Source: Candidatus Parcubacteria bacterium
GTDB taxonomy: Bacteria > Patescibacteriota > Patescibacteriia > UBA1558 > GWA2-36-10
Assembly: GCA_018669975.1 (NCBI GenBank)
Contig: JABHSK010000001.1
Span: 152,394-216,393 of the forward strand
DNA: 64,000 bases
Reading direction: 5' to 3'
Positions 1 through 64,000 of this stretch are shown in pieces (position 1 is the stretch's first letter; every line of letters begins with the position of its first letter). Below the pieces are notes generated by a model. The model searched no databases. It saw nothing but the letters and a program-made list of their open reading frames with translations, and was not told where the DNA came from. The translations under genes were made by a program, and so were the position numbers.

Positions 1-611
1 TCATCCAACATTAAATCAGTTTGTGCAGAAAATTTACTTACAAATTCTTTTGCTTGTTTATTTTTGGGATATTTTAAACCATTACCATCCTTTTTTGAAT
101 ACCCTACGTCCTCTAATATTGAAACTAGTGCTATTATAAAAAAATTCCTTATTTTTTTGGATTTAATACCTAATATTATAGTTCTTACTTTTAATATATT
201 ATCTAAATTCTCTCTAAAGACCTTTTCTAATATAGATAATTTAATATTATTTACTTTTTTAACTTTAGTGTAATCACTTAATATAAATTTTTTGGTACTA
301 ATAATATTTTTTATGTCATTTTTATTATAATCCGTTATTTTAACTACAGATAATAAATGTAAAAATGGATTAATTTCAAATCCATAATATTTATATCCTA
401 TTTCTTTAGCTGCTAGTGATGTTGTTCCTGAACCATTAAAAAAATCCACAATATATCCTTCTTTAACATCTAACTGCTTAATTATTGCGAATACTAATTC
501 TTTTGAGTAACCTTCTTTAATTTTGAACCAACGGTGTACCCTCTCTTCGTGGTTCTGGCTAAAATTGACTAAATTAGAAAACTTACTATTTTTTTTTATT
601 TCTATATTCAC
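1..611 (-). CDS. Partial or possibly degenerate DNA methyltransferase-like ORF. It carries the AdoMet-binding FxGSGTT motif region followed by a >180-aa extension, and runs off the window start. It has no ATG, and a TGA lies immediately upstream of a candidate GTG at 611..609.
   Basis: Minus-strand translation reads ...VHRWFKIKEGYSKELVFAIIKQLDVKEGYIVDFFNGSGTTSLAAKEIGYKYYGFEINP..., which resembles the C-terminal motif I region of beta-class N6A/N4C MTases. It is not in the ORF track because it has no ATG or in-window stop. Confidence 0.4.
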   Translation of the reverse strand, partial: MNIEIKKNSKFSNLVNFSQNHEERVHRWFKIKEGYSKELVFAIIKQLDVKEGYIVDFFNGSGTTSLAAKEIGYKYYGFEINPFLHLLSVVKITDYNKNDIKNIISTKKFILSDYTKVKKVNNIKLSILEKVFRENLDNILKVRTIILGIKSKKIRNFFIIALVSILEDVGYSKKDGNGLKYPKNKQAKEFVSKFSAQTDLMLD

Positions 612-736
612 TGTATAATCTCAATATTTAATTATTATTGTAATAATAACACATTTATTAATTAAAAAAAATAGCTTTTATTATTATGATTTTTATATTA
701 TAAACTAATAAAAAACTATCTTTTATCTCATTAAAA

Positions 737-1630
737 CTACAAATTATTCAAAGGATGCTTCGTCATTTGTCCACGTAAATGCTCTACGCTAGCCGCTAGA
801 TATATAGTCGTAGTTTTGATGTCACTATGACCCAGCATTCTAGATAAAGAGTAAATATCGCACCCCCCTTCAAGCATTAAAGTAGCAAAAGTATGCCTAA
901 GCTTGTGAATGCTGAAATTTATACCCGATGCACCCTTTATCACCTGTACAAGCCGCTTTAGCCCTGTGGTACTAAATCCCATGTTACGATTCAAAGAAGC
1001 AAAAAATTCTGGGCAAGTTTTATTTAATCTTTGACGTTCTATTAGATATCTCCCAAGAGTCTCAGCTAAACTATCACAAATTGGCACTACCCTATCTTTA
1101 TTACCTTTCCCTTGTCTCACAAATAAAGATTTATTTTCTAAATCAATATCTGTTAGCTTAAGATCTAATAATTCTTTGCGCCTGATACCTGCAAATATAA
1201 AAGTAGAAAATATAGCATAATTCCTATAACGTAAAAAATGATACTTATGCGGGTAATTATATACTACCTCCAGTAACCTCATAGCCTCTTGTTTTGTCAG
1301 CTTTGGAGGTATCTTCTTCTCTAGCTTTGGCACCTCAATATCCATGGCTGGATTAGTCGTCATATGTCCATTTTCAATACACCAACGGAAGAATACTACG
1401 AGTGTCTTGTGGTAACAAATATAGCTATTTGACTTCCATTTAAGCTCTACACGACCGTTAAAGAAGTGATTACGAACATTGTCACCACTCACATCTTCTA
1501 TGTGGCTAATATCAGCTTGTTTACAATAAGCATTTATAGCATGCTTATAACGTCTAATTGTGGCTGGTGAATATCCTCTGATATGCAAAGAATAATCACA
1601 AAACCTTTTCAAAAGTGTTTGAATTTCCAT
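737..1630 (-). CDS. Tyrosine recombinase / phage-type integrase (Xer-like).
   Basis: The C-terminal catalytic region reads HKLRHTFATLMLEGG...LGHSDIKTTTIYL (R-H-R-Y family), and an N-terminal SAM-like domain is present. The likely true start is MEIQTLLKRF at 1630. The listed longer ORF runs into tRNA-Thr. Confidence 0.85.
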   Translation of the reverse strand: MEIQTLLKRFCDYSLHIRGYSPATIRRYKHAINAYCKQADISHIEDVSGDNVRNHFFNGRVELKWKSNSYICYHKTLVVFFRWCIENGHMTTNPAMDIEVPKLEKKIPPKLTKQEAMRLLEVVYNYPHKYHFLRYRNYAIFSTFIFAGIRRKELLDLKLTDIDLENKSLFVRQGKGNKDRVVPICDSLAETLGRYLIERQRLNKTCPEFFASLNRNMGFSTTGLKRLVQVIKGASGINFSIHKLRHTFATLMLEGGCDIYSLSRMLGHSDIKTTTIYLAASVEHLRGQMTKHPLNNL

Positions 1631-1669
1631 AAACAAAAAACTACAATTATTAAATTGCAGTACTTTTTC

Positions 1670-1745
1670 TGGAGCCGTCGTCGAGACTTGAACTCGAGAC
1701 CCCCACCTTACCATGGTGGTGCTCTACCAACTGAGCTACGACGGC
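1670..1745 (-). tRNA. tRNA-Thr (anticodon GGT).
   Basis: The reverse complement folds as a cloverleaf: acceptor gccgtcg/cgacggc, anticodon loop atGGTaa, T-loop ttcaagt, CCA encoded. It abuts the integrase start. Confidence 0.85.
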
Positions 1746-1862
1746 ATAAATTATATTATAAACTTACTGATCCGCAGGTCTGTTTTTGTATTAAACAGGT
1801 CGCTTTTTTTAGTTTTTTACTATTTTTATTGCTCTAAAGTTACTTTTACACAGCTCTGTTTA

Positions 1863-1899
1863 TTACCATGGAAGTGCTCTACCACTGAGCTATGACGGC
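1863..1899 (-). pseudogene. 5' half of a tRNA-Thr(GGT)-like sequence (acceptor 5' strand, D-arm, anticodon stem 5' side plus an atGGTaa loop). It lacks the 3' half and is a tRNA remnant or att-like duplication.
   Basis: The fragment gccgtcatagctcagtggtagagcacttccatggtaa (revcomp) sits about 120 nt upstream of the intact tRNA-Thr and diverges in the anticodon stem. Confidence 0.5.
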
Positions 1900-2138
1900 T
1901 TGATCAAATTTTCTTTATCAATTCTAGATAGTTTCTTTATTTCAGCTTCCCTCTTCATAGCTTCACTCATGGTCTTGAACTCTTCTGAATAAACTATTTT
2001 AACTGGTCTTCTATGCCTAGTGTATTTAGCACCTTCTCCTGAGTTATGCTTATCTTCCCTATCTTTGAGATCAACAGTGTAGCCAGTATAAAGAGTTTCA
2101 TCTTTACACTTAGCTATATACACATAATATTTCTTCAT
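1890..2138 (-). CDS. GIY-YIG nuclease superfamily protein (UPF0213/YhbQ-like).
   Basis: YYVYIAKCKDETLYTGYTVDLKDREDKHNSG...AKYTRHRRPVKIVYSEEF matches the small GIY-YIG family. Confidence 0.8.
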   Translation of the reverse strand: MKKYYVYIAKCKDETLYTGYTVDLKDREDKHNSGEGAKYTRHRRPVKIVYSEEFKTMSEAMKREAEIKKLSRIDKENLIKPS

Positions 2139-2157
2139 TGCTCTTTATTTTAAATGG

Positions 2158-2240
2158 TGGGCCGGGAGGGATTCGAACCCCCGAAGGCGAAGCCAGCAGG
2201 TTTACAGCCTGCCCCGTTTGACCGCTTCGGTACCGACCCA
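2158..2240 (-). tRNA. tRNA-Tyr (anticodon GTA) with a long variable arm.
   Basis: The revcomp has acceptor gggtcgg/ccggccc, anticodon stem gcagg/cctgc with loop ctGTAaa, a long variable arm and T-loop ttcgaat. Confidence 0.8.
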
Positions 2241-2292
2241 TAAAATGAATTAACAGCTGACAATCCTAGGGTCAACTGCTATGACAAAAAAT

Positions 2293-3180
2293 TTACTTTA
2301 AATTATCAATGCGCTCGATAAAGCTCAAAATCTTATTGTTGTCTGGATTTACTTCTTTTAATCTTTCTAAATACTGTTGAGCTAACTCTTTGTCTTGCAT
2401 AATTATACTAATATTTATCAAAAAGTCAAGTATCTTAGGGTTGTTTGGTGAAAGCACTAGAGCTCTTTGGGCTATTTTAAAAGCCTTATCCTCTTCTTCT
2501 AAGTCTAGGTATACTTCTGCCAAAGACAAGAAATGTAAATAATTATCATCTGACAGAGAAATAGATTTGATATAATCTTCCTCAGCCTGTTTAAGGTTTC
2601 CTCTTTCTCTGGCAATATTAGCTAAAGAAGAATATATACCAGCGTCTGCATTGTGGGTTATTTTCAAAAGATATTCCAAGGTCTCTTTGGCTTGGACAAA
2701 CTCCTTACGACAACGGTAGACTTCAGCTAATAATTTATAGGCATCAACATTGTGTTGTTCAACACTGACAGCATCTAGCAAAATATCTTCTGCTTTTTTA
2801 TACTCTTCACTATTTACCAATTGCTTGGCCTCTGTGATCATTTCTTCCACTGCCTGTGATTTATCTACAGCTGAAGAAAGTTGCTGATGTCCCCTACGTT
2901 TAAGGTCCTTCTCAACGCTCTTTAATTTATTATAGTATTGTTTGAATATATTATTAACTTTGTCTTGTGTTGGTGCTGTTAGACCCTTGGCTTTATTCCA
3001 TAATTCTAACCAACCTCGAAGCATCCTACTTTTAAGTATTGCTTCTTTTTGTCTTTGTACACGGATATCAGGAAGACTATCCACATTAACATTAGTTAAT
3101 AGTGGAAATTTTTTAAGCAGTGACCAGATAATAAATATCAACGCTACTACGGCAATTCCTATGAGAATAATATCAAACAT
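2293..3180 (-). CDS. Membrane-anchored TPR-repeat protein.
   Basis: An N-terminal transmembrane helix is followed by multiple TPR-like repeats. Confidence 0.7.
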   Translation of the reverse strand: MFDIILIGIAVVALIFIIWSLLKKFPLLTNVNVDSLPDIRVQRQKEAILKSRMLRGWLELWNKAKGLTAPTQDKVNNIFKQYYNKLKSVEKDLKRRGHQQLSSAVDKSQAVEEMITEAKQLVNSEEYKKAEDILLDAVSVEQHNVDAYKLLAEVYRCRKEFVQAKETLEYLLKITHNADAGIYSSLANIARERGNLKQAEEDYIKSISLSDDNYLHFLSLAEVYLDLEEEDKAFKIAQRALVLSPNNPKILDFLINISIIMQDKELAQQYLERLKEVNPDNNKILSFIERIDNLK

Positions 3181-3183
3181 AAA

Positions 3184-4059
3184 TTAAGCTTTATTTTTGC
3201 TACCAAAAATTCTAATTGTTTTAACCACCTCGGCTTGCATAGCCTCGGTAGATGGCGCTAATATTTTACGAGGATCAACCATACTGGTATCTCTGTTTGT
3301 ATCTACATGCTTTATCAAAGCCTTTTTAAAGGCTAATCGTAAATTAGTATCAATATTGATAACTGAAACACCATTCTTTATGGCCTGTTTAAAAACCTTG
3401 GTCTGCAAACCTGATCCACCATGTAAGACCAGTGGAACTTTAACTGAAGCTACGATTTTTTTCAAGCGTCTTTGGTCCACCTTCTCAATACCTTTGAAAT
3501 GACCGTGAATAGTCCCAACTGATATTGCTAGAGTGTCTACTTTTGTTTTAGCCACAAAATCAATAGCCTGCTGAGGATCGGTCATCAAATCTTTCATGTT
3601 GATCTCCCCAGTTTCTAATTTAACCATACCTTCTTTACCTAAAATAGACCCTAGTTCTGCCTGACACCAAATACCTTTTTTGTGAGCTGCAACAGCAGCC
3701 TGTTTGCTCATACGAACATTGGTGGCATAGTCTTTTTCTGAAGCATCCATGTGAACAGAGTTATAGCCAACATTAATACAATCTTTAACAATGGGCCAAT
3801 TTTTGCCGTGATCCAAATGTATAGCTATAGGCACAGACTTACCTACAGTATTAGCTAAATTAGTAATAACACCAAAAATGGTCTTTAGGTTTGAATATTT
3901 TATAGCTGACTCTGAAGTCTGAATAATTACCGGGGATTTTTCCTGCACCGCTGCCCGAACAATAGCCATGGTAATTTCAAGATTGGAAGTATTGAAAGCT
4001 CCCACAGCATACTTACCAGCTTTAGCTTTTGTTATAATTTGTTTAATTGGTACGATCAT
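3184..4059 (-). CDS. fba: Fructose-bisphosphate aldolase, class II.
   Basis: MIVPIKQIITKAKAGKYAVGAFN..., an HLDHG motif and the class II FBA/tagatose-bisphosphate aldolase family fold. Confidence 0.85.
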   Translation of the reverse strand: MIVPIKQIITKAKAGKYAVGAFNTSNLEITMAIVRAAVQEKSPVIIQTSESAIKYSNLKTIFGVITNLANTVGKSVPIAIHLDHGKNWPIVKDCINVGYNSVHMDASEKDYATNVRMSKQAAVAAHKKGIWCQAELGSILGKEGMVKLETGEINMKDLMTDPQQAIDFVAKTKVDTLAISVGTIHGHFKGIEKVDQRRLKKIVASVKVPLVLHGGSGLQTKVFKQAIKNGVSVINIDTNLRLAFKKALIKHVDTNRDTSMVDPRKILAPSTEAMQAEVVKTIRIFGSKNKA

Positions 4060-4068
4060 ATTTTTGTT

Positions 4069-4836
4069 TTAAGCATTTTTAACTAACTCAGCAAAAACTT
4101 TGCCGTCTAGGCTGGCACCGCCAACTAAAACTCCTTTGATATTTTTTAAATTAGTAAACCGACTAACTGTATCCGGCGTCACACTACCTCCATAGATAAT
4201 ATTGAGAGATGATAAATGTTCACCATTCATAGCATCAACAAAACTCTGATAAACAATATCTGACATACGATCAGCTTCTTTGTCATCAATAACTTGTCCA
4301 GAACCAATTACCCAAACAGGTTCGTAGGCTAAAATAATTTGCTGACCCTCTTTGATTTTTACATCTTTGAGTGCCTCATAGACTTGGTGGATAACCACGA
4401 AGTTTGTTTTTTCTTCTTTACGTTCGTCATAGGTTTCACCTACACAAATAATAGGCACCATATCATGCTCTAATACTGCTTTAACTTTAGCGTTGATACT
4501 AGCGTCCGTTTCTCCCATAGCTCGTCTTTCTGAATGTCCTAAAATTACAAACTGACAACCGAGTATTTGTAGATTCTTTAGAGAAACCTCGCCAGTATGT
4601 GCACCGCTATCTCCAGGATAAGTATCCTGTGCTCCCAATAATACATCTGGGGTCTTGAAAACTTTAGAAACTTCACTCATAGACAAAAAACTAGGACAAA
4701 CTACCACTTTAGTTTCTTTGTCTATTTTATTTTTCTTAACTAGACTTTTTAATTCCTTAGCCTCTTCAACAGCCTGATCGACTGTCAACTGCATTTTCCA
4801 GTTGGCTATTATTATTTTTTCAAAAGATTTATCCAT
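4069..4836 (-). CDS. tpiA: Triosephosphate isomerase.
   Basis: IIANWKMQ, GHSERR and AYEPVWVIGSG motifs are all present. Confidence 0.9.
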   Translation of the reverse strand: MDKSFEKIIIANWKMQLTVDQAVEEAKELKSLVKKNKIDKETKVVVCPSFLSMSEVSKVFKTPDVLLGAQDTYPGDSGAHTGEVSLKNLQILGCQFVILGHSERRAMGETDASINAKVKAVLEHDMVPIICVGETYDERKEEKTNFVVIHQVYEALKDVKIKEGQQIILAYEPVWVIGSGQVIDDKEADRMSDIVYQSFVDAMNGEHLSSLNIIYGGSVTPDTVSRFTNLKNIKGVLVGGASLDGKVFAELVKNA

Positions 4837-5323
4837 AATATTGAAATATATTACTAATTCCTAAGGTTAATAAAGTGACAATCACGCCTGATATAATAGC
4901 GCCGAGGGCTATAAATAAAAAGGCTGATCTTTTTTCTATCCCAAATAACCAAGCGGCCAATGAACCTGTCCAAACACCGGTAACTGGCAAGGGTATGGCC
5001 ACAAATATCATCAAAGCTATACTGCCCCAAATATCATACTTATGTGCAAACCTCTTACGCGTACGGTTGAACAACCAGTCAAAAAACTTTTTTGCCCACT
5101 TAAAATGTTTTATCAAATACTTTGAAACAGGCTCTATCAAATAAATAATGAACACCGCTGGAACAAAAGCACCTAAAACTGACAAACCAAATGCCTGCCA
5201 AATTGGCAAAGCAAAATTTTCTAAAGCTATCGGAATAGACGCTCTAAGTTCTGCAATTGGCAGCATGGCCAACAAAAATGTAGCTAGCTGCGGTGATATA
5301 TGATTAATCCACTCCAAATCCAT
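4829..5323 (-). CDS. Hypothetical polytopic membrane protein (possibly small-multidrug-export-like, PF06695-like).
   Basis: Four predicted transmembrane segments and an ELRASIP motif. Confidence 0.45.
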   Translation of the reverse strand: MDLEWINHISPQLATFLLAMLPIAELRASIPIALENFALPIWQAFGLSVLGAFVPAVFIIYLIEPVSKYLIKHFKWAKKFFDWLFNRTRKRFAHKYDIWGSIALMIFVAIPLPVTGVWTGSLAAWLFGIEKRSAFLFIALGAIISGVIVTLLTLGISNIFQYYG

Positions 5324-5353
5324 AACTATAATTATTATAAAACAGAAATACTA

Positions 5354-6283
5354 TTAATGCCAGGCAAAATTTTCAAAAACCCAAGTTGATAAAGCCTTTA
5401 GATCTTGAAAACGATCTGCGTTTGTATCAGAGCCCAAAACTACCGAGATAATCTCTATACCGTCATGCCCATCGATCTCTGCTACCAAACAATATCCAGC
5501 TGAATTTATATGACCAGTTTTACCAGCACTAATATCTAAATAAGAACCTAATAAATAATTAGTTGAATGTATCTTGTGCAACTTACCACTAATAGCTTGG
5601 AAACTGTAAGTACGATGAGTTGTTGCCTCTCGGATATCCTCTTGAGCAAAAGCGACTTGAGCCAAATCAATAATCTCCAGGGCTGTAGAAACATTATAAT
5701 CTGACAGACCAGTGACATCCACAAAATGTGTATTTACCAAGCCCAAAGCATCTGCTTTTTTATTCATCAGGTCTAAAAACTTTTCTTTGCCTATGCCAGT
5801 ACTACGCACTAAAGCATTGGCGCTATTGTTATCAGAGGAAATTAAAGCAGTATAAAACAAGTTCTTAACAGTCACTACTTCACCTCGCAAAATATCTGGA
5901 CTACCACCATTGGCCTCATCTTTGATATCCATGGTCACCTGTGTATTCCAGCCAGGATTATTTTCTAAAAAAACCATAACTGTCATTAACTTGGTGATAC
6001 TAGCCAATGATCTAACTTCCTCAGAGTTTTTTTGCCACAAAATAGTGCCGGTAGCCTTATCCATAACAGCCGCTGCCTCAGCTGTTATTTTAACTCCCAT
6101 GGAATTATTATTTATTTTAAATGGTACTGCAACTGTATCGGCTGACAAAATCTTATCTGACAAAACAGCCTGCGTACCACTATCTGTTTCGGTAATTGTA
6201 ATAGTTGGTAAATGAAAAGACGGAGATGATGATAATCCCAGTGACGCTACTAATATAGAAATTACTGCCCACAAATTTATCAT
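5354..6283 (-). CDS. Serine-type D-Ala-D-Ala carboxypeptidase (PBP5/DacA-like).
   Basis: Signal peptide; SITK (SxxK), SDN (SxN) and KTG motifs. Confidence 0.8.
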   Translation of the reverse strand: MINLWAVISILVASLGLSSSPSFHLPTITITETDSGTQAVLSDKILSADTVAVPFKINNNSMGVKITAEAAAVMDKATGTILWQKNSEEVRSLASITKLMTVMVFLENNPGWNTQVTMDIKDEANGGSPDILRGEVVTVKNLFYTALISSDNNSANALVRSTGIGKEKFLDLMNKKADALGLVNTHFVDVTGLSDYNVSTALEIIDLAQVAFAQEDIREATTHRTYSFQAISGKLHKIHSTNYLLGSYLDISAGKTGHINSAGYCLVAEIDGHDGIEIISVVLGSDTNADRFQDLKALSTWVFENFAWH

Positions 6284-6966
6284 TATAGTATATCTTCCTT
6301 ACTTAAAATCTTGTACTCTCCTGAAGCTAAACGATCTAATTTTAACTTCCCCTCTGCTATCCTAGTCAAAGTAGTCACTCTATAGCCTAACTCTTCTAGC
6401 ATACGCCTAATCTGCCGTTTCCAGCCCTGATGAATAGACATTACAAACTCACGATCATTAAATATCTCCACCTTGTCGGCTTGAGCCAGACCTTCTTCCA
6501 GATACACGCCTTGTTTGAGAGCTGGCAACAATGTTTTATTTATTTTTTTATTAACTTTAACTAAATATGTTTTCCTAACTTCAAATTTTGGATGAGTTAT
6601 TTTATAAGCTAGGTCTCCATCATTGGTTAAAAGTAATAAACCCTGTGAATTTTTATCTAACCTACCAACTGGAAAAACTTTTGGTCGTTTAGGTACTAAA
6701 GATAAAACTGTTTCAGGATTATATGGATCTTTGACTGAGCAAATATAACCAGTTGGCTTGTTTAACAAATAATAAACTTTGACCTCAGCAGATACGGGTC
6801 TACCAGACACCTCAATATTTGGACTATCTGCATCAACACTAGTAGCTACATCTTCAACTACCTGCCCATCTATTTTAACTTTGCCTTGTTTAATGAGCTC
6901 TTCGGCATTACGTCGAGAAGCTACTCCGGCAGCAGATAAAAATTTAGCTAAACGAATCTTCTTCAT
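6283..6966 (-). CDS. rluB: rRNA pseudouridine synthase (RsuA/RluB family) with an S4 domain.
   Basis: S4 domain (RLAKFLSAAGVASRR) plus the catalytic VGRLDKNSQGLLLLTNDG region. Confidence 0.8.
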   Translation of the reverse strand: MKKIRLAKFLSAAGVASRRNAEELIKQGKVKIDGQVVEDVATSVDADSPNIEVSGRPVSAEVKVYYLLNKPTGYICSVKDPYNPETVLSLVPKRPKVFPVGRLDKNSQGLLLLTNDGDLAYKITHPKFEVRKTYLVKVNKKINKTLLPALKQGVYLEEGLAQADKVEIFNDREFVMSIHQGWKRQIRRMLEELGYRVTTLTRIAEGKLKLDRLASGEYKILSKEDIL

Positions 6967-7537
6967 TTTTTTGAACTTCTTTATTTTCTTCAGGTAATTC
7001 TGTTTGTAATAGGGTTTGTAAATTTTCGTTACTGTTTAGCTTTTCATAATCGGGCAATTCTTCCGCTGAATTAACTCCTAGATGCTGCAAGAAATCTATA
7101 GTTAAAGAATATGTGGTCACCAAGTCTGCTTTCTTTTCCTGAGCCTCTATAAAACCCCTAATAAGTAAATTTCTTAAAATCAAACTACAGTTAACTCCTC
7201 TAATCTGCTCCAATTCTTCTTTACTGACTGGTTGTCTATAGGCAATAATAGTCAAAGTTTCTAAAGATGGCTTCGTTAATTCACTAGTAATCTGATCTTT
7301 AAAATACTCCCGCAAAATTTTAGCGTTTTTGGGATTAGTTGTTAATTGAATTTTTTTATTATTAACAGCCACATGTATACCGCAATCATCCTGATTGTAT
7401 TTTTCCTGCAAATCCTTGATGGCTTGTTCCACCTCTTTATCTTCGACAGATAAAAGCTTAGGCAAATCTTTAATAGCCAAAGGTTTGCCAACTGCTAATA
7501 ATAAACTTTCTAAGCCTGATAAAATATTTTTATCCAT
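6944..7537 (-). CDS. scpB: Segregation and condensation protein B.
   Basis: The ScpB winged-helix signature LETLTIIAYRQPVSKEELEQIRGV. Confidence 0.85.
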   Translation of the reverse strand: MDKNILSGLESLLLAVGKPLAIKDLPKLLSVEDKEVEQAIKDLQEKYNQDDCGIHVAVNNKKIQLTTNPKNAKILREYFKDQITSELTKPSLETLTIIAYRQPVSKEELEQIRGVNCSLILRNLLIRGFIEAQEKKADLVTTYSLTIDFLQHLGVNSAEELPDYEKLNSNENLQTLLQTELPEENKEVQKNEEDSFS

Positions 7538-7542
7538 ACGAA

Positions 7543-8250
7543 TTATTTTCTGTTTTTATTAATATTTAAATCACCGAATCTCTCACCTTGATAAACCTCA
7601 ATCTCTTCCTGTTTAACTAATTCTAACATTGCTAAAAAACTAACAACGACTTCGGTTTTGTCTTTTTTTTCTTTAAACAAACTACGAAAAGTAAAATTTG
7701 TTTTATCTTTAATAATATCTTTAATATGTCTAATTTTTTCACTGATAGAAATAGCTTTGGCCATTACTATTTTTGGTAAATTGACCACACGTTCTATTCT
7801 ACCCAACACATCCTTGAAAGCCGCTGCCAAACTAGTTTGGTCAACATTTGTTGGTGCAATAAACTCCTCGGAGGTGTCTAACTTAAAAGGTGTTGATCTA
7901 GTATATGAATGTTTATTTTTATTAACAAACATTTTATTCAGTTTTTTACTAGCCTCATAATACTGCCTATAAATCTTGAGTTGCTTTTCTAAATCCAAAC
8001 CATCATCTTCACCTTCCATAGAAAAATCAGGCAACAACTGCTTTGACTTTAAATAAATCAATTTTGAGGCAATTAATAAAAAATCAGCTACCTCTTCGGA
8101 AGCTAAATTTTCTGAATTTTCAATATGATCCAGATATTGATCTGTCACATTGGCCAAAGAGATTTCTGTAATCTGCAATTCGTTCTTTTCTATCAACTGC
8201 AACAACAAATCTAATGGACCTTCAAATTGCTCTAATTGTATTTTATGCAT
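7543..8250 (-). CDS. scpA: Segregation and condensation protein A.
   Basis: LEQFEGPLDLLLQLIEKNELQITEISLANVTDQYL. The likely start is MHKIQ at 8250; the listed ORF extends to 8334. Confidence 0.85.
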   Translation of the reverse strand: MHKIQLEQFEGPLDLLLQLIEKNELQITEISLANVTDQYLDHIENSENLASEEVADFLLIASKLIYLKSKQLLPDFSMEGEDDGLDLEKQLKIYRQYYEASKKLNKMFVNKNKHSYTRSTPFKLDTSEEFIAPTNVDQTSLAAAFKDVLGRIERVVNLPKIVMAKAISISEKIRHIKDIIKDKTNFTFRSLFKEKKDKTEVVVSFLAMLELVKQEEIEVYQGERFGDLNINKNRK

Positions 8251-8529
8251 TATTTTATGATTTTTTAACAAAAATACATAGCTAATTATAGCATTTTTTA
8301 AGTATTTTTTCCAATAAAAAATGGGCCTCACCACCTATTACTCCTTGGAGTATTAGATGAGGGGCCCAGACGCTACTGAGAGTTCTATGGTAAGGAGGTG
8401 AACCACTCTAGTAGCGATAAAAAATGAGCTACAAATGACTCAGTAGATTAGTAAATTAAAGGACTTTTGTCAATGTTTATACTAGATTTAAAGCATATTT
8501 TAGCTAAAATTAGCAAAAAGAAAAAGCCC

Positions 8530-8905
8530 CTACTAAAAGTAGGGGCTCCACCGCAGGGACGGGGGGATTGGAGGGAGATCGTCCACTGCAGTGAGGCATT
8601 CGAATGCCATAGAAAGTGCTGTACTCTTATAATATACACTAAAATAATATTTTGTAAAAGAAAAACCCCTATCGTAGATAGGGGTCAACCGACAATAAGG
8701 GAAGACGGGTAGTTTCGTGGAAACCATCCTTTATTGCGGCTTGTGCTGCTGGGGGCGCAGCGGGCAAAAATATGGGGGGAATCCCGGCTTAATACAGCCG
8801 TAGCATGAGTCTCGTCTTTTCACGCTATGTGGGATCCCCCCGGGCAACCTCGTAGAGGCCTTTTAAGAGGCGCGGCGGAAAGGCCGTTCTACGAGGTGTT
8901 GTTTT
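8530..8905. ncRNA. Unclassified GC-rich structured RNA locus with several long hairpins. It may be one or two small RNAs; strand and family are unresolved.
   Basis: The block is ~55-60% GC in a ~30% GC intergenic region and has no ORF. It contains nested hairpins (GGGGGGAAUCCC...GGGAUCCCCCC; CCUCGUAGAGGCC...GGCCGUUCUACGAGG followed by a U-run) and minus-strand terminator-like hairpins at ~8530-8560 and ~8655-8683. Confidence 0.35.
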
Positions 8906-8967
8906 TTATAATGTGCAAATGCTAGAAAACATAGTACACCAAAAATAAAATCTTGTCAATAGCAAAA

Positions 8968-8998
8968 GCCCCACCTATAATGGTGGGGCTTTTTAAAC
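8968..8998. terminator. Bidirectional rho-independent terminator downstream of aspS.
   Basis: aaaagccccaccataatggtggggcttttt is a perfect GC-stem palindrome flanked by A/T runs. Confidence 0.6.
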
Positions 8999-9006
8999 AT
9001 ATTTCT

Positions 9007-10425
9007 TTATTTTTTCTTGATAGACAAACCTAGCTCATCTAGTTGTTCCTGATTAACCTCTGATGGAGAATCCATCATCGGATCACGACCGTCTGTAGTC
9101 AAAGGAAAAGCTGTCACTTCACGCAAATTCTTTTCTCCTTGCAAAATCATCATCAACCTATCTAGTCCTGGGGCAATACCGCCGTGTGGTGGTACTCCAT
9201 ATTTGAAAGCCTCAAAATAATGCTGAAATTGTTTTTTCTGTTCATCAGAAAATTCAATTAAATCCCAAACTTTTTCTTGAATCTTCATATCATGAATACG
9301 AATAGCTCCCCCGCCTACTTCAAAACCATTGAGAGCCAAATCATGTTGATATGCTCTAGCTTTACCCGGATCAGAATCTAATAAATGAACATCCTCTTCC
9401 TTAGGGGCAGTAAACATGTTATGACTCGGTGCCCAAGTGTCACCAGCACCATGAAATTTATCTTCTTCACTTTGTTCAACAAATAATGGAAAATTGATTA
9501 TCCAGGCAAAGGCTAATTCATTGGGATCATTTTTATCTTTGCGTAAATCAGGTTTATCACTGCCATATTTTTTTATAGCTTCATCGTGATCTATTCGTGG
9601 CCATGGTGTTTGGGTTATCTTCTTCTCTGGATACAATTCTTTAACTAACTCCGTAAACATTTGTTCGGTCAATTGTAAAATATCTTCTTGAGTCACAAAA
9701 GACATTTCCATGTCTAATTGATAAAACTCACCTGGACTTCTGTCAGCTCTGGCATCCTCATCACGAAAACATGGCGCTATCTGAAAATAGCGATCTAAAC
9801 CAGCAATCATCAAAAGCTGTTTGTATTGTTGTGGGGCTTGCGGTAAGGCAAAAAACTTACCGTTATGTAAGCGACTAGGCACTAGATAATCACGAGCACC
9901 CTCTGGAGTTGATTTGGAAAGTATCGGTGTTTGAACATCTACAAAATCCTGCTTGTGCAACCAATTACGCAAAAAGTTAATAACTTTATCTCTAGCTAAT
10001 ATATTATTTTTCATCCGCTCGTGACGTAAGTCCAAATACCTATATTTCATGCGCAGCTCCTCTTTGGCTTGGCGTTCTTCATTGTCTATTTCAAAGGGAG
10101 GAGTTTCAGCTTCGGATAAAACGGTAATTTTCTTAGCTAAAAGTTCAACTGTACCAGTTGCTAAATCTTTATTGATTTGTTTTGCACCACGTGCCTGCAC
10201 TACACCTTCTATGGCTAGCACAAACTCAGGTCTAATATCTTTAAGTATTTCATTGGAGGCTTCGTCCAACTCAGCTGGAACTGCCACCACTTGCAAAATT
10301 CCCCAACGATCTCTAACATCCAAAAAAGCAATTTTACCCATATTACGGCGGACATTTACCCAACCGCTAATCAAGACTGTTTTATCTACTTGATTGACTG
10401 TTTCTATAGTTTTTATACGTTTCAT
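9007..10425 (-). CDS. aspS: Aspartyl-tRNA synthetase (short form lacking a full GAD insertion domain).
   Basis: PQQYKQLLMIAGLDRYFQIAPCFRDEDARADRSPGEFYQLDMEMSF; LRMKYRYLDLR; C-terminal GGGAIRIHD...PHGGIAPGLDRL...AFPLT. Confidence 0.85.
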   Translation of the reverse strand: MKRIKTIETVNQVDKTVLISGWVNVRRNMGKIAFLDVRDRWGILQVVAVPAELDEASNEILKDIRPEFVLAIEGVVQARGAKQINKDLATGTVELLAKKITVLSEAETPPFEIDNEERQAKEELRMKYRYLDLRHERMKNNILARDKVINFLRNWLHKQDFVDVQTPILSKSTPEGARDYLVPSRLHNGKFFALPQAPQQYKQLLMIAGLDRYFQIAPCFRDEDARADRSPGEFYQLDMEMSFVTQEDILQLTEQMFTELVKELYPEKKITQTPWPRIDHDEAIKKYGSDKPDLRKDKNDPNELAFAWIINFPLFVEQSEEDKFHGAGDTWAPSHNMFTAPKEEDVHLLDSDPGKARAYQHDLALNGFEVGGGAIRIHDMKIQEKVWDLIEFSDEQKKQFQHYFEAFKYGVPPHGGIAPGLDRLMMILQGEKNLREVTAFPLTTDGRDPMMDSPSEVNQEQLDELGLSIKKK

Positions 10426-10470
10426 ATATTTGATTTAAATTCTAATAAATTAAGACTGTGCCGTTAAGAA

Positions 10471-10546
10471 TGGAGCCGACGGTCAGATTCGAACTGACGA
10501 CCTATTCTTTACGAAAGAATTGCTCTACCAGTTGAGCTACGTCGGC
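10471..10546 (-). tRNA. tRNA-Thr (anticodon CGT).
   Basis: The revcomp has acceptor gccgacg/cgtcggc, anticodon loop ttCGTaa, T-loop ttcgaat and CCA encoded. Confidence 0.85.
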
Positions 10547-10552
10547 AAAGCA

Positions 10553-11839
10553 CTACGGCCTAATCCTATGTATGGTGCGTGGAAATGGGATAGTTTCCCT
10601 AACATGTTGCACGCCACATACCCAAGCAACAACTCTCTCCAGTCCAAAACCAAATCCTCCATGTGGTACTGATCCATACTTTCTTAAATCTAGATACCAA
10701 GCAAATTCATCCATTGGCAATTTATGCTCTTTAACACGTTTGACTAGCTCATCATAATCATCCTCACGTTGTGATCCACCGATTATTTCTCCATAGCCTT
10801 CTGGTGCTAATAGATCAGCACATTCTGCTTTACTACCGTTGGCATCACGTTTCATGTAAAAAGATTTTATTTCTGCTGGATAATGAGTGACAAAGATTGG
10901 ATTATCAAATTCTTGCGTAAGTTTTGTTTCATCTTCCGCCCCTAGATCATCATTGTCTTTTATCTTACTACCCATGCCCTGCAATTTTTTAACTGCTTCC
11001 GCATGAGTGATACGATAAAATGGTTTTGTGATGTTATCTAGAGGCTTTGTATCCCGTTCTAATATTTTTAGTTCTTCTTGATTATTATCTAAAGCTGCCT
11101 GAACCATAAAACGAATCAAGTCTTCTTGAGTGTCTAAGTTATCTTTAAGATCTATAAAAGCCATTTCAGCATCCATCATCCAAAACTCTGTCAGGTGACG
11201 GCGTGTTTTTGATTTTTCAGCTCTGAAGACTGGACCAAAATCAAAAACTCTACCATGAGCAGCAATGGCTGCCTCCAAATATAACTGCCCACTTTGTGAT
11301 AGATAAGCCTTAGTATCAAAATATTCTAGTTCAAACAATTCAGTTGTACCCTCACAGGCATTAGGAGTTAATATTGGCGAATCAATTTTAGTAAAAGCAT
11401 GCTCCTTCATATATTGATATGTAGCTTGGATCAAGGTATTACGAACCCGTTGCACAGCCCATTGTTTACTACTACGTAGCCACAGATGCCGGTTATCCAT
11501 CAAAAAATCCACTCCATGCTCTTTCTTGCCGATCGGATAATCCTCTGCTATTTGATAAAATTCAAAATTAGCTACTTGAATTTCATATTCATCTTTTTTA
11601 GGATGTTTGGCTACCTTGCCACTTATCTTAACTGAAGTTTCTAGAGTAACTTTAGCAGCCTCATCCCACTGTTTATTATCCAAATCAGCCTGCGCTAAAA
11701 TAGCCTGAGTAAATCCAGTGCCGTCTCGAAGTTGCCAAAAAGCGATTTTACCTGAAGAACGATGATTAGATACCCAAGCATTGATCTCCACCTCTTTATC
11801 CACAAAATTGGCTAAATCCTTTATAAAAACTTTTTCCAT
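10553..11839 (-). CDS. asnS: Asparaginyl-tRNA synthetase.
   Basis: FGPVFRAEKSKTRRHLTEFWMMDAEMAF and the C-terminal GGFGFGLERVV...IPFPRT motif. Confidence 0.85.
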   Translation of the reverse strand: MEKVFIKDLANFVDKEVEINAWVSNHRSSGKIAFWQLRDGTGFTQAILAQADLDNKQWDEAAKVTLETSVKISGKVAKHPKKDEYEIQVANFEFYQIAEDYPIGKKEHGVDFLMDNRHLWLRSSKQWAVQRVRNTLIQATYQYMKEHAFTKIDSPILTPNACEGTTELFELEYFDTKAYLSQSGQLYLEAAIAAHGRVFDFGPVFRAEKSKTRRHLTEFWMMDAEMAFIDLKDNLDTQEDLIRFMVQAALDNNQEELKILERDTKPLDNITKPFYRITHAEAVKKLQGMGSKIKDNDDLGAEDETKLTQEFDNPIFVTHYPAEIKSFYMKRDANGSKAECADLLAPEGYGEIIGGSQREDDYDELVKRVKEHKLPMDEFAWYLDLRKYGSVPHGGFGFGLERVVAWVCGVQHVRETIPFPRTIHRIRP

Positions 11840-11982
11840 AAATAAAAAAATAATATCTGTTTATCAGCTTAAATAATACCTAAAAATTAGTTATTTTACA
11901 AGCACAATTGACTAATATGTTATAAGCTGTTTTAATATGTCAATCTATTCGTTATTTATAAACACAAACAAGGAGGATACTC

Positions 11983-12501
11983 ATGCGAATTATGCCAAAT
12001 CACGTCGAATCATCTATTCAGAGGCTACAAGAAGACAATGTCAGAATCTACCTGTGGCAAATGCTCCGCACGTATAGTGACAATACCTTCCAAGATCGTG
12101 TAGATCTACTAATATTCCAAAAGAAGCCAGGATTCTTTCAAAGGGTCCACAAAATGTCCCACCTAGAATACGCTACTTTTATGATGTCACATGCTAGAGA
12201 TATTATACTCTTGGCTGAAACCCAGATACGTGCCATATACGCTGTGCTAGCGCCAATTTATTTCGCCATGGGCTCTGAGTTGCCCCAGGTCACAGGCGAA
12301 GACATCGACGCCATCTTAGAACATCTACCGCCTGATGATTTTCTGGATTTCTTTGAGCAGTTCGCCGAATATGATACAGGCTGGTTTACTACTATCGCAG
12401 CCGTAACAGACTTGGTTGATCGCCAACCAGCCAAGGCAGCTGTCTGGGCTATCTGTAAAACTTTTATGGATAAATTGCCTGAGCCGATAGAAAAAGGCTA
12501 A
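11983..12501 (+). CDS. Hypothetical protein (an orphan gene with elevated GC).
   Basis: Strong RBS (aaggagga-N6-ATG), a TTGACT-N17-TTTAAT promoter at ~11909, and an intrinsic terminator at ~12505-12535. No recognisable domain. Confidence 0.55.
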   Translation: MRIMPNHVESSIQRLQEDNVRIYLWQMLRTYSDNTFQDRVDLLIFQKKPGFFQRVHKMSHLEYATFMMSHARDIILLAETQIRAIYAVLAPIYFAMGSELPQVTGEDIDAILEHLPPDDFLDFFEQFAEYDTGWFTTIAAVTDLVDRQPAKAAVWAICKTFMDKLPEPIEKG

Positions 12502-12552
12502 CTTATTCCCGATTGAAAACAATCGGGATTTTTATTTAAATAAAAAATCAGC

Positions 12553-12963
12553 TTATTCAGCTGACTTTTCACGTTCCTCTTCATATGATTCTTGGTCTCC
12601 GTATTCTAGGAAATCCTGATGGTATTTTGGCTCTATAAATTCTTTATCTGACTTATGTTTAATACCACACCAGTACTTCTCTGTTGCAGCACCAATAGCA
12701 GAGGTGTAATTCAATACTCCGTTAGCATAGCCGCAATAAATACAATTCAGTTTTTGCTTGATATCTAGATATTCTAATTTATGACGATCTATTTTGATAT
12801 ATTTTGACCTATCCACTTTTTTTATCCCATAAACTGGAAAACAAAAACTGTGATAGAGTTCAAAAAATAAATCTATAATTAATATTGGCCCTAGTAAAGC
12901 CCAGATAAATGGAATAGTTAATAAGTGCTTAAATTCCCTTTCTGGATGTTTAAAATAATCCAT
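12553..12963 (-). CDS. Hypothetical membrane protein.
   Basis: An N-terminal hydrophobic segment and conserved Cys/Tyr residues. A terminator hairpin follows. Confidence 0.5.
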   Translation of the reverse strand: MDYFKHPEREFKHLLTIPFIWALLGPILIIDLFFELYHSFCFPVYGIKKVDRSKYIKIDRHKLEYLDIKQKLNCIYCGYANGVLNYTSAIGAATEKYWCGIKHKSDKEFIEPKYHQDFLEYGDQESYEEEREKSAE

Positions 12964-12989
12964 GAGTATTTTTATTTTTATTTAAAATG

Positions 12990-15900
12990 TTATTTCTGAA
13001 TTTGTTTGTTGATACGCTTACCTTCAAATTTTACAAATATCATCGGAATGACAAATAATTGTAAAATGGTAGCGAACAATAAACCAAAAATAATAGATAT
13101 AGATAGGCCTACCCAAAACTCATTTGCGATAGCCAGCGGTATAACTCCCATTATAGTAGTAATGGATGTTAGTAAAATTGGTTGTAAACGAGTATCTCCA
13201 GCATCAGCGATAGCTTCTACGGCCTGCATTTTCTTTTCCTCAATATTACGCTTGGTTTTATCAACCAGCACAATGGCATCATTGACCACAATTCCAGATA
13301 AAGATATCAAACCTAGGAAAACTGGAAAACTAAACGGCAGTCTAAATATCAACATGCCGATAACTACACCGATAAGCATCAATGGCAAAGTCATCAACAC
13401 GGTAATCGGTCTAAGGAATGAATCAAACTGTAATACTAGGATAATTAATATCAAGAGTACTGCTACAATCATGGCACTCCACAATTCAGAAAAAGATTGT
13501 TCTATGTCCTCTACCTCGCCGCCAAAATTTACTTGGTAGCCGGCTGGTATATTATATTCGGTGGCTAATTTTTCTTCCGCTTGAGCTACAACTGCTGCAG
13601 CTGTAAAGCCAGGTTCTAAATCAGAGCTAACTGAGATAGTTCGCTCAAAATCACGATGCCTGATGGATGCTAAAGCTGGCTCTAATGAAAAGTCAGCTAG
13701 AGAAGAAAGCTTAACTGTTTGACCAGAATTGTTAATAATGGATAGGTTTTTAATCTCCTCTACTGAAGAAATTTTATCTTTATCCAATCTAACTACTACA
13801 TCTATATCATCACCGTCAATTGAAACTTCAGTGGCTGTGACGCCAAAGATAGCTGTTCTAAGCATACTGGATACATCGCCTATGGTCAATCTTGACCTAG
13901 CAATAGCTTCTTTATCTAATTTAAAAGTTAAATCAGCAGGAGATATATCCTGGTTACTATCTATATTTATAGGTCCATCAAGGCTGATTAATACCTCCTT
14001 AATTTGATTGGCTACTTGATCTAAAATCATTAGATCATCTCCAGTAATACGAGCCTCAACTGGCGCACCGGTTGGTGGACCACTTGTTAGTTCTTTAATA
14101 ATGATATCACCAGCGTTAATAACCTTTATTTGCTCTCGTATATCTTCGACTACATCGAAGCTCTTCTTCTCACGATTATCTGAATCTTTGAGGTTAACAC
14201 TAATACTAGCTACATGTTCATTGCTACTGCCTGGATCAAAACTGCCAATACTAGAAGATTGTCCAATGGTAGTAACAAAGTTTTTTATATTTGGATTTTG
14301 ATAAAGTTGATCCTCTACTTGAGCAACCACCTTTTCAGTCTCTTGAAGCTCTGTACCAATAGGCATCTTGATGTCTACATAAGTAAAATCAACATCAATT
14401 TTAGGAAATAATTCAACTGGTACAATACCTCCAATTAATAATCCTAGTGAGGCAAAGAATAATATAACTAAAGAAATTACTAGTTTAACTTTTTGTTTAC
14501 GGCTCTTAAGAAAATCTACAATGACTGATCTGTATTTCTTTCTTAATCTAGTAGTCAAATAACGTTCCAAAATACTTTCTTTTTTGCTTTTAGCAAACTG
14601 ACTCTTTTTCAAGAACATACCAGCAAAAGACGGCACCAATACCAAAGACACAAATAAAGATGATATCAATACTATAGCAATAGTAATTGGAAAAATCTTG
14701 AGATACTCGCCCAAGATGCCGCTAACCAAAAGCATTGGGAAAAATGCAGCCACAGTAGTCAACATACCAGCTGTTAGTGGTTTGCTATAGTTAGCCACTG
14801 ATAACAGCGCTGCTTTAACAGAAGGATAACCATCTTCACGTATATTGTGAAAAATACCTTCTAGTATAATTATAAATGAATCAACCAATAGGCCCAGCGA
14901 CAATACCAAGGCATAAAGGGTCATACTGTTTAATGTGTATCCTGAATAATATAAAACTATAAATGAAATCAAGAATGTAACTGGAATGGCAAATAAAGCT
15001 AAAATAGCTTCTCTAAAACTCAAAGCAACAAACATAATCATGAAAATCAGTATTGTAGCTTGCAAACCACTCCTACCTAGTGTATCTAAATCTTCACGAA
15101 TAAAACTAGAGTAGTCATTATTAACCTCAACTTTAACTGCTGCTGGAATTATTTTATCTTCCTGTAGTTGCGCTACCTTAACTTTGGCAGCATCTACCAT
15201 ATCTAAAATATTACCACCAGTTTTTTTGAAAATCTGCAAAGAAACAGTATTTTGTGCTGGTTGTCCATCTATAGAAATTCTAGAAACAATATTTTGTTCT
15301 GTGAATTGTTCTTTAATTTCAGCAACGTCTTTTAATAAAATCGGTCGCCCCTCATTCTCACCAACTACCACACCTTTAAGATCTTCGATAGATTCAAACT
15401 TAGCTACCGTACGAATATTATAATGAATATTATCAACCGTAATATCACCCAAAGGCATATCCATATTAGCTATAGAGATAGCACCAACTATTTGATTAAT
15501 TGATAATCCCAGTCTAGCTAAAGATGTTTTATTTATAATTACAGAAAATTCTTTATCTCTAACGCCTAATAAAGGCACCTTGGAGACTCCTGAGATTCCC
15601 TCTAGCTCATCCTGTACTATTTCTCCCAGTTGCTTAAGCTGATTTTCGGTTAAATCTCCAGCTAGAGAAAAAGTGATAACTGGAAAGTCATTGGCACGAA
15701 TCTGAATAACACTTGGATCTTCAGCATCATCAGGTAATCCAGACACATAACCAACTTTTTCTTTTAAGTCAGTAATACTGTCGTCTAGATTAGCCTCTGC
15801 TTCAAACTCTACAGTAATAGATGACAAGCTGGTACGCGAATTTGATGTTACACGTTTAACATTATCCAATTCTTCAATTTTACTTTCTAGTTCATCAGTA

Positions 15901-16148
15901 ATTAAGTTTTCTACATCTGAAGGACTAGCACCTGGATAAAAAGTGGTAACTACGGCAATGGGGATTTTTACTTCTGGGTCTGATTCACGGTCTATATTAC
16001 CAACCGCAAAACCACCCATGATAAAAATAGTAATAATAGCTAGAATTACTACTCGACAATGAGTAATAAAATAACCAAAGATATTGCCGCGAGTTTTGGC
16101 AATAGCTTTTTCGGCAAATATATTTTTGATCTCTTTTTGATCTTGCAT
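12990..16148 (-). CDS. RND superfamily efflux transporter (AcrB/HAE family).
   Basis: 1052 aa with 12 transmembrane segments, large periplasmic loops and the AcrB-type N-terminus. Confidence 0.9.
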   Translation of the reverse strand: MQDQKEIKNIFAEKAIAKTRGNIFGYFITHCRVVILAIITIFIMGGFAVGNIDRESDPEVKIPIAVVTTFYPGASPSDVENLITDELESKIEELDNVKRVTSNSRTSLSSITVEFEAEANLDDSITDLKEKVGYVSGLPDDAEDPSVIQIRANDFPVITFSLAGDLTENQLKQLGEIVQDELEGISGVSKVPLLGVRDKEFSVIINKTSLARLGLSINQIVGAISIANMDMPLGDITVDNIHYNIRTVAKFESIEDLKGVVVGENEGRPILLKDVAEIKEQFTEQNIVSRISIDGQPAQNTVSLQIFKKTGGNILDMVDAAKVKVAQLQEDKIIPAAVKVEVNNDYSSFIREDLDTLGRSGLQATILIFMIMFVALSFREAILALFAIPVTFLISFIVLYYSGYTLNSMTLYALVLSLGLLVDSFIIILEGIFHNIREDGYPSVKAALLSVANYSKPLTAGMLTTVAAFFPMLLVSGILGEYLKIFPITIAIVLISSLFVSLVLVPSFAGMFLKKSQFAKSKKESILERYLTTRLRKKYRSVIVDFLKSRKQKVKLVISLVILFFASLGLLIGGIVPVELFPKIDVDFTYVDIKMPIGTELQETEKVVAQVEDQLYQNPNIKNFVTTIGQSSSIGSFDPGSSNEHVASISVNLKDSDNREKKSFDVVEDIREQIKVINAGDIIIKELTSGPPTGAPVEARITGDDLMILDQVANQIKEVLISLDGPINIDSNQDISPADLTFKLDKEAIARSRLTIGDVSSMLRTAIFGVTATEVSIDGDDIDVVVRLDKDKISSVEEIKNLSIINNSGQTVKLSSLADFSLEPALASIRHRDFERTISVSSDLEPGFTAAAVVAQAEEKLATEYNIPAGYQVNFGGEVEDIEQSFSELWSAMIVAVLLILIILVLQFDSFLRPITVLMTLPLMLIGVVIGMLIFRLPFSFPVFLGLISLSGIVVNDAIVLVDKTKRNIEEKKMQAVEAIADAGDTRLQPILLTSITTIMGVIPLAIANEFWVGLSISIIFGLLFATILQLFVIPMIFVKFEGKRINKQIQK

Positions 16149-16150
16149 AA

Positions 16151-17773
16151 TTATTTATTGACAATATCTATTTCATCGCCAACAGAAACAAAAACTCCGT
16201 TTAGTAATACCAGTTGATCACCTTCTGCTAAACCACCGGCTACTGATACTTTATCACCAAAAACTTGTCCTAGAGTAACAGATTTTCTAAAAATTTTTCC
16301 TTCTTCTGCAATAAAAACGTATGAACCTGAAGCTTCGATAGTAACGGATTTAATTGGAATAACTATTGTATCGATATCCTTATATATTAAATTAAATTTA
16401 ATATCAGCAATATCACCAGCCACTAAATCTGCTTCTGCTTCGCTACTCTGTACAGTCACAGAAACTTTGCCACTATTTAAATCACCAGTCGGCTCAATTT
16501 CTACCACGATACCCCTGTATTGATCATTGATTAAAACCTCATCGTTTAAAGTAAGTGCTTTGGCAAAATCAACATCTACATCAACTATCATTTCTACAAT
16601 AGATAAATCTCCCAACTCAATTAATTGCTGTCCAACACCTGCCTGTTCTCCAGGATTAGCATAGTGTGACATGATAGTACCAGAAAATGGAGCAGCTAAA
16701 GTCAGGTTATTATAATTATAAGCAGCGCCATCAAACTGGGTTTGAGACATACTTTTTTCTAGAGCAGCGCCATCTTTGGCATTCTGCAAACTAATTTCAG
16801 CATTATTATATTCAATCTGTGATAAATTCAATTGACTCTGAGCTTGATTTATAGACAATCGATTAGTAATTTCCGTATTACTAATACTATTAATAGTAGC
16901 AATAACGCTAGTAACGTGTTGATTAATCTGTGTCTGATAATTAGCCACACTCAATTGTGCACTAGCTATATCAGCAACACTATATACATTTCCATTGGGA
17001 ATAGCGTTTTGCAAAAGTACAGCTGTATTATCCAGGGCATTTTTGCCAGACAATAAAACTGTTTGTATTTCATTAAAATAAATATCTAGATTTTCTCTAG
17101 GAGCTGCAACTGATAAATCAGAAAAATCATAAACTGCCTGATCTAACAAAAAACCAGTGTCAGTCCGCAGTTGCTCTTCAGCTGTTAAAATATTTCTATA
17201 CTTAAAACGTGGATTATCATCATTTCCTTCATTCAAGAAAATCAAGGCTTGATTTAGAGAGTTGTAAGCTGAACTATAAGCTACCATAGCTGAATCCTCA
17301 GCGGTACGTAAGGCCTGCTCAGTCTGAGCAATAGTGTTGTCATATTGACTTTGGGCTAGATCTAATCTGGCCTTTGAACTATTTAGACCCAGTTCGGCTT
17401 GCTGAATTCTCTGCCCAGTAACAATGTTTGTTTGATCCAAACTTTGTCGAGCATTAAAAAAACCGCTCTCAATCCCCTCATCTCTTATAGAGAAAAGCGG
17501 TTGACCAACGACTATTTGCGAACCTACTGGTGCTAAATATTCAATTGTACCAGGAGTAAGACTTCTAACCACACTATATTGTTTTGGCGTTACAGTACCG
17601 CTGGCTGACAAAGAAGAACTTACCTCACCTTGTTTGGTGATATATTGAACTTCTACCTGCTTTTTAATTACAGGCTCTTCAGCTTCTTCAACCTTATTAC
17701 CACATCCAGTTAAAGTGAATGCAGCAATTACCAATGCGGACAACAAAAGTGTTCCTTTAATACTTCTACTCAT
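16151..17773 (-). CDS. Efflux periplasmic adaptor (membrane fusion protein, HlyD/AcrA-like) lipoprotein.
   Basis: Lipobox (LTGC), a long coiled-coil and beta-barrel/lipoyl-like domains. It is co-oriented with and adjacent to the RND pump. Confidence 0.8.
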   Translation of the reverse strand: MSRSIKGTLLLSALVIAAFTLTGCGNKVEEAEEPVIKKQVEVQYITKQGEVSSSLSASGTVTPKQYSVVRSLTPGTIEYLAPVGSQIVVGQPLFSIRDEGIESGFFNARQSLDQTNIVTGQRIQQAELGLNSSKARLDLAQSQYDNTIAQTEQALRTAEDSAMVAYSSAYNSLNQALIFLNEGNDDNPRFKYRNILTAEEQLRTDTGFLLDQAVYDFSDLSVAAPRENLDIYFNEIQTVLLSGKNALDNTAVLLQNAIPNGNVYSVADIASAQLSVANYQTQINQHVTSVIATINSISNTEITNRLSINQAQSQLNLSQIEYNNAEISLQNAKDGAALEKSMSQTQFDGAAYNYNNLTLAAPFSGTIMSHYANPGEQAGVGQQLIELGDLSIVEMIVDVDVDFAKALTLNDEVLINDQYRGIVVEIEPTGDLNSGKVSVTVQSSEAEADLVAGDIADIKFNLIYKDIDTIVIPIKSVTIEASGSYVFIAEEGKIFRKSVTLGQVFGDKVSVAGGLAEGDQLVLLNGVFVSVGDEIDIVNK

Positions 17774-17935
17774 ATTCTACTCAATTATTGAATTATCAAG
17801 TCCACGAAAATTAACATAATAGGGCTCTTTTGTCAATATTAATTAAAACAAGATTTTTTTATCTACAAAAAAATAAAACGCTTGACATATCTTTTGAGTA
17901 TGTTAGTATGTGTATATAAGACACTAACATAATTT

Positions 17936-18619
17936 ATGTCCAACCCAACAGTACAAGCGGAACACGCTAAACAAAATATCAAACTAGCTGTTGATAATTG
18001 TATTTTTACTGTCAAAGACGGCAAGCTTTTTATTTTACTAATCAAAATGAAGTCTAAGCTCCAGGGGATGTGGGCCTTACCAGGTGGCTTAATTAAAGAT
18101 ACCGAAACAATTGGTGCAGCTGCTCAACGCATTCTTAAACAAGAAACTGGTCTATCAGACAACTATCTCGAACAACTCTATACTTTTAGTCAGCCAAATC
18201 GTGATCCTTTTGCTAGGGTTATTTCTACTGCCTATTTTGCTCTAATTCCTGACGCAAACATTGAACTTAAACCAAGTCCAAAATATGATGATGTTCGTTG
18301 GTATCCTGTTAAAAAACTACCGGAATTGGCCTATGATCATAATCATATCGTTAAATATGCAAAACAAAGATTAGAGTGGAAAATCAGCTACACCAACGCT
18401 GCATGGTCTTTATTACCAGAAAAATTTACTTTGACTGAACTACAAAAAGTATATGAAGCAATATTGAATAAAAAACTGGATAAACGCAATTTTCGTAAGA
18501 AAATAGACAAAGTTGGTCTACTTAAGGAAACTAAACAAACCAAATTAGAAGGTGCACATAGACCAGCTAAATTATATGAATTTTCCAGCAAAAAGAAGAA
18601 AATAGTAGAAATTATCTAA
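17936..18619 (+). CDS. nrtR: NrtR-like regulator: a degenerate Nudix domain plus a C-terminal winged-helix DNA-binding domain.
   Basis: The Nudix box is degenerate (GGLIKDTETIGAAAQRILKQETGL; the RE/EE acidic residues are replaced). The C-terminus reads FTLTELQKVYEAILNKKLDKRNFRKK, reminiscent of the NrtR DNA-binding domain. The gene is encoded in low-GC native DNA. Confidence 0.6.
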   Translation: MSNPTVQAEHAKQNIKLAVDNCIFTVKDGKLFILLIKMKSKLQGMWALPGGLIKDTETIGAAAQRILKQETGLSDNYLEQLYTFSQPNRDPFARVISTAYFALIPDANIELKPSPKYDDVRWYPVKKLPELAYDHNHIVKYAKQRLEWKISYTNAAWSLLPEKFTLTELQKVYEAILNKKLDKRNFRKKIDKVGLLKETKQTKLEGAHRPAKLYEFSSKKKKIVEII

Positions 18620-18894
18620 TTTTACTCCTTTTCTTATATTTTTTTGTTCTTATTTAGTGTACTTTTCACACTAATAAGTAAATATACCTAAGACTTGACA
18701 AAATTACCAAAATATGATAAAAAGAACCGTTTATTTTGTAAATAATTTCAGCTTTAATCCCCTTTCCAAAGGGCGAGCCGTTTGTTGCCTAAAAAATGGA
18801 AATTAAATTAGTTTCTATGCTTTAGGTAGCAAAACCTATATGTTCGTTAACAATTTGGTTTTGAAAAACACTCAACAATGAGAAAGGAGGAGAA

Positions 18895-19755
18895 ATGAGC
18901 CTATTAGAGATTTTCCAGGTAGCAGCCGGCACAGTAGCTGGTCGCGACCACACTCAAGTAGGTAAAAACAATCAGGACGCCTTTTGCTTTGCTGCCCATG
19001 ACGATGTCATGGCTGGTGTAGTCTGTGATGGCTGCAGCACTGGCAAGCATTCGGAGGTTGGTTCTAAACTAATCGCACGCCTGATTGTCCGCCAAATCAT
19101 CACCAACAAGGACAAGTTCCAAGGTGGCGATGACTCTATTTCCCGTTTGATGCAGAGAATTAAAAACTCTGCCCTAATGTACGTCCAGCTTTTAGCTGAT
19201 GGCATGGGCATGAGTTTTTCTCAGGCAATCAATGATTATTTTCTGTTTACCCTGGTGGGTACGATTATTTTTCCGGACAAGAGTATTATTTTTTCCTTGG
19301 GTGACGGTGTCTTTGCCCACAACGGTGAAGTGACCACAGTTGGTCCTTTTCCGGGCAATGCTCCGCCCTACCTGGCTTATAACTTGGTAACAACTGATCT
19401 AGCCACCGAAAATCCTGATCTCCTGGACTTCAATGTCCATGTGATTCATGAAACTTCCCTGACAAGCTCAATCTTGATTGGCTCTGATGGGATCTGTGAC
19501 CTGATCGACATCGCCGAGCTCAATATGCCAGGCAAACCCAAGCTAGTTGGTCCCATGTCACAATTTTGGACAGACGACCGCTACTTCAACAATCCGGATA
19601 TGGTCCGACGAAAGTTGGTCCTAATCAATCGTGAAGCAACCAGACTGGATCGGGAAGGCCCAAGCTTGCAAAAGTATCCAGGCCTACTCCCCGACGATAC
19701 CACTCTGATTGCCATCCGCCGCAAACCCATTACCGAGGAAGGTGGTGAGGACTAA
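18895..19755 (+). CDS. PP2C-family Ser/Thr protein phosphatase-like protein.
   Basis: Motifs GRDHTQVGKNNQDAF, VCDGCSTGKH (DGxG), GSDGICD and DDTTLIAIR. AGGAGG RBS. GC ~55%. Confidence 0.7.
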   Translation: MSLLEIFQVAAGTVAGRDHTQVGKNNQDAFCFAAHDDVMAGVVCDGCSTGKHSEVGSKLIARLIVRQIITNKDKFQGGDDSISRLMQRIKNSALMYVQLLADGMGMSFSQAINDYFLFTLVGTIIFPDKSIIFSLGDGVFAHNGEVTTVGPFPGNAPPYLAYNLVTTDLATENPDLLDFNVHVIHETSLTSSILIGSDGICDLIDIAELNMPGKPKLVGPMSQFWTDDRYFNNPDMVRRKLVLINREATRLDREGPSLQKYPGLLPDDTTLIAIRRKPITEEGGED

Positions 19756-21632
19756 TGAACGTTTACGTTCAAGGACAACTTGTCCGTCTTGATCCTCGCA
19801 ACTCTATCGGTAAAGGTGGCGAGGCCGATGTTTTCAAGATGGGCAGCTCACAAGCTGTTAAAATATTCAAAACACCAAGTCATCCAGACTTTGTTGGACA
19901 AGATCACGAAAAAGCAGCAGCTGAAGCGAGGCTCAAAGAGCATCAGCTGAAGCTGCGCGAATTTCCGAAGGGCCTGCCGCCACGAGTCATTACTCCGGTG
20001 GACTTGGCTACCGACAAATCGGGTCGCCTGATCAAGGGCTACGTCATGCCACTGATTGGTGACTCGGAAGTTCTGCTGCGCTATGGCGAACGCAAGTTCC
20101 GCCAAGGTGTTGTCGGAAACGACATGGTGGTCAATATTTTCACAGATATGCATGACACCATATCCGGCATTCATTCCGTCAAGGTAGTCATTGGAGATTT
20201 CAACGATCTCAACATCCTGGTAACAGATCAGGGTGAAGCCTATTTCATCGATGCAGACAGCTTCCAGTTTAGCAGTTACCTGTGTCGGATGTTTACTGGC
20301 AAATTCGTTGATCCTCTACTCTGTGATCCCAAGCACAAAAGTCCGATGCTCAATAAACCCCATAATGCCGAATCAGACTGGTATTCCTTTGCCGTTATGC
20401 TCATGCAGTCACTGTTGTTCGTCGGTCCCTACGGCGGTATCTACCGTCCCAGGGACAAAGGCAAACGAATGACGCATGATGCTAGGCCGCTGCATAGAGT
20501 GACGATATTTGACCCCGAGGTCAAATATCCCAAGCCGGCTACACCCTACGGTATATTGCCGGATGATCTCTTGCAACAGTTCTATCAGATTTTTGTCAAA
20601 GATCAGCGTGGTCAATTTCCATTAACTTTACTCGAGGGTCTTCGCTGGACTACCTGCAACGCCTGTGGCGCCGAACATGCCCGAGCAATCTGCCCGGAAT
20701 GTTCACAAGCAGCTCCAGCAGCCATCAAGGAAAAAGTCACGATCAGGGGCACAGTCAAATCCACTCGGATCTTCAAGACCGGTGGCACAATTGTCTATGC
20801 TACTGTTCAAAACGGAAAATTGCGCTGGCTCTACCATGAGTCCAATATACTCAAACGCGAAGACGAGTCCCAGGTAGTGAGCGGCAAACTCAATCCTCGG
20901 ATGCGTTTCCGTATCCAGGGAAACAACACACTGATCGGCCAAACCGGCCAATTGGCAGTGGTTTCTCCTGGAAACAAACCTTCACCCATGACTGTCGACA
21001 ACTACACGGGCGTATTACCCATGTTTGATGCCAACGGTGATCACCGCTACTGGTTGCAAAACGGCCAGCTAATGCGTGACGATCGTCTCGGCACCAGCAA
21101 GGTTATCGGCGATGTCTTGGAAAACCAGACTATGTTCTGGACTGGTGACAAGTTTGGCTTTGGATTCTATCGAGCTGGAGAACTATGTAGAGCCTTCATC
21201 TTCGATGCTCAGAAGTCTATTCTCAATGATTCAGTCAAGCTGCCTCCTATCAGAGGTCAGATAGTTGACGCCACCTGTTGCATTAGCAATAACCGAGTCT
21301 GGTTCCTGGTTTCGACCAGGCAAGGCGGCAAGACTATCAATCAGTGCTTGTTGTTCAAGCCTGATGGTACTCTGGTAGCCACAGCTGAAGCTGAAGAAGG
21401 AGACGACTCCTGGCTGTCGACCATCCGTGGCAAGTGTGCTGCTGGCGACTTTATGCTAGCAGCTACTGAAGACGGCCTGGTCCGTATCGAAGCCAATGGC
21501 AGCGGTCTCAGTTTGACCAAGGAATTCCCTGACGCAGAACCATTCGTCCACCCCGGCTGCAGGCTTTTTGCCAGTCGAGAAGGACTTTGTGTCATCGATC
21601 ATCAAGAAATTCGGGTACTGAAAATTTCCTAA
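19755..21632 (+). CDS. Ser/Thr protein-kinase-like protein with a C-terminal zinc-ribbon and a beta-rich domain.
   Basis: Gly-rich loop IGKGGEADVFK with Lys in AVKIFK; catalytic-loop-like IGDFNDLNILV; DFG-like FIDADSF. It also has CNACG...CPEC. TAATG start overlap with the phosphatase suggests translational coupling. Confidence 0.65.
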   Translation: MNVYVQGQLVRLDPRNSIGKGGEADVFKMGSSQAVKIFKTPSHPDFVGQDHEKAAAEARLKEHQLKLREFPKGLPPRVITPVDLATDKSGRLIKGYVMPLIGDSEVLLRYGERKFRQGVVGNDMVVNIFTDMHDTISGIHSVKVVIGDFNDLNILVTDQGEAYFIDADSFQFSSYLCRMFTGKFVDPLLCDPKHKSPMLNKPHNAESDWYSFAVMLMQSLLFVGPYGGIYRPRDKGKRMTHDARPLHRVTIFDPEVKYPKPATPYGILPDDLLQQFYQIFVKDQRGQFPLTLLEGLRWTTCNACGAEHARAICPECSQAAPAAIKEKVTIRGTVKSTRIFKTGGTIVYATVQNGKLRWLYHESNILKREDESQVVSGKLNPRMRFRIQGNNTLIGQTGQLAVVSPGNKPSPMTVDNYTGVLPMFDANGDHRYWLQNGQLMRDDRLGTSKVIGDVLENQTMFWTGDKFGFGFYRAGELCRAFIFDAQKSILNDSVKLPPIRGQIVDATCCISNNRVWFLVSTRQGGKTINQCLLFKPDGTLVATAEAEEGDDSWLSTIRGKCAAGDFMLAATEDGLVRIEANGSGLSLTKEFPDAEPFVHPGCRLFASREGLCVIDHQEIRVLKIS

Positions 21633-21715
21633 ATCTAGGAAAGGAGCCTCCAAAAAAATATTACGCAAGTCAATTCTTTCACAGAACGATTAACCAAACC
21701 TGAGGAGAACATACC

Positions 21716-22762
21716 ATGTCTCAGCTCAACACTCTGCCCGTGCCCGCTCACTTCAATCCGGCTCGCGCCAACGAAGTGTACCGTGTTGGCTACCAGGGTC
21801 TGGCCACCGAAGCCGCAGCCTGGCGCAAACAGCATGACATCCGTCCCGCTGCCAGCGATCGCAAGGTCATCACTCTGATGCCCATCGACTGCCAAAACAC
21901 CTTCTGTCTGCCCGAGTTCGAACTGTTCGTGGGCGGCCAGTCTGGCACCGGTGCCATCGACGACAACGTCCGCTTGACGGAGTTCATCTACCGCAACCTG
22001 GGCGTACTGACCAAGATCACGCCAACGATGGACACCCATCTGCTGATGCAGATCTTCCATTCCATCTTCTGGGTCAACGAGGCCGGCGAAAATCCGGAAC
22101 CCAATGCCACCGTCATCACTCTTGACGACGTCAAGGCGGGAACCTGGAAAGTCAATCCGGCCATCGCGCACAGTATCGCCAGAGGCAACTACACGGCACT
22201 GCAGGCTCACGCCATGCACTATGTCGAGAAGCTGACCGATGACGGCAAGTATCCCCTGATGATCTGGGGTTACCACGCCATGCTCGGTGGCATCGGCCAC
22301 GCTCTGACCTCAATCATCGAAGAAGCCTGTTTCTTCCACGCTGTGGTTCGCCACAGCCAAACTGGCTTCGAAACCAAGGGCGGCGATCCACTGACGGAAA
22401 ACTATTCGGTTCTCCGTCCCGAAGTGCTGACCACCACCGGCGACAAAGTGCGTACTCAGAAGAACGCCATGTTTATCCGTACGCTCCTCGAGTCCGACGC
22501 GGTCATTATCGCCGGTCAGGCCAAGAGCCACTGTGTGGCTTGGACTATCGCCGATCTTCTGGACGAGATCAACGCCCAGGATCCGACGCTGGCCAAGAAG
22601 GTTTATCTGCTCGAAGACTGCACCTCACCGGTGGTTATCCCTGGCGTGATTGATTTCACTGACCAGGCCAACGAGGCATTCCAGCGTTTCGCTGACGCCG
22701 GCATGCACGTGGTACAGTCCACCGATCCGATCGACACCTGGCCCGGCCTCAACCTGGGCTAG
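21716..22762 (+). CDS. Isochorismatase-family cysteine hydrolase, nicotinamidase (PncA)-like, with a ~150-aa extension.
   Basis: MPIDCQNTFC (the VDxQNDF equivalent), metal-binding MDTHLL...FH, and catalytic Cys in GQAKSHCVAWT. Confidence 0.55.
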   Translation: MSQLNTLPVPAHFNPARANEVYRVGYQGLATEAAAWRKQHDIRPAASDRKVITLMPIDCQNTFCLPEFELFVGGQSGTGAIDDNVRLTEFIYRNLGVLTKITPTMDTHLLMQIFHSIFWVNEAGENPEPNATVITLDDVKAGTWKVNPAIAHSIARGNYTALQAHAMHYVEKLTDDGKYPLMIWGYHAMLGGIGHALTSIIEEACFFHAVVRHSQTGFETKGGDPLTENYSVLRPEVLTTTGDKVRTQKNAMFIRTLLESDAVIIAGQAKSHCVAWTIADLLDEINAQDPTLAKKVYLLEDCTSPVVIPGVIDFTDQANEAFQRFADAGMHVVQSTDPIDTWPGLNLG

Positions 22763-22830
22763 TTCCTACTAACTCAAGTTCAATAAGTATTTAGTCAAAC
22801 AACCTTAAACCTCTAAAAGGAGGCTCAATA

Positions 22831-23610
22831 ATGAGTGATGTCAACAGTCTGTTCCAGTCAGCTGCCGATGAAGGCGAATTGTCGCCCGAGGCTCTCGGTG
22901 TATTGCAGGTGGCGGATGTCGGTGCTCAAATCCAGAATGCTCTGGGTGTGGACCCCGACGAGTTCGAGGCTTCCGAGGTCATCCTGATGACCCAGATGCC
23001 CGACGACTCCGGTTCCATTCGCTTTGCTGGCAATAGCCAAGTGATGCGTGACGGCCACAACCTGGTCCTGGAATCGCTCGGCGGCACCAAGCAAGCCGAC
23101 GCTGTCCTGGCCATGTGTCGCTACCTGAACGGTCACGTACTGTATCCTTACAGTCCGCTGGCCCAGGCAGTACGCATGGACAGCAACAACTACGACCCGA
23201 ACCACGGTACCCCGCTCTATGACGAAACGGTAGTCTTGCTCGGTGCGGTCCTGGCCAAGGCCCAGGAGTTCGCCGACAATGGCATCGTCGCTCGGACGGT
23301 GACGCTGATCATCTCCGATGGCGCCGATGTTCACTCCCGTCGCAACACCCCAACCGATGTCGCCAAACTGGTCAAGGACATGCTCAAGCAGGAAAACCAC
23401 ATCGTGGCTGCCATGGGCATCGATGACGGCGACACCGACTTTCGGCAGGTCTTCAGCGAGATGGGTATTCTGGACGAGTGGATTCTGACTCCTGGCAACA
23501 GCGAGAGTGAAATCCGCGCGGCTTTCCAGACCGTTTCGCAGTCGGCCGTTCGTGCCTCCCAGGGAGGCGCCAGCTTCTCGCAGACTGCCATGGGCGGCTT
23601 CGGGAGCTGA
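22831..23610 (+). CDS. von Willebrand factor A (vWA) domain protein, TerY-like.
   Basis: MIDAS-like DDSGS and ISDGAD motifs. It is the third member of a phosphatase/kinase/vWA triad. A terminator hairpin follows at ~23640-23680. Confidence 0.5.
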   Translation: MSDVNSLFQSAADEGELSPEALGVLQVADVGAQIQNALGVDPDEFEASEVILMTQMPDDSGSIRFAGNSQVMRDGHNLVLESLGGTKQADAVLAMCRYLNGHVLYPYSPLAQAVRMDSNNYDPNHGTPLYDETVVLLGAVLAKAQEFADNGIVARTVTLIISDGADVHSRRNTPTDVAKLVKDMLKQENHIVAAMGIDDGDTDFRQVFSEMGILDEWILTPGNSESEIRAAFQTVSQSAVRASQGGASFSQTAMGGFGS

Positions 23611-23819
23611 GCTAGCTCTGGGATAATTCAAAACCAAATATTAGGAGGTGCACCCCACGTGGTGCACCTCCGCCCCTTTTTTCTTTAGAAATAAGAAAAT
23701 TGTAGCTAAAATAATTTGGCTATAACCTTTTTGTTCCTAACCTTAAAAGTTTCGAGCATAGTTTTGAACCTTCACAAATGAAACGTTTAGATAAAAATCT
23801 CAAACCAAGGAGAAAAATC

Positions 23820-24389
23820 ATGGCAAATAACATGCCGCAAAGACTCGTCTACGATGGCTTCCTAAAAGTCAAAGTAGTCGAAACACCCGAGGGACCTCGT
23901 GAAGTGGTCCAGGTAACCAATTCTGTCAGCATTCTGCTCTTCAACCCAGACGAAAAATACGTACTCTTAATCCGACAAGCTCGAGTTCCTATGATTTCTG
24001 ATAGCAATCCTGGCGGCTTCATAGTAGAAACCGTAGCTGGTCGCTTTGATATCAATGTAGGTGTCACAGCATTGGCAATTAAGGAAGCCCAGGAAGAGGT
24101 CGGCGCCACCATCGAAGAAAGCGATGTCGTATTACTTAATGGTGGTAAGCCGCTGGCTTTGTCGCCCGGTGTTTTAACCGAGCGCGCCTACCTGGCCATG
24201 GCCAAAGTTGATGTACCCTACGGCGAAGCCACAGACCGTGTCTTTGGTGTCGCCGATGAAGGTGAAAGCATCCAACGCGTCTTCATGAAATTCGATGAGA
24301 TCACCGATTATCTCAACAGCGGCCAGTGCGAAGACCTGCGTGTCTTTACTCTGCTGAGCATGCTGCTGATGTCGGAAAATTTCGAATAA
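23820..24389 (+). CDS. NUDIX hydrolase, ADP-ribose pyrophosphatase-like.
   Basis: Nudix box AGRFDINVGVTALAIKEAQEEVGA and aaggag RBS. The start was chosen at MANNMPQ (23820). Confidence 0.7.
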   Translation: MANNMPQRLVYDGFLKVKVVETPEGPREVVQVTNSVSILLFNPDEKYVLLIRQARVPMISDSNPGGFIVETVAGRFDINVGVTALAIKEAQEEVGATIEESDVVLLNGGKPLALSPGVLTERAYLAMAKVDVPYGEATDRVFGVADEGESIQRVFMKFDEITDYLNSGQCEDLRVFTLLSMLLMSENFE

Positions 24390-24453
24390 AACCCTCCCAA
24401 ACACATTGACCCGAAGTAATTTGTAATAACGAACCAAAAGAAGGGAAAAAACC

Positions 24454-25332
24454 ATGGCCAAAGATCCTGGAACCATTAAAAGGTTACCTGACGGAACTGT
24501 AAAAGTCAGGGCCCAAAATATGAGTCCTGGCATCCTCAAGTGGCCTGGAGTTCAGTGTGAAAACCCTGATGCTCCCGAAGCCGAGCGATATTACTTCAAG
24601 ATCTTTACTGACAAGACTGTTTATCTGCCCGACGAATACGAACAAGCTGTTCGAGAAGTGCTGCGATCCGGTAAGGATATCGTAGTTTTAGCCGGCAACG
24701 GCTACTCGGATATCAACCCTCAGCGTTGCGCTGACTGGGGCATTAAGCAGGGCGCTTACGAAGAAGCTTCGTTTGCCCTACTGGATAATGCGTACCAGAG
24801 ACTGCGTGAACAGCTAACTGGTATCGATATCCGGATTGCTCATGGAGCATCCCATATGGGTATCGATCTGGTCCTGATGCGTCTGGCTGAGAAATACAAC
24901 ATTCCTCAGTTGGGGCACAGCTGTGTCCGCTATATGTTCTACGTGCAGGACGATGATATCCCAGTATGGGTTGGCAATGATGTCGATCACTACGTCGAAG
25001 GATTCACCGATTCCCTGGACGTTCTGGTGTCAGCCAACGGAGCTCTGCAGTCCTATCGAATGGACGTCAAAGCTGTATTCGAAAAAGGCAAGCACTGGAT
25101 CCCACTCAATGTACTCCAGGCTATTTCTACCACTGGTGGTCCCCCGGCCATGGATGCCGACGGCAAGATCGTCGACGCCGTAGCCCTGTTCTACCAGAGG
25201 GTGCATATGATCACCGTACAGATGGGAGTAGTCGGTGAAGATCACTGGCTCAGCATGGTCGACAAGACCTCAACAACGCTGGTTTCCATCTGTCGCAATC
25301 TGATTAGCCCCCAAAGGGCTTTCATGACATAA
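24454..25332 (+). CDS. Hypothetical protein, possibly a Rossmann-like nucleotide/ligand-binding (SLOG/LOG-like) domain.
   Basis: The only hint is the DIVVLAGNGYSDINPQRCADWGI segment, which loosely recalls DprA/LOG-type glycine-rich strands. No firm motif was found. Confidence 0.4.
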   Translation: MAKDPGTIKRLPDGTVKVRAQNMSPGILKWPGVQCENPDAPEAERYYFKIFTDKTVYLPDEYEQAVREVLRSGKDIVVLAGNGYSDINPQRCADWGIKQGAYEEASFALLDNAYQRLREQLTGIDIRIAHGASHMGIDLVLMRLAEKYNIPQLGHSCVRYMFYVQDDDIPVWVGNDVDHYVEGFTDSLDVLVSANGALQSYRMDVKAVFEKGKHWIPLNVLQAISTTGGPPAMDADGKIVDAVALFYQRVHMITVQMGVVGEDHWLSMVDKTSTTLVSICRNLISPQRAFMT

Positions 25333-25344
25333 AAGGAGGAGTCG

Positions 25345-26601
25345 ATGAAAGACCGACCAATCATCACCTCTCTCATGGACATCGACTTCTACAAGTTGAC
25401 CATGGGACAATTGATTTTTCTCATGTATCCGGATGTGCAAACAACTTTCCGATTCATCAATCGAACCAAGGGTGTGCCTTTGTCGCACTACGTCGACATT
25501 GGTGAACTACGTGAACAGTTGCAGCATGTCCAGACCCTGCGTGTAAACAACACCGAGCTGCACTATCTAAGGGGAACCAACGAATACGGCGAGCGGATGT
25601 TCCGCGAGCCGTACCTAGAATTCCTGCGCGATATGCAGCTACCGGATTTCGAGCTGTCAACTGACAGTGATGGACAACTTCGTATATTCTTCCCTGGTCT
25701 CTGGTCTACCAATACCTATTGGGAGACTCTGGCCCTGTCGATTACCAGCGAGCTGTGGTGTCGTTCCCAGATGAAGCATCTCAGTCGCTTCGAGCGTGAG
25801 CTAATCTGGGCCGAAGGTCAAAAACGACTGGCTACCAAGCTAGCTATCCTAACCGATCCCCAAAACAGCAGTCTGACCATTTCGGACTTTGGTACTCGTC
25901 GTCGCTTCTCCAAGGAGTGGCAGTGGTATGTGGTCCGTACACTGGCTGAGGAACTTCTCCCTGGACAGTTCCTGGGAACCTCCAATGTCCAGTGCGCCAT
26001 GGATCATGGCCTACTACCGATGGGTACCTCGGCTCACGAATTGCCGATGGTTCTATCGGGTATCATGCACGGTAGTGATGATGAAATCCGCGCCTCCAGC
26101 CAGAAGGTTCTGGCGGACTGGTGGGAAATCTATGGCCACGGCCTGTCGATCTTCCTGCCGGATACCTATGGCACTGATTTCTTCTTTAATGATCTGACTC
26201 GTGAACAGGTCGAAAATTGGAAGGGCTTCCGCCACGATTCGGGTGATCCGATCGAGTTTGGCGAGAAAGTTCTCCGCCTCTATCAGCGTCACGGTGTCGA
26301 TCCTCTGGCTACCGGCAAGTTCATCGTTTTCAGCGATGGACTGGATATGAACACTATCATCCAGCTACACCAGCACTTCAGGGATCGCATCCGTATCAGC
26401 TTTGGTTGGGGTACTAACCTGACCAATGACATGGGTCTGCGCACCTTGTCTCTGGTAATCAAGGCTTACGAGGCCTGCGGTCACGGCTTAGTCAAGTTGT
26501 CTGACAACCTGGACAAAGCCACCGGTCTGCCGGATGACATCGAACGTTTCAAGGCTATTTTTGGCCACACCACTACCTATCGACAGGAGTGTTTGGTCTA
26601 A
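25345..26601 (+). CDS. pncB: Nicotinate phosphoribosyltransferase.
   Basis: DIDFYKLTMGQLIF, DFGTRRRFS, GTSNVQCAMDHGLLPMGTSAHE, GFRHDSGDP and KLSDNLDKATG give close collinear similarity to E. coli PncB. A terminator hairpin follows at ~26607-26640. Confidence 0.85.
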   Translation: MKDRPIITSLMDIDFYKLTMGQLIFLMYPDVQTTFRFINRTKGVPLSHYVDIGELREQLQHVQTLRVNNTELHYLRGTNEYGERMFREPYLEFLRDMQLPDFELSTDSDGQLRIFFPGLWSTNTYWETLALSITSELWCRSQMKHLSRFERELIWAEGQKRLATKLAILTDPQNSSLTISDFGTRRRFSKEWQWYVVRTLAEELLPGQFLGTSNVQCAMDHGLLPMGTSAHELPMVLSGIMHGSDDEIRASSQKVLADWWEIYGHGLSIFLPDTYGTDFFFNDLTREQVENWKGFRHDSGDPIEFGEKVLRLYQRHGVDPLATGKFIVFSDGLDMNTIIQLHQHFRDRIRISFGWGTNLTNDMGLRTLSLVIKAYEACGHGLVKLSDNLDKATGLPDDIERFKAIFGHTTTYRQECLV

Positions 26602-26709
26602 TTATATTGGTGGTGACTCCGTGTCACCACCCTTTTCTCAAGTTACTTATGCATTAGGTGATTTAAGAGAAGTAAAAAGTTCATTCACAATTCACAGAAA
26701 GGAAAAACC

Positions 26710-27636
26710 ATGGCTACCATAGTGTATTCATGCCAAGGCATGCAAAATTTGTCCGACGACCTAGTAGGAACTGGCGTACAAGTTAGGCGAATTGACTGGA
26801 AAACGTTTAAGGATGGCTATCCGGACCTTATTATTCCTGATGTCCATGAAATCCGCGGCAATGACGTGGTTTTCCTGGCCAGCATGGAAAATCCCCAAAC
26901 CATCTTCGAACAACTATCAGTTATTTATGCCATACCTCGCTATGGCGCCCGTTCCTTGACCATTGTATTACCCTATTTCCCGACAGCCACCAAGGATCGT
27001 GTGGATGAGGAAGGTGAAATCTGCACCGCCAAAACTCTGGCGAGAATGTTTTCAGCTACTCCCTTGTCTATGCACGGACCGGCTCGTCTGGTGATGTTTG
27101 ACATTCATGCTCTGCAGGAAAGATTCTATTTCGAAGATACCATTATCCCGCAAATGGCTACGGCCATTCCTCTGCTCAAAAAGCAACTGGAAACGGATGC
27201 AAGTATCGCTATCGCCTTTCCTGATGAAGGTGCCTGGAAGCGCTTCCATCGTTTCTTTGAAGACTACCCGCAGATCATCTGCCACAAAGTCCGTCAAGGA
27301 GATGAACGCATCGTCACCATCAAAGAGGGTAATCCGCGTGGTTATCATGTAGTCATCGTCGATGATTTGGTCATGACCGGTGGCACTCTGGATGAGTGTC
27401 GCAAAGTTTGCATCGAAGCTGGCGCCAAGACTGTTAGTGCTTTTGTTACCCACCCGGTCTTTCCCCAAGAATCCTGGAAACGCTTTACTGGCAGTGGTCC
27501 TGATCAATTTAAGAATTTCTGGATCACAGATTCTTGCCCTGATACTATCAAGGCTATTAATCATGCACACCCCTTCAAACTTCTACCCCTGACACAGACA
27601 ATTCGTGATATAATAGATAGCGAAATAAGACACTAA
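26710..27636 (+). CDS. prs: Ribose-phosphate pyrophosphokinase (PRPP synthetase) family protein with an atypical N-terminus. It could be a canonical Prs or an ADPR-PP-synthetase-type paralogue.
   Basis: VMFDIHALQERFYFE (like DLHAEQIQGFFD), IAFPDEGAWKRF, the PRPP-binding loop VIVDDLVMTGGTL, and VSAFVTHPVF. Confidence 0.75.
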   Translation: MATIVYSCQGMQNLSDDLVGTGVQVRRIDWKTFKDGYPDLIIPDVHEIRGNDVVFLASMENPQTIFEQLSVIYAIPRYGARSLTIVLPYFPTATKDRVDEEGEICTAKTLARMFSATPLSMHGPARLVMFDIHALQERFYFEDTIIPQMATAIPLLKKQLETDASIAIAFPDEGAWKRFHRFFEDYPQIICHKVRQGDERIVTIKEGNPRGYHVVIVDDLVMTGGTLDECRKVCIEAGAKTVSAFVTHPVFPQESWKRFTGSGPDQFKNFWITDSCPDTIKAINHAHPFKLLPLTQTIRDIIDSEIRH

Positions 27637-27669
27637 CCAAGACCGCAAGGTCCAAGGAGGAATAAAATC

Positions 27670-28620
27670 ATGAGCAACACCACAGGTATCCTTAGCCGAG
27701 ATCAGATCCGCACAGTGGTCGATCGCGGTGCGCAGTCACTCCTCGATTACTGCCGACTACACAACATTCACTATCTGGTCACTGGTCAGTCCGGCGGTCT
27801 AGATTCGGCTGTTACTCTGGGTTTTGCCCAGCGAGCCTGCCAGTTGGCCGAGGCCAATAATTTTCAGTTGACTTCGGTCGGACTGATTATGCCCTGCCAT
27901 TCCGATGAATCCGCCGAACGCCTAGGTATGAAGGCTATTGAAAAGTTTGGTGCCAAGCAGATGATTATCGATCTGACACCAACTTTTGATCACGCTTTCA
28001 ACAACTCCTCATTGATGAGTCACACCGACATCCAGGTGCGGCAAATTCTTAAGGAAACCGGCGGAGACAAGTCGTTAACTGAATGGACCTGGTCCCAGAA
28101 GATCGCCCAGGGAAACATCAAGGCTCGTCTACGCATGATGTACGGCACCTATCACGTGGCTCGCATGATGCAGGGCATGGTTCTGTCCACTGACAACCTG
28201 TCCGAATTCTGGATGGCCTTTTGGACTATCAACGGCGATGTCGGTGACTACGGCATCGTTCAGCAGATTATGAAGGGTCTGGAACTCTACCAGATTGCCG
28301 AATATTTGGGTGTACCCGACGAGATTCTGGAAGCCAAACCCGATGACGGTCTCAATGTAGGTAACGGCGACGCCGATCAACTCGGCGCCGACTATCCAAC
28401 CATCGACCGCATTATGGTCCATCTAATCCAGCAAGGATTCGATCCCGACGGTTCCATGGATCAACTGGACGGGCTCCCAGCCATCGATGGCGTTCACTAT
28501 CACATCGTTCGCAGCATTGCCGAACGCTGTCTGCGTGGTGCATTCAAGCGCCACGGCACCATCATCCTTTCTCGTGAAAATCTGGATCTACCTCCTATCA
28601 AGGAGATCGTTCTGCCCTAG
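27670..28620 (+). CDS. nadE: NH3-dependent NAD+ synthetase.
   Basis: PP-loop LVTGQSGGLDSAV, NIKARLRMMYGTYHVA and STDNLSEFWMAFWTINGDVGDY show NadE family collinearity. Confidence 0.8.
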   Translation: MSNTTGILSRDQIRTVVDRGAQSLLDYCRLHNIHYLVTGQSGGLDSAVTLGFAQRACQLAEANNFQLTSVGLIMPCHSDESAERLGMKAIEKFGAKQMIIDLTPTFDHAFNNSSLMSHTDIQVRQILKETGGDKSLTEWTWSQKIAQGNIKARLRMMYGTYHVARMMQGMVLSTDNLSEFWMAFWTINGDVGDYGIVQQIMKGLELYQIAEYLGVPDEILEAKPDDGLNVGNGDADQLGADYPTIDRIMVHLIQQGFDPDGSMDQLDGLPAIDGVHYHIVRSIAERCLRGAFKRHGTIILSRENLDLPPIKEIVLP

Positions 28621-28646
28621 TGGTAAAATATGATCCGAATATAAAA

Positions 28647-28690
28647 CCCCGCCTGCGCATTCGCGCGGCGGGGCTTTTTCTTTGTTTTTA
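28647..28690 (+). terminator. Rho-independent terminator at the end of the NAD island. A near-identical copy lies at 56577-56615.
   Basis: ccccgcc-tgcgcattcgcgc-ggcgggg followed by ctttttctttgttttt. Confidence 0.7.
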
Positions 28691-28697
28691 ATTTTTG

Positions 28698-30458
28698 TTA
28701 TTTTATAAAACCACCAACTTGTTTTTCCCAAAGATTTTTATAAACACCTTTGGATTTCTTTAATAATTCATCATGTGTACCCTGCTCGATTATCTGACCT
28801 TCATCCAAAACAACTATTCTGTCCATTTGTCTGATAGTGGATAAACGGTGAGCAATAACCATGACAGTTTTATCTTTCATAAGGTTAGCTAGTGCACCTT
28901 GAATCAATTGCTCTGAATCTGAATCTAGACTAGAAGTAGCTTCATCTAAAATTAAAATTGGTGCATTTTTCAAGATAGCCCTAGCTATAGCTACCCGCTG
29001 ACGTTCACCACCAGAAAGTTTGACTCCCCGCTCACCAACAAAGGTCTGATAGGATTCGGAAAATTGCGAAATAAAGCCATGGCAATGTGCTTGTTTAGCT
29101 GCCTTAACAACCTCAGCATCAGTAGCTCCAGGATTGCCATATTTAATATTTTCTTTAAGTGTGCGGTGAAATAAAATTGGGTCTTGATTAACTAAAGCAA
29201 TATTTTTCCAAATACTTTCTTGCTTAACACAAGATATCTTCTGATCATCTATCAAAATATTACCTGATTCTAAGTCATAATTTCTTAGTAAAAGATTTAC
29301 TAAAGTGGATTTACCTGAGCCAGAGACACCAACCAAAGCAAGTTTTTCTTTTGGTTTAATAGATAAATTAAGATTCTTAATAACTCGGCGAGTACGTCGA
29401 TAACTAAAGTTAACATCCTTTAATTCTATCTTGGCTTGAGAAATCTGAAGATCTTTAGCGTTTCTAGCATCTTTAATTTCATGTGGTTTCTCTAAAATTT
29501 CAGTCATTTCTTTGGCTTCGGCAATTTGTTCATAAACATAACGAATCACTCTACCAAAATTCCAAACTCTATTAAAAATAGCTAAAACATAAGCCTGGAT
29601 TAAGAAAAAGTCACCAATTGTCAAAACGCCTCTTTGCCATAATTTAATTGCAAAATACAGCATGCCAAATTCCAATAATATCATAAGCAGTGCCTGGACA
29701 GCATCAAATACGCCCGTTAGCTTCCAGGAAAAGAAACGTAAGCTTCTTAGCTCTTCATTAAGCTTGGCAAAAGTTTTAACTTCCCTTTTATAACCAGAAA
29801 ATAATTTTATATTGGCATTGTTGGTGATAGTGTCTGCCAAAAATCCCGTTATCTTAGAGTCAGCTTCACTTCTTTTAATATCGTGTTTTAATTTGTATAA
29901 ACTAAGATGATAATTTATAAATGAAAAAACTACTACCCAAACTATAACGCCGATAGACATCCACATATTACTTTGCCACAAAACAATAACTATAAAAACA
30001 ATACTGACTATAGCTGGCAAGAATGTCCAGTAGAATGCTTCCATAATACCGTCAAAGGCTCTAGTAAAACGATTAACTCTCTTGACTAGGGCACCAGTAA
30101 AATCATTATTGAAAAAAGAAACTGAATGCTTGTGTAAATATTCAAAGCTACTATTATTAATGCTAACCATAGATTGGGTTTGAAAATATCCAGCAGCAAA
30201 AGTAGTGATGCGCCAGAATACCCAAGTAATAACATTAAACAATAGGACCATCAAAATCATGTGAATCATGCCTGGCAATTTACTTTCCACGTCTCCGGCT
30301 CCGGCTAGAATATTGAAAAAATCTTTATAGAAAATAGGAATAACAATACCACCAGCTGACGCTAGTACAATAGAGCTAACCACCAACAAAAATGACTTGG
30401 GGTGTTTTTTGAGGTGTTTAAAATAAATCTTAAATGTTTTTTTTGTGTAATCTTGCAT
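28698..30458 (-). CDS. ABC exporter, fused permease/ATPase (MsbA/multidrug-type).
   Basis: Six transmembrane segments, Walker A GVSGSGKST, signature LSGGERQRVAIARA and Walker B ILILDEATS. Confidence 0.85.
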   Translation of the reverse strand: MQDYTKKTFKIYFKHLKKHPKSFLLVVSSIVLASAGGIVIPIFYKDFFNILAGAGDVESKLPGMIHMILMVLLFNVITWVFWRITTFAAGYFQTQSMVSINNSSFEYLHKHSVSFFNNDFTGALVKRVNRFTRAFDGIMEAFYWTFLPAIVSIVFIVIVLWQSNMWMSIGVIVWVVVFSFINYHLSLYKLKHDIKRSEADSKITGFLADTITNNANIKLFSGYKREVKTFAKLNEELRSLRFFSWKLTGVFDAVQALLMILLEFGMLYFAIKLWQRGVLTIGDFFLIQAYVLAIFNRVWNFGRVIRYVYEQIAEAKEMTEILEKPHEIKDARNAKDLQISQAKIELKDVNFSYRRTRRVIKNLNLSIKPKEKLALVGVSGSGKSTLVNLLLRNYDLESGNILIDDQKISCVKQESIWKNIALVNQDPILFHRTLKENIKYGNPGATDAEVVKAAKQAHCHGFISQFSESYQTFVGERGVKLSGGERQRVAIARAILKNAPILILDEATSSLDSDSEQLIQGALANLMKDKTVMVIAHRLSTIRQMDRIVVLDEGQIIEQGTHDELLKKSKGVYKNLWEKQVGGFIK

Positions 30459-30523
30459 AATTATTGTTTATTGTTGACATATATTAAAAAATATATTGAA
30501 CTCAGGGCTCACCATATTTTCTT

Positions 30524-30598
30524 TGGCTCCGGGGGCAGGATTCGAACCTGCGATATCCACGTTAACAGCGTGGCGTTGTACCACTCAACTACCCCGGA
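30524..30598 (-). tRNA. tRNA-Asn (anticodon GTT).
   Basis: The revcomp has acceptor tccgggg/ccccgga, anticodon loop ctGTTaa, T-loop ttcgaat and CCA encoded. Confidence 0.85.
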
Positions 30599-30791
30599 AA
30601 AATAAAAAATCGGTCTTTTACACGACCGACATCTTTTTGTACTTAAATAAATTTTATTTGCGCAAAAAGTTCCCGGTCATATAAATCGGCTATTATTCAT
30701 CCATAGATTAGTTACTTTTGCAAAAATCATAAATCTGTCATTAATTAAGTAATTAACACTATACCAACTATTTATAAATCTGTCAAATTAG

Positions 30792-31511
30792 CTATTTTTT
30801 ACCTAATAAGATACCCAAAATATCTTGAGCTGAATGCTCGCCAACAACATCTTCAAAAAAATGAAGCGTATCAAACTGGCGCAGCAATACTATCACTAAT
30901 ATAACACAAGTGCCGAAAGCTCCCTTTAATATTGAAGATGTAAGTTGAGCTTGGGATGGAATCAGAGAGACAGTTAGTAATAAAATAAAAGCTAAAAAAG
31001 CTATTAAAAACCACTGAAAGTGAGGAATGCGCTCCTGGTATAGAACTACCATCTTTTTTCTAGCTATTTGCAAATCTCTAGCAATCCTCAAATTTTCTCT
31101 AATAACAGCCGCTTCAGCAATTGATGCTTTATTTCTATCAATTGCCCTGTTTAATTTATTTATATCAATTATGGTTGAAGATTTATTTACAAAATGATAA
31201 TCCCAAGCTTTATTTTTTATAATTTTTGTATAATGAGCTTTGATTATTTTTTTTATACTATCAGTGTGCTTTGAACCAAAATATTCAAAATTTCTATACA
31301 AAGAAGACATCATTCCATCAAAAACTGCAATTTGATTTCTAATAGCATTGTATCTTCTACCCTGTCTAGCAATAAAAAATCCTGAAAAAGTTGCAAACAA
31401 GAAAGTTGAGATACTCAAAAATAAAGTGTGTGAATCTGTCGGTGTAAAATTAAAAGAATAATAGACAGCTGATAGAAACAAGAATAGAGTAAATAATAAA
31501 TATTTAAACAT
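30792..31511 (-). CDS. Hypothetical membrane protein (DUF4239-like topology).
   Basis: Transmembrane segments at both the N- and C-terminus with a charged central region. Confidence 0.45.
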   Translation of the reverse strand: MFKYLLFTLFLFLSAVYYSFNFTPTDSHTLFLSISTFLFATFSGFFIARQGRRYNAIRNQIAVFDGMMSSLYRNFEYFGSKHTDSIKKIIKAHYTKIIKNKAWDYHFVNKSSTIIDINKLNRAIDRNKASIAEAAVIRENLRIARDLQIARKKMVVLYQERIPHFQWFLIAFLAFILLLTVSLIPSQAQLTSSILKGAFGTCVILVIVLLRQFDTLHFFEDVVGEHSAQDILGILLGKK

Positions 31512-31586
31512 AATCCCTCCGTTAGTTTATTATTAACATTAAAATTATAACATTTTCTGTTCCAAAATAAAAATTTCCTAAGCTAA

Positions 31587-32078
31587 TCAGGAGTTTTCTA
31601 ATTTTTCCAAAACAATATCTATTTCATGCCTAACATTATCAAACATCGGTAGATCCTTCATTTCTTCAAGTGAAAACCAACCAATATTATGAGACTCCTC
31701 TATTTGATGATTGACCTCCTGCATTGGCACCTCTATCACATAAACAAAATCTAAATGATAGTGCTCAGGGAAATCACCATAGGGATCTATTCTTTCTTCC
31801 AATAAAAAAGTAGGTAAAGGCAAAATATTAGCCCGCTCATCAATAACTTTAACATCCTTTAAAAAAGCTTGAATATCAACACCTGATTCTTCTTTGACCT
31901 CACGCACTGCTGCTTCAACTGGATTTTCCATTGGCTCGATGTGGCCGCCTGGTGGCATCCATTTGTCATATTTAATATGATGCGTCAACAAAAACTTTCG
32001 TGGTTTCATTTTAGAAACTATAAAGACTGTAGCCGTATAATGTTTCTCCCCTAAATTAGGTATTATTTTTTTATCCAT
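31587..32078 (-). CDS. NUDIX hydrolase.
   Basis: Nudix box GGHIEPMENPVEAAVREVKEESGV. Confidence 0.75.
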   Translation of the reverse strand: MDKKIIPNLGEKHYTATVFIVSKMKPRKFLLTHHIKYDKWMPPGGHIEPMENPVEAAVREVKEESGVDIQAFLKDVKVIDERANILPLPTFLLEERIDPYGDFPEHYHLDFVYVIEVPMQEVNHQIEESHNIGWFSLEEMKDLPMFDNVRHEIDIVLEKLENS

Positions 32079-32140
32079 AAAATAATTTTAACACACTTAC
32101 TCTAGAAAACAAAAATATGAATTATGCTATAATATAAACA

Positions 32141-32800
32141 ATGGCTAAAGATATATTCCATCAATCTATTAAACAAAAAATTTGGACTAACTCTTTTGTG
32201 TTCTCTCTAATAGTTTTTGTGTTGTTTATTTTAGCTACGGCTTTACTAGAAAAACCATTTAGCCTCCTAACTATTAATAGAGCCATGGCTGGTACTTCCG
32301 CTATTATGTTTGCTGCTGCTTTTTCTCTGAGTGGCTTTTGTTACTATTGGGATTTTCTAGACACTAAGATAGCCTACCGCAAATACCTAGGCTTATTGGG
32401 ATTTTGGTATGCACTGGCTTATTCAATATCTTTATTAATAGTAGACCCAGAGAGATATCTAATTGGTTTTACAAAAAACTTTTTTACTGCCGATATTCTA
32501 CTAGGCCTAATGTCCATGACTATCTTTGGATTCATTGCCATTATTTCCAATGATAAAATAATGCTAAAAATGGGTCCTCACCGTTGGCGAAAAACTCTAA
32601 GACTTGGCTATCTGGCCTGGGTATTACTAGCCCTAAGAGCATATCTTATAGAAAAAAATCTATGGCTAGAATATTTCCAATCTCTTGAGGGCTTCCCACC
32701 ACCACGATTACTCTTATCATTGTTAGTGGTTGCCGTAATAATTTTTAGATTATCTATTACATTTTCTAAATGTTTTAAATTTAAAAAAATTAACAAATAA
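32141..32800 (+). CDS. Polytopic membrane protein, possibly ferric-reductase-like transmembrane domain (MsrQ/YedZ-like).
   Basis: Six transmembrane segments and a His/Arg-containing HRWRKTLRLGYLAW motif. Confidence 0.35.
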   Translation: MAKDIFHQSIKQKIWTNSFVFSLIVFVLFILATALLEKPFSLLTINRAMAGTSAIMFAAAFSLSGFCYYWDFLDTKIAYRKYLGLLGFWYALAYSISLLIVDPERYLIGFTKNFFTADILLGLMSMTIFGFIAIISNDKIMLKMGPHRWRKTLRLGYLAWVLLALRAYLIEKNLWLEYFQSLEGFPPPRLLLSLLVVAVIIFRLSITFSKCFKFKKINK

Positions 32801-32804
32801 AAAT

Positions 32805-33296
32805 ATGGTTTACACTGCAAAACATTATCTGAGGGGTTTATTAAGAATAACTATGGGCTGGATATTCCTTTGGGCTTTTTTAGATAAACTATTTGGCCTA
32901 GGCTTTGCCACTGAAGCCGGTAAATCCTGGCTAGACGGCACTTCGCCAACTACTGGCTTCTTAAAATTTGGCACTAGCGGACCCTTGTCCACTTTTTTTC
33001 AATCTCTAGCTAGTAATATGTTGGTTGATTGGTTGTTTATGCTAGGTTTATTATTAATTGGCTTAGCATTAATTTTAGGAATTGCTATGCGCCTAGCTTG
33101 TTGGAGTGGTGCTCTACTTATGTTATTAATGTATGTAGCAATACTTCTACCTGAGCATAACCCAATAATAGATGAACATATAATCTATTTGCTAGTGCTA
33201 CTATTACTGCTCAAGACTAAAGCCGGATACCCTCTAGGTTTAGGTGGTTGGTGGTCTAATCTAAACCTTGTACAAAAAGCAAAGTGGTTGCAATAA
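32805..33296 (+). CDS. DoxX-family membrane protein.
   Basis: GWIFLWAFLDKLFGLGF and four transmembrane segments. Confidence 0.55.
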   Translation: MVYTAKHYLRGLLRITMGWIFLWAFLDKLFGLGFATEAGKSWLDGTSPTTGFLKFGTSGPLSTFFQSLASNMLVDWLFMLGLLLIGLALILGIAMRLACWSGALLMLLMYVAILLPEHNPIIDEHIIYLLVLLLLLKTKAGYPLGLGGWWSNLNLVQKAKWLQ

Positions 33297-33333
33297 AAAA
33301 AGCCCCGTCGTTGACGGGACCGATACTATTGAC

Positions 33334-33564
33334 TCAATTGGTCGCTTGTAGGAGACGCTTGTTCCAGCTTTGCCAGGTGGTATAACCACAATGCGTGCAC
33401 TTGTAGCCGACAGCACCACTGCTGTCCTGATCAAAGGAAACGTAGAAACCTTGCTCGCAATCGGGGCAAGCTCCGTTGTTCCACTCACGATTTTCCTGAT
33501 GCCTGGCCCAGATACAGCCGCCAATCATGGCAGCCAAAACTAAGATGGGTAGTACGATGAGCAT
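33334..33564 (-). CDS. Small membrane-anchored zinc-ribbon protein (hypothetical).
   Basis: An N-terminal transmembrane segment; CPDC...CTHCG. GC-rich, with a terminator hairpin downstream at 33296-33325. Confidence 0.5.
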   Translation of the reverse strand: MLIVLPILVLAAMIGGCIWARHQENREWNNGACPDCEQGFYVSFDQDSSGAVGYKCTHCGYTTWQSWNKRLLQATN

Positions 33565-33707
33565 GGACTTTCCTCCTGTTGAGATTGTCTGTGACTAGGA
33601 ATATATTGAACATAGAACTGCATAATATATACCAAAATAACACATTTGTCAATAATAAAAAGCCCCGCCGAGTTCACCTCGGCGGGGTTATATTTATCAA
33701 TCAAGAT

Positions 33708-35414
33708 TTAGCTCTTCTTAGCAGAAGAGGTGCGTCGTCGACCACTAAGGCGGTCTCCATGCACAATATTATGAACCATGAAACTCAAGGTCTCACTGAT
33801 AACGTTACCAACAATAGCTTCATTGTCATCGTTGCTTAGCATCAGCTGACTGATGGCAAAAGTAGCTACGGTCTCAATATAACGCATCAGACTGGTGTCG
33901 GTCTCTTCGCATTCGAACCAATAACGGTGACTCGTATTGAATGTCAACACGCCCGTCTTCATATCGAACTTGAAGGGCTCACCACTAGTGCCGACCTCAT
34001 CAAAGTCGAGCTGCAGACCAGTGGAATGTCCCCGAACCAGTTGGCGCCTATGGCCTTCCGGACCGGTAACAGTACCAGGCTGGTGCTCTGGCAGATCAGT
34101 GTCAGGCTCACCTCGGGATTCACCCTTGGCTTCAGAATTAGCCTTGTCCTGATTACCTCGGGTAGCCACTGACTTCTTCTTCTGCCTACCGACAGGCTTG
34201 GCCTTTTTATGGCCTGCACCAATAGTTCCAACCTTGAATTCCTTGATCAGATCACGCAGACCCTGGCTGTCGAGCAGACCTTCGACCACTTTGAGTGCTC
34301 TCAGTCCCAACTTCTGGAAGCGGGCTTCCCGAATGTGTGACTCGACAATGTCCAGGTGCTTCTGACCAATATCTTCAAACCATCTTTCAATACAGACACA
34401 CATACCAACTAGGGCGTCGTTAGCCACAAACCTTTTGCGACCAGCGTCCAATTCAACTCCCTGACAAGCAATTTCGCCTTCGAAAATGCCAGACCTGAGA
34501 GCCTGAATTGCCCCGTCGGACAAAATGCCGTCTATCGAATTCCAAAAAGATCTACTACTGCTAGGAATACGGAAATCATCTCCGATTTCTCCAAAGCAGA
34601 CGCTGCCCTTACGAGCACCACGCGGAGTCTTCTTGGCGATAAAAACGCGAAAGCGAGTTTCCCCACAATCTTCACTAACATAGACTGCCTCATCTAGAGG
34701 TCGTCCTTCATATTCTTTGGCCACTACTTGCAACTGAGCACGTACGTTGTCCTCACTGATAAAATCAATCTGCACTACCGTGTCAAGCTTGCGCATGACT
34801 GGACCAAACTTATCCAGAATCTGTTCAGCAAGATCCTGAGCAGTCATCCGGGTAATAGTCCGATCCTTAATAATGCCCCAAGCCTTAATCCTGGTGCGCC
34901 AAGGTACGAAGAAAGAATCTCCGGAACGATGACGTTTAGGGTTGGCACGAGTAGCATGATATTTGATCTGCGGCCGTTCCTTGAGAGGAATAGCACCAGT
35001 ATCACTCATACCACCGATATCACCAGTGTCGAATGTCCACTCCAAGAACCCAGTCTGACCAGGCGTCTTGCGGTAATGGCAAGACGTGAAGGTAAACTTT
35101 TCGCACTTACCCAAATATGAAATCATACCACGGCCCCAGCGACCCATCTTGTCGCGACTCTTCACGGTCTTACCGATTTGAGTCAGACACTGTTCGAATT
35201 TGACTCGGGTCACACCCTGGCCATTATCGACGATGTCCAAACCGCGTTTTTTAAGATTGATACGGATACCAATAAGCGTAGCCTTGGCGTCTAGAGCATT
35301 TTGAACTTGCTCCAGTGTCGCATCCAATAAAGATGGATAAGTACCGGCCACCATCATCAATATTTGACCAAGATTAACATTAATCGTACTTTGACTTCCT
35401 TTTTCAGGTGTCAT
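33708..35414 (-). CDS. GHKL-superfamily ATPase (MORC/HATPase_c_3-like N-terminus) with an uncharacterised C-terminal ~350-aa region.
   Basis: Bergerat-fold motifs QNALDA (N-box), DNGQGV (G1) and GKTVKSRDKMGRWGRGMIS (G2). GC-rich, with a terminator at ~33655-33695. Confidence 0.6.
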   Translation of the reverse strand: MTPEKGSQSTINVNLGQILMMVAGTYPSLLDATLEQVQNALDAKATLIGIRINLKKRGLDIVDNGQGVTRVKFEQCLTQIGKTVKSRDKMGRWGRGMISYLGKCEKFTFTSCHYRKTPGQTGFLEWTFDTGDIGGMSDTGAIPLKERPQIKYHATRANPKRHRSGDSFFVPWRTRIKAWGIIKDRTITRMTAQDLAEQILDKFGPVMRKLDTVVQIDFISEDNVRAQLQVVAKEYEGRPLDEAVYVSEDCGETRFRVFIAKKTPRGARKGSVCFGEIGDDFRIPSSSRSFWNSIDGILSDGAIQALRSGIFEGEIACQGVELDAGRKRFVANDALVGMCVCIERWFEDIGQKHLDIVESHIREARFQKLGLRALKVVEGLLDSQGLRDLIKEFKVGTIGAGHKKAKPVGRQKKKSVATRGNQDKANSEAKGESRGEPDTDLPEHQPGTVTGPEGHRRQLVRGHSTGLQLDFDEVGTSGEPFKFDMKTGVLTFNTSHRYWFECEETDTSLMRYIETVATFAISQLMLSNDDNEAIVGNVISETLSFMVHNIVHGDRLSGRRRTSSAKKS

Positions 35415-36145
35415 TCTTCCCTCCCTTTTTTATCTAGAGTTAACTTTCTCGATTCCTTACTACATAATCCGTGCAAAGCTTGGGCTGCATTATACAAACC
35501 ATCATCTGATATACTACGCCGCAATTGACGGCGATCATTATCAGAAAACTCATCTGACAAAACAGCTTGAGCTAAAGGCAAAAGAGCCTCTACTTGTCCC
35601 TTCAATGCCTGAAATATGGCATCACGTGAACTTTGTCTTAAGCTAGTAGGTAGCGATCGTTCAGTCCTCTGACTTGTTTTGAGAATAGGACGATCATTTA
35701 AACCAACGAAGTCTTCGGCTGGGTAACGTTTGAGTATAGCTTCGATCATAGCGAGCTTAGCTCTACCAGCATTGCAAACGTTATTAAGCACCGGAAAAAA
35801 TGAATCTCTGCCAGCATAACCTAATTTCTGACACGCTTCATCAAAAGACATCCGACCGATTGAAATAATCCATCCCAAAGACAGGACCTGTGGTGCCAAG
35901 TCTCTCAACTCAGCCACATCATATCCCCGACTATGGAGAAAATACTTCAACCGAATAAGATTTTTACCCGAGGGCATTTTTTTACCATTAAGCCAACGAT
36001 AGGCTAATGGATCAGAAGCTTTGCAGAAATCAGCCAAGGGTTTCCTGGCTGCCAATACTTGTGACTTGCCAGTTGGCAAGGTTCCTGCGTAATGATCCAA
36101 ACATTGTCTGGCATTACCTGAAAAATTAACGGGGGTTTTTCCCAT
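35411..36145 (-). CDS. Hypothetical protein, upstream partner translationally coupled to the GHKL ATPase.
   Basis: ATGA overlap with the downstream gene. Strong RBS gaaggagg and a TTGACA-N17-TAATTT promoter on the minus strand at ~36255-36287. Confidence 0.5.
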   Translation of the reverse strand: MGKTPVNFSGNARQCLDHYAGTLPTGKSQVLAARKPLADFCKASDPLAYRWLNGKKMPSGKNLIRLKYFLHSRGYDVAELRDLAPQVLSLGWIISIGRMSFDEACQKLGYAGRDSFFPVLNNVCNAGRAKLAMIEAILKRYPAEDFVGLNDRPILKTSQRTERSLPTSLRQSSRDAIFQALKGQVEALLPLAQAVLSDEFSDNDRRQLRRSISDDGLYNAAQALHGLCSKESRKLTLDKKGREE

Positions 36146-36343
36146 TGCTGTATGCCTCCTTCTTTCTTGGGGTCCTTGTTTTTTATCCTAAATCTATGAA
36201 TTGACTTGTGAAAGAACTATCTCTAAGTAGGCGCAATAGCCCACTATATAGACATTGCAAATTACCATTTTAAGCAATATATGTCAATAATAACAAAAAG
36301 CCCAAAAAATGGGCTTTCTAATATCTAATGATTTTATTATTAA

Positions 36344-39037
36344 CTACCTTCTTTTTCCTTTATAATACTTAATAAATATAGCCTTTATAACCTCTATCAA
36401 GGTGATAGTCACAAATATAACAAATAATATTACCTTCCACTCACCCCAAGTCAAAGGTACTGTCCTTAGAGCTCGATTAAAGAACGGTACATAGATTGCT
36501 ACTAATTGCATGCCTAGGCCAATAATAACCGCACCATTTAAATACTTATTTTTAAAAGGCTTTGCTTTCAAAATATTGCGATCCAAGCTCTTAATGCTAA
36601 AGACATAGAATAAAGTATCAATACCCAAGGCTGTAAAAGTAGCTGTCCTAGCTAAATCTTCGTTGCCTGTGGTTTGTAAAAAATACCAAAATATCCAGAG
36701 ACTGGTACTGGCAGATAAAAAGGTAATTACTATTGTCAAAAACCTACTTTCAAAATCAAATAATTGCTTATTACGAGCACGCAATTTTTTATTCATTATT
36801 TCCTCGTCCTCTGGCTCCATAGTCAAGGCTAAGGCTGGCAAACCATCGTTAACTAAATTTACCCACAATATCTGGGCAGCCAACAAAGGTAATGGTAGTC
36901 CTAAAAGTAAACTACCAACAATAATGGCTACCTCTGAAAAACTATCCGATAATAAATATAAAATGACTTTTTTAATATTACTAAAAATTACCCTACCCTG
37001 CTTGATAGACATTACAATAGTCTCAAAATTGTTATCCAACAAAACTAAATCTGCGGTTTCTTTAGCTACATCTGAACCACTACTGACAGCCACTCCAATA
37101 TCCGCTGCTTTAAGCGCCGGCGCATCGTTAACACCATCACCAGTCATAGAAACTGTCTCCCCTCTGTTTTGCCAGGCTTTAATAATCCTCAACTTATCAG
37201 CCGGCGTCACTCGAGCATACACTTTTATATTTTGTATACGGGAATCTAATTCCTTATCTGTCATCTTTAATAACTCATCACCAGTGACAACACTATCATT
37301 GCTGGCTGAGATTCCTAGATCCCTAGCAATTTTTTGAGCTGTGAATTTATTATCGCCAGTAATAATAACTGTCTTAATCCCAGCACGTAAAGTCTGACTG
37401 ATAGTAGCCTTGGCTTCGGGACGCAGAGGATCAGACAAACCCCAAATACCTATAAAAATAAAGTCTTGTGGGTTTTCTTTGCATTTATTAAACTCCTTGA
37501 AATCTTTAGCTACAAGTCTATAACCACCAGCCAAAACACGTAAACCACTTTTACTCAAGCTCTCCCATTGCTCTTGAAAATAACTATTGGCCGACTTGGT
37601 TAATTTAATAACTTTATTACCACTGAGATAAGAAGTAGAAAAGTTTAACATCTTTTCTGGAGCACCTTTAATAAAAATAATATCCCGTTTATCATCAAAG
37701 CTGTGCCTGGTCACCATAAATTTTCTCTGTGAATCAAAAGGTACCTCCTCTAGACGAGGAAATTCTTTATTCAAAGATTTTGCATTTACACCCTTGGCTC
37801 CATACAATAAAAGTGCTTTTTCTGTGGGACTACCAATTATCATCCAGTTATCAGAAAATTCTTCCGGATTTTGAACGACAGAATCATTACATAAAAAAGA
37901 TATCTTGGACATCATGTCTAGCTCCTTATCCACCTCTGTATCTCGAGATGAACCAACTGCTAAATCTATCCTATGTTTATGTGTCACTATTTGTGTCACT
38001 CTCATTTCTCCTTCGGTCAGCGTACCTGTTTTATCAGTACAAATAACTGTAGTTGACCCCAAAGTCTCAGCTGAAATAAGTCTCCGCACTAAACCATTAT
38101 TCTTTAAAATACGCTGCATGCCAACTGTCAAAATCATTGTCATACTAATAACTAAGCCCTCCGGAATGGCGGCTACAGCTACAGCCACGGCCACAGTAAA
38201 CATTTCTGCCCAAGGATGCCCCTGAACTATCCCTAAAACAAAAAGACCAAGAGCGACTATACCCACAAACTTAGTAATATTCTTGGCAAAGCTATCCAAT
38301 TTTTTCTGTAAAGGAGTCTTTTCTTCTTTAGTCTCTTTAAGCATGACAGTAATCTTACCCATCTCAGTAAAAAAACCAGTCCCAGTAACAACCGCTTGGG
38401 CACGACCCTCAACTACTAAGGTGCCCATGAAAACCATATTTTTTCTTTCAGCTAGAACTGTACCAACTGCTAAAGTATCTAAAGATTTTTTAACAGGCCA
38501 TGATTCTCCAGTCAAAGTAGCCTCATTAACCTCAAAATCATTAATAGATAAAAGCTTAGCGTCTGCTGGCACTCTATTGCCAGATTCCAATACAATAATA
38601 TCTCCAGGAACCAACAATCTTGATTCCACCCTCTGTTCATTGTTATCCCTAATGACTAAGCTCTCCTTCCGAACTACCTCGTTTAATTTTTCTAAAGATT
38701 GGTTAGCTTTATATTCCTGTATAAAACCAACTACCACATTGAGCATCACAGCTGCTAAAATAACATAAACATCTATAGTCTCTCCAAAAAATATAGAAAT
38801 AATTCCAGCAACTAATAAAACATAAACTAAGGCACTTTTAAATTGCCCTATGAATAAGCGCCAAAGAGAAAATTTTTCAGCCTTGGCCAACTCATTAGAA
38901 CCAAGCTTTCCCAAACGTTTTTCAACTTCTTTGGTGCTAAGACCCTTTTTAGTGGCATTTAATTTTTTGAGAACCTGCGTTGAACTCAAGGAATGCCAGA
39001 CGTGTTCTACTTTAGACATGTCTATATTATAACACAA
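36344..39037 (-). CDS. P-type cation-transporting ATPase (Ca2+/type IIA-like).
   Basis: DKTGTLT, TGDN, GDGVNDAPAL and ten transmembrane segments. Confidence 0.9.
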   Translation of the reverse strand: MCYNIDMSKVEHVWHSLSSTQVLKKLNATKKGLSTKEVEKRLGKLGSNELAKAEKFSLWRLFIGQFKSALVYVLLVAGIISIFFGETIDVYVILAAVMLNVVVGFIQEYKANQSLEKLNEVVRKESLVIRDNNEQRVESRLLVPGDIIVLESGNRVPADAKLLSINDFEVNEATLTGESWPVKKSLDTLAVGTVLAERKNMVFMGTLVVEGRAQAVVTGTGFFTEMGKITVMLKETKEEKTPLQKKLDSFAKNITKFVGIVALGLFVLGIVQGHPWAEMFTVAVAVAVAAIPEGLVISMTMILTVGMQRILKNNGLVRRLISAETLGSTTVICTDKTGTLTEGEMRVTQIVTHKHRIDLAVGSSRDTEVDKELDMMSKISFLCNDSVVQNPEEFSDNWMIIGSPTEKALLLYGAKGVNAKSLNKEFPRLEEVPFDSQRKFMVTRHSFDDKRDIIFIKGAPEKMLNFSTSYLSGNKVIKLTKSANSYFQEQWESLSKSGLRVLAGGYRLVAKDFKEFNKCKENPQDFIFIGIWGLSDPLRPEAKATISQTLRAGIKTVIITGDNKFTAQKIARDLGISASNDSVVTGDELLKMTDKELDSRIQNIKVYARVTPADKLRIIKAWQNRGETVSMTGDGVNDAPALKAADIGVAVSSGSDVAKETADLVLLDNNFETIVMSIKQGRVIFSNIKKVILYLLSDSFSEVAIIVGSLLLGLPLPLLAAQILWVNLVNDGLPALALTMEPEDEEIMNKKLRARNKQLFDFESRFLTIVITFLSASTSLWIFWYFLQTTGNEDLARTATFTALGIDTLFYVFSIKSLDRNILKAKPFKNKYLNGAVIIGLGMQLVAIYVPFFNRALRTVPLTWGEWKVILFVIFVTITLIEVIKAIFIKYYKGKRR

Positions 39038-39099
39038 ATAAACGGTCTATATAAATTAAAACTTGAGTTTTATAGAATTTAGGGTAAAATTAATACCAT

Positions 39100-40917
39100 A
39101 TGAAAACAATAAACAAGCTTAAACAAACAATTAGCAATAACATCAAGTCTATTCTTGATATAAATTTAAGTATTGATACATTTAACTTAGATTTACCGCC
39201 AAACGAAAAAATGGGTGATTATGCTTTTCCCTGTTTTGATTTAGCTAAAAAACTAAAAAAAAGCCCTACTGAAGTATCATCACAACTAGCAGCTGAATTT
39301 AAAATTGGTGGCCTTATTAAACAAACAAAAAATATCGGCCCTTATCTTAATATATTTGTTAGCAATACCTTTCTACAAGACAGTCTAATAGAAATATCCA
39401 AAGATAAAAACTTTGGTAAATCAAAAATAGGCCAAGGGCAAAAAATACTAATTGAATTTTCTGGACCAAATACCAACAAACCACAGCACATTGGACATGT
39501 TCGCAATGATTGCCTCGGGCAATCACTAGTAAACATCTATAAAACGAGTGGTTACAAAACAGTGGCAGTCAACATTATCAATGACCGTGGCATTCATATA
39601 GTCAAAAGTATGTTGACCTGGCAAAAATTTGCCGATGGTGAAACACCAAAATCTGCTGACATGAAAGGTGATCACTTGGTTGGTAAATATTATGTAAAAT
39701 TTGGTCAACTATTAAAAGAGGAGCAAGATAAATATTTTTCCGACAAAAATATCAACTTGGCTGACTTACCTAATTTAGAAAAAAAACAAGCTGAAGAAGA
39801 ATTTTTACAACAATCACCTTTAATGGAAGAATCTCGGAAGATGCTCATTGCCTGGGAAAACAATGATCCTGCAGTAAGAAAACTCTGGAAAATGATGAAT
39901 GACTGGGTCTATGTTGGTTATGACAAAACCTACAAAGATTTAGGTATTGAATTTGATCATTTAGATTTTGAGAGTGAAAATTATCTTTTAGGCAAAGATA
40001 TAATAGAAGAAGGTTTAAAGAAAAAAATATTCTTTAAAAAAGAAGATGGCTCTGTTTGGATAGACCTAAGTGACGAAGGTTTGGATGAAAAACTCGTTTT
40101 GAGAAGTGACGGCACTTCAGTATATATCACCCAAGACCTGGGCACTGCTCACGCGCGTTATAAAAAATTTAAATTTGATAGGTTAATTTATGTAGTTGCC
40201 AATGAACAAGACTACCACTTCAAGGTTTTGTTTTTAATACTAAAAAAACTGGGCTATAGCTGGGCTGACAGCCTACACCACCTATCCTATGGAATGTTTT
40301 CTCTGCCTGGTGGTAAAATAAAATCTCGTGAAGGCAAGACGGCTGATGCAGATGAATTAATTGCTACTATGATAGCTCAAGCCAAAGACATTATATCCAA
40401 AGCTGAAAAAAAGGTAGCTACCTCTGAAAAAGAAAAAGAAAAAATAGCTAGGATCGTAGGTCTGGGTGCTTTAAAATTCTTTATACTGGGCACTAATCCA
40501 CAAAAAAACATTGTTTTCAAGCCCGAAGAATCAATATCATTTGATGGCTATACTGGCACTTTTGTACAATACACACATGCTAGAATATCAACCATGCTAA
40601 ACAAAGCTGGAAAAATATCACCAAATGCTAAAGTAGCATCAATTGATTTTAATTCTGAAGAAAAAAAATTAGTTAAAACACTACTTGAGTTTCCTCAAAA
40701 AATAATATTATCAGCCAACGATTACAATCCATCCATCTTAACCCAGTATCTCTTCGATTTAGCTAAAACCTATAATAATTTCTATCAACACCACCAAGTC
40801 ATCAATGTTGATAGCAAAAAAATAAAACAAGCTAGGTTAAGTATTTCCCTACAAACAAAAAACACCCTAACAAAAGGACTGGCTCTACTTGGTATTGAAG
40901 CACCAGAGGTAATGTAA
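39100..40917 (+). CDS. argS: Arginyl-tRNA synthetase.
   Basis: Class I HIGH (PQHIGHVRN) and the ArgRS anticodon-binding C-terminus. A terminator lies at ~40930-40958. Confidence 0.9.
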   Translation: MKTINKLKQTISNNIKSILDINLSIDTFNLDLPPNEKMGDYAFPCFDLAKKLKKSPTEVSSQLAAEFKIGGLIKQTKNIGPYLNIFVSNTFLQDSLIEISKDKNFGKSKIGQGQKILIEFSGPNTNKPQHIGHVRNDCLGQSLVNIYKTSGYKTVAVNIINDRGIHIVKSMLTWQKFADGETPKSADMKGDHLVGKYYVKFGQLLKEEQDKYFSDKNINLADLPNLEKKQAEEEFLQQSPLMEESRKMLIAWENNDPAVRKLWKMMNDWVYVGYDKTYKDLGIEFDHLDFESENYLLGKDIIEEGLKKKIFFKKEDGSVWIDLSDEGLDEKLVLRSDGTSVYITQDLGTAHARYKKFKFDRLIYVVANEQDYHFKVLFLILKKLGYSWADSLHHLSYGMFSLPGGKIKSREGKTADADELIATMIAQAKDIISKAEKKVATSEKEKEKIARIVGLGALKFFILGTNPQKNIVFKPEESISFDGYTGTFVQYTHARISTMLNKAGKISPNAKVASIDFNSEEKKLVKTLLEFPQKIILSANDYNPSILTQYLFDLAKTYNNFYQHHQVINVDSKKIKQARLSISLQTKNTLTKGLALLGIEAPEVM

Positions 40918-41018
40918 ATATATTTTAATACGTCCCGCATATAGCGGGACGTTTTTTTAATAAATAAAAAACTCCCAACCAGTGGCTGGGAGCCATATGT
41001 TTGATACAAGTAAAAAAC

Positions 41019-42353
41019 CTAGTTAGCGACACGGGATTCCAATAACCCCGGAAATCTACCTTCAATCTCTTTACGCCAAGTGGCTGCATTACCAGAAAAA
41101 CCAATCTTTTCCAACAACTGACTACCTTCTAACCAAGCTAGATAATTCTCTCTATTCCTATGAATGGCTTCCAAACAGCAGCTAATAGCTACTCCTATAT
41201 TTCCAAAGTGCAGCTGACATTGAGCCAAGCCAAGCCAAGCATACGAATAGTCACGATTTATATCTAAAGCAGCATCAAAAAATGTTTTGGCTTTGTGCAC
41301 CTTACCGGTAAACAATGCCAATTCACCCAAATACCTAAGCAGATGCTCACGCTTGCTTTCATAGCTATCCAATAATTTAATATCGGCATATAACCCCTCA
41401 GTTAACAGCTGTGCCTCTGGATGCATAGGATCTCTGATGCATTGACGCAAATAGTTGACGCCAACTGCCGCATATTGTAACAAAACAGAACGGTCATTTG
41501 GATAATACTTACGAGCATCTATAATCATTTGCCAGGCCAAACTAGCCTGACCAGCAGTCACATAACAAGCTGACAGCTTAATCATTAAATCTGACAAATA
41601 ATCTAGCTGCTCTCTTTTTTCTGGAACCACAGTTAAGACTTTCTGCCAAGCCTTTTCTAGACTAAGCAAACTAAGATTAAGACTATTGATTGGCAAAACC
41701 TCGCCTTCTACTGAGACAAGGAATTCACAAGCAACGGCATAATCAAAGTAGGGGCTGCCTGGATTGTCAATAATTGCCTTGCGCAATATCTGAACAATAT
41801 GAGCTCGATCGTTGGAAATTCCAACTACCTTATCGGTATCATGTAAGATGGTAGCTATATCAGTATCTTCAATCTTCAATTTTTCCTCATTAGCCCATCT
41901 AAGCAATGAAGGGGCTACTTTTTCTCGGACTCGATACCGATATCTGACTTTCTTGTGATTACGGAACAAACGAACTGTCTCCGCACCTACAATGGGCTCA
42001 CCAGCATCAAGAGAAACGACATTGATATTATAACCAGCCACATCATCCTCCAAAAGCCGCTGAAACTGATTTGGAGATATGGGTGTTAACCTTTCATTGG
42101 GATTAAGCACTAATATCCAATCACAGCTAGCCTCTGCTATTGCCATATTCCTGGCCTTAGCATAATTATCCTTAAAATCAAAATCAATAACTCTAGCACC
42201 ATAACCTTCGGCTACAAGCCTAGTATTATCGTTTGAACCTAGATCCACGACTATAATTTCATCTGTTATGGCCAACGCTGACTTGAGGGACATACCAATG
42301 TCACTCTCGTCATTATAGCAGATCATGCAAAAAGACACGGTCTTACGTTTCAC
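41019..42353 (-). CDS. Family-2 glycosyltransferase fused to C-terminal TPR repeats.
   Basis: The GT2 region reads ICYNDESDIG...VVDLGSNDNT. The probable start is a GTG preceded by aaggagg; the listed ORF extends to 42443. Confidence 0.7.
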   Translation of the reverse strand: MKRKTVSFCMICYNDESDIGMSLKSALAITDEIIVVDLGSNDNTRLVAEGYGARVIDFDFKDNYAKARNMAIAEASCDWILVLNPNERLTPISPNQFQRLLEDDVAGYNINVVSLDAGEPIVGAETVRLFRNHKKVRYRYRVREKVAPSLLRWANEEKLKIEDTDIATILHDTDKVVGISNDRAHIVQILRKAIIDNPGSPYFDYAVACEFLVSVEGEVLPINSLNLSLLSLEKAWQKVLTVVPEKREQLDYLSDLMIKLSACYVTAGQASLAWQMIIDARKYYPNDRSVLLQYAAVGVNYLRQCIRDPMHPEAQLLTEGLYADIKLLDSYESKREHLLRYLGELALFTGKVHKAKTFFDAALDINRDYSYAWLGLAQCQLHFGNIGVAISCCLEAIHRNRENYLAWLEGSQLLEKIGFSGNAATWRKEIEGRFPGLLESRVAN

Positions 42354-42550
42354 AACTACCTCCTTGTTGCGACTTGTATCATTTATATTATTTAAAGGAA
42401 CTTGGACGATTTTGTATAGTAACATAAAATACAAAAAAATCAATGCATATAAAAAGTATTTAATAAATCATCTTTTTTGCCTAAATCTAAATCTTTGTCT
42501 TGACTTTTTGCAAAAAATACCATATAATAATCTTCGTATTTTCATAATTT

Positions 42551-42627
42551 GCGCCTATAGCTCAGCCTGGTAGAGCAGTTGCCTTTTAAGCAAACGGTCG
42601 GGGGTTCGAATCCCTCTGGGCGCACCA
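42551..42627 (+). tRNA. tRNA-Lys (anticodon TTT).
   Basis: Acceptor gcgccta/tgggcgc, anticodon loop ctTTTaa, T-loop ttcgaat and CCA encoded. Confidence 0.9.
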
Positions 42628-42735
42628 GATATCACAACACTCTAGTGTTGTTTTTTTATTGACAAAAAACACTAAAAATATTAAGGTAAAGCGTCATAAT
42701 ATAGTTCTTCAAAACTAAATAAGGAGGTAAAAACA

Positions 42736-43218
42736 ATGAGCCAAAGACACGAAATACTAGGTGGTTATTTTCCTTACTGTCAATTCTGTCTCCACGATGG
42801 TAGTTGTGCATTAAGGCACTGTGACTTCCTAGAAAAATCTAACTGCCATGGAATAGATAACTCTATTCCTTATAGAGGCCATGAAGATTTTATCTGGCTA
42901 TTCAGCATATTCCAAGCCAATAGCACACGAGGTTCTTGCTCGGGTCGCATATCTCAAACAAACAGTCCATTCTACCCCCTGCAATGTTCTTGTGGCACTG
43001 TCATCAACTCTTTGAGTCTAAGCAGTTTAATGGGTGGACATGCCTGCCAAAAATTTACTCCCAATGCTAGTGGTCAATTACGTTTGGCAACTGCCCAAGA
43101 AATAGCTGCCCGTCGACAAGCTAACCCCGAAAAGGACGTGCTTACTGAAGTCGAACTCAGTGAATTAGAACAACGCTGTCCTTTTGACCAGAACTACCAA
43201 TCAGCCATGTTGCTATAA
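42736..43218 (+). CDS. Cys-rich hypothetical protein.
   Basis: AGGAGG RBS and 14 Cys residues (CQFCLHDGSCALRHC..., CSCGT...) in an elevated-GC block after tRNA-Lys. Confidence 0.5.
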   Translation: MSQRHEILGGYFPYCQFCLHDGSCALRHCDFLEKSNCHGIDNSIPYRGHEDFIWLFSIFQANSTRGSCSGRISQTNSPFYPLQCSCGTVINSLSLSSLMGGHACQKFTPNASGQLRLATAQEIAARRQANPEKDVLTEVELSELEQRCPFDQNYQSAMLL

Positions 43219-43234
43219 AACAAGGAGGTGAAAA

Positions 43235-44326
43235 ATGGCGCGTCGCTACAAACGACCAGCTGATGCCTGGGAAAAATGGAGCGCTTCTAAACTGGACGCA
43301 GCCTGTGGCTGCCCTCTACGTTGTTTTCTCGAATACATCATGCGTATCCGCAAGGATCGTTTCCCAGTGACAGTGTTTGGCTCAGCCATGCACTATATGT
43401 TTCAGCGTTTCTTTACGCCGCATAAATCCAGCGGTAATTATCCCTATCAAACTGTAGAAAAGTTTCTCGGAGCCTGGAAAGGTTTTTGGTGGACAGCTGT
43501 CCAAGGTAAACATGGCTTCTCTAGTATGGGTTCTGACCCAGAAGATGTTCCTTGGCGTGATACCGATCAACAAGGCCAGCTCTTTGGAGCTGGTTGGAAT
43601 ATCCTTAAGCGCTTTTTTGAGGAGCACCACGCTATGCGTATAGATGGTAATCAACGTTTTATTGAAAAACGATTTACCTTTGAGTGGCAAGGTCTCAAAC
43701 TAACCGGCGTATTAGATCGTCTAGATCTTTTACCTGACGGAGCTGTTATATTAGACTACAAAGGTCACTCTTTTCGACCACACGATGTAGAAACTGGTTT
43801 GCAGATGACTATCTACCAATTGGCCTATGAACAACATTTCCGTAGGCAGTTTGCTGATGGAAAACCATTAAAAGATATACAGATCTACAATTATCGCAAT
43901 GGCGTAACACAACCACTACCCATTCGTCAAAATTACGAGATTGGCCTATTACTCTATTACCTGACTGAGGGTTATGAATATTACCGGGCCATCTTGACTG
44001 GACATCCAGTCCGTCGAGAAATTATCAAGCGCTTCTGGTTTTTTCCAGAAGACGACATCAACACTGGTAATATTACCCCACACCTACCGCGAGGATCGCA
44101 TTGTACTTGGTGTGAAAACTTCAAGTTATGTCGAGCCTGGGAATTGGGCGATCATGAAACTCCGCAAGCTATGTTTGCTAGTAAATTCCAACAGGAAGAC
44201 GCTCAACGTGGCCCAGAAGTTATTACCATGCCTTTTACTCAGGAGCGTATTTTCCAAGTCGGCTGCACTAGCTTTGACTTAATCAAGCAAGTAGCACATG
44301 TCAGACAAGGCGATTTGTTTACCTAA
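43235..44326 (+). CDS. PD-(D/E)xK nuclease of the Cas4/RecB (DUF83) family with an Fe-S-type Cys cluster.
   Basis: N-terminal Cys; VLDRLDL...ILDYK (motifs II/III); QMTIYQLAY (QxxxY); C-terminal CTWCENFKLC (C-x2-C-x5-C). AGGAGG RBS. Confidence 0.6.
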   Translation: MARRYKRPADAWEKWSASKLDAACGCPLRCFLEYIMRIRKDRFPVTVFGSAMHYMFQRFFTPHKSSGNYPYQTVEKFLGAWKGFWWTAVQGKHGFSSMGSDPEDVPWRDTDQQGQLFGAGWNILKRFFEEHHAMRIDGNQRFIEKRFTFEWQGLKLTGVLDRLDLLPDGAVILDYKGHSFRPHDVETGLQMTIYQLAYEQHFRRQFADGKPLKDIQIYNYRNGVTQPLPIRQNYEIGLLLYYLTEGYEYYRAILTGHPVRREIIKRFWFFPEDDINTGNITPHLPRGSHCTWCENFKLCRAWELGDHETPQAMFASKFQQEDAQRGPEVITMPFTQERIFQVGCTSFDLIKQVAHVRQGDLFT

Positions 44327-44453
44327 AAACCTCTAAATATCCTCGGCTCTAGTACACCTAGAGCCGTTTTTTATTTTGTTGAAAAACTGTCCATAAACAG
44401 CCTTGAAAAATAAACAAAAATGAGTTAAGCTGATTTTACGTGATATATAACCC

Positions 44454-45914
44454 ATGTCCAGAATACCCCCACAAAATCTAGAGGCTGAAGCCAGTTTATT
44501 AGGCGCTTTAATGTTAGATAAAGATGCTATCATTAAAATTGGCGATGCTTTGAGCACAAGTGATTTCTACAAAGATGCTCACGGTCTGATTTATCAGGCT
44601 ATTTTAGATTTATTTGAAAAACATGATCCAATAGACAGTTTATCTATTGGTAATAGATTAGGTGAAAAAAAACAGCTAGAGAATGTTGGTGGTAAATCAT
44701 ACCTAGCAGAATTAACCGCCTCTGTGCCAAACTCATCTCATGTTTTATCCTATGCTAAAATTATCCGCAAAAAGTCTACTCTAAGGAAACTAGAGCAAGC
44801 TGCGGCCGAAATTAGTGAGTATAGTTTTTCTGAATCAGAAGAAGTAGAAAAATTACTCGATAAAGCTGAGCAAAAACTATTTTCAATCTCTCAAGAATCT
44901 ATCAAGAAAAACTTCATTCCCATTAAAAGTGTTTTAACTGATACTTTTAATCGTATTGATGAATTACATAAAAATGGTGGCCAAGGTACTCGTGGTATTC
45001 CAACTGGATATACTGACTTAGACAAGCTACTATCTGGTATGCAAAAATCTGATTTAGTTATATTGGCAGCCAGGCCATCCTTGGGTAAAACCACCCTTGC
45101 CTTGGACTTAGTTCGTAATATAGCCATCAAGGCCAAGGTGCCGGTTGGTATCTTTTCTTTAGAGATGTCTAAAGAACAATTGGTGGATAGATTTCTAGCA
45201 GCTGAGGCTGGTGTAGATCTATGGCGTATGAGAACTGGTAAGCTGTCCGACAGAGAAGAAGATGATGATTTTCCACGTATTGGTCGAGCTATGGGCGTAT
45301 TATCCGACGCACCAATATTCATTGATGACTCACCCAATGCCAATGTTATGGAAATCCGTACTAAAGCTCGTCGTCTAAAAATGGAACATAATTTAGGCTT
45401 TTTGGTTATTGATTACTTACAACTTATGGATGGTGGTAGTCGAACTGAAAATCGCGTCCAGGAAATTTCTGAAATATCAAGATCTTTAAAACAGATTGCC
45501 AGAGAATTAGATATACCAGTATTAGCTCTATCACAGTTGTCTAGAGCAGTAGAAAACAGAAGTCCAGCTATTCCTAAATTAGCTGACCTGAGAGAATCTG
45601 GCTCTATCGAACAAGATGCTGACATTGTTATGTTTATCTATAGAAAAGCAAAGGATAAGAGTCGAGAATGCCCAGAAGAAGAAAAAGCTCTAGCTGAAAT
45701 TCACATAGACAAACATCGTAACGGGCCAACTGGTATTGTTAGATTATTCTTTGATGAAAATAGAGTCTGCTTTAAAAACCTAGATCCTGGCTATCAGGAT
45801 TCCACTCCACCACCAATGACTACCGATGAAATGCCTATTCCTAACCCTGGTGGTCAAGCACCTCCTGATGGTAAGACATCTAAAGGAAAAGTGGGTTGGC
45901 AGAACATGTCTTAA
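44454..45914 (+). CDS. dnaB: Replicative DNA helicase.
   Basis: PQNLEAEASLLGALMLD, Walker A ARPSLGKTT and the DnaB C-terminal RecA fold. Confidence 0.9.
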   Translation: MSRIPPQNLEAEASLLGALMLDKDAIIKIGDALSTSDFYKDAHGLIYQAILDLFEKHDPIDSLSIGNRLGEKKQLENVGGKSYLAELTASVPNSSHVLSYAKIIRKKSTLRKLEQAAAEISEYSFSESEEVEKLLDKAEQKLFSISQESIKKNFIPIKSVLTDTFNRIDELHKNGGQGTRGIPTGYTDLDKLLSGMQKSDLVILAARPSLGKTTLALDLVRNIAIKAKVPVGIFSLEMSKEQLVDRFLAAEAGVDLWRMRTGKLSDREEDDDFPRIGRAMGVLSDAPIFIDDSPNANVMEIRTKARRLKMEHNLGFLVIDYLQLMDGGSRTENRVQEISEISRSLKQIARELDIPVLALSQLSRAVENRSPAIPKLADLRESGSIEQDADIVMFIYRKAKDKSRECPEEEKALAEIHIDKHRNGPTGIVRLFFDENRVCFKNLDPGYQDSTPPPMTTDEMPIPNPGGQAPPDGKTSKGKVGWQNMS

Positions 45915-45950
45915 AATATTAATTTAAAAAAATAATTAAAAAAATAAAAA

Positions 45951-46241
45951 ATGTTTAACAAACTCAAACAATACAACGACCTACGCAAACAAGCTAGCAC
46001 CCTTAAAAATGCTATGGCCGACGAAAGTGTAGAAGTCGAAAATTCTGCCGTCAAAATCATCATGGATGGCAATCAGGATATAAAGTCTCTAGATATTAAA
46101 GAAGATTTTATGCGTCCAGAAAAGAAAAAAGAATTGGAAAAGAAAATCATGGATGGCATCGGTGATGCTATAAAAAAAGTACAGCGTAAAATGGCCATGA
46201 AAATGCAAAAAATGGGTGGCCTAGATAATTTCATGAAATAA
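45951..46241 (+). CDS. ybaB: Nucleoid-associated protein YbaB/EbfC family.
   Basis: 96 aa; C-terminal MQKMGGLDNFMK; the conserved dnaX-ybaB-recR type neighbourhood. Confidence 0.75.
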   Translation: MFNKLKQYNDLRKQASTLKNAMADESVEVENSAVKIIMDGNQDIKSLDIKEDFMRPEKKKELEKKIMDGIGDAIKKVQRKMAMKMQKMGGLDNFMK

Positions 46242-46837
46242 TGAAGCATCTACCAGATTTTATACAACGATTAATAGTTGAATTTGATAAACTGCCTGGT
46301 ATTGGCCCGAAAACTGCTACCAGGCTAGTTTTTAATTTGTTACATAGACATGATGACATAAAAAGTCTGGCTAATGCCCTCAATGAAGCACATCAAAATA
46401 TCCATTTTTGTCCGGAGTGCTACAATCTTACCGATGATGGACTATGTAGTATTTGCAACAATCCACAAAGAGATAAAAAAACTATCTGTATAGTAGCCCA
46501 CAACCAAGATGTTGAAGCTGTAGAAAAAACTGGAGACTTTGAAGGAGTCTATCATTTGCTAAATGGTTTACTTAGCCCCTTAGAAGGCATAACACCTGAC
46601 AAGCTTAAGATAACAGAATTGACTTCCCGTATAAAAAATAACGGCGTTAAAGAAATAATCTTAGCTTTAGACCAAAGCATGGAAGGTGAAGCGACCACTA
46701 TTTATATCTCAAAATTGCTGGCCGAATATTCCGTGACCGTCAGTAGACTAGCTCGCGGTATACCCATGGGCGCCAACATTGAATATACTGATGAGGTAAC
46801 TTTATCCTCGGCAATTAAAAATAGAAAAAAATTATAA
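46241..46837 (+). CDS. recR: Recombination protein RecR.
   Basis: HhH, C4 zinc finger CPECYNLTDDGLCSIC and Toprim. A terminator lies at ~46838-46875. Confidence 0.9.
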   Translation: MKHLPDFIQRLIVEFDKLPGIGPKTATRLVFNLLHRHDDIKSLANALNEAHQNIHFCPECYNLTDDGLCSICNNPQRDKKTICIVAHNQDVEAVEKTGDFEGVYHLLNGLLSPLEGITPDKLKITELTSRIKNNGVKEIILALDQSMEGEATTIYISKLLAEYSVTVSRLARGIPMGANIEYTDEVTLSSAIKNRKKL

Positions 46838-46871
46838 AAAGAGCGACGTCGTATGACGTCGCTTTTATATT

Positions 46872-47273
46872 TTAGATAAGACCAGATTGCCACCTCTGAA
46901 CCTTTTTATAGCCAAACAGCCACCAACGATTCCTAGCTGACATTGCCTGCAAAGAAGTGAGTAATGCTGTCCTATCAGCGACTTGCTCACGCCAAGCTAT
47001 ACAATGTTCCGTACCTCGCCAGGTGCGAACTTGCCAATAAATATGCGGAAAACCTATTTCTTCGACAATTGCCCGTATAATAGTTGCACACCTGTGATCC
47101 ATATATAAGGTAAGACGATCCTCGCTACCAACCATAGCAAATTTGACTCTACTACCATTTTCTAATAATTCAGCGTTTAATCTTCTATAACACATAGCTG
47201 CCCACCTATGATCTTCTTCTTCAAATTCTATTTGGGGTATTAAAATAACTGCATTATAAGTCTTGAGAAGCAT
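46872..47273 (-). CDS. Hypothetical protein (orphan with elevated GC).
   Basis: Its own TTGACT-N17-TAATAT promoter and aaggag RBS on the minus strand. No domain recognised. Confidence 0.45.
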   Translation of the reverse strand: MLLKTYNAVILIPQIEFEEEDHRWAAMCYRRLNAELLENGSRVKFAMVGSEDRLTLYMDHRCATIIRAIVEEIGFPHIYWQVRTWRGTEHCIAWREQVADRTALLTSLQAMSARNRWWLFGYKKVQRWQSGLI

Positions 47274-47382
47274 CTTATACTCCTTATCATTACTGTTAAA
47301 AAGTACACGTGAACATTAATAGATATTAAAATATAAAATTACAAAAGTCAAACAAAAAACCCGCACAAGCGGGATTTTTATA

Positions 47383-47694
47383 TTAAACGATAATATTGTC
47401 TATTTTGACTTCAGTCAAATGTTGACGATGTCCAATCTTTCTTCTGTATCTAGTCTTGTTTTTATATTTCAAAACGTCAATTTTCTTATCTTTAAAATTC
47501 CTAACTAGAGTAGCTTCTACTTTAGCTTTGGCTACCCGTGGCTTACCAACTGTAACATTAGCTTTATCGGCTACCAATAATACTTGATCAAAGATAATTT
47601 TCTTACCTTCTTCTTCGGGTAATTTTTCTATCTTAAGAACATCACCTTTTTTGACTTGGTATTGTTTTCCACCTGTTTTGATTACTGCAAACAT
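47383..47694 (-). CDS. rplU: 50S ribosomal protein L21.
   Basis: MFAVIKTGGKQYQVKKGDVLKIEKL, with the start at 47694. A terminator lies at ~47357-47387. Confidence 0.85.
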   Translation of the reverse strand: MFAVIKTGGKQYQVKKGDVLKIEKLPEEEGKKIIFDQVLLVADKANVTVGKPRVAKAKVEATLVRNFKDKKIDVLKYKNKTRYRRKIGHRQHLTEVKIDNIIV

Positions 47695-47780
47695 AATTTT
47701 TATTAATTTAAAACAATAAGATATTAACAAAAAATAACTATTTTGTCAATTGTTTATCCTAATTTATCAAGTTTTATATA

Positions 47781-47809
47781 TTGACAATTTATATAAAATG
47801 TGCTATAAT
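47781..47809 (+). promoter_or_regulatory. Consensus sigma70-type promoter (TTGACA-N17-TATAAT) for the 47879 gene.
   Basis: Exact hexamers with 17-nt spacing. Confidence 0.5.
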
Positions 47810-47878
47810 ATGTACAGTTCATTAGAAAAGTAGGGAATTCACAAGGATTCCTGAACATAAGATTAGAAGGATCTAATT

Positions 47879-48370
47879 GTGTTAAAACCGAAAGGACTCG
47901 TCATGAAGACTATCATTATTTTGGCTCTGACCATCTGCGCGCTTATCCCCCAGTCGGGATATGCTGACGTTGAAATCATCGTCACCCCCACCCCTGGCCT
48001 CTTTGGCACTTCTCACAACCTGAGTAATCAGGAAAGCACTAGTGTCAAATATATGCAAGTGGGCCGCGTGTCTATCTCTGACTTCGAAAACTACCAGTTT
48101 ACCGTTATCAAAAACGGAAAGAAGTTAGACGATATTATCCGCAAAAACACTGCCATTTTCTACACTGGTGACTACACCATCCAAGTCTTCAACCGTCAAA
48201 CCAAAGCTCTTGTAGCCACTGCCAAATTTAACAGCAAAGAAATGCTGAACGCCTGGCAGTTCATGCTATTAATTGCAGTTCTATTTGCGACTGTCATTGG
48301 CCTGTACCTACTTAAAGGTTTTATCGATAACGAACGCCTGGTACGCAGACGCGGCTGGCGACACCCTTAA
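47879..48370 (+). CDS. Hypothetical secreted/membrane-anchored protein.
   Basis: A signal peptide and a C-terminal transmembrane segment; GC-rich. A terminator lies at ~48384-48425. Confidence 0.5.
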   Translation: MLKPKGLVMKTIIILALTICALIPQSGYADVEIIVTPTPGLFGTSHNLSNQESTSVKYMQVGRVSISDFENYQFTVIKNGKKLDDIIRKNTAIFYTGDYTIQVFNRQTKALVATAKFNSKEMLNAWQFMLLIAVLFATVIGLYLLKGFIDNERLVRRRGWRHP

Positions 48371-48452
48371 ACAGATCCTTGTCGAGGTCCTGTTCGGCTA
48401 CTACGCCGAGCGGGACCTCTTTTTTTCCTTATTTTTTAAGTATTTCATACTA

Positions 48453-48481
48453 TTGACAAAAATATGAATATATGATATAAT
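48453..48481 (+). promoter_or_regulatory. Consensus sigma70-type promoter (TTGACA-N17-TATAAT) for the 48581 gene.
   Basis: Exact hexamers with 17-nt spacing. Confidence 0.5.
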
Positions 48482-48580
48482 GCTTTATTCCCCTGGACAA
48501 TCTCGATAATACATATTTGCTGGGGAATTCGCAAGAACCTTAAAATCACTCAAAACGACTCTATCAGGAGGCACAAGCAC

Positions 48581-49261
48581 ATGGAAGCCAAAACCGAAAA
48601 AATCACCACCGTTGACACCACCGACACTCGAGAAAACCCCCGCCCTTTCACTGCCCTGCTTTTCTTTCGCAAGGAAGAGGAAGGAAACGCCACCGTCCTG
48701 CGCGCCGAATATGGCATGGGGCTCCCCCAGAGCTGCTACGTCTACGTCGACCAGGAGGACGATTCCCGCAACGGCATCCGTGAAGGATGGAACCTGGTCT
48801 GGGTATCGATCAAGCTGACGGCCGGCAAGGCCTACGCTCGCATCGTCAAGAAGGAGGACGCTCTCCGCTATCGCCTGCAGTGCCTGGTCGCACAGCAAAA
48901 GCTGGCGGAAGCCAAGGCTCCCAAGGTGGCTGACACCTCGGAAGACGAGAAGACCGTCCTGGCCATGCTGTTCGCCAAGAACACACCCTACACCGATCGC
49001 AAGAGCGGCAACACCACGGTGAAGCCGATCTTCAAGTACGGTCAGGGTATCGGGGGCCGCGGTGGTCACACCGTATTCGTCCACAAGGACGCCCTCGACA
49101 TGATCACCAACGAAGGCTGGTACCTGTGTGTACTGAATCGCAGTGCGCTGCGACTGAAGTACAGCTTCGCCAAGCCCTACCTGGTGAGTCAGTACATCGC
49201 CGAGATCATCGACGCCATGCAGGCGCAGTTGACTCGTTGCGGGTACTCCATGAGTTACTAG
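48581..49261 (+). CDS. Hypothetical protein.
   Basis: RBS caggagg; GC ~58%; no recognisable domain. The antisense ORF 48485..49084 is judged spurious. A terminator lies at ~49275-49315. Confidence 0.5.
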   Translation: MEAKTEKITTVDTTDTRENPRPFTALLFFRKEEEGNATVLRAEYGMGLPQSCYVYVDQEDDSRNGIREGWNLVWVSIKLTAGKAYARIVKKEDALRYRLQCLVAQQKLAEAKAPKVADTSEDEKTVLAMLFAKNTPYTDRKSGNTTVKPIFKYGQGIGGRGGHTVFVHKDALDMITNEGWYLCVLNRSALRLKYSFAKPYLVSQYIAEIIDAMQAQLTRCGYSMSY

Positions 49262-49349
49262 GAAACTCCTAGTACAGACAACCGGTTCCGCAAGACATCT
49301 TGCGGGGCCGGTTTTTTCATTGTTTAAAAAAGACTCCCTCGAAAGGGAG

Positions 49350-49703
49350 TCACTTGGGAATTCCAGTAAAAAAGGCTACTAACCACAAGGCCCAGGCCCA
49401 CACTGAATACTTAGTAAACAATTCTTGGCAACGCCCTCCTCTAGCTAATGAGTCTACGGCCCACAATAAATGGATCAACATAATAACTAAAGCTAACAAG
49501 CCACAAAAGCTATGCAAATGAAGAGCAAAACCTCCGTTTTGATAACCCATCATAGTGGTGCCGATAATATCGCATATCAAGGCTAGAACAAATATAATGA
49601 GCATCCAAGGCATTAGACGTTTTTTGATTTTCTCTGACCAAATGGCCGTGGTGTATAGCAGTAGAGCAAGTGCTATAAACAGAATGGCTACAGGCATGAT
49701 CAC
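49350..49703 (-). CDS. Hypothetical small polytopic membrane protein.
   Basis: 3-4 transmembrane segments with His residues in the helices. A terminator hairpin at ~49325-49355 (gactccctcgaaagggagtc) sits between convergent genes. Confidence 0.45.
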   Translation of the reverse strand: MIMPVAILFIALALLLYTTAIWSEKIKKRLMPWMLIIFVLALICDIIGTTMMGYQNGGFALHLHSFCGLLALVIMLIHLLWAVDSLARGGRCQELFTKYSVWAWALWLVAFFTGIPK

Positions 49704-49871
49704 CTCCTTGAGAATATTTTGAAATAACCCTAATAATAAGCTTATTATAATCCTTTAAGCCAATAAAGCAAGCTTATTATCGTTGACAAAATAGCTAAAA
49801 AATGATATACTTATACATTCGCAATGGCGAAGTTTAGAGAACCTTAAAAACCTCAGAGAAAGGGAAAACAC

Positions 49872-50711
49872 ATGCGCAAGTTGAGCATCACTCTATTCCT
49901 AATCACCGTCCTCGCTCTTCCCCTGACAGCTCTGGCTGCCCAACCCGACAGCCTGCAGGTCTACGCCTTTGGTGCCAACACCAACACCTTCGAACAGAAA
50001 GAGGCTGGTTACCACCAATTCGACTGGACCCGTGCTGGCTTCCGTGCCTACAAGAACGACTTCATGTTTCGTGTGGAGTACGACTACAGCTCAAGCTCCA
50101 TGAAATACTCCTACCTGGAGTACAGTCGGTCATATCACAACTGGAAGCTCGGCGGTCAGTGGGGCAAGTATCTCATCCCGGTGATGTACAATTACCCCGG
50201 ACCCTCCACACGCCCGATGCCTCGCTGGGGCTATGCTATCAAAGACGTACCGGTCTACGGTACTGGAATGTCGGCATATGCCAAACGCGACTGGTTCAAG
50301 CTCCAGGTTGGTCAATTTGACTTCGACGACTACGTCGTCAATGTCCAGGCTGGCCCGATTCGCGCCTGGTGGATCAAGGATCAAGCTCAGGGCATGTTCC
50401 TGAAACAATCCCTGCACCCCTGGCTAAATCTGTTTGCTGGCTGGACCAACTACGAAGATCACTCCAATCGTAAGTTCCCAGAACGTCGCAACGCGGCCTT
50501 CGTGCAAAATCACGTTCGCCTGAGTGATCGGGTACGAGTATTCATGCACCAAGACTTCGGTGACTTCAAAGGTGCCTTTATCGGCGGACTGAGCTACTCG
50601 CTCTTTACCAACGATGTGGAAAACACCATCGGCATCTTCTATGACACCGACAACTTGTGGCAGGCTCGCGTCACTTTCAGCTTCAGTCAAATATTCCGAC
50701 TGGAATCCTAA
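49872..50711 (+). CDS. Secreted beta-rich (porin/beta-barrel-like) protein.
   Basis: A signal peptide (ALPLTALAAQP), alternating aromatic/hydrophilic beta-strand patterning and a Tyr/Trp-rich composition. A TTGACA-N17-TATACT promoter lies at 49783-49811. Confidence 0.45.
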   Translation: MRKLSITLFLITVLALPLTALAAQPDSLQVYAFGANTNTFEQKEAGYHQFDWTRAGFRAYKNDFMFRVEYDYSSSSMKYSYLEYSRSYHNWKLGGQWGKYLIPVMYNYPGPSTRPMPRWGYAIKDVPVYGTGMSAYAKRDWFKLQVGQFDFDDYVVNVQAGPIRAWWIKDQAQGMFLKQSLHPWLNLFAGWTNYEDHSNRKFPERRNAAFVQNHVRLSDRVRVFMHQDFGDFKGAFIGGLSYSLFTNDVENTIGIFYDTDNLWQARVTFSFSQIFRLES

Positions 50712-50723
50712 GGAGGTCTTCCA

Positions 50724-51056
50724 ATGCCTAATATCATGATGATCGGATTCGATGGTAGTGAATACGAAGAAAAAAAGGCTATCATCGACGCCACCATGCA
50801 GAAACTCGGTTTGGGTGATGATGCTGTCACTACCCACTTTGGTCGAAACAATGTCGACAGTCGAATTGGCTGCCTGGTCACCTCTTGTTGCGGTCAGCGT
50901 ATCAACAGCCCATACATCGTGGTCCGTTCCACTGGTGGAATGAAAGAGATCGACATGATCATAGCGGCCCTCAAGGCCAATAATATCGGTGTCGATTGCG
51001 AAAAACAATCCCTTCCTGAGAATGGCTTCATCGAAGCCAATGACATGAGGAGCTAA
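50724..51056 (+). CDS. Small hypothetical protein.
   Basis: taaggagg RBS 7 nt upstream. A terminator lies at ~51066-51100. Confidence 0.4.
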   Translation: MPNIMMIGFDGSEYEEKKAIIDATMQKLGLGDDAVTTHFGRNNVDSRIGCLVTSCCGQRINSPYIVVRSTGGMKEIDMIIAALKANNIGVDCEKQSLPENGFIEANDMRS

Positions 51057-51192
51057 AGCTCTGTATGACGGCCGAACCCCCTGGGTTCGGCCGTTTTTTA
51101 TTACCTTAATATATTGACAAACACATACTTTTATGATAATTTGCCAAGTCTATTTGGATCCTTAAAAACTTTCAACCAAAGGAAGGTAAAAC

Positions 51193-52320
51193 GTGAAAAG
51201 AAAGCCTGCATTGAGAAACCTGCGCCAGTTCATCGAACTGATGGTGTCTTGTAATGTTAATGACCACCAATCTTGGAAAGCTTTTGCTGTAGAATATAAA
51301 CCTGAAATTGGCCGTTTATTTGGCTACTCACAAGACGAAGGCTTACCATCTATCACTTCTGTGGTTAAACCATTTTTCCATCCTGAATTACCGCTAATTG
51401 GCTTGAACTACACGCCAGTAGCTCATAACACTCTACACGCCTTTCCTCAGGGCTGGACTGATGAGCTTAGGCTCTGCCGAGGCATTATTTTTGACCGTAA
51501 TGGTCAGCTAGTGGCCCTGCCGTTTCCTAAGTTTTTCAACTATGGCGAGCACCCGGAAACTCAAGATATCCCTGACCTACCTTTTGAGGCTACTCTCAAA
51601 CAGGATGGACACCTAGGAATTATTTTCCGTTATCAGGATAAATTTATTCTGACTACTCGTGGCTCTTTTAAGAGTAATAGCTCTCTCTTGGGCAACCGTA
51701 TGTTATCTCGCTATGTACGAGAAAATAACTGGCAACGTCATTTTCCGACCAATCTAACTCTACTGGTGGAAATCATCCACCCAGATACTAAGGTTTACGT
51801 CGACTATGACGGCCAAAAGCAATTCACTATTATCGGCGCTAATAGCACGGCTACTATGGCTGACTATGGTTATAAGCGTTTGCTGAGCTACGGTAAAAAA
51901 TTGAATTTGGAAGTATCCCCTATCTGGACTGGTCGTTCTGTCAATGACCTGGTGGAATTGATGAAAGATCGTTCAGTGGAAAATACTGAGGGTTACGTAA
52001 TTCGTTTCCAAAACGGATTACGCGTCAAGGTAAAATTCCAAACTTACATAGGTTATATGGTAGCTGACAAACTCAGCTTCACCTATCTGATGAATCGGAT
52101 GATCAGTGGCAACCTGGAAAGGATGCTGTCTACTCTACCCGAGGAAATCTATCAGATAGCTCTGGAAATGTTGGGTCGTACCATGCTGCTCCTAAGTACG
52201 CCTGGTACAGCCAAAGAAAAATGGCGCCAGCTCTATACACTGGTACCATCTGAGCAATCAACATCCTATTTCCAATTAATCTGCCGCAAGTTCGTCAAAC
52301 ACATGACTAATACGGCCTAA
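51193..52320 (+). CDS. ATP-dependent RNA/DNA ligase-like nucleotidyltransferase (Rnl-like).
   Basis: KxDG motif I (TLKQDGHLGIIF), motif III-like LLVEIIHP, motif IV-like DGQKQFTIIG and motif V-like EGYVIRFQNGLRVKVK. Confidence 0.5.
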   Translation: MKRKPALRNLRQFIELMVSCNVNDHQSWKAFAVEYKPEIGRLFGYSQDEGLPSITSVVKPFFHPELPLIGLNYTPVAHNTLHAFPQGWTDELRLCRGIIFDRNGQLVALPFPKFFNYGEHPETQDIPDLPFEATLKQDGHLGIIFRYQDKFILTTRGSFKSNSSLLGNRMLSRYVRENNWQRHFPTNLTLLVEIIHPDTKVYVDYDGQKQFTIIGANSTATMADYGYKRLLSYGKKLNLEVSPIWTGRSVNDLVELMKDRSVENTEGYVIRFQNGLRVKVKFQTYIGYMVADKLSFTYLMNRMISGNLERMLSTLPEEIYQIALEMLGRTMLLLSTPGTAKEKWRQLYTLVPSEQSTSYFQLICRKFVKHMTNTA

Positions 52321-52330
52321 GGAGGTAAAC

Positions 52331-52546
52331 ATGAGCGTTTCTTTAACCACAAACAGCCACGGAGAACTCCAAGGCTGTGGCTTTAATGGCGCGGATACTC
52401 GCACCGTACATATCGGTGAATATGAAATCCCGCTGGAGGAATTCTGCGGTCTGGCTGCTGCCATTCTTGGTGGCGGCATGGTCGGCTGGAGAGGCCAAAA
52501 GCCTGAGTGCGTTGAAAAGGCTGTCGAATTAATCAACAGCCGTTAA
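52331..52546 (+). CDS. Small hypothetical protein.
   Basis: ctaaggaggtaaacATG RBS. A terminator lies at ~52560-52592. Confidence 0.4.
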   Translation: MSVSLTTNSHGELQGCGFNGADTRTVHIGEYEIPLEEFCGLAAAILGGGMVGWRGQKPECVEKAVELINSR

Positions 52547-52589
52547 ACTTTCCTTTTATTGCCCCGAACATCAGTTCGGGGTTTTTATT

Positions 52590-54983
52590 TTACTTAAATG
52601 CCTCTAGCCAACCAAAGGTCTCTTCTACATTCCTCATAATGACCTGGAAGACTGATTCTTGTTGTTTAGGTGTTAAAATTGTATAAGTTCTTGATCTAGA
52701 TGAATTACCTTCAGTATCAGTACTCTCTACTTGGAATCTATAGATAGCACCTGGATTAAAGTTAGTAATAACTACTACATGATGCCTAGCATAGTTTTCA
52801 TCTCTTGGACTAGTTTTAGTAAGTTCTTCACCTGCATTACCTGCTCCTTCTTCATAATACACTCTAGAGGTAGATGGTTCATTGGTATACCAAGAGATAA
52901 TAGCTTGTACTTTAGTTTCTTTACCTAGAGAAAGAGCTGCGTCTGTCTTTACTTGTCTGATAATAGGTGGAAGATTGTCATCGCTGGTAGCGAAAGAAGG
53001 GATAGTTTGGGCGATTGTACTATCATTTTGGGTGTTTCCATACATCTCTACCTGATACAACACACCTGCCTCTAAACCATCAACTGTTAATTGATGAATA
53101 GTGGTAAGTATTTCGTTCTTTTCTGTGCGTTTATCTTCCACTGCTAAATTGCCGCCTTTATATGGTGTATAACTAACATTAGAATCAGTTGGTACGGTAG
53201 TCACCCATTTAAATACTACTTCTTCAGTAGAAATTATATCGGTAGTATAACTTTCTATCTCAGCCAATTCCGCTAAAGTAACAAAACTAAAATCTTTTGA
53301 TTTAGCTGAAGCACCGCTAGGGCTTTCACTCTCAATATTGTAATGATAGATTGCTTCTGGCTCTAAACCAATTAAATTAACCTCATGTGTATTAGTAAGA
53401 GCATCTAAGTCACCCAGTGTATGTTCGTAGTCTACATTGTTTTCATAATAATTAGCGCTTGCATAACTAACTATTGAATTTGACTCTTTGTCTGTAGTCC
53501 AACCAATGGAAGCCGCACTAGCCCCAACTGTCAGCGCAGGTTCTCCTGAAATAATTGGTGGTGGTACAAAACTAGCCAAATCTGAAACATGCTCTATCAC
53601 ACCACTTTTGAATGTTCCCAAAGACACCTCAGAAGACATCTTTTCAAAGAAACTAGTAGCTTGTTCAACCGTGTTTAAAAAACTATCATCAGTAGCAGTG
53701 CCTTCGCCTTCACCTTCACCGCCATCAAGTCCTCCATCTCCACTATCAGCTAAAAATGATCCTGTAGAAAATGTAGCTTCTTCGACTTCTCCGATATTAC
53801 CACCGGTATCAATAGCTAATACTTTATATTTATAAATAGTTTCTGGTAATAGTCCTGTGATATTCATTTCATGAAGTCTGGTAGCCTTTTCTAGTGCTTT
53901 AGAGCTAATAATAGAGTTTTCATCTGTATTATCTACACCAAATTGTATTACTGAGATAGCGTTCTCACTAGTTTCCCAAGTAATCTTGGCTAAATCTGAA
54001 TCTTCACTACTAACATTAACTTTAGTAATCTTAGGTGCAATCCAATCTCCTGAGCTACCACCACCTCCGCCGCTACAAGAAAAACCTTCCAAAGCTACGT
54101 CAGCAGCTGTACCTTCTCTGAGCACCACCTCTGCTTCAGTAGATAGTTGTTCTAGGGTAGTAAACTCTGTTCCTACTGTACTAGTAGCGCTGTTACCTGA
54201 CTGGTCGACTGAAGTAACTACATAGAAATATCTAGAGCTGTTAGCTAAAGGAGTAATCACTATGCTGTGGGAAATATTGTAATCAGACGTCACTCGTGTA
54301 GAGCTAGTATATACACCTTCGACACTACCAAAGTATACCTGTGAATTAGCTGCCTCGTCTGTAGTCCACTCTATTACCACATCGTCGTCAGTAATCACAT
54401 CAGTAGCCACAGAAGTAATAACTGGTGCTACAGAATCTGAGGTAGTATTGAAATAATAATAATCTCCACCATTATTATCTGTAGCAACTCCTGATTTAAC
54501 GTAAAAATAATATTTAGTCCCTAAAGTCAAATCGGCAATATCCACAGAGTGTTCTTTTACTGAATCAGTATCAGTAGGCGTCACTGTATATCCACTCATA
54601 TCTGAGTTAGTAGAATAATACACCGTAGAATCTGAATTTATGTCTGTATTCCAAGTAATAGTAACTGTAGTATTTTGTACTGCTGAAGCAGAGGTGTTGG
54701 ATATAGCTGGACCAGCTAGCGTGGCAAAAGAATAACCATCACCACCACTGTTGTCGGTAGCTACGGCATTACTAGGATCAGCTGATTTTGCCTGATAATA
54801 ATATGTAGTATTAGGAGTTAACCCAGTTAACACAACTGAACGAGTAGAGGTGGTCATGGTGGTTACACTATCTTCATGTGCGTCGAGCCCTACGCTCGTC
54901 ACGTCCAAGAAATACCCTTTGACCTCGAGGCTATCGAGGCTATCCCGATCAAGATGAACTGGAGACAAGATATCGATGACCAC
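52590..54983 (-). CDS. Large surface protein with tandem fibronectin type III-like repeats. It lacks a signal peptide and is probably 5'-truncated.
   Basis: Low-GC gene with a repeated ...TxxYYY(V)KS...D..GN.. FN3-like periodicity (e.g. TKYYFYV, SRYFYVV, TIYKYKV, AIYHYNI, AIYRFQV). The first ~30 codons lie in GC-rich DNA. Confidence 0.7.
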   Translation of the reverse strand: MVIDILSPVHLDRDSLDSLEVKGYFLDVTSVGLDAHEDSVTTMTTSTRSVVLTGLTPNTTYYYQAKSADPSNAVATDNSGGDGYSFATLAGPAISNTSASAVQNTTVTITWNTDINSDSTVYYSTNSDMSGYTVTPTDTDSVKEHSVDIADLTLGTKYYFYVKSGVATDNNGGDYYYFNTTSDSVAPVITSVATDVITDDDVVIEWTTDEAANSQVYFGSVEGVYTSSTRVTSDYNISHSIVITPLANSSRYFYVVTSVDQSGNSATSTVGTEFTTLEQLSTEAEVVLREGTAADVALEGFSCSGGGGGSSGDWIAPKITKVNVSSEDSDLAKITWETSENAISVIQFGVDNTDENSIISSKALEKATRLHEMNITGLLPETIYKYKVLAIDTGGNIGEVEEATFSTGSFLADSGDGGLDGGEGEGEGTATDDSFLNTVEQATSFFEKMSSEVSLGTFKSGVIEHVSDLASFVPPPIISGEPALTVGASAASIGWTTDKESNSIVSYASANYYENNVDYEHTLGDLDALTNTHEVNLIGLEPEAIYHYNIESESPSGASAKSKDFSFVTLAELAEIESYTTDIISTEEVVFKWVTTVPTDSNVSYTPYKGGNLAVEDKRTEKNEILTTIHQLTVDGLEAGVLYQVEMYGNTQNDSTIAQTIPSFATSDDNLPPIIRQVKTDAALSLGKETKVQAIISWYTNEPSTSRVYYEEGAGNAGEELTKTSPRDENYARHHVVVITNFNPGAIYRFQVESTDTEGNSSRSRTYTILTPKQQESVFQVIMRNVEETFGWLEAFK

Positions 54984-55069
54984 AACGCTGGTAAAATCAA
55001 AACTTTATGCCGGCACGATGGATAAAAAATTATTGGGCCGTTGTCAAACAACGGCTCTTTTTATTTATA

Positions 55070-55098
55070 TTGACAAAATACATAAAACATAGTATATT
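55070..55098 (+). promoter_or_regulatory. Consensus-like promoter (TTGACA-N17-TATATT) directly downstream of a terminator hairpin at 55035-55065.
   Basis: Exact -35 with 17-nt spacing. An insulated cassette arrangement. Confidence 0.45.
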
Positions 55099-55163
55099 CA
55101 TTAGATTTTCCGTACACTTCATATTATTTACTTCATCCAAACTCAAACCTAGGAGCGTAAATC

Positions 55164-55688
55164 ATGCGCAGAAAAACACCTCTTATACTCATTATTGTGG
55201 CTGTAATCGGCGTATTGGGCCTGATTGGCTACTACAACCTGCACACTGGTCGAACCGCATCCCGCCTCGGTGGCAAGGAACACCGTCAAATTCTGTCCGT
55301 GGAAAACATGGAAACCTTTATCAGTATCAGCTTTTCCAAAAAGGATGACTCCACCGTCAAGGACATCACTTTCCTGGCTGCTGATGGCTATCACTACACC
55401 AAAGAATTCAAGGATGTCAGTCCTCTCGAGGGCGTAATCCGCTGGATTCCTCATGGAGAGGAAAGTTCTGCTGTCCGCACTCGGGCTATTTCCCGCTGGA
55501 CCGGCAAAGCAGTCCACATGGAACTTCCCGATGATTTTAATCGGATGCTCGGTGTCGATGTCGACAGCGAAAACGGTTCCAAGAATGTGACTTATCGCAG
55601 CACTGATGGCAACATCTACTCCAAGGAATACCGCGACGGTTGGATTGACCGTAAATTCCAAGGCTGGATAGAAGTCAAAGGCAAATAA
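55164..55688 (+). CDS. Hypothetical membrane-anchored protein.
   Basis: An N-terminal transmembrane segment and aggag RBS. A terminator lies at ~55700-55730. The antisense ORF 55149..55718 is judged spurious. Confidence 0.5.
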   Translation: MRRKTPLILIIVAVIGVLGLIGYYNLHTGRTASRLGGKEHRQILSVENMETFISISFSKKDDSTVKDITFLAADGYHYTKEFKDVSPLEGVIRWIPHGEESSAVRTRAISRWTGKAVHMELPDDFNRMLGVDVDSENGSKNVTYRSTDGNIYSKEYRDGWIDRKFQGWIEVKGK

Positions 55689-55804
55689 TATCCTTATACA
55701 GGGTGGCCCACGGGTCACCTTTTTTTATTGACATACTAAGCAATTTATTGTAATTTATACTAATTCACTTTGAACTTTTAAACCCTAAACTGGAGGTAAT
55801 ACAA

Positions 55805-56572
55805 ATGAAATGGCCACGTACCCTAACACTGATTCGACATGATGTATCACAATATAATCTTCTCAAAGAAACCAAATTGGCTGACCCACTTTATCAGCGC
55901 CTACTAAAAGCTTTTGAAGAAGATCCGAGTGGCCGACAAGCCAAACAATTGGCCGAAGAAATTGGCCATCGTTTTGCTGTCACCGTCAGTGACGCTCATA
56001 CTCCTTTGGCTGTAGAAGAGAGTCAACAGGCTGTAGCCACTGGCAAAGCCTTGGCCGGCAGGCAAGCCTTGCCTGACATTATCTTTGTCTCTCCCTATCT
56101 CAGGGCCAAGCAGACCCTACAGGCATTATGTGTAGGCTGGCCTGAACTAGCCACAATCAAAGTCGTTGAAGATGAACGTATTCGCGAACAAGAACATGGC
56201 TTATCGCTACTCTATGACCGTAAGGTCTTTTTCATCCTCTTCCCTGATCAACGCATCTTGCATAGCCGTGAAGGTTCTTACTATTATCGTTTTCCACAAG
56301 GTGAAAACATGCCTGATGTCCGGCTGCGTAATCGCTCTTGGTTAGGAGCTCTAGCCAGAGATTTTGGAGCCATGAATGTCATGTGTGTCACCCATCATCT
56401 CAATATTTTAGGCACCAGAGCCAATCTGGAGCGACTGTCTGCTGAAGAATTCCAACGCCTCGATGAAGACGAAAAACCCATTAATCTGGGTGTTACTACT
56501 TATTCTGGTGATCCCCAAGCTGGTCGAGACGGACACCTGATTCTCAGTGGTTACAACGAAGCCCTTTATTAA
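55805..56572 (+). CDS. Histidine phosphatase superfamily (phosphoglycerate-mutase-like) protein.
   Basis: N-terminal LTLIRHDVSQYN (RHG-like motif) and a second His in MCVTHHLNIL. Confidence 0.5.
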   Translation: MKWPRTLTLIRHDVSQYNLLKETKLADPLYQRLLKAFEEDPSGRQAKQLAEEIGHRFAVTVSDAHTPLAVEESQQAVATGKALAGRQALPDIIFVSPYLRAKQTLQALCVGWPELATIKVVEDERIREQEHGLSLLYDRKVFFILFPDQRILHSREGSYYYRFPQGENMPDVRLRNRSWLGALARDFGAMNVMCVTHHLNILGTRANLERLSAEEFQRLDEDEKPINLGVTTYSGDPQAGRDGHLILSGYNEALY

Positions 56573-56576
56573 AAAT

Positions 56577-56615
56577 ACCCCGTCTGCGCATTCGCGCGGC
56601 GGGGCTTTTTCTATT
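56577..56615 (+). terminator. Rho-independent terminator, near-identical to the one at 28647-28690.
   Basis: ccccgtc-tgcgcattcgcgc-ggcgggg followed by ctttttctatt. It shares a 27-nt core with the NAD-island terminator. Confidence 0.7.
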
Positions 56616-56621
56616 CAAAAA

Positions 56622-58070
56622 TTATTTATTATAAGCTATTTCTGCAACCTGCCAAATATTTTGATCATAATCAAAAACTAACACAACATACGATGGACCA
56701 TCCTTATCTATCTCTAGACCATTACGCTTGTCAGAATAAATATAACGAATATTATCCGGATCAATACCATGAAAAACATCCATCATCTCATATAGATAAT
56801 TTGATGGATCCCAAGGAAAACCATCTAAAATATAAATAATATCTACTTTATCAGCCAATCCTGCTGGCACCGAATTAGTGATGCCATAAGAAATTTCACT
56901 CATTGACTGATAAACATCTTTATCTAAGTGATGAATGCCAACTATATTGTAAATAATCAAAGCTGACAAAATAATACTTGTCCCAATCTTGCAAATTGTA
57001 GCAGCTTTGTTGGTAAAATATCCAGCCAGCATAAATATCATGCCCACGCTAACTACATAACCATAGCGTCGCGGTATCAAAGTAATCGCATCCAAAGATG
57101 CAACTAGAGTCGGCACTGGGAAACTCAGGTAGATCAAATAAACTAAAGTCCATAATAAACCAAATAACCATAAGCTGCGTGATTTTTTATTTGGTGCTCG
57201 AAACCACAAGCTCAGTAATAATATTGCTGCTAAAATATGAACCCAAACAAAACCACTTGGCTGATAAAAAAATACACTCACAGCTGATAATAAAACCGTC
57301 TTAAGTTGAATCAGAATATCAGGATTAAAGACATAACCCAGTGTGTTGTCTCCTCCACTCAATACAGTATATATAAAAATACCAAAAATAAAATAAATTA
57401 TAACCAAAGGCCAAAAAACTTTTAAAACTCTTTTTTTACCTCGCTTATCAGTAATTTTTAATTTAAAAAGTAAAAATAACCAAGCCAATTGTAAAAGTGG
57501 TAGGATATAAGCAATCTCTTTGGTAATCAATGCCAACAAAGTAGTCAATACATAGACTATCAACAACCAAAAAGAATTCTTTTGACTATAATAATAGATA
57601 GCCAACATACTCAGTAGTATCCACATAGTCACCAAAGCATGGACAGCAGAATTTATTAAAAACAAAACTTCCGCACCAAAATACTGAAAGGCAAACAAAA
57701 GCATCAGTAAAAATGCATAACGCCACTTGATAAACTTACTCAATAAAACAAATATCAACCAGGAGTTAATACTGTGCAAAACTATATTAGACAAATAGTG
57801 TAGTTGTGGATTCAAAGCAAATAATTTATAAGTCAACCAAAAATAAACGTTTATCAAGGGGTCATAAAAATGTCCCGGATTAACCGCTAATAAATCAGCC
57901 CGATTGTCTACATGGCTACCGAAAAATAGCCAGTCAAAATCATCAATTATAAAGTAATTGTTATATAACAATGGTGCGTATATAATTAACAAAAGTAAGG
58001 CTAAAACAGCCAAAAATACATACAAATACACACGTGAGGTTGGTAATTTATCTTTTTGTATAAAAATCAT
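56622..58070 (-). CDS. Polytopic membrane glycosyltransferase-like protein (GT-C fold, PMT/ArnT-like).
   Basis: About 12 transmembrane segments and an N-terminal region with a conserved DD...F motif (FIIDDFDWLFFG). Confidence 0.5.
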   Translation of the reverse strand: MIFIQKDKLPTSRVYLYVFLAVLALLLLIIYAPLLYNNYFIIDDFDWLFFGSHVDNRADLLAVNPGHFYDPLINVYFWLTYKLFALNPQLHYLSNIVLHSINSWLIFVLLSKFIKWRYAFLLMLLFAFQYFGAEVLFLINSAVHALVTMWILLSMLAIYYYSQKNSFWLLIVYVLTTLLALITKEIAYILPLLQLAWLFLLFKLKITDKRGKKRVLKVFWPLVIIYFIFGIFIYTVLSGGDNTLGYVFNPDILIQLKTVLLSAVSVFFYQPSGFVWVHILAAILLLSLWFRAPNKKSRSLWLFGLLWTLVYLIYLSFPVPTLVASLDAITLIPRRYGYVVSVGMIFMLAGYFTNKAATICKIGTSIILSALIIYNIVGIHHLDKDVYQSMSEISYGITNSVPAGLADKVDIIYILDGFPWDPSNYLYEMMDVFHGIDPDNIRYIYSDKRNGLEIDKDGPSYVVLVFDYDQNIWQVAEIAYNK

Positions 58071-58171
58071 TCTTTTATTTTATCACAAAATAGATTAATA
58101 GTATAAATACAACAAACCCTTGACTTATCTAGTATTTTTGTCTATAATTTATTCCGTTATTTATATAACCC

Positions 58172-58247
58172 GCCACCCTAGCTCAGTTGGTAGAGCAACG
58201 GTTTTGTAAACCGTCGGTCGTCGGTTCGAGTCCGTCGGGTGGCTCCA
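58172..58247 (+). tRNA. tRNA-Thr (anticodon TGT).
   Basis: Acceptor gccaccc/gggtggc, anticodon loop ttTGTaa, T-loop ttcgagt and CCA encoded. Confidence 0.85.
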
Positions 58248-58274
58248 CCACTTTTAACAAGTAACTTAGTATAT

Positions 58275-58430
58275 ATGTCACAAGACAGATTAGCCAAATT
58301 AGAGTGTACTGAGTGTCATAACATCAATTATCATACCAGCCGCAACAAAAAAGCTGTCAAAGAAAGACTGGAAATGAAAAAACACTGCAAAAAGTGTAAG
58401 ACACATACTTTACATAAAGAAACAAAATAA
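58275..58430 (+). CDS. rpmG: 50S ribosomal protein L33 (zinc-ribbon type).
   Basis: LAKLECTEC...NYHTSRNKK...[22 protein letters not shown]. The start MSQDR is at 58275; the listed longer ORF overlaps the tRNA. Confidence 0.8.
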
Positions 58431-58464
58431 TCCCGCCCACTCCCTGGGATGGGATTATTCGTGG

Positions 58465-58538
58465 GGGGGCGTAGTATAGTGGTAGTACAGGGGTCTCCAA
58501 AACCTCTAGCGTGGGTTCGATTCCTACCGCCCCTGCCA
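58465..58538 (+). tRNA. tRNA-Trp (anticodon CCA).
   Basis: Acceptor gggggcg/cgcccct, anticodon loop ctCCAaa, T-loop ttcgatt and CCA encoded. The canonical tRNA-Thr/rpmG/tRNA-Trp arrangement. Confidence 0.85.
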
Positions 58539-58862
58539 GTTTAAAACACCTTATTTTATTTGGTGTTTTTGTTATTTTATCATTGACAAGTATAGGTTTT
58601 TCTGGTATGATTAATTAGCTTCTTAAGTAGTTTAATATAAAAATATATTAAAAAAGATCAACTAAAAAAATTTGCAGCTGGGCAATCTAGATATTGTCAA
58701 AATTGCGGAGTAGAATCCAGCGAATTATTTGAAGTTACTAAAAATATTCACAAAAAAGATCAACTGCTATATTGTATTAATTGTAAAAATACGCATATAA
58801 AATAATCTAACTACGCTGCCTATCAAAAAAAGCCTCACCGTTTGGTGAGACTTTTTTGTTAT

Positions 58863-59945
58863 TTAAAACCAAGATTTTTTATCTTTGATAAGCTCTTCAT
58901 TGAGCTCTTCTAGAAGTTTCTTTTGTTTTTTACTAAGCTTGGTGGGCACATCTACATTAATTATCACTATTTGATCTCCCCTGCCTCTAGATTTAAGATG
59001 CGTAACACCCTTGTCCTTGAGAATAAACTTTTTACCAGATGGAGTGCCAGCTGGTATTTTTAGTTTAACTTGGCCGTCTATGGTTTTAACTTTGATATCC
59101 CCACCTAGAGCAGTCATCGTAAAAGGCACATCGTATTCAGTGACAAGATCAAAACCTTGTCTTTCAAAACCAGCTTCTGGTTTGACGTGAATATTAATAT
59201 AAAGATCACCAGCGGCTGATCCATTCTTACCAGCATTACCTTGTCCGGCTAGACGAATAGCTTGCCCTTCATCAATACCAGCCGGAATCTCAGCTTTGAT
59301 ATCAGCATTCTCTGTAATTACTCCCTGCCCACTGCAAGCACCACATTTATCCTTGATAGTCTTACCTTTACCTCTGCAATCTGGACAGACTGTCTGCGTA
59401 CGAAAAGTACCCATCACTGTAGTGGTTACTTTACCACTACCGCCACAAGTCTTACATTCATCATAGGCGGTACCTTTGTCAGCACCAGTGCCGTGGCAAG
59501 GCTCACAACTATTTTGTTTACGGATAGAAACGGTCTGACTAATGCCAAAAACTGCTTCTTTGAGACTAATTTCTAGATCAACTTCAATGTCAGAGCCCCT
59601 CTGGCTACGTGTATTGCCCGTAGGGCCACCTCCATTAAAAAAGCTAGAGAATATATCACCTAAATCAAAATCTACATTCTGAGCGCCACCAAAGCCTTGG
59701 GCAAATGGATTACCACCGCCAAAGCCTTGGGCACCATCAAAAGTAGTGCCAAATTGATCGTACTGTTGGCGTTTTTCCTGATTACCGAGCACCTGATAAG
59801 CTTCATTTATTTCCTTGAACTTATCAACGTCGCCAGTGGTTTTATCAGGATGATATTGATGAGCTAGCTTGCGAAAAGCTTTTTTAACATCAGCCTCATT
59901 AGCACCTTTATCAACTCCTAATATTTTGTAATAGTCTTTTCCCAT
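58863..59945 (-). CDS. dnaJ: Chaperone DnaJ.
   Basis: J-domain (HPD), a G/F region, four CxxCxGxG zinc-finger repeats and a C-terminal domain. Confidence 0.9.
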   Translation of the reverse strand: MGKDYYKILGVDKGANEADVKKAFRKLAHQYHPDKTTGDVDKFKEINEAYQVLGNQEKRQQYDQFGTTFDGAQGFGGGNPFAQGFGGAQNVDFDLGDIFSSFFNGGGPTGNTRSQRGSDIEVDLEISLKEAVFGISQTVSIRKQNSCEPCHGTGADKGTAYDECKTCGGSGKVTTTVMGTFRTQTVCPDCRGKGKTIKDKCGACSGQGVITENADIKAEIPAGIDEGQAIRLAGQGNAGKNGSAAGDLYINIHVKPEAGFERQGFDLVTEYDVPFTMTALGGDIKVKTIDGQVKLKIPAGTPSGKKFILKDKGVTHLKSRGRGDQIVIINVDVPTKLSKKQKKLLEELNEELIKDKKSWF

Positions 59946-61886
59946 TTATTTTTTATCTTTCTTATCCTTGTTCTTATCCTCGTCTTTGACTTCTTCAAAG
60001 TCACCTTCCACAGCATCCTTATCGGCCTTTTTATCTTTATCATCTTCCTTGGCTGCTTCTGGACCAGCTGCGCCAGCAGCTCCTTGCTGTTGTTGATACA
60101 TAGAAGCACCAACAGTCTGCACTGTCTCTTCCATATTAGCTACAGCTTTTTTGATTACCTCTAAGTCTTGGCTGTCTTTAACTTTTTTCATTTCATCTAC
60201 CTTGTCTTGCATTTTCTTCTTATCCTCATCTTTAAGTTTATCTTTGTTTTCTTTAATAAACTTTTCAGTTTGGAAAATAATATTTTCAGCATTATTCCTT
60301 ACTTCAACCTCTTCTTTCTTTTTTTTGTCCTCTTCAGCATGCACCTCAGCATCTTTAGTCATCTTTTCAATTTCATCATCTGCTAAACCTGAAGATGATT
60401 TGATAGTAATAGACTGTTCTTTACTAGTAGCTTTATCCACTGCTTTAACATTTAAAATACCATTAGCATCGATGTCAAAACTAACCTCAACCTGTGGAAC
60501 ACCACGTGGTGCTGGAGGAATACCTGACAAAGTAAATCTACCCAATGTCTTGTTGTCAGCAGCCATCTCACGCTCACCTTGTAAGACATGAATTTCAACC
60601 GTATCTTGATTATCAGCAGCAGTTGAAAAAACCTGAGTCTTATTAGATGGGATAGTAGTATTTCTTTCAATCAAAGGAGTACGTACACCACCTAGAGTCT
60701 CTAAACCTAAAGTCAATGGAGTAACATCCAAAAGTAAAACGTCTTTAACATCACCTTGTAGTACGCCAGCTTGAACAGCGGCACCCATAGCTACTACCTC
60801 ATCTGGATTTACAGAAATATTTGGTTTTTTACCAAAAAACTCTTCTACTTTTTGTTGGACCAGTGGCATTCTTGTCATACCACCAACCATAACAATCTCT
60901 TCTATATCTTTAATATCTAATTTAGCATCTTTAAGAGCTTTTTTACATGGCTCCAGGGTCTTAGCTACCAATTCACCAACCAACTCTTCTAATTTAGCTC
61001 TAGTTAATTTCATTACCAAATGTTTTGGCCCTGATTCATCAGTAGTTATGAATGGTTGGTTTATTTCAGTTTCCATTGAAGATGACAATTCAATCTTGGC
61101 TTTTTCAGCAGATTCTTTAAGTCTCTGCAAAGCTAAAGTGTCTTTTGACAAATCAATACCTTCTTGTGATTTATATTCATCTAAAATCCAGTTGATTAAT
61201 ACTTGATCGAAATCATCACCACCTAGATGAGTATCACCATTAGTAGCTTTTACTTCAACTGTATCAGCTGAAACATCTAGAATAGAAATATCAAAAGTAC
61301 CACCACCTAGGTCATAGACAGCAATCTGTTGATCTTTCTTTTTATCAAAACCATAGGCCAGCGCAGCAGCAGTCGGCTCATTGATAATACGTTTAACTTC
61401 CAAACCTGCAATTTTACCTGCATCTTTAGTAGCCTGACGTTGTGAGTCATCAAAGTAAGCTGGAACAGTAATAACTGCCTCTTTGACTTCTTCACCCAAT
61501 CTTTCTTCGGCATCAGCTTTGATCTTCTGCAAAATCATAGCAGAAACTTCCTGAGGACTATGTTCTTTGTCTCCCATTTTTACTTTAACACCTTCACCGG
61601 CCTGAACAATCTTGTAAGGCACAGTTTCAATGTCTTCTTTTATTTCAGCATCACTATATTTACGTCCAATTAATCTTTTGACTGAAAAAATAGTGTTTTC
61701 TGGATTAGTAACTGCCTGCCGTTTGGCTGGCAAACCAGCTAATCTTTCACCATTTTTGGACATAGCAACAATAGATGGTGTAGTACGAGAACCCTCTTTA
61801 TTTTCCAAAATCTTTGGTTTTCCACCTTCAACAATAGCAAAGGCTGAATTTGTGGTTCCTAAATCAATTCCTAAAATCTTTGGCAT
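59946..61886 (-). CDS. dnaK: Chaperone DnaK (Hsp70).
   Basis: [16 protein letters not shown] and a C-terminal lid with an acidic tail. Confidence 0.95.
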
Positions 61887-61890
61887 ATAA

Positions 61891-62226
61891 TTATGTTAAT
61901 TTCTTTAAATTATTAATTAATTCTTTTTTGCTTATTAAATATTGAATATCTAGCACATCATTATCAGACAAATCATCTTGACCAGCAAAATCCATTACTT
62001 CCTGTGGTTTAAGATCAGTTAGGATGGCATTGCCGATTACCCCTTGAGGTAGGCTGGCAAACTTGGTCAATAGATTGGCCCCACAACTTTTGCAGGTAGC
62101 ATAGGTCAATAAGCCATATTCATTTTCGTCGAGCACTTGAATCATTGATTGTTGGTAATCCATATTACAAACTGGACACTTTTTAATCAGTTTTAGATTC
62201 AGCGGTGATTGAAAGTTGTTTATCAT
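61891..62226 (-). CDS. Hypothetical zinc-ribbon protein inside the heat-shock operon.
   Basis: CPVC...CKSCG. Confidence 0.45.
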
Positions 62227-62628
62227 TTATTTTTTATTATTTATATTGATCTTTATGCTCTTGGACTTGCTTTGTTTTTTCTTTGGTAAAATTACTTTAA
62301 GTAGGCCGTTTTTAAAATCAGCCTTGGCTTTATCAGCATCTACAGAGGCTGGCAACATAACTGAACGATGAAATGAACCACTACGCACTTCTTTGCGATA
62401 GTAATTCTTTTCCTCTATTTCGCTAGTTGCTTGTCTCTGACCATCTATAGTCAACACGTCCTCATTTATATTAATTTCTACATCTTCCGGCTTAATGCCA
62501 GCTAAAGTGGCTTCAACAATAACTTCCTGACCCTCTTCATAAACATCCACAGCTGGTACAAAATTGGAAAGACTTTTCTCCAAACTATCAAATGTGTCTA
62601 AAAATGGACTCCATGGTATAAGTGACAT
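62227..62628 (-). CDS. Hsp20/alpha-crystallin family small heat-shock protein.
   Basis: Alpha-crystallin domain with C-terminal GLLKVILPKK. Confidence 0.8.
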   Translation of the reverse strand: MSLIPWSPFLDTFDSLEKSLSNFVPAVDVYEEGQEVIVEATLAGIKPEDVEININEDVLTIDGQRQATSEIEEKNYYRKEVRSGSFHRSVMLPASVDADKAKADFKNGLLKVILPKKKQSKSKSIKININNKK

Positions 62629-62651
62629 AATAATGTTTCCTTTCTATTTTA

Positions 62652-63137
62652 TTATTTATGATTATTGATTATTACTTTTGCAGGTCGGATAACTACATTT
62701 TTTAATTTATATCCTGCTAATTTTTCTTCCACGATAACTTGATCATCTTGATCTGCCTCATTAACCTCGCCGACAGCTTCATGCCAATATGGATCAAATT
62801 TTTGATTGCCTGTCTCAATCTGTTCAACTTTATGATCATCTAAAAATGTCTGCCACATCTTTAAGATGTGCTCTAAACCAATTGCCCAAGATTCTTTTTG
62901 TTGATCAGTTGGTATATGTTTGATGGCTGTACGATAGTTATCAAATATAGGTAACAACTCAAGAATAAACGCATTGGTAGTGAAGTCAGACATACTGGAT
63001 AATCTTTTATCTGATTCTTTCTGTAAATTTTGATAATCAGCTAGAGCTTTTTTCCAACCAGCCAAATGTTCAGCTGCTTTAATTTCTAACTCCTCTGTCT
63101 TACTAAGTTTCTTTTCTTTCTTCTTATCTTTTTTCAT
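62652..63137 (-). CDS. grpE: Nucleotide exchange factor GrpE.
   Basis: Coiled-coil followed by the GrpE C-terminal beta-domain (DPYWHEAVGEV). Confidence 0.85.
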   Translation of the reverse strand: MKKDKKKEKKLSKTEELEIKAAEHLAGWKKALADYQNLQKESDKRLSSMSDFTTNAFILELLPIFDNYRTAIKHIPTDQQKESWAIGLEHILKMWQTFLDDHKVEQIETGNQKFDPYWHEAVGEVNEADQDDQVIVEEKLAGYKLKNVVIRPAKVIINNHK

Positions 63138-63797
63138 TTATTTTATAATTTTAACTGTTTGTTCTAAAAGTCCTAAAACTCGATTATAATCCATACGAAC
63201 TGGCCCCAAGATAGCCAAAATTTCTCTACCAGGCAATGGTGTGATGGCCACTGAACAATGCTCGGAAAAAGGATTATCCTGCCCCAACAGTACTTGCGGT
63301 TCAGAAATATTATCATAAACATCTGCAATAGCTTTTTCCAAAGAATCGACCACCTGACTCATGGATAGCACCATTTTATAATCTTCAAACTCTGGTTGTG
63401 AAAATAAGTTGAATAAACCCGTAAAATACATATCATTGGCTGCAAAGCCGACAATAGTAGCCAAATTGGTTTTTTCAACCAAAAGCTTAGCCAAATCACG
63501 TATATCCTTTTTATAAGCTATTCTTAATTCATCTTGCTCCTTATCAGTTGGCTCTTTGACTGATAGTAAATTATCTAGATAAAATCTATAACCCAAAACA
63601 GTTGGGATACGTCCAGCTGAAGTGTGCGGTTGCATGATATAGCCTTGTTGCTCCAAAGCATACATAGCATTACGAATAGTGGCTGGACTAACATCAAATT
63701 TTTTACTCTCGGCTAACACTGAAGAGCCAACTGGCTTAGCTGTCTGGGTGTAGATCTCAACTATGGCTTTGAGTAATTTTTGATCTCTATTTTCCAT
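63138..63797 (-). CDS. hrcA: Heat-inducible transcription repressor HrcA.
   Basis: N-terminal wHTH (KLLKAIVEIYTQTAKPVGSS) and the HrcA C-terminus. The start MENRDQ is at 63797. Confidence 0.85.
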   Translation of the reverse strand: MENRDQKLLKAIVEIYTQTAKPVGSSVLAESKKFDVSPATIRNAMYALEQQGYIMQPHTSAGRIPTVLGYRFYLDNLLSVKEPTDKEQDELRIAYKKDIRDLAKLLVEKTNLATIVGFAANDMYFTGLFNLFSQPEFEDYKMVLSMSQVVDSLEKAIADVYDNISEPQVLLGQDNPFSEHCSVAITPLPGREILAILGPVRMDYNRVLGLLEQTVKIIK

Positions 63798-63816
63798 GTA
63801 TATTATTATAAAGTAA

Positions 63817-63843
63817 TTAGCACTCTCAGTCAAGGAGTGCTAA
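63817..63843 (-). promoter_or_regulatory. CIRCE operator (HrcA binding site).
   Basis: TTAGCACTC-N9-GAGTGCTAA is a perfect inverted repeat immediately upstream of the hrcA start. Confidence 0.85.
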
Positions 63844-63928
63844 CAGCTATGATGCCACCCTTCCCTGTCGGGTATACAAAAAACCAACCCCTCATAGAGA
63901 GGTGGGGGTTTTTTAAATAATTTATTCT

Positions 63929-64000
63929 TTTCTTAAAGCAGTAATAGGGTCCAACCTAGCAGCTTTTCTAGCTGGATAAAGCCCAAAGATAAGACCTACC
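63929..64000 (-). CDS. C-terminal end of an ABC transporter permease (FtsX/MacB-like); the gene continues beyond the window.
   Basis: The minus-strand translation ends ...VGLIFGLYPARKAARLDPITALRKE*, which is the typical FtsX-family C-terminus. Confidence 0.5.

Follow-up and report, generated by a model that had tools for sequence, protein, structure and literature searches.

Stand-alone proteins of the PF12705/COG2887 'RecB family exonuclease' type are found in cells and in phages. They consist of a single domain in which the catalytic motifs follow the order E, D, DxK, QxxxY, and they also carry an N-terminal Cys and a C-x2-C-x5-C motif. The same RecB-type fold occurs in much larger enzymes of about 1,000-1,200 aa, AddB/AddA of Bacillus AddAB and AdnA of mycobacterial AdnAB. 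In AddB and AdnA, a [4Fe-4S] cluster is bound by this four-Cys arrangement. Cas4 (PF01930/DUF83, TIGR00372, COG1468) belongs to this superfamily too, with the Fe-S motif and a similar chemistry. Hudaiberdiev et al. (PMC5704561), who treated PF12705 as a family separate from Cas4, reported that solo Cas4-family genes are over-represented in CPR genomes and mostly vertically inherited. Also, a defence-linked Cas4-family nuclease, ACE1, has been described (PMC12094033). Here we analyse a Parcubacteria locus in which a cysteine-rich protein (ORF1) is followed by a nuclease (ORF2) that shares the domain composition, motif order and cysteines of the stand-alone exonucleases, and that is almost certainly a conserved, non-mobile PF12705 Fe-S nuclease.

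The coordinates of the features, given on the 64-kb window (the whole stretch of DNA that was analysed), are collected in Table 1. The initial annotation described a tRNA-Lys followed by two genes of 160 and 363 aa with strong ribosome-binding sites and raised GC, and this layout was borne out: AAGGAGGT lies 7-8 nt before the ATG of both ORF1 and ORF2, and their GC, of 43.3% and 44.7% respectively, is modestly higher than that of argS, dnaB and recR (33.5-38%) and of the whole window (39.8%). The gap between both genes is of 16 nt and a pattern scan detected no terminator in it; ORF1 and the nuclease are probably co-transcribed in this genome. The region upstream of ORF1 has a collinear, almost identical counterpart in L011, the closest relative, despite the inversion of the neighbouring tRNA cassette there, and probably acts as a putative promoter and leader for ORF1 and the nuclease. 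The tRNA-Lys has a promoter-like site of its own at 42500-42528 and a hairpin followed by a T-run at 42634-42651 (pattern scan). At the other end, the terminator-like hairpin after ORF2 probably closes the unit ahead of dnaB. A similar hairpin was found 3' of the L001 orthologue and none was detected in L003 or L005, so that two of the four loci scanned have one between nuclease and dnaB.

Table 1. Position and strand of the features at the ORF1-nuclease locus, numbered on the 64-kb window.
Feature	Position	Strand	Basis or remark
argS, arginyl-tRNA synthetase	39100..40917	+	upstream synteny anchor
GT2 + TPR glycosyltransferase	41019..42443	-	Pfam Glycos_transf_2 and TPR; between argS and tRNA-Lys
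tRNA-Lys(UUU), anticodon ttt	42551..42627	+	ARAGORN and Rfam
ORF1 upstream region, conserved	42659..42735	+	starts TTGACA, ends with AAGGAGG ribosome-binding site
ORF1, 160 aa, cysteine-rich cytoplasmic protein	42736..43218	+	
ORF2, 363 aa, stand-alone PD-(D/E)XK nuclease (PF12705; RecB/AddB/Cas4-like) with four-cysteine Fe-S motif	43235..44326	+	
Terminator-like hairpin, 9 pairs (6 G-C), then T-run	44344..44366	+	pattern scan
dnaB (44454-45914), ybaB (45951-46241), recR (46241-46837)	44454..46837	+	downstream synteny anchor

ORF2 matches Pfam PF12705 (PDDEXK_1) far beyond chance (E=7.9e-23, 82.1 bits against a cut-off of 22, residues 14-214). In agreement, the same domain was pre-assigned in all 14 ORF2 homologues, the protein is already named 'PD-(D/E)XK nuclease family protein' at NCBI, and its PHROG matches, phrog_69 (E=8e-17) and phrog_1218, are both called 'exonuclease'. 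NCBIfam addB models also match weakly, over the motif II-III region. The hallmarks of Cas4/AddB-type nucleases that the initial annotation had read in ORF2 are all present. The catalytic set comprises E144 (motif I), D161 (motif II), D174-x-K176 including Y175 (motif III) and Q190xxxY194, and a sequence signature for an Fe-S site is formed by C26 together with C290-x2-C293-x5-C299. In 56 relatives with 24-58% identity, C26, H53, E144, D161, K176, Q190, Y194, C293 and C299 are invariant, D174 and Y175 nearly so, and C290 is kept in at least 90%; the catalytic and Cys residues are likewise invariant in the set of 14 relatives. By inspection of its sequence, ORF2 has neither signal peptide nor membrane segment.

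Profile and fold comparisons agree with these motifs. The AlphaFold2 model of ORF2 (pLDDT 84, pTM 0.78) is confidently predicted to adopt the fold of a RecB-type alpha/beta nuclease, with a Foldseek probability of 1.00 to AddA/AddB, AdnA, ACE1, Dna2 and RecB; Cas4 and Exo5 are also matched with weaker E-values, the probability ranging from 0.96 to 1.00 overall. The model reaches moderate TM-scores against solved nucleases (0.35-0.48 of the query, with 8-18% identity in the structural alignments) because ORF2 carries a poorly modelled insert and a 60-residue C-terminal extension. The former is an aromatic-rich stretch at residues about 60-112, with a pLDDT of about 51 at 91-110, and the latter spans residues about 300-363. 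Searching the PDB by sequence, with ORF2 alone and with its profile, gave no meaningful match. A marginal match to the HMGB1 A-box (E=0.004), over the Cys-motif region, was judged spurious.

The top PDB matches of the model are AddAB and AdnA structures (4cej, 4cei, 9np6 and 6ppr, E 5e-07 to 1e-05). However, ORF2 has 363 aa, it has no helicase or helicase-like domains, and no addA-like or UvrD-like gene adjoins it among the ORFs of the window and of the related loci, its neighbours being ORF1 and dnaB. With a single domain and no adjacent gene for a partner subunit, ORF2 is not a helicase-nuclease of the AddAB/AdnAB/RecBCD type, and since it has no helicase domains it does not translocate along DNA alone. 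The best structural matches in BFVD are phage RecB family exonucleases such as that of Thermus phage P23-45 (E=1.6e-10, TM 0.52-0.76), with 11-18% identity in the structural alignments. ORF2 is about 60-100 residues longer than these phage proteins, owing to its insert and its C-terminal extension, and, unlike them, it is encoded on the chromosome of Parcubacteria, in conserved synteny and with vertical inheritance, as detailed below.

The idea of a solitary Cas4-like gene, put forward in the initial annotation, holds as far as a stand-alone Fe-S nuclease of RecB/AddB/Cas4 type is concerned, and does not extend to a true Cas4. Cas4 structures are matched by the model with Foldseek E-values of 1.7e-03 to 4e-02, but ORF2 is nearly twice as long as Cas4, scores 15.5 bits with TIGR00372 (cut-off 65) and 13-18 bits with the PADLOC Cas4 models, and PF01930 was not reported at E<=0.1 in the Pfam search; with a score so far under the Cas4 threshold, ORF2 does not qualify as Cas4 proper. 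ORF2 is not accompanied by cas1, cas2 or a CRISPR array. It had been stated that neither array nor cas genes are nearby, and indeed Tandem Repeats Finder returned only one 37-bp AT repeat in the 64-kb window and a Pfam scan of its 26 larger ORFs found no cas domains. The nuclease resembles the solo-Cas4 of CPR and DPANN genomes in being stand-alone, in belonging to a small genome and in its vertical evolution (PMC5704561).

We found the order P-type ATPase / argS / tRNA-Lys / nuclease / dnaB / ybaB / recR / rplU to recur at no fewer than four distinct loci of related Parcubacteria (syntenic groups L001/L002, L003/L004, L005/L006/L012 and L014), while L013 keeps ATPase / argS / tRNA-Lys / nuclease with no dnaB after it. 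In every recovered related locus that spans the site (L001-L006 and L012-L014) the nuclease occupies the same position. The anchors are well supported: the argS orthologues carry ArgRS Pfam domains and those of dnaB, ybaB and recR carry precomputed DnaB, YbaB_DNA_bd and RecR domains, the latter three being 67-82% identical to the window proteins. The tRNA-Lys is present as an orthologue in all related loci (mean column identity of 94%, n=7 aligned), its orientation varying among relatives. Across loci, identities are of 45-58% for the nuclease, 58-64% for ArgRS and 60-72% for the ATPase, and they rise and fall together. This comparison indicates that ORF2 is a vertically inherited chromosomal gene of Parcubacteria, fixed between tRNA-Lys and dnaB-ybaB-recR across one clade. 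The subfamily has at least 67 representatives at E<1e-30. Its more distant CPR members are also in housekeeping neighbourhoods: in L015 and L017 their neighbour is an M16 peptidase, PheRS or LepA being close by, and in L007 the gene lies upstream of the mraZ dcw cluster. The link of the nuclease to dnaB and recR belongs to one clade only and no partner gene is conserved subfamily-wide; thus the neighbouring genes do not directly indicate a pathway.

The initial annotation regarded the two genes as inserted at a tRNA-Lys hotspot and possibly derived from a phage or plasmid. In such a scenario a small mobile cassette made up of ORF1 and the nuclease, or what remains of a phage or plasmid, would have integrated at tRNA-Lys. 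Both genes lie directly 3' of the tRNA gene with a GC 4-10 points over that of their neighbours, the slot between tRNA-Lys and nuclease contains zero, one or three small genes depending on the relative, and the tRNA cassette is inverted between close relatives, which denotes that the spot is recombinationally active. For the nuclease, synteny refutes the proposal, since the gene occupies the same site in all the loci mentioned with a divergence that matches that of its flanks. ORF1, by contrast, is absent from that site in L001-L006 and L012-L014. The GC offset does not point to mobility either: the nuclease orthologue has a higher GC than its neighbours in the three orthologous loci tested (3/3), even in one of 27% GC, and an offset common to orthologues is a property of the gene and not a sign of recent arrival. 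Direct repeats of the tRNA-Lys 3' end, which had been suggested as a check, do not flank the nuclease; a search of the whole window with up to 3 mismatches recovered only the T-arm/acceptor end of a tRNA-Tyr at 2155-2179, and nothing relevant appeared among the direct and inverted repeats in 40900-47400. No integrase or recombinase was found among the genes from argS to rplU, which are GT2-TPR, ORF1, nuclease, dnaB, ybaB, recR and a 133-aa ORF without family match. A tblastn of the nuclease against 50,697 phage and 72,556 plasmid records returned no relative, and a pattern-seeded scan of IMG/VR no confirmed one; its phage similarity is at the level of the fold only, to phage RecB-family exonucleases. 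Derivation from a phage or plasmid thus receives no backing, and we consider a mobile origin of the two genes as a cassette highly improbable. For ORF1 alone the same explanation is partly tenable, and what stands of the hotspot idea is that the tRNA-Lys/nuclease slot that holds ORF1 varies between relatives.

ORF1 has the length given in the initial annotation, and the cysteine count is 10 rather than the 14 stated there. It belongs to an unannotated family of 32 clusters in metagenome and Parcubacteria contigs, with seven Cys and one His invariant (C15, C18, C24, H28, C68, C84, C86 and C104). These residues, which include a C-x2-C-x5-C, suggest one or two Zn or Fe-S sites, and ORF1 is probably a metal-binding protein. 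No match was found for ORF1 in Pfam, NCBIfam, PHROG, PADLOC or PDB, and its profile gave only marginal matches against PDB and Pfam, to an L31 zinc-ribbon-like region (E=0.14) and to a PSI repeat; the AlphaFold2 model, obtained from a 5-sequence alignment, is poor (pLDDT 43). Beside the nuclease at this slot, ORF1 is found only in the closest relatives, L011 and the genome carrying P0016. The same slot contains small ORFs that are unrelated to ORF1 in L001, L002, L005 and L006, and in general zero to three unrelated small genes elsewhere. A conserved ORF1-nuclease pair was rejected, as five other ORF1-family contexts have no adjacent nuclease and the ORFs of the slot are unrelated. Judging from these comparisons, ORF1 occupies a variable slot in this lineage and is not a conserved functional partner of the nuclease. 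The 16-nt spacing and the shared upstream region may nevertheless reflect a lineage-specific functional link between both genes.

These results also bear on the proposal of a module for anti-phage defence or anti-defence, formed by both genes together or by the nuclease by itself. In one version, modelled on ACE1-Argonaute or on the solo-Cas4 genes that lie beside R-M systems in DPANN archaea, the Cas4-like nuclease would degrade DNA that invades the cell and the Cys-rich protein would act as a sensor or regulator. The short gap with no detected terminator would suit a pair, and ACE1 (9iab, 9iac), itself a stand-alone Cas4-family nuclease fold, is among the best structural matches of ORF2 (E about 2e-06, TM 0.50-0.55 target-normalised). 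Furthermore, Hudaiberdiev et al. (PMC5704561) mention defence among the possible functions of solo-Cas4 when it occurs in small genomes. However, identity to ACE1 is of 12-15%, and neither in the window nor in the recovered nuclease loci is there an adjacent defence gene, be it Argonaute, R-M, cas or another; the surroundings consist of argS, dnaB, recR, an M16 peptidase and mraZ, a housekeeping rather than a defence setting. PADLOC (PADLOC-DB v2) matched the nuclease weakly, through the Cas4 models already mentioned, and gave no match to ORF1. Nor is the pairing of both genes conserved, since the relatives of ORF1 adjoin a PDDEXK nuclease only in the nearest genomes, and the fixed position and vertical inheritance differ from typical defence islands. 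The defence or anti-defence pair of the initial annotation did not hold up, and we see a function of this kind as very unlikely.

Another explanation may be that the nuclease works in the uptake of DNA or in the salvage of nucleotides, processing incoming or scavenged DNA and not acting in chromosome repair. It assumes auxotrophic, naturally competent ultrasmall bacteria as hosts, and a stand-alone ssDNA exonuclease fits such a role. Cultivated Saccharibacteria are naturally transformable and, to our knowledge, CPR bacteria lack nucleotide biosynthesis. On the other hand, no com or pilus genes adjoin the nuclease in any recovered locus, the protein has no segment for export or membrane attachment, and the conserved genes closest to it function in replication and recombination, so that we regard uptake or salvage as unlikely.

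Taken as a whole, the explanation that we think probable is that ORF2 is a vertically inherited housekeeping PF12705 nuclease acting on DNA ends and that ORF1 is a separate gene, not its regular partner. As for the role itself, DNA-end processing in repair or recombination is the most likely one by analogy with related enzymes, with a chance that we would place slightly above even. In this sense, ORF2 would be a single-domain, metal-dependent PD-(D/E)XK DNA nuclease, a housekeeping enzyme of Parcubacteria. As in AddB, AdnA, Cas4, Dna2 and Exo5, its cysteines would hold a [4Fe-4S] cluster, which may anchor the N-terminal helix on the C-terminal part, thereby shaping the DNA-binding site. The enzyme would degrade or nick ssDNA ends with Mg2+ or Mn2+, probably in the 5'->3' direction, and its end processing may feed recombinational repair of the RecA/RecFOR type or replication restart in a small genome. 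In the literature on CPR recombination pathways, we found nothing specific to the ORF2 family. A more ambitious proposal, which we consider speculative and unlikely to hold in all its parts, is that ORF2 would be the missing end-resection or replication-restart nuclease of Parcubacteria, a CPR-specific PF12705 subfamily with its own insert and extension; that it perhaps needs no dedicated RecB/AddA-type helicase, by borrowing DnaB or feeding RecFOR; and that ORF1 may have been recruited in this lineage as a redox- or metal-sensing accessory.

The housekeeping reading of ORF2 corrects an apparent tRNA-linked mobile or defence insert into a conserved chromosomal gene, and provides a concrete case, with conserved synteny, of the published retention of solo Cas4-like nucleases in ultrasmall CPR genomes. 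The hosts of these retained nucleases have a pared-down repair machinery, and such retention would imply an important housekeeping role in DNA repair or recombination. Additionally, ORF1 flags an unannotated cysteine-rich family, in metagenome and Parcubacteria contigs, without structural or functional match.

The GT2-TPR gene that precedes tRNA-Lys is context, outside the nuclease unit, and is lineage-specific, being present at this locus only in L011 and in the genome carrying P0016. The possibility that it encodes a SunS-like S-glycosyltransferase that modifies ORF1 was set aside as a low-probability one: no GT2 gene occurs at the remaining ORF1 loci and the co-occurrence of both genes at the locus is that of one shallow lineage, while the architecture and the weak best PDB matches (GmaR, ThuS and SunS) would allow it.

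In the Candidatus Parcubacteria (CPR/Patescibacteria) genome from which the window derives, a tRNA-Lys gene is followed by ORF1, which encodes a Cys-rich protein, and by the nuclease gene ORF2, with a AAGGAGGT site upstream of each and 16 nt between them. The GC content of both ORFs (43.3% and 44.7%, respectively) is higher than that of argS, dnaB and recR (33.5-38%) and of the window (39.8%). Positions and GC values thus agree with the initial annotation, which had described two genes of raised GC with strong ribosome-binding sites after the tRNA. The ORF1 protein is 100% identical to a public record named 'hypothetical protein HOB10_01040', and the ORF2 protein to 'PD-(D/E)XK nuclease family protein [Candidatus Parcubacteria bacterium]', so that the nuclease annotation of the latter was already known from NCBI.

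Features of the tRNA-Lys/nuclease locus and its surroundings (window coordinates)
Feature	Position	Strand	Size or residues	Basis
GHKL-type ATPase two-gene unit	33708-36145	-	568 aa and 244 aa	
GT2 + TPR glycosyltransferase	41019-42443	-		
Promoter-like site of tRNA-Lys	42500-42528			pattern scan
tRNA-Lys(UUU)	42551-42627	+		ARAGORN and Rfam
Hairpin and T-run after tRNA-Lys	42634-42651			pattern scan
ORF1	42736-43218	+	160 aa	
L31-like stretch of ORF1	42976-43098		residues about 81-121	
ORF2, nuclease	43235-44326	+	363 aa	
HMGB1 A-box-like stretch of ORF2	44069-44221		residues 279-329	
Strong terminator-like hairpin 3' of ORF2	44344-44366			pattern scan
ORF between recR and rplU	46872-47273	-	133 aa	
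High-GC patch	48500-49300			
ORF in high-GC patch	48581-49261	+	226 aa	
Overlapping antisense ORF in high-GC patch	48485-49084	-	199 aa	
T4 Rnl1-type RNA ligase domain protein	51193-52320	+		

ORF2 matches Pfam PF12705 (PDDEXK_1; E=7.9e-23, 82 bits against a cut-off of 22) and the PHROG 'exonuclease' families phrog_69 (8e-17) and phrog_1218. It carries every nuclease motif that the initial annotation had listed: C26, D161, D174-Y-K176, Q190xxxY194 and C290-x2-C293-x5-C299. Among 1.84 billion representatives searched by profile, 4,633 proteins score at E<1e-3 and make up its wider superfamily; only 67 score at E<1e-30 and make up its specific subfamily. Among 56 aligned subfamily members of 24-58% identity, C26, H53, E144, D161, K176, Q190, Y194, C293 and C299 are invariant and D174, Y175 and C290 nearly so; given this conservation of catalytic and cysteine residues, the enzyme is predicted to be active and the subfamily to be under purifying selection. 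The AlphaFold2 model (14-sequence alignment; pLDDT 84, pTM 0.78) resembles, in Foldseek searches of the PDB, the nuclease domains of AddA/AddB, AdnA, ACE1, Dna2 and RecB, with lower-scoring matches to Cas4, RecE and Exo5; among viral models it matches phage RecB-family exonucleases. Since profile, motifs and fold agree, the assignment as a nuclease holds at the PF12705 level, within the RecB/AddB/Cas4-like superfamily. Two features are particular to the subfamily: an insert (about 60-112) that is rich in aromatic residues and partly disordered, and a helical C-terminal extension of 60 residues. We also observed a marginal match (E=0.004) of the HMGB1 A-box to the subfamily profile, spanning the Fe-S cysteine motif and the helix after it, which is probably compositional.

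The name Cas4 does not apply in the strict sense, because ORF2 scores well below the models (15.5 bits against a cut-off of 65 for TIGR00372; 13-18 bits for PADLOC Cas4 models) and has no cas context: the initial annotation had noted no CRISPR array or cas1/cas2 nearby, no CRISPR-like array occurs in the 64-kb window, and a Pfam scan of its 26 larger ORFs found no cas domain. Nor is it an AddB, as it lacks the helicase-like domains of that protein. In its action, ORF2 may rather be likened to the AddB or AdnA nuclease module, or to stand-alone RecB-family exonucleases.

We then compared gene order in the DNA retrieved around nuclease homologues. Related Parcubacteria loci (L001/L002, L003/L004, L005/L006/L012 and L014) share with the window the order P-type ATPase (minus strand), argS, tRNA-Lys, 0-3 small ORFs, nuclease, dnaB, ybaB, recR and rplU (minus strand), the L004 sequence ending before the ATPase. 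A further one, L013, retains ATPase, argS, tRNA-Lys and nuclease, and dnaB does not follow. In this MAG, the place of the dnaB-ybaB-recR block is taken by a dense run of 12 ORFs on the minus strand (149-183 aa; 7103-13042), several of them weakly paralogous (23-30% identity). Orthologous nucleases are 45-58% identical to the window protein, in step with the divergence of their neighbours; where the ATPase is most divergent (60%, two loci), so is the nuclease (45%). Each of the three orthologous loci tested, even one of 27% GC, has a nuclease gene whose GC and GC3 exceed those of its neighbours; the offset is therefore a property of the gene itself and no sign of recent arrival.

The initial annotation had placed the nuclease in an integration hotspot and considered a phage or plasmid origin. 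No integrase lies between argS and rplU, no useful repeats flank ORF1/ORF2, and the only second match to the tRNA-Lys 3' end in the window is the unrelated T-arm of a tRNA-Tyr. A tblastn search of 50,697 phage and 72,556 plasmid records returned nothing and an IMG/VR scan confirmed no relative, so the likeness to phage exonucleases holds for the fold but not for the sequence. The gene order conserved in the related loci refutes mobile insertion as the origin of the nuclease. Distant subfamily members also sit among housekeeping genes: in L015 and L017 the gene follows an M16 peptidase and is close to LepA or PheRS, and in L007, a Kerfeldbacteria contig, it lies upstream of mraZ-rsmH-ftsL-PBP-murE. 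CPR genomes are reported to be enriched in solo Cas4-family genes, with mostly vertical evolution (PMC5704561), a picture that the placement of ORF2 fits; PF12705 is briefly discussed there as a separate family.

With its family, fold, conserved active site, conserved cysteine ligands and fixed chromosomal position established, the nuclease can be compared with AddB, AdnA, Cas4, Dna2 and Exo5. By this analogy C26, C290, C293 and C299 would hold a [4Fe-4S] cluster, and the enzyme would use Mg2+ or Mn2+ to cleave single-stranded DNA ends, probably 5'->3'; in the cell, it would process DNA ends for recombinational repair or replication restart. That the gene is kept close to dnaB, ybaB and recR in a single clade is no more than suggestive: between nuclease and dnaB, a terminator-like hairpin occurs in the window and L001 but not in L003 or L005, and the distant members have other neighbours. 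A service in DNA uptake or salvage is possible. The role of a defence gene, also considered initially, is unlikely given the housekeeping context, the lack of PADLOC partners and the vertical inheritance.

ORF1 has 10 cysteines rather than the 14 first counted. Its family comprises 32 clusters by profile search, all unannotated and with only Parcubacteria among the organism names attached. Seven cysteines and one histidine are invariant (C15, C18, C24, H28, C68, C84, C86 and C104), the first three forming a C-x2-C-x5-C motif. Cysteines so spaced bind [4Fe-4S] in WhiB-like proteins and AddB/Cas4, so a putative Zn or Fe-S protein is a reasonable inference. ORF1 has no match in Pfam, NCBIfam, PHROG, PADLOC or the PDB, and its AlphaFold model (5 sequences, pLDDT 43) is too poor for use. 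The zinc-ribbon region of ribosomal protein L31 bears a marginal resemblance (E=0.14) to the invariant 'C-x-C-G-T-V-I ... C' stretch of the family.

An ORF1 relative adjoins the nuclease only in the nearest relatives of the window genome, L011 and the 560-kb contig that carries P0016. Elsewhere, relatives follow the dcw cluster in the vicinity of tRNA-Glu, rplU, recR and dnaB (L009, L021), beside MOSC and sigma-70 genes (L018), beside an R-M gene and an aminoacyl-tRNA synthetase (L019) or among unknown genes (L020). None of these five adjoins a PDDEXK gene, which speaks against the pairing suggested initially. The tRNA-Lys/nuclease slot holds small ORFs unrelated to ORF1 in L001, L002, L005 and L006 and is empty in L003, L004, L013 and L014. 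In this sense, the slot is variable, with ORF1 as one of its changing occupants and the nuclease as its fixed flank; the hotspot idea survives for the slot but not for the nuclease.

Several other features of the region were observed. The tRNA-Lys cassette (promoter, gene and terminator hairpin, about 160 bp) is inverted in L011, the closest relative, with respect to the window genome (window 42497-42657 against L011 3282-3400), and also in L001, L002 and L013; both breakpoints lie at TTGAC promoter -35 elements, and the ORF1 leader beside the cassette remains collinear. Across the tRNA, a GT2 + TPR gene occurs at the locus only in genomes that also have ORF1. Its best solved relatives are protein glycosyltransferases (GmaR 2e-15, ThuS 2.4e-5, SunS 3e-3), and a function as S- or O-glycosyltransferase of ORF1 is conceivable, though unsupported at other loci. 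Directly upstream of the P-type ATPase gene lies an uncharacterised two-gene unit encoding a protein with a GHKL-type ATPase domain (HATPase_c_3) and, with a 4-nt overlap, a smaller one with no family match. The ORF between recR and rplU is absent from L001-L006 and has no family match except a weak PADLOC 'E2' (E=0.0018); the P0016 genome has a 124-aa ORF at this position. The high-GC patch (56-60% against about 38% for the genome) gave no significant Pfam or PADLOC match, no Rfam or phage match and a weak PHROG match (E=0.0056). The loci of the relatives lack a counterpart, and the patch may have been inserted recently from a foreign source. Finally, this CPR genome encodes a protein with a T4 Rnl1-type RNA ligase domain (PF09511, E=3e-18).

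What the first reader, a model, noticed from the sequence alone, without database searches (positions are those of the whole stretch)
47760..56615. Cassette-like island: individually insulated genes, each with its own consensus promoter, AGGAGG RBS and terminator, interrupted by a native low-GC gene
From 47.8 to 52.6 kb and 55.0 to 56.6 kb, eight GC-rich plus-strand genes are organised as self-contained units (seven proteins, several secreted or membrane-anchored, plus small ORFs). The repeated unit is TTGACA-N17-TATAAT/TATACT, then an AGGAGG RBS, the ORF, and a GC hairpin with a T-run. At 55035-55098 a terminator sits immediately upstream of the next promoter. This moron-like, insulated organisation differs sharply from the compact native operons and suggests phage/plasmid-derived cargo or non-native DNA.
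Basis: seen in the sequence. Interest (0 to 1): 0.55.

Follow-up and report, generated by a model that had tools for sequence, protein, structure and literature searches.

The report
Conserved GC-rich autonomous gene units, Parcubacteria
A stretch of a marine Parcubacteria chromosome carries GC-rich accessory genes, each packaged with its own strong promoter and terminator; it is natural and conserved in related species, not a recent phage, plasmid or engineered insert, and its persistent GC-richness is unexplained.

Summary
Between 47.8 and 56.6 kb, eight plus-strand genes with third-codon-position GC (GC3) of 0.39-0.79 lie in a genome whose native genes have GC3 of 0.22-0.32. They form six transcription units with TTGACA-N17 promoters (two match 12/12, two 11/12, two 9/12), Shine-Dalgarno sites and strong hairpin/T-run terminators.

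The window is a chromosome segment of a marine Candidatus Parcubacteria genome. At least eight independent assemblies span the junctions.

The interpretation as phage/plasmid cargo or non-native DNA is only partly supported.
- Related species carry the same genes in the same order next to rplU, with the same elevated GC3.
- Promoters are conserved, and terminator stems show compensatory changes, although native synonymous sites are near saturation.
- No phage, plasmid, integrase or defence signal was found.

The low-GC FN3 gene is the newcomer. It truncated a cassette gene, leaving a 54-codon remnant and the orphan terminator at 55035-55057.

Whole units (promoter, leader, ORF, terminator) sit at different genome positions in relatives.

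Products include a predicted 16-strand porin-like barrel, an Rnl1-type RNA ligase, a histidine phosphatase and membrane-anchored orphans.

A leader motif, CCTTAAAA, is shared only by GC-rich genes. Why the GC-richness persists is unresolved.

The parts
47781..47809 (+). U1 promoter: TTGACA-N17-TATAAT (12/12) with TGn. It is divergent from the rplU promoter.
   Evidence: conserved in relatives
47903..48370 (+). U1 ORF, 155 aa, with a signal peptide and a C-terminal transmembrane anchor. Orphan. GC3 0.55.
   Evidence: orthologues in L006/L009
48384..48419 (+). U1 intrinsic terminator
   Evidence: 5 of 13 stem pairs show compensatory changes
48453..48481 (+). U2 promoter, 12/12 with TGn
48535..48545 (+). 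Leader motif GAACCTTAAAA in the U2 5' UTR
48581..49261 (+). U2 ORF, 226 aa, an orphan with an internal duplication. GC3 0.79 (0.86-0.90 in relatives).
49280..49313 (+). U2 terminator
49350..49697 (-). HsmA-family membrane protein, 115 aa, GC3 0.42, with its own Shine-Dalgarno site and its own terminator at 49332-49351
49783..49811 (+). U3 promoter: TTGACA-N17-TATACT (11/12) with TGn
49839..49849 (+). Leader motif GAACCTTAAAA in the U3 5' UTR
49872..50711 (+). U3 ORF, 279 aa, with a signal peptide. Predicted 16-strand porin-like beta-barrel.
50724..51056 (+). U3b ORF, 110 aa, co-transcribed with U3 and preceded by AAGGAGGT
51067..51095 (+). U3 unit terminator
51114..51142 (+). U4 promoter: TTGACA-N17-TAATTT with TGn (9/12)
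   Evidence: the same promoter and leader occur in L015
51157..51167 (+). Leader motif GATCCTTAAAA in the U4 5' UTR
51193..52320 (+). T4 RnlA (Rnl1)-type RNA ligase, 375 aa. Motifs KQDG, EGYV and KVK can be read in the sequence.
52331..52546 (+). 71-aa ORF co-transcribed with the ligase
52561..52582 (+). U4 terminator
52590..54983 (-). Low-GC FN3-repeat gene (annotated as 797 aa). It has no signal peptide or Shine-Dalgarno site and begins inside an FN3 domain. It is a later insertion or rearrangement.
54858..55025 (+). 3' remnant (54 codons, 81% aa identity) of the 168-aa cassette gene that precedes U5 in relative L099
55035..55057 (+). Orphan terminator of the truncated gene, abutting the U5 promoter
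55070..55098 (+). U5 promoter: TTGACA-N17-TATATT (11/12)
55164..55688 (+). U5 ORF, 174 aa, anchored by an N-terminal transmembrane segment (a lipoprotein-like signal in the distant homologue L016)
55700..55721 (+). U5 terminator
55728..55756 (+). U6 promoter: TTGACA-N17-TAATTT (9/12)
55805..56572 (+). Histidine phosphatase superfamily protein, 255 aa
56574..56612 (+). U6 terminator. It is a 39-nt repeat, 95% identical to the terminator at 28643-28681 that ends another GC-rich block.

Best explanation
This is a natural, lineage-conserved strip of accessory genes in the chromosome of a marine Parcubacteria (CPR/Patescibacteria) lineage. It is built from six autonomous transcription units. Each unit has a sigma-70-type promoter of the host's own strong kind (TTGACAAA...TGnTAnnAT, as used for its tRNA genes), a 45-100 nt leader, a Shine-Dalgarno site, one or two GC3-rich ORFs and a strong intrinsic terminator.

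Because each unit starts and stops its own transcription, it is expressed independently of its neighbours. It can therefore be gained, lost, truncated or moved as a whole without polar effects, and comparison with relatives shows that this has happened.

The products are mainly envelope or secreted proteins: a signal-peptide/transmembrane orphan, a porin-like beta-barrel and a membrane-anchored protein. There is also an Rnl1-type RNA ligase and a histidine phosphatase.

The GC-richness most likely goes back to old acquisitions from GC-richer sources. It has since been held up by a gene-specific force, either selection on the mRNA or codons, or continued recombinational exchange with GC-biased repair. 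It is not the mark of a recent insertion.

Shown: the anatomy, conservation, synteny, relocation of units, the rearrangement scar and stable GC3.

Inferred: strong independent expression, the ancient foreign origin, and the cause of GC maintenance.
For: Identity of the source: the proteins match NCBI MBT66909xx, Candidatus Parcubacteria. The flanks hold DnaB, YbaB, RecR, rplU, ArgRS, DnaJ/DnaK and tRNAs.

Not an artefact: at least 8 independent assemblies span Rnl-71aa-FN3-U5-U6. L002 spans rplU-U1-U2.

Synteny in relatives: the order DnaB-YbaB-RecR-rplU(-)-U1-U2-HsmA(-)-U3-U3b...U5-U6 is seen.

GC3 is kept per gene across lineages:
- U2: 0.79, 0.90, 0.88, 0.86
- U3: 0.68, 0.65, 0.57
- U1: 0.55, 0.57, 0.61
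- U5: 0.55, 0.57

Meanwhile, four-fold degenerate sites of the native genes are only 44-58% identical (44-50% for DnaB, YbaB and RecR), which is near saturation for this composition.

Regulatory elements are conserved. The -35 and -10 boxes, TGn and Shine-Dalgarno sites are invariant in relatives. Terminator stems are kept through compensatory changes.

Units move whole:
- The Rnl unit, with the same promoter and the ATCCTTAAAAAC leader, lies beside dnaN in L015.
- A U3 homologue with a 12/12 promoter and the same leader lies beside RND pump genes in L111.

Freshwater relatives carry a different single GC-rich unit at the same site next to rplU.

Rearrangement scar: the remnant at 54858-55019 plus the orphan terminator.

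The codon shift is not the host's expression-linked bias. DnaK and L21 are T/A-ending.

Across the window, GC-rich genes have stronger Shine-Dalgarno sites (17/22 against 10/38) and stronger promoters (5/22 against 0/38 at 11/12 or better).
Against: There are no expression data, so promoter strength, transcription start sites and termination are inferred from sequence and conservation only.

The leaders do not fold better than shuffled sequence.

No donor lineage was identified. The RNA ligase family is itself common in Patescibacteria, so 'foreign' is unproven for at least that gene.

The amelioration argument rests on rough saturation estimates. My parsimony polarisation test is biased by skewed base composition.

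Cassette genes have higher four-fold-site identity than native genes (0.63-0.78 against 0.44-0.50). This fits either synonymous-site selection or more recent exchange, and I cannot separate the two.

Only 64 kb of a genome of at least 0.84 Mb (the longest contig carrying these genes is 844,504 bp) was seen.
Confidence: 0.6

Rival explanations
1. Recent foreign insertion. The strip would be cargo of a prophage (morons), plasmid or integrative element that entered this genome lately and has not yet ameliorated.
For: The composition is atypical at all codon positions. The units are autonomous and moron-like. The RNA ligase belongs to a family named after phage T4. Gene content between U3b and U5 varies among relatives.
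Against: The same genes lie in the same place in at least 3 related species whose native synonymous sites are near saturation. No integrase, transposase, att repeats or phage structural genes are present. No hits were found in phage or plasmid DNA collections or in IMG/VR. The promoters are of host type and conserved.
Confidence: 0.07
2. A dedicated expression class kept by selection. GC-rich coding sequence, strong promoter, strong Shine-Dalgarno site, strong terminator and the shared CCUUAAAA leader would together give abundant, long-lived or co-regulated mRNAs. GC-richness would then be a functional property, for example resistance to AU-specific RNases or a distinct translation regime.
For: All 5 intergenic CCTT[TA]AA[AC] sites in the window lie 28-43 nt upstream of start codons of GC-rich genes, in two separate islands. 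The motif is conserved in relatives. GC3 is stable per gene across lineages. Four-fold sites are more conserved in cassettes than in native genes. Strong Shine-Dalgarno sites occur almost only in GC-rich genes.
Against: The motif is absent from U1 and U5 and from the cassettes of freshwater relatives. Leader folding is not significant. GC1 and GC2 and amino-acid usage are shifted too, which selection at the mRNA level alone does not predict. There are no expression data.
Confidence: 0.25
3. Recombination hotspot. The units would be exchanged often among related Parcubacteria by homologous recombination in conserved flanks. GC-biased gene conversion or repeated re-import would keep them GC-rich.
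For: The site next to rplU holds different GC-rich units in different relatives. Units are found at different loci. A 39-nt terminator is duplicated at 95% identity between two islands. A 55-nt repeat lies upstream of two promoters in L016/L017. Cassette synonymous divergence is lower than native divergence, although protein divergence is higher.
Against: There is no direct evidence of recombination tracts. As far as I know, reported effects of GC-biased conversion in bacteria are small compared with a GC3 shift from 0.25 to 0.8-0.9. AT-rich promoters inside the same tracts stay AT-rich.
Confidence: 0.2
4. Assembly chimera, or synthetic or engineered DNA.
For: Textbook consensus promoters, AGGAGG sites and strong terminators are present, and GAATTC/GGATCC sites occur in some leaders.
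Against: The same arrangement appears in many independent assemblies from several projects. Diverged orthologous versions with compensatory changes exist in other species.
Confidence: 0.01
5. An integron-like cassette array.
For: There are co-oriented short units of unrelated genes, each followed by an inverted repeat, and content varies between relatives.
Against: No IntI-type integrase or attI is present in the 64-kb window. The inverted repeats are ordinary GC hairpins with T-runs that differ in sequence. The units carry their own promoters.
Confidence: 0.02

Closest known systems
Phage morons: autonomous promoter-ORF-terminator units of atypical GC between prophage genes (Hendrix/Juhala concept; from my own knowledge)
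   Same: Each unit has its own promoter and terminator and atypical base composition. Units lie between unrelated genes, can be present or absent between relatives, and move as whole units.
   Different: There is no prophage here. The strip is chromosomal, between rplU and dnaJ/dnaK. It is conserved in synteny across species and shows no phage homology.
Horizontally acquired genomic islands undergoing amelioration (Lawrence and Ochman model; from my own knowledge)
   Same: Base composition is atypical at all codon positions. The genes are accessory or orphan, and content varies between relatives.
   Different: The strip is GC-richer than the host rather than AT-richer. It has no integrase, tRNA target or direct repeats. 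GC3 does not decay between lineages whose native synonymous sites are near saturation.
Integron gene cassettes
   Same: Short co-oriented units of unrelated function, each followed by an inverted repeat.
   Different: There is no integrase, attI or attC. Each unit has its own promoter, and the repeats are intrinsic terminators.
T4 RnlA (Rnl1) RNA ligases and RNA-repair gene pairs
   Same: U4 matches PF09511 and T4 Rnl1 structures and carries the KxDG, EGYV and KVK motifs. A phosphatase gene is a conserved near neighbour.
   Different: The protein scores far below the NCBIfam equivalog cut-off (40 against 242 bits). The neighbour is a histidine phosphatase, not a Pnkp-type kinase-phosphatase. 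No activity was tested.
General diffusion porins of diderm bacteria (OmpF, OmpT, Rhodobacter porin)
   Same: U3 has a signal peptide and a confident predicted 16-strand barrel (pLDDT 89). Foldseek gives E of about 1e-6 and TM-scores of 0.5-0.64 to porins.
   Different: There is no sequence-family match. The host phylum is generally regarded as lacking an outer membrane. The family is tiny, with 47 representatives among 1.84 billion proteins.

Membership tests
Phage moron | Lies within a prophage or phage genome | tested here: not met
   The flanks are DnaB, RecR, rplU, DnaJ and DnaK. There are no phage genes and no phage DNA or IMG/VR match.
Phage moron | Autonomous unit with its own promoter and terminator and atypical composition | tested here: met
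Integron cassette array | IntI integrase, attI site and attC recombination sites | tested here: not met
   No integrase domain occurs in any ORF of 12-60 kb scanned with Pfam. The hairpins are dissimilar GC stems followed by T-runs.
Mobile genomic island (recent HGT) | Atypical base composition | tested here: met
   GC3 of 0.39-0.79 against 0.22-0.32
Mobile genomic island (recent HGT) | Integrase or transposase, flanking direct repeats, insertion at a tRNA gene | tested here: not met
   None was found. The nearest tRNA gene is 1.6 kb beyond the end, past another gene.
Mobile genomic island (recent HGT) | Absent from close relatives | tested here: not met
   The strip is present in synteny in the L006, L009, L013 and L099 lineages. 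Only the middle segment differs.
Intrinsic (Rho-independent) terminators | GC-rich stem-loop followed by a T-run, with the stem kept in evolution | tested here: met
   compensatory pairs. Termination itself was not measured.
Sigma-70 extended -10 promoters | -35 and -10 hexamers at 17-nt spacing with TGn, conserved, and a mapped transcription start | tested here: inconclusive
   Sequence match and conservation are met. No transcription start or expression data are available with these tools.
T4 RnlA-family RNA ligase (PF09511 / TIGR02308) | Pfam domain above its cut-off, with nucleotidyltransferase motifs I, IV and V | tested here: met
   PF09511 scores 67 bits against a cut-off of 28.3. KQDG, EGYV and KVK can be read. 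PDB T4 Rnl1 matches at E = 2e-11.
T4 RnlA-family RNA ligase (PF09511 / TIGR02308) | NCBIfam equivalog score | tested here: not met
   40 bits against a cut-off of 242. The protein is a family-level relative only.
Histidine phosphatase superfamily, branch 1 | PF00300 above its cut-off, with the RH...H catalytic core | tested here: met
   52.3 bits against a cut-off of 21.7. RHD and THH can be read. No equivalog is reached.
General porin (16-strand outer-membrane beta-barrel) | Signal peptide plus a 16-strand barrel fold | tested here: met
   Model pLDDT is 89.3 and pTM is 0.82. Foldseek matches porins. This is a prediction only.
General porin (16-strand outer-membrane beta-barrel) | Sequence membership in a porin Pfam family, and residence in an outer membrane | tested here: not met
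   No Pfam or NCBIfam hit was found. Localisation cannot be tested here.

The most novel reading that the evidence does not exclude
These marine Parcubacteria maintain, by selection, a second class of genes with its own expression grammar. That grammar is GC-rich and C-ending codons, strong Shine-Dalgarno sites in a genome that otherwise hardly uses them, consensus extended -10 promoters, strong terminators and a shared CCUUAAAA leader element. The class would encode interaction or envelope functions, including a porin-like barrel in a phylum thought to lack an outer membrane. It would be shuffled as plug-and-play units without any dedicated mobility enzyme.
Probability: 0.2. Interest if true: 0.7.

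Novelty: new variant of a known kind. Interest (0 to 1): 0.45.

Why it matters
If the reading is right, compositional islands in CPR genomes cannot be taken as recent foreign DNA, because here they are old, conserved and compositionally stable. That matters for detecting horizontal transfer, for binning and decontaminating MAGs, and for models of amelioration.

The strip also gives a clean natural example of modular, insulated transcription units being rearranged without mobility genes.

It points to concrete candidates for the surface biology of an uncultured episymbiont lineage: a porin-like barrel, membrane-anchored orphans, and a neighbouring RNA ligase and phosphatase.

The shared leader motif offers a testable handle on gene regulation in CPR bacteria, about which little is known.

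Tried and rejected
- **U2 structure prediction.** With 4 sequences the model gave pLDDT 33, so no fold could be called. A sequence search of U2 against PDB found nothing.
- **U3 in GTDB.** A scan of GTDB genomes with U3 found nothing, because the genus is not among the species representatives. The alignment A6 was too divergent for a viral scan.
- **Terminator repeat.** A metagenome scan for the 39-nt terminator repeat gave only one short contig, so I could not show that it is a genome-wide repeat.
- **Leader folding.** z-scores ranged from -1.6 to +0.6. Small 5' hairpins exist and co-vary in U1 and U2, but a structured leader is not statistically supported.
- **Polarised third-position substitution counts.** Native genes gave a mirror-image excess of 'AT>GC', which exposes the known parsimony bias under skewed composition. 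I therefore use only the stability of GC3 across lineages, not these counts.
- **Host translational selection as the cause of C-ending codons.** Rejected, because DnaK and L21 are T/A-ending. Part of the C3 excess over G3 follows the strand skew seen in native plus-strand genes.
- **Rfam.** Nothing beyond tRNAs at gathering score, and only sub-threshold terminator-like hits in the island.
- **PADLOC.** No hit for any cassette protein.
- **Literature.** Three full-text searches found no paper on GC-rich gene classes, cassette organisation or porins in Parcubacteria.

Full report
**What the window is.** The 64-kb window has about 36% GC. It carries ordinary bacterial housekeeping genes: ArgRS, DnaB, YbaB, RecR, rplU, DnaJ, DnaK and seven dispersed tRNA genes. 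Exact protein look-ups place it in a marine Candidatus Parcubacteria MAG (NCBI MBT66909xx, locus tag HOB10_) and on an 844,504-bp JGI contig.

**Checking the observation.**
- Native genes have third-position GC (GC3) of 0.22-0.32.
- The eight plus-strand ORFs between 47.9 and 56.6 kb have GC3 of 0.39-0.79.
- The intervening FN3 gene has 0.25, and the intergenic DNA is AT-rich.
- The promoter scan finds two perfect TTGACA-N17-TATAAT sites with TGn, at 47781 and 48453. These are the only 12/12 sites in the window. It also finds two 11/12 sites at 49783 and 55070.
- U4 and U6 have a consensus -35 but a weak -10 (TAATTT).
- Terminator-like sites are 27 against 10.1 +/- 3.0 expected.

The description is therefore correct, with these amendments:
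- There are six units for eight genes, because two units are bicistronic.
- An exact AGGAGG precedes only three ORFs.
- A minus-strand HsmA-family gene sits inside the first block.
- Near-consensus promoters are native to this genome, since others sit in front of tRNA genes.

**Not an artefact.** Independent assemblies from several projects (ENA, JGI, Logan) span rplU-U1-U2. At least eight span Rnl-71aa-FN3-U5-U6-482aa.

**Not recent cargo.** U2 has only three homologue clusters, at 71-75% amino-acid identity. Their contigs show the same order: DnaB-YbaB-RecR-rplU(-)-U1-U2-HsmA(-)-U3-U3b. A 560-kb contig of a relative continues this order to U5, U6, the 482-aa gene and dnaJ.

In these relatives the native genes are again AT-rich and the cassette genes again GC-rich. 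U2 has GC3 of 0.86-0.90, U3 0.57-0.65 and U1 0.57-0.61. Four-fold degenerate sites of DnaB, YbaB and RecR are only 44-50% identical between the window and L006 (58% for rplU). That is close to saturation for this base composition.

Yet the -35 and -10 boxes, TGn and Shine-Dalgarno sites of U1, U2 and U3 are invariant. The terminator stems are kept through compensatory changes: 5 of 13 pairs for U1, and 5 of 25 pairs across the U2 and HsmA terminators. The signals are therefore functional and old.

Other tests for a phage or plasmid origin were also negative.
- blastn found no meaningful phage or plasmid match.
- No relatives of U2, U3 or U5 were found in IMG/VR.
- The only informative PHROG match is the RNA ligase family.
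- PADLOC returned nothing for the cassette proteins.
- There is no integrase or transposase.

**The units behave as modules.**
- In one relative, the RNA ligase unit (75% identity) lies next to dnaN. It has the same promoter and the same leader (TTTTCGATCCTTAAAAAC...AAGGTAAATCGTG) and is GC-richer than its neighbours.
- In another relative, a U3 homologue with a 12/12 promoter and the same leader lies just after RND efflux genes.
- Freshwater relatives (DnaB 77-78% identical) keep DnaB-YbaB-RecR-rplU. At the same spot they hold a single, different GC-rich unit with a TTGACAAAAA...TGnTAnnAT promoter, a Shine-Dalgarno site and a terminator.
- A more distant relative has Rnl-170aa-HisPhos adjacent, upstream of dnaJ/dnaK. 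The closer L099 lineage has three other genes where the window has the ligase unit and FN3.

**The rearrangement scar.** Window positions 54858-55019 (+) encode the last 54 residues, at 81% identity, of the 168-aa gene that precedes U5 in L099. The hairpin at 55035-55057 is that gene's terminator.

The FN3 ORF has no signal peptide or Shine-Dalgarno site and begins inside an FN3 domain. Its annotated start runs antisense into the remnant. So the 'native low-GC gene' is the intruder. The terminator that abuts the U5 promoter is an orphan.

**What the genes encode.**
- U1: a signal peptide plus a C-terminal membrane anchor.
- U2: an orphan with an internal duplication. Its structure prediction failed.
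- U3: a signal peptide and a confident 16-strand barrel model (pLDDT 89). The model matches general porins at E of about 1e-6 and TM-scores of 0.5-0.64. The family is very small.
- U4: an Rnl1-type RNA ligase with intact motifs. This family is common in Patescibacteria.
- U5: an N-terminally anchored protein.
- U6: a histidine phosphatase.

**Composition.** The shift affects GC1, GC2 and amino-acid usage as well as GC3. It does not follow the host's expression-linked bias, because DnaK and L21 are T/A-ending. Part of the C-over-G excess follows the strand skew.

The stability of GC3 across near-saturated divergence argues against simple unameliorated recent transfer. I cannot tell selection from continued exchange or biased conversion. 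Cassette four-fold sites are more conserved than native ones (0.63-0.78 against 0.44-0.50), although the cassette proteins diverge faster.

**A shared leader motif.** All five intergenic CCTT[TA]AA[AC] sites in the window lie 28-43 nt upstream of start codons of GC-rich plus-strand genes. Three are here, and two are in the separate GC-rich block at 18.9-28.6 kb. The motif is conserved in relatives. Its role is unknown, and leader folding is not significant.

Across the window, strong Shine-Dalgarno sites occur in 17 of 22 GC-rich genes against 10 of 38 native genes. Relatives' native genes also mostly lack them.

**Verdict.** This is a real, natural and conserved strip of autonomous, insulated transcription units carrying GC-rich accessory genes. 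It is moron-like in architecture but chromosomal and old. It has documented module turnover and an unexplained, stable compositional difference. It is of moderate interest. The porin-like protein and the shared leader motif are the most promising leads.

Noticed in passing
window 18895-28620 (+): A second and larger GC-rich block (GC3 0.47-0.75) lies behind a native NrtR gene. It holds PP2C, a kinase-like gene, two orphans, NUDIX, NAPRTase, a PRPP-synthetase-like gene and NAD synthase. It is organised more like operons, without near-consensus promoters. The NrtR-PP2C adjacency and an elevated GC3 (0.45) recur in relative L111.
   Followed up: partly
window 28643-28681 and 56574-56612: A 39-nt terminator (CCCCGYCTGCGCATTCGCGCGGCGGGGCTTTTTCT) is 95% identical at the 3' ends of two separate GC-rich blocks. 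Each copy faces a convergent native gene. The relative L099 has a different terminator after the phosphatase gene. A metagenome scan found only one more contig.
   Followed up: partly
window 33297-36145 (-): A third GC-richer block lies on the minus strand. It has a small ORF (33339-33575) with an 11/12 promoter (33652-33624) and its own terminator. It also has a 568-aa HATPase_c_3 protein (weak PADLOC restriction-enzyme hit) and a 244-aa gene.
   Followed up: partly
window 22803, 23741, 48538, 49842, 51160: The motif CCTT[TA]AA[AC] occurs in intergenic DNA only 28-43 nt upstream of start codons of GC-rich plus-strand genes. It is conserved in relatives, and its function is unknown.
   Followed up: partly
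window 49872-50711; L111 8001-8855; window 12990-17773: A porin-like 16-strand barrel is predicted in a Parcubacteria genome. In relative L111 a homologue sits directly after MFP and AcrB-type RND pump genes. The window also carries such a pump. This raises the question of an outer layer or a host-directed pore.
   Followed up: partly
window 11983-12501 (+): Another stand-alone GC-richer unit (172 aa, GC3 0.46) has its own TTGACT-N17 promoter, an AAGGAGGA site and a terminator. It lies between the RND pump and the aminoacyl-tRNA synthetase genes, which is where L111 carries the porin-like unit.
   Followed up: partly
window 47695-47735: The roughly 40 nt upstream of the rplU start codon are almost invariant across four lineages (40 of 41 alignment columns identical). 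They include the -10 box of the rplU promoter and a short leader without a Shine-Dalgarno site. The rplU and U1 promoters are divergent neighbours.
   Followed up: no
window 8335-9006: A 670-nt stretch has no convincing ORF, 43% GC and several strong hairpins. A plus-strand 11/12 promoter at 8953 points into the antisense of the next gene. No Rfam family reaches its threshold. It may hold an unrecognised structured RNA.
   Followed up: partly
window 58583-58855 (+): An 11/12 promoter with TGn and a terminator bracket about 230 nt. This stretch encodes a CxxC...CxxC mini-protein frame that lacks an ATG, GTG or TTG start.
   Followed up: no
L016 1700-1760 and L017 1-60: In a more distant relative, a repeat of about 55 nt (ATTGACCCGTTCGGCTACGCTCAGGGTCAATCCTGAGCCTGTCGAATGGATTGACAAA) lies directly upstream of, and runs into, the -35 box of both the RNA ligase unit and the phosphatase unit. 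It may be a propagated promoter module.
   Followed up: no
whole window; L018-L026: Native genes of this family mostly lack a recognisable Shine-Dalgarno site, whereas the GC-rich genes have strong ones. Most native genes are on the minus strand, and most GC-rich units are on the plus strand.
   Followed up: partly
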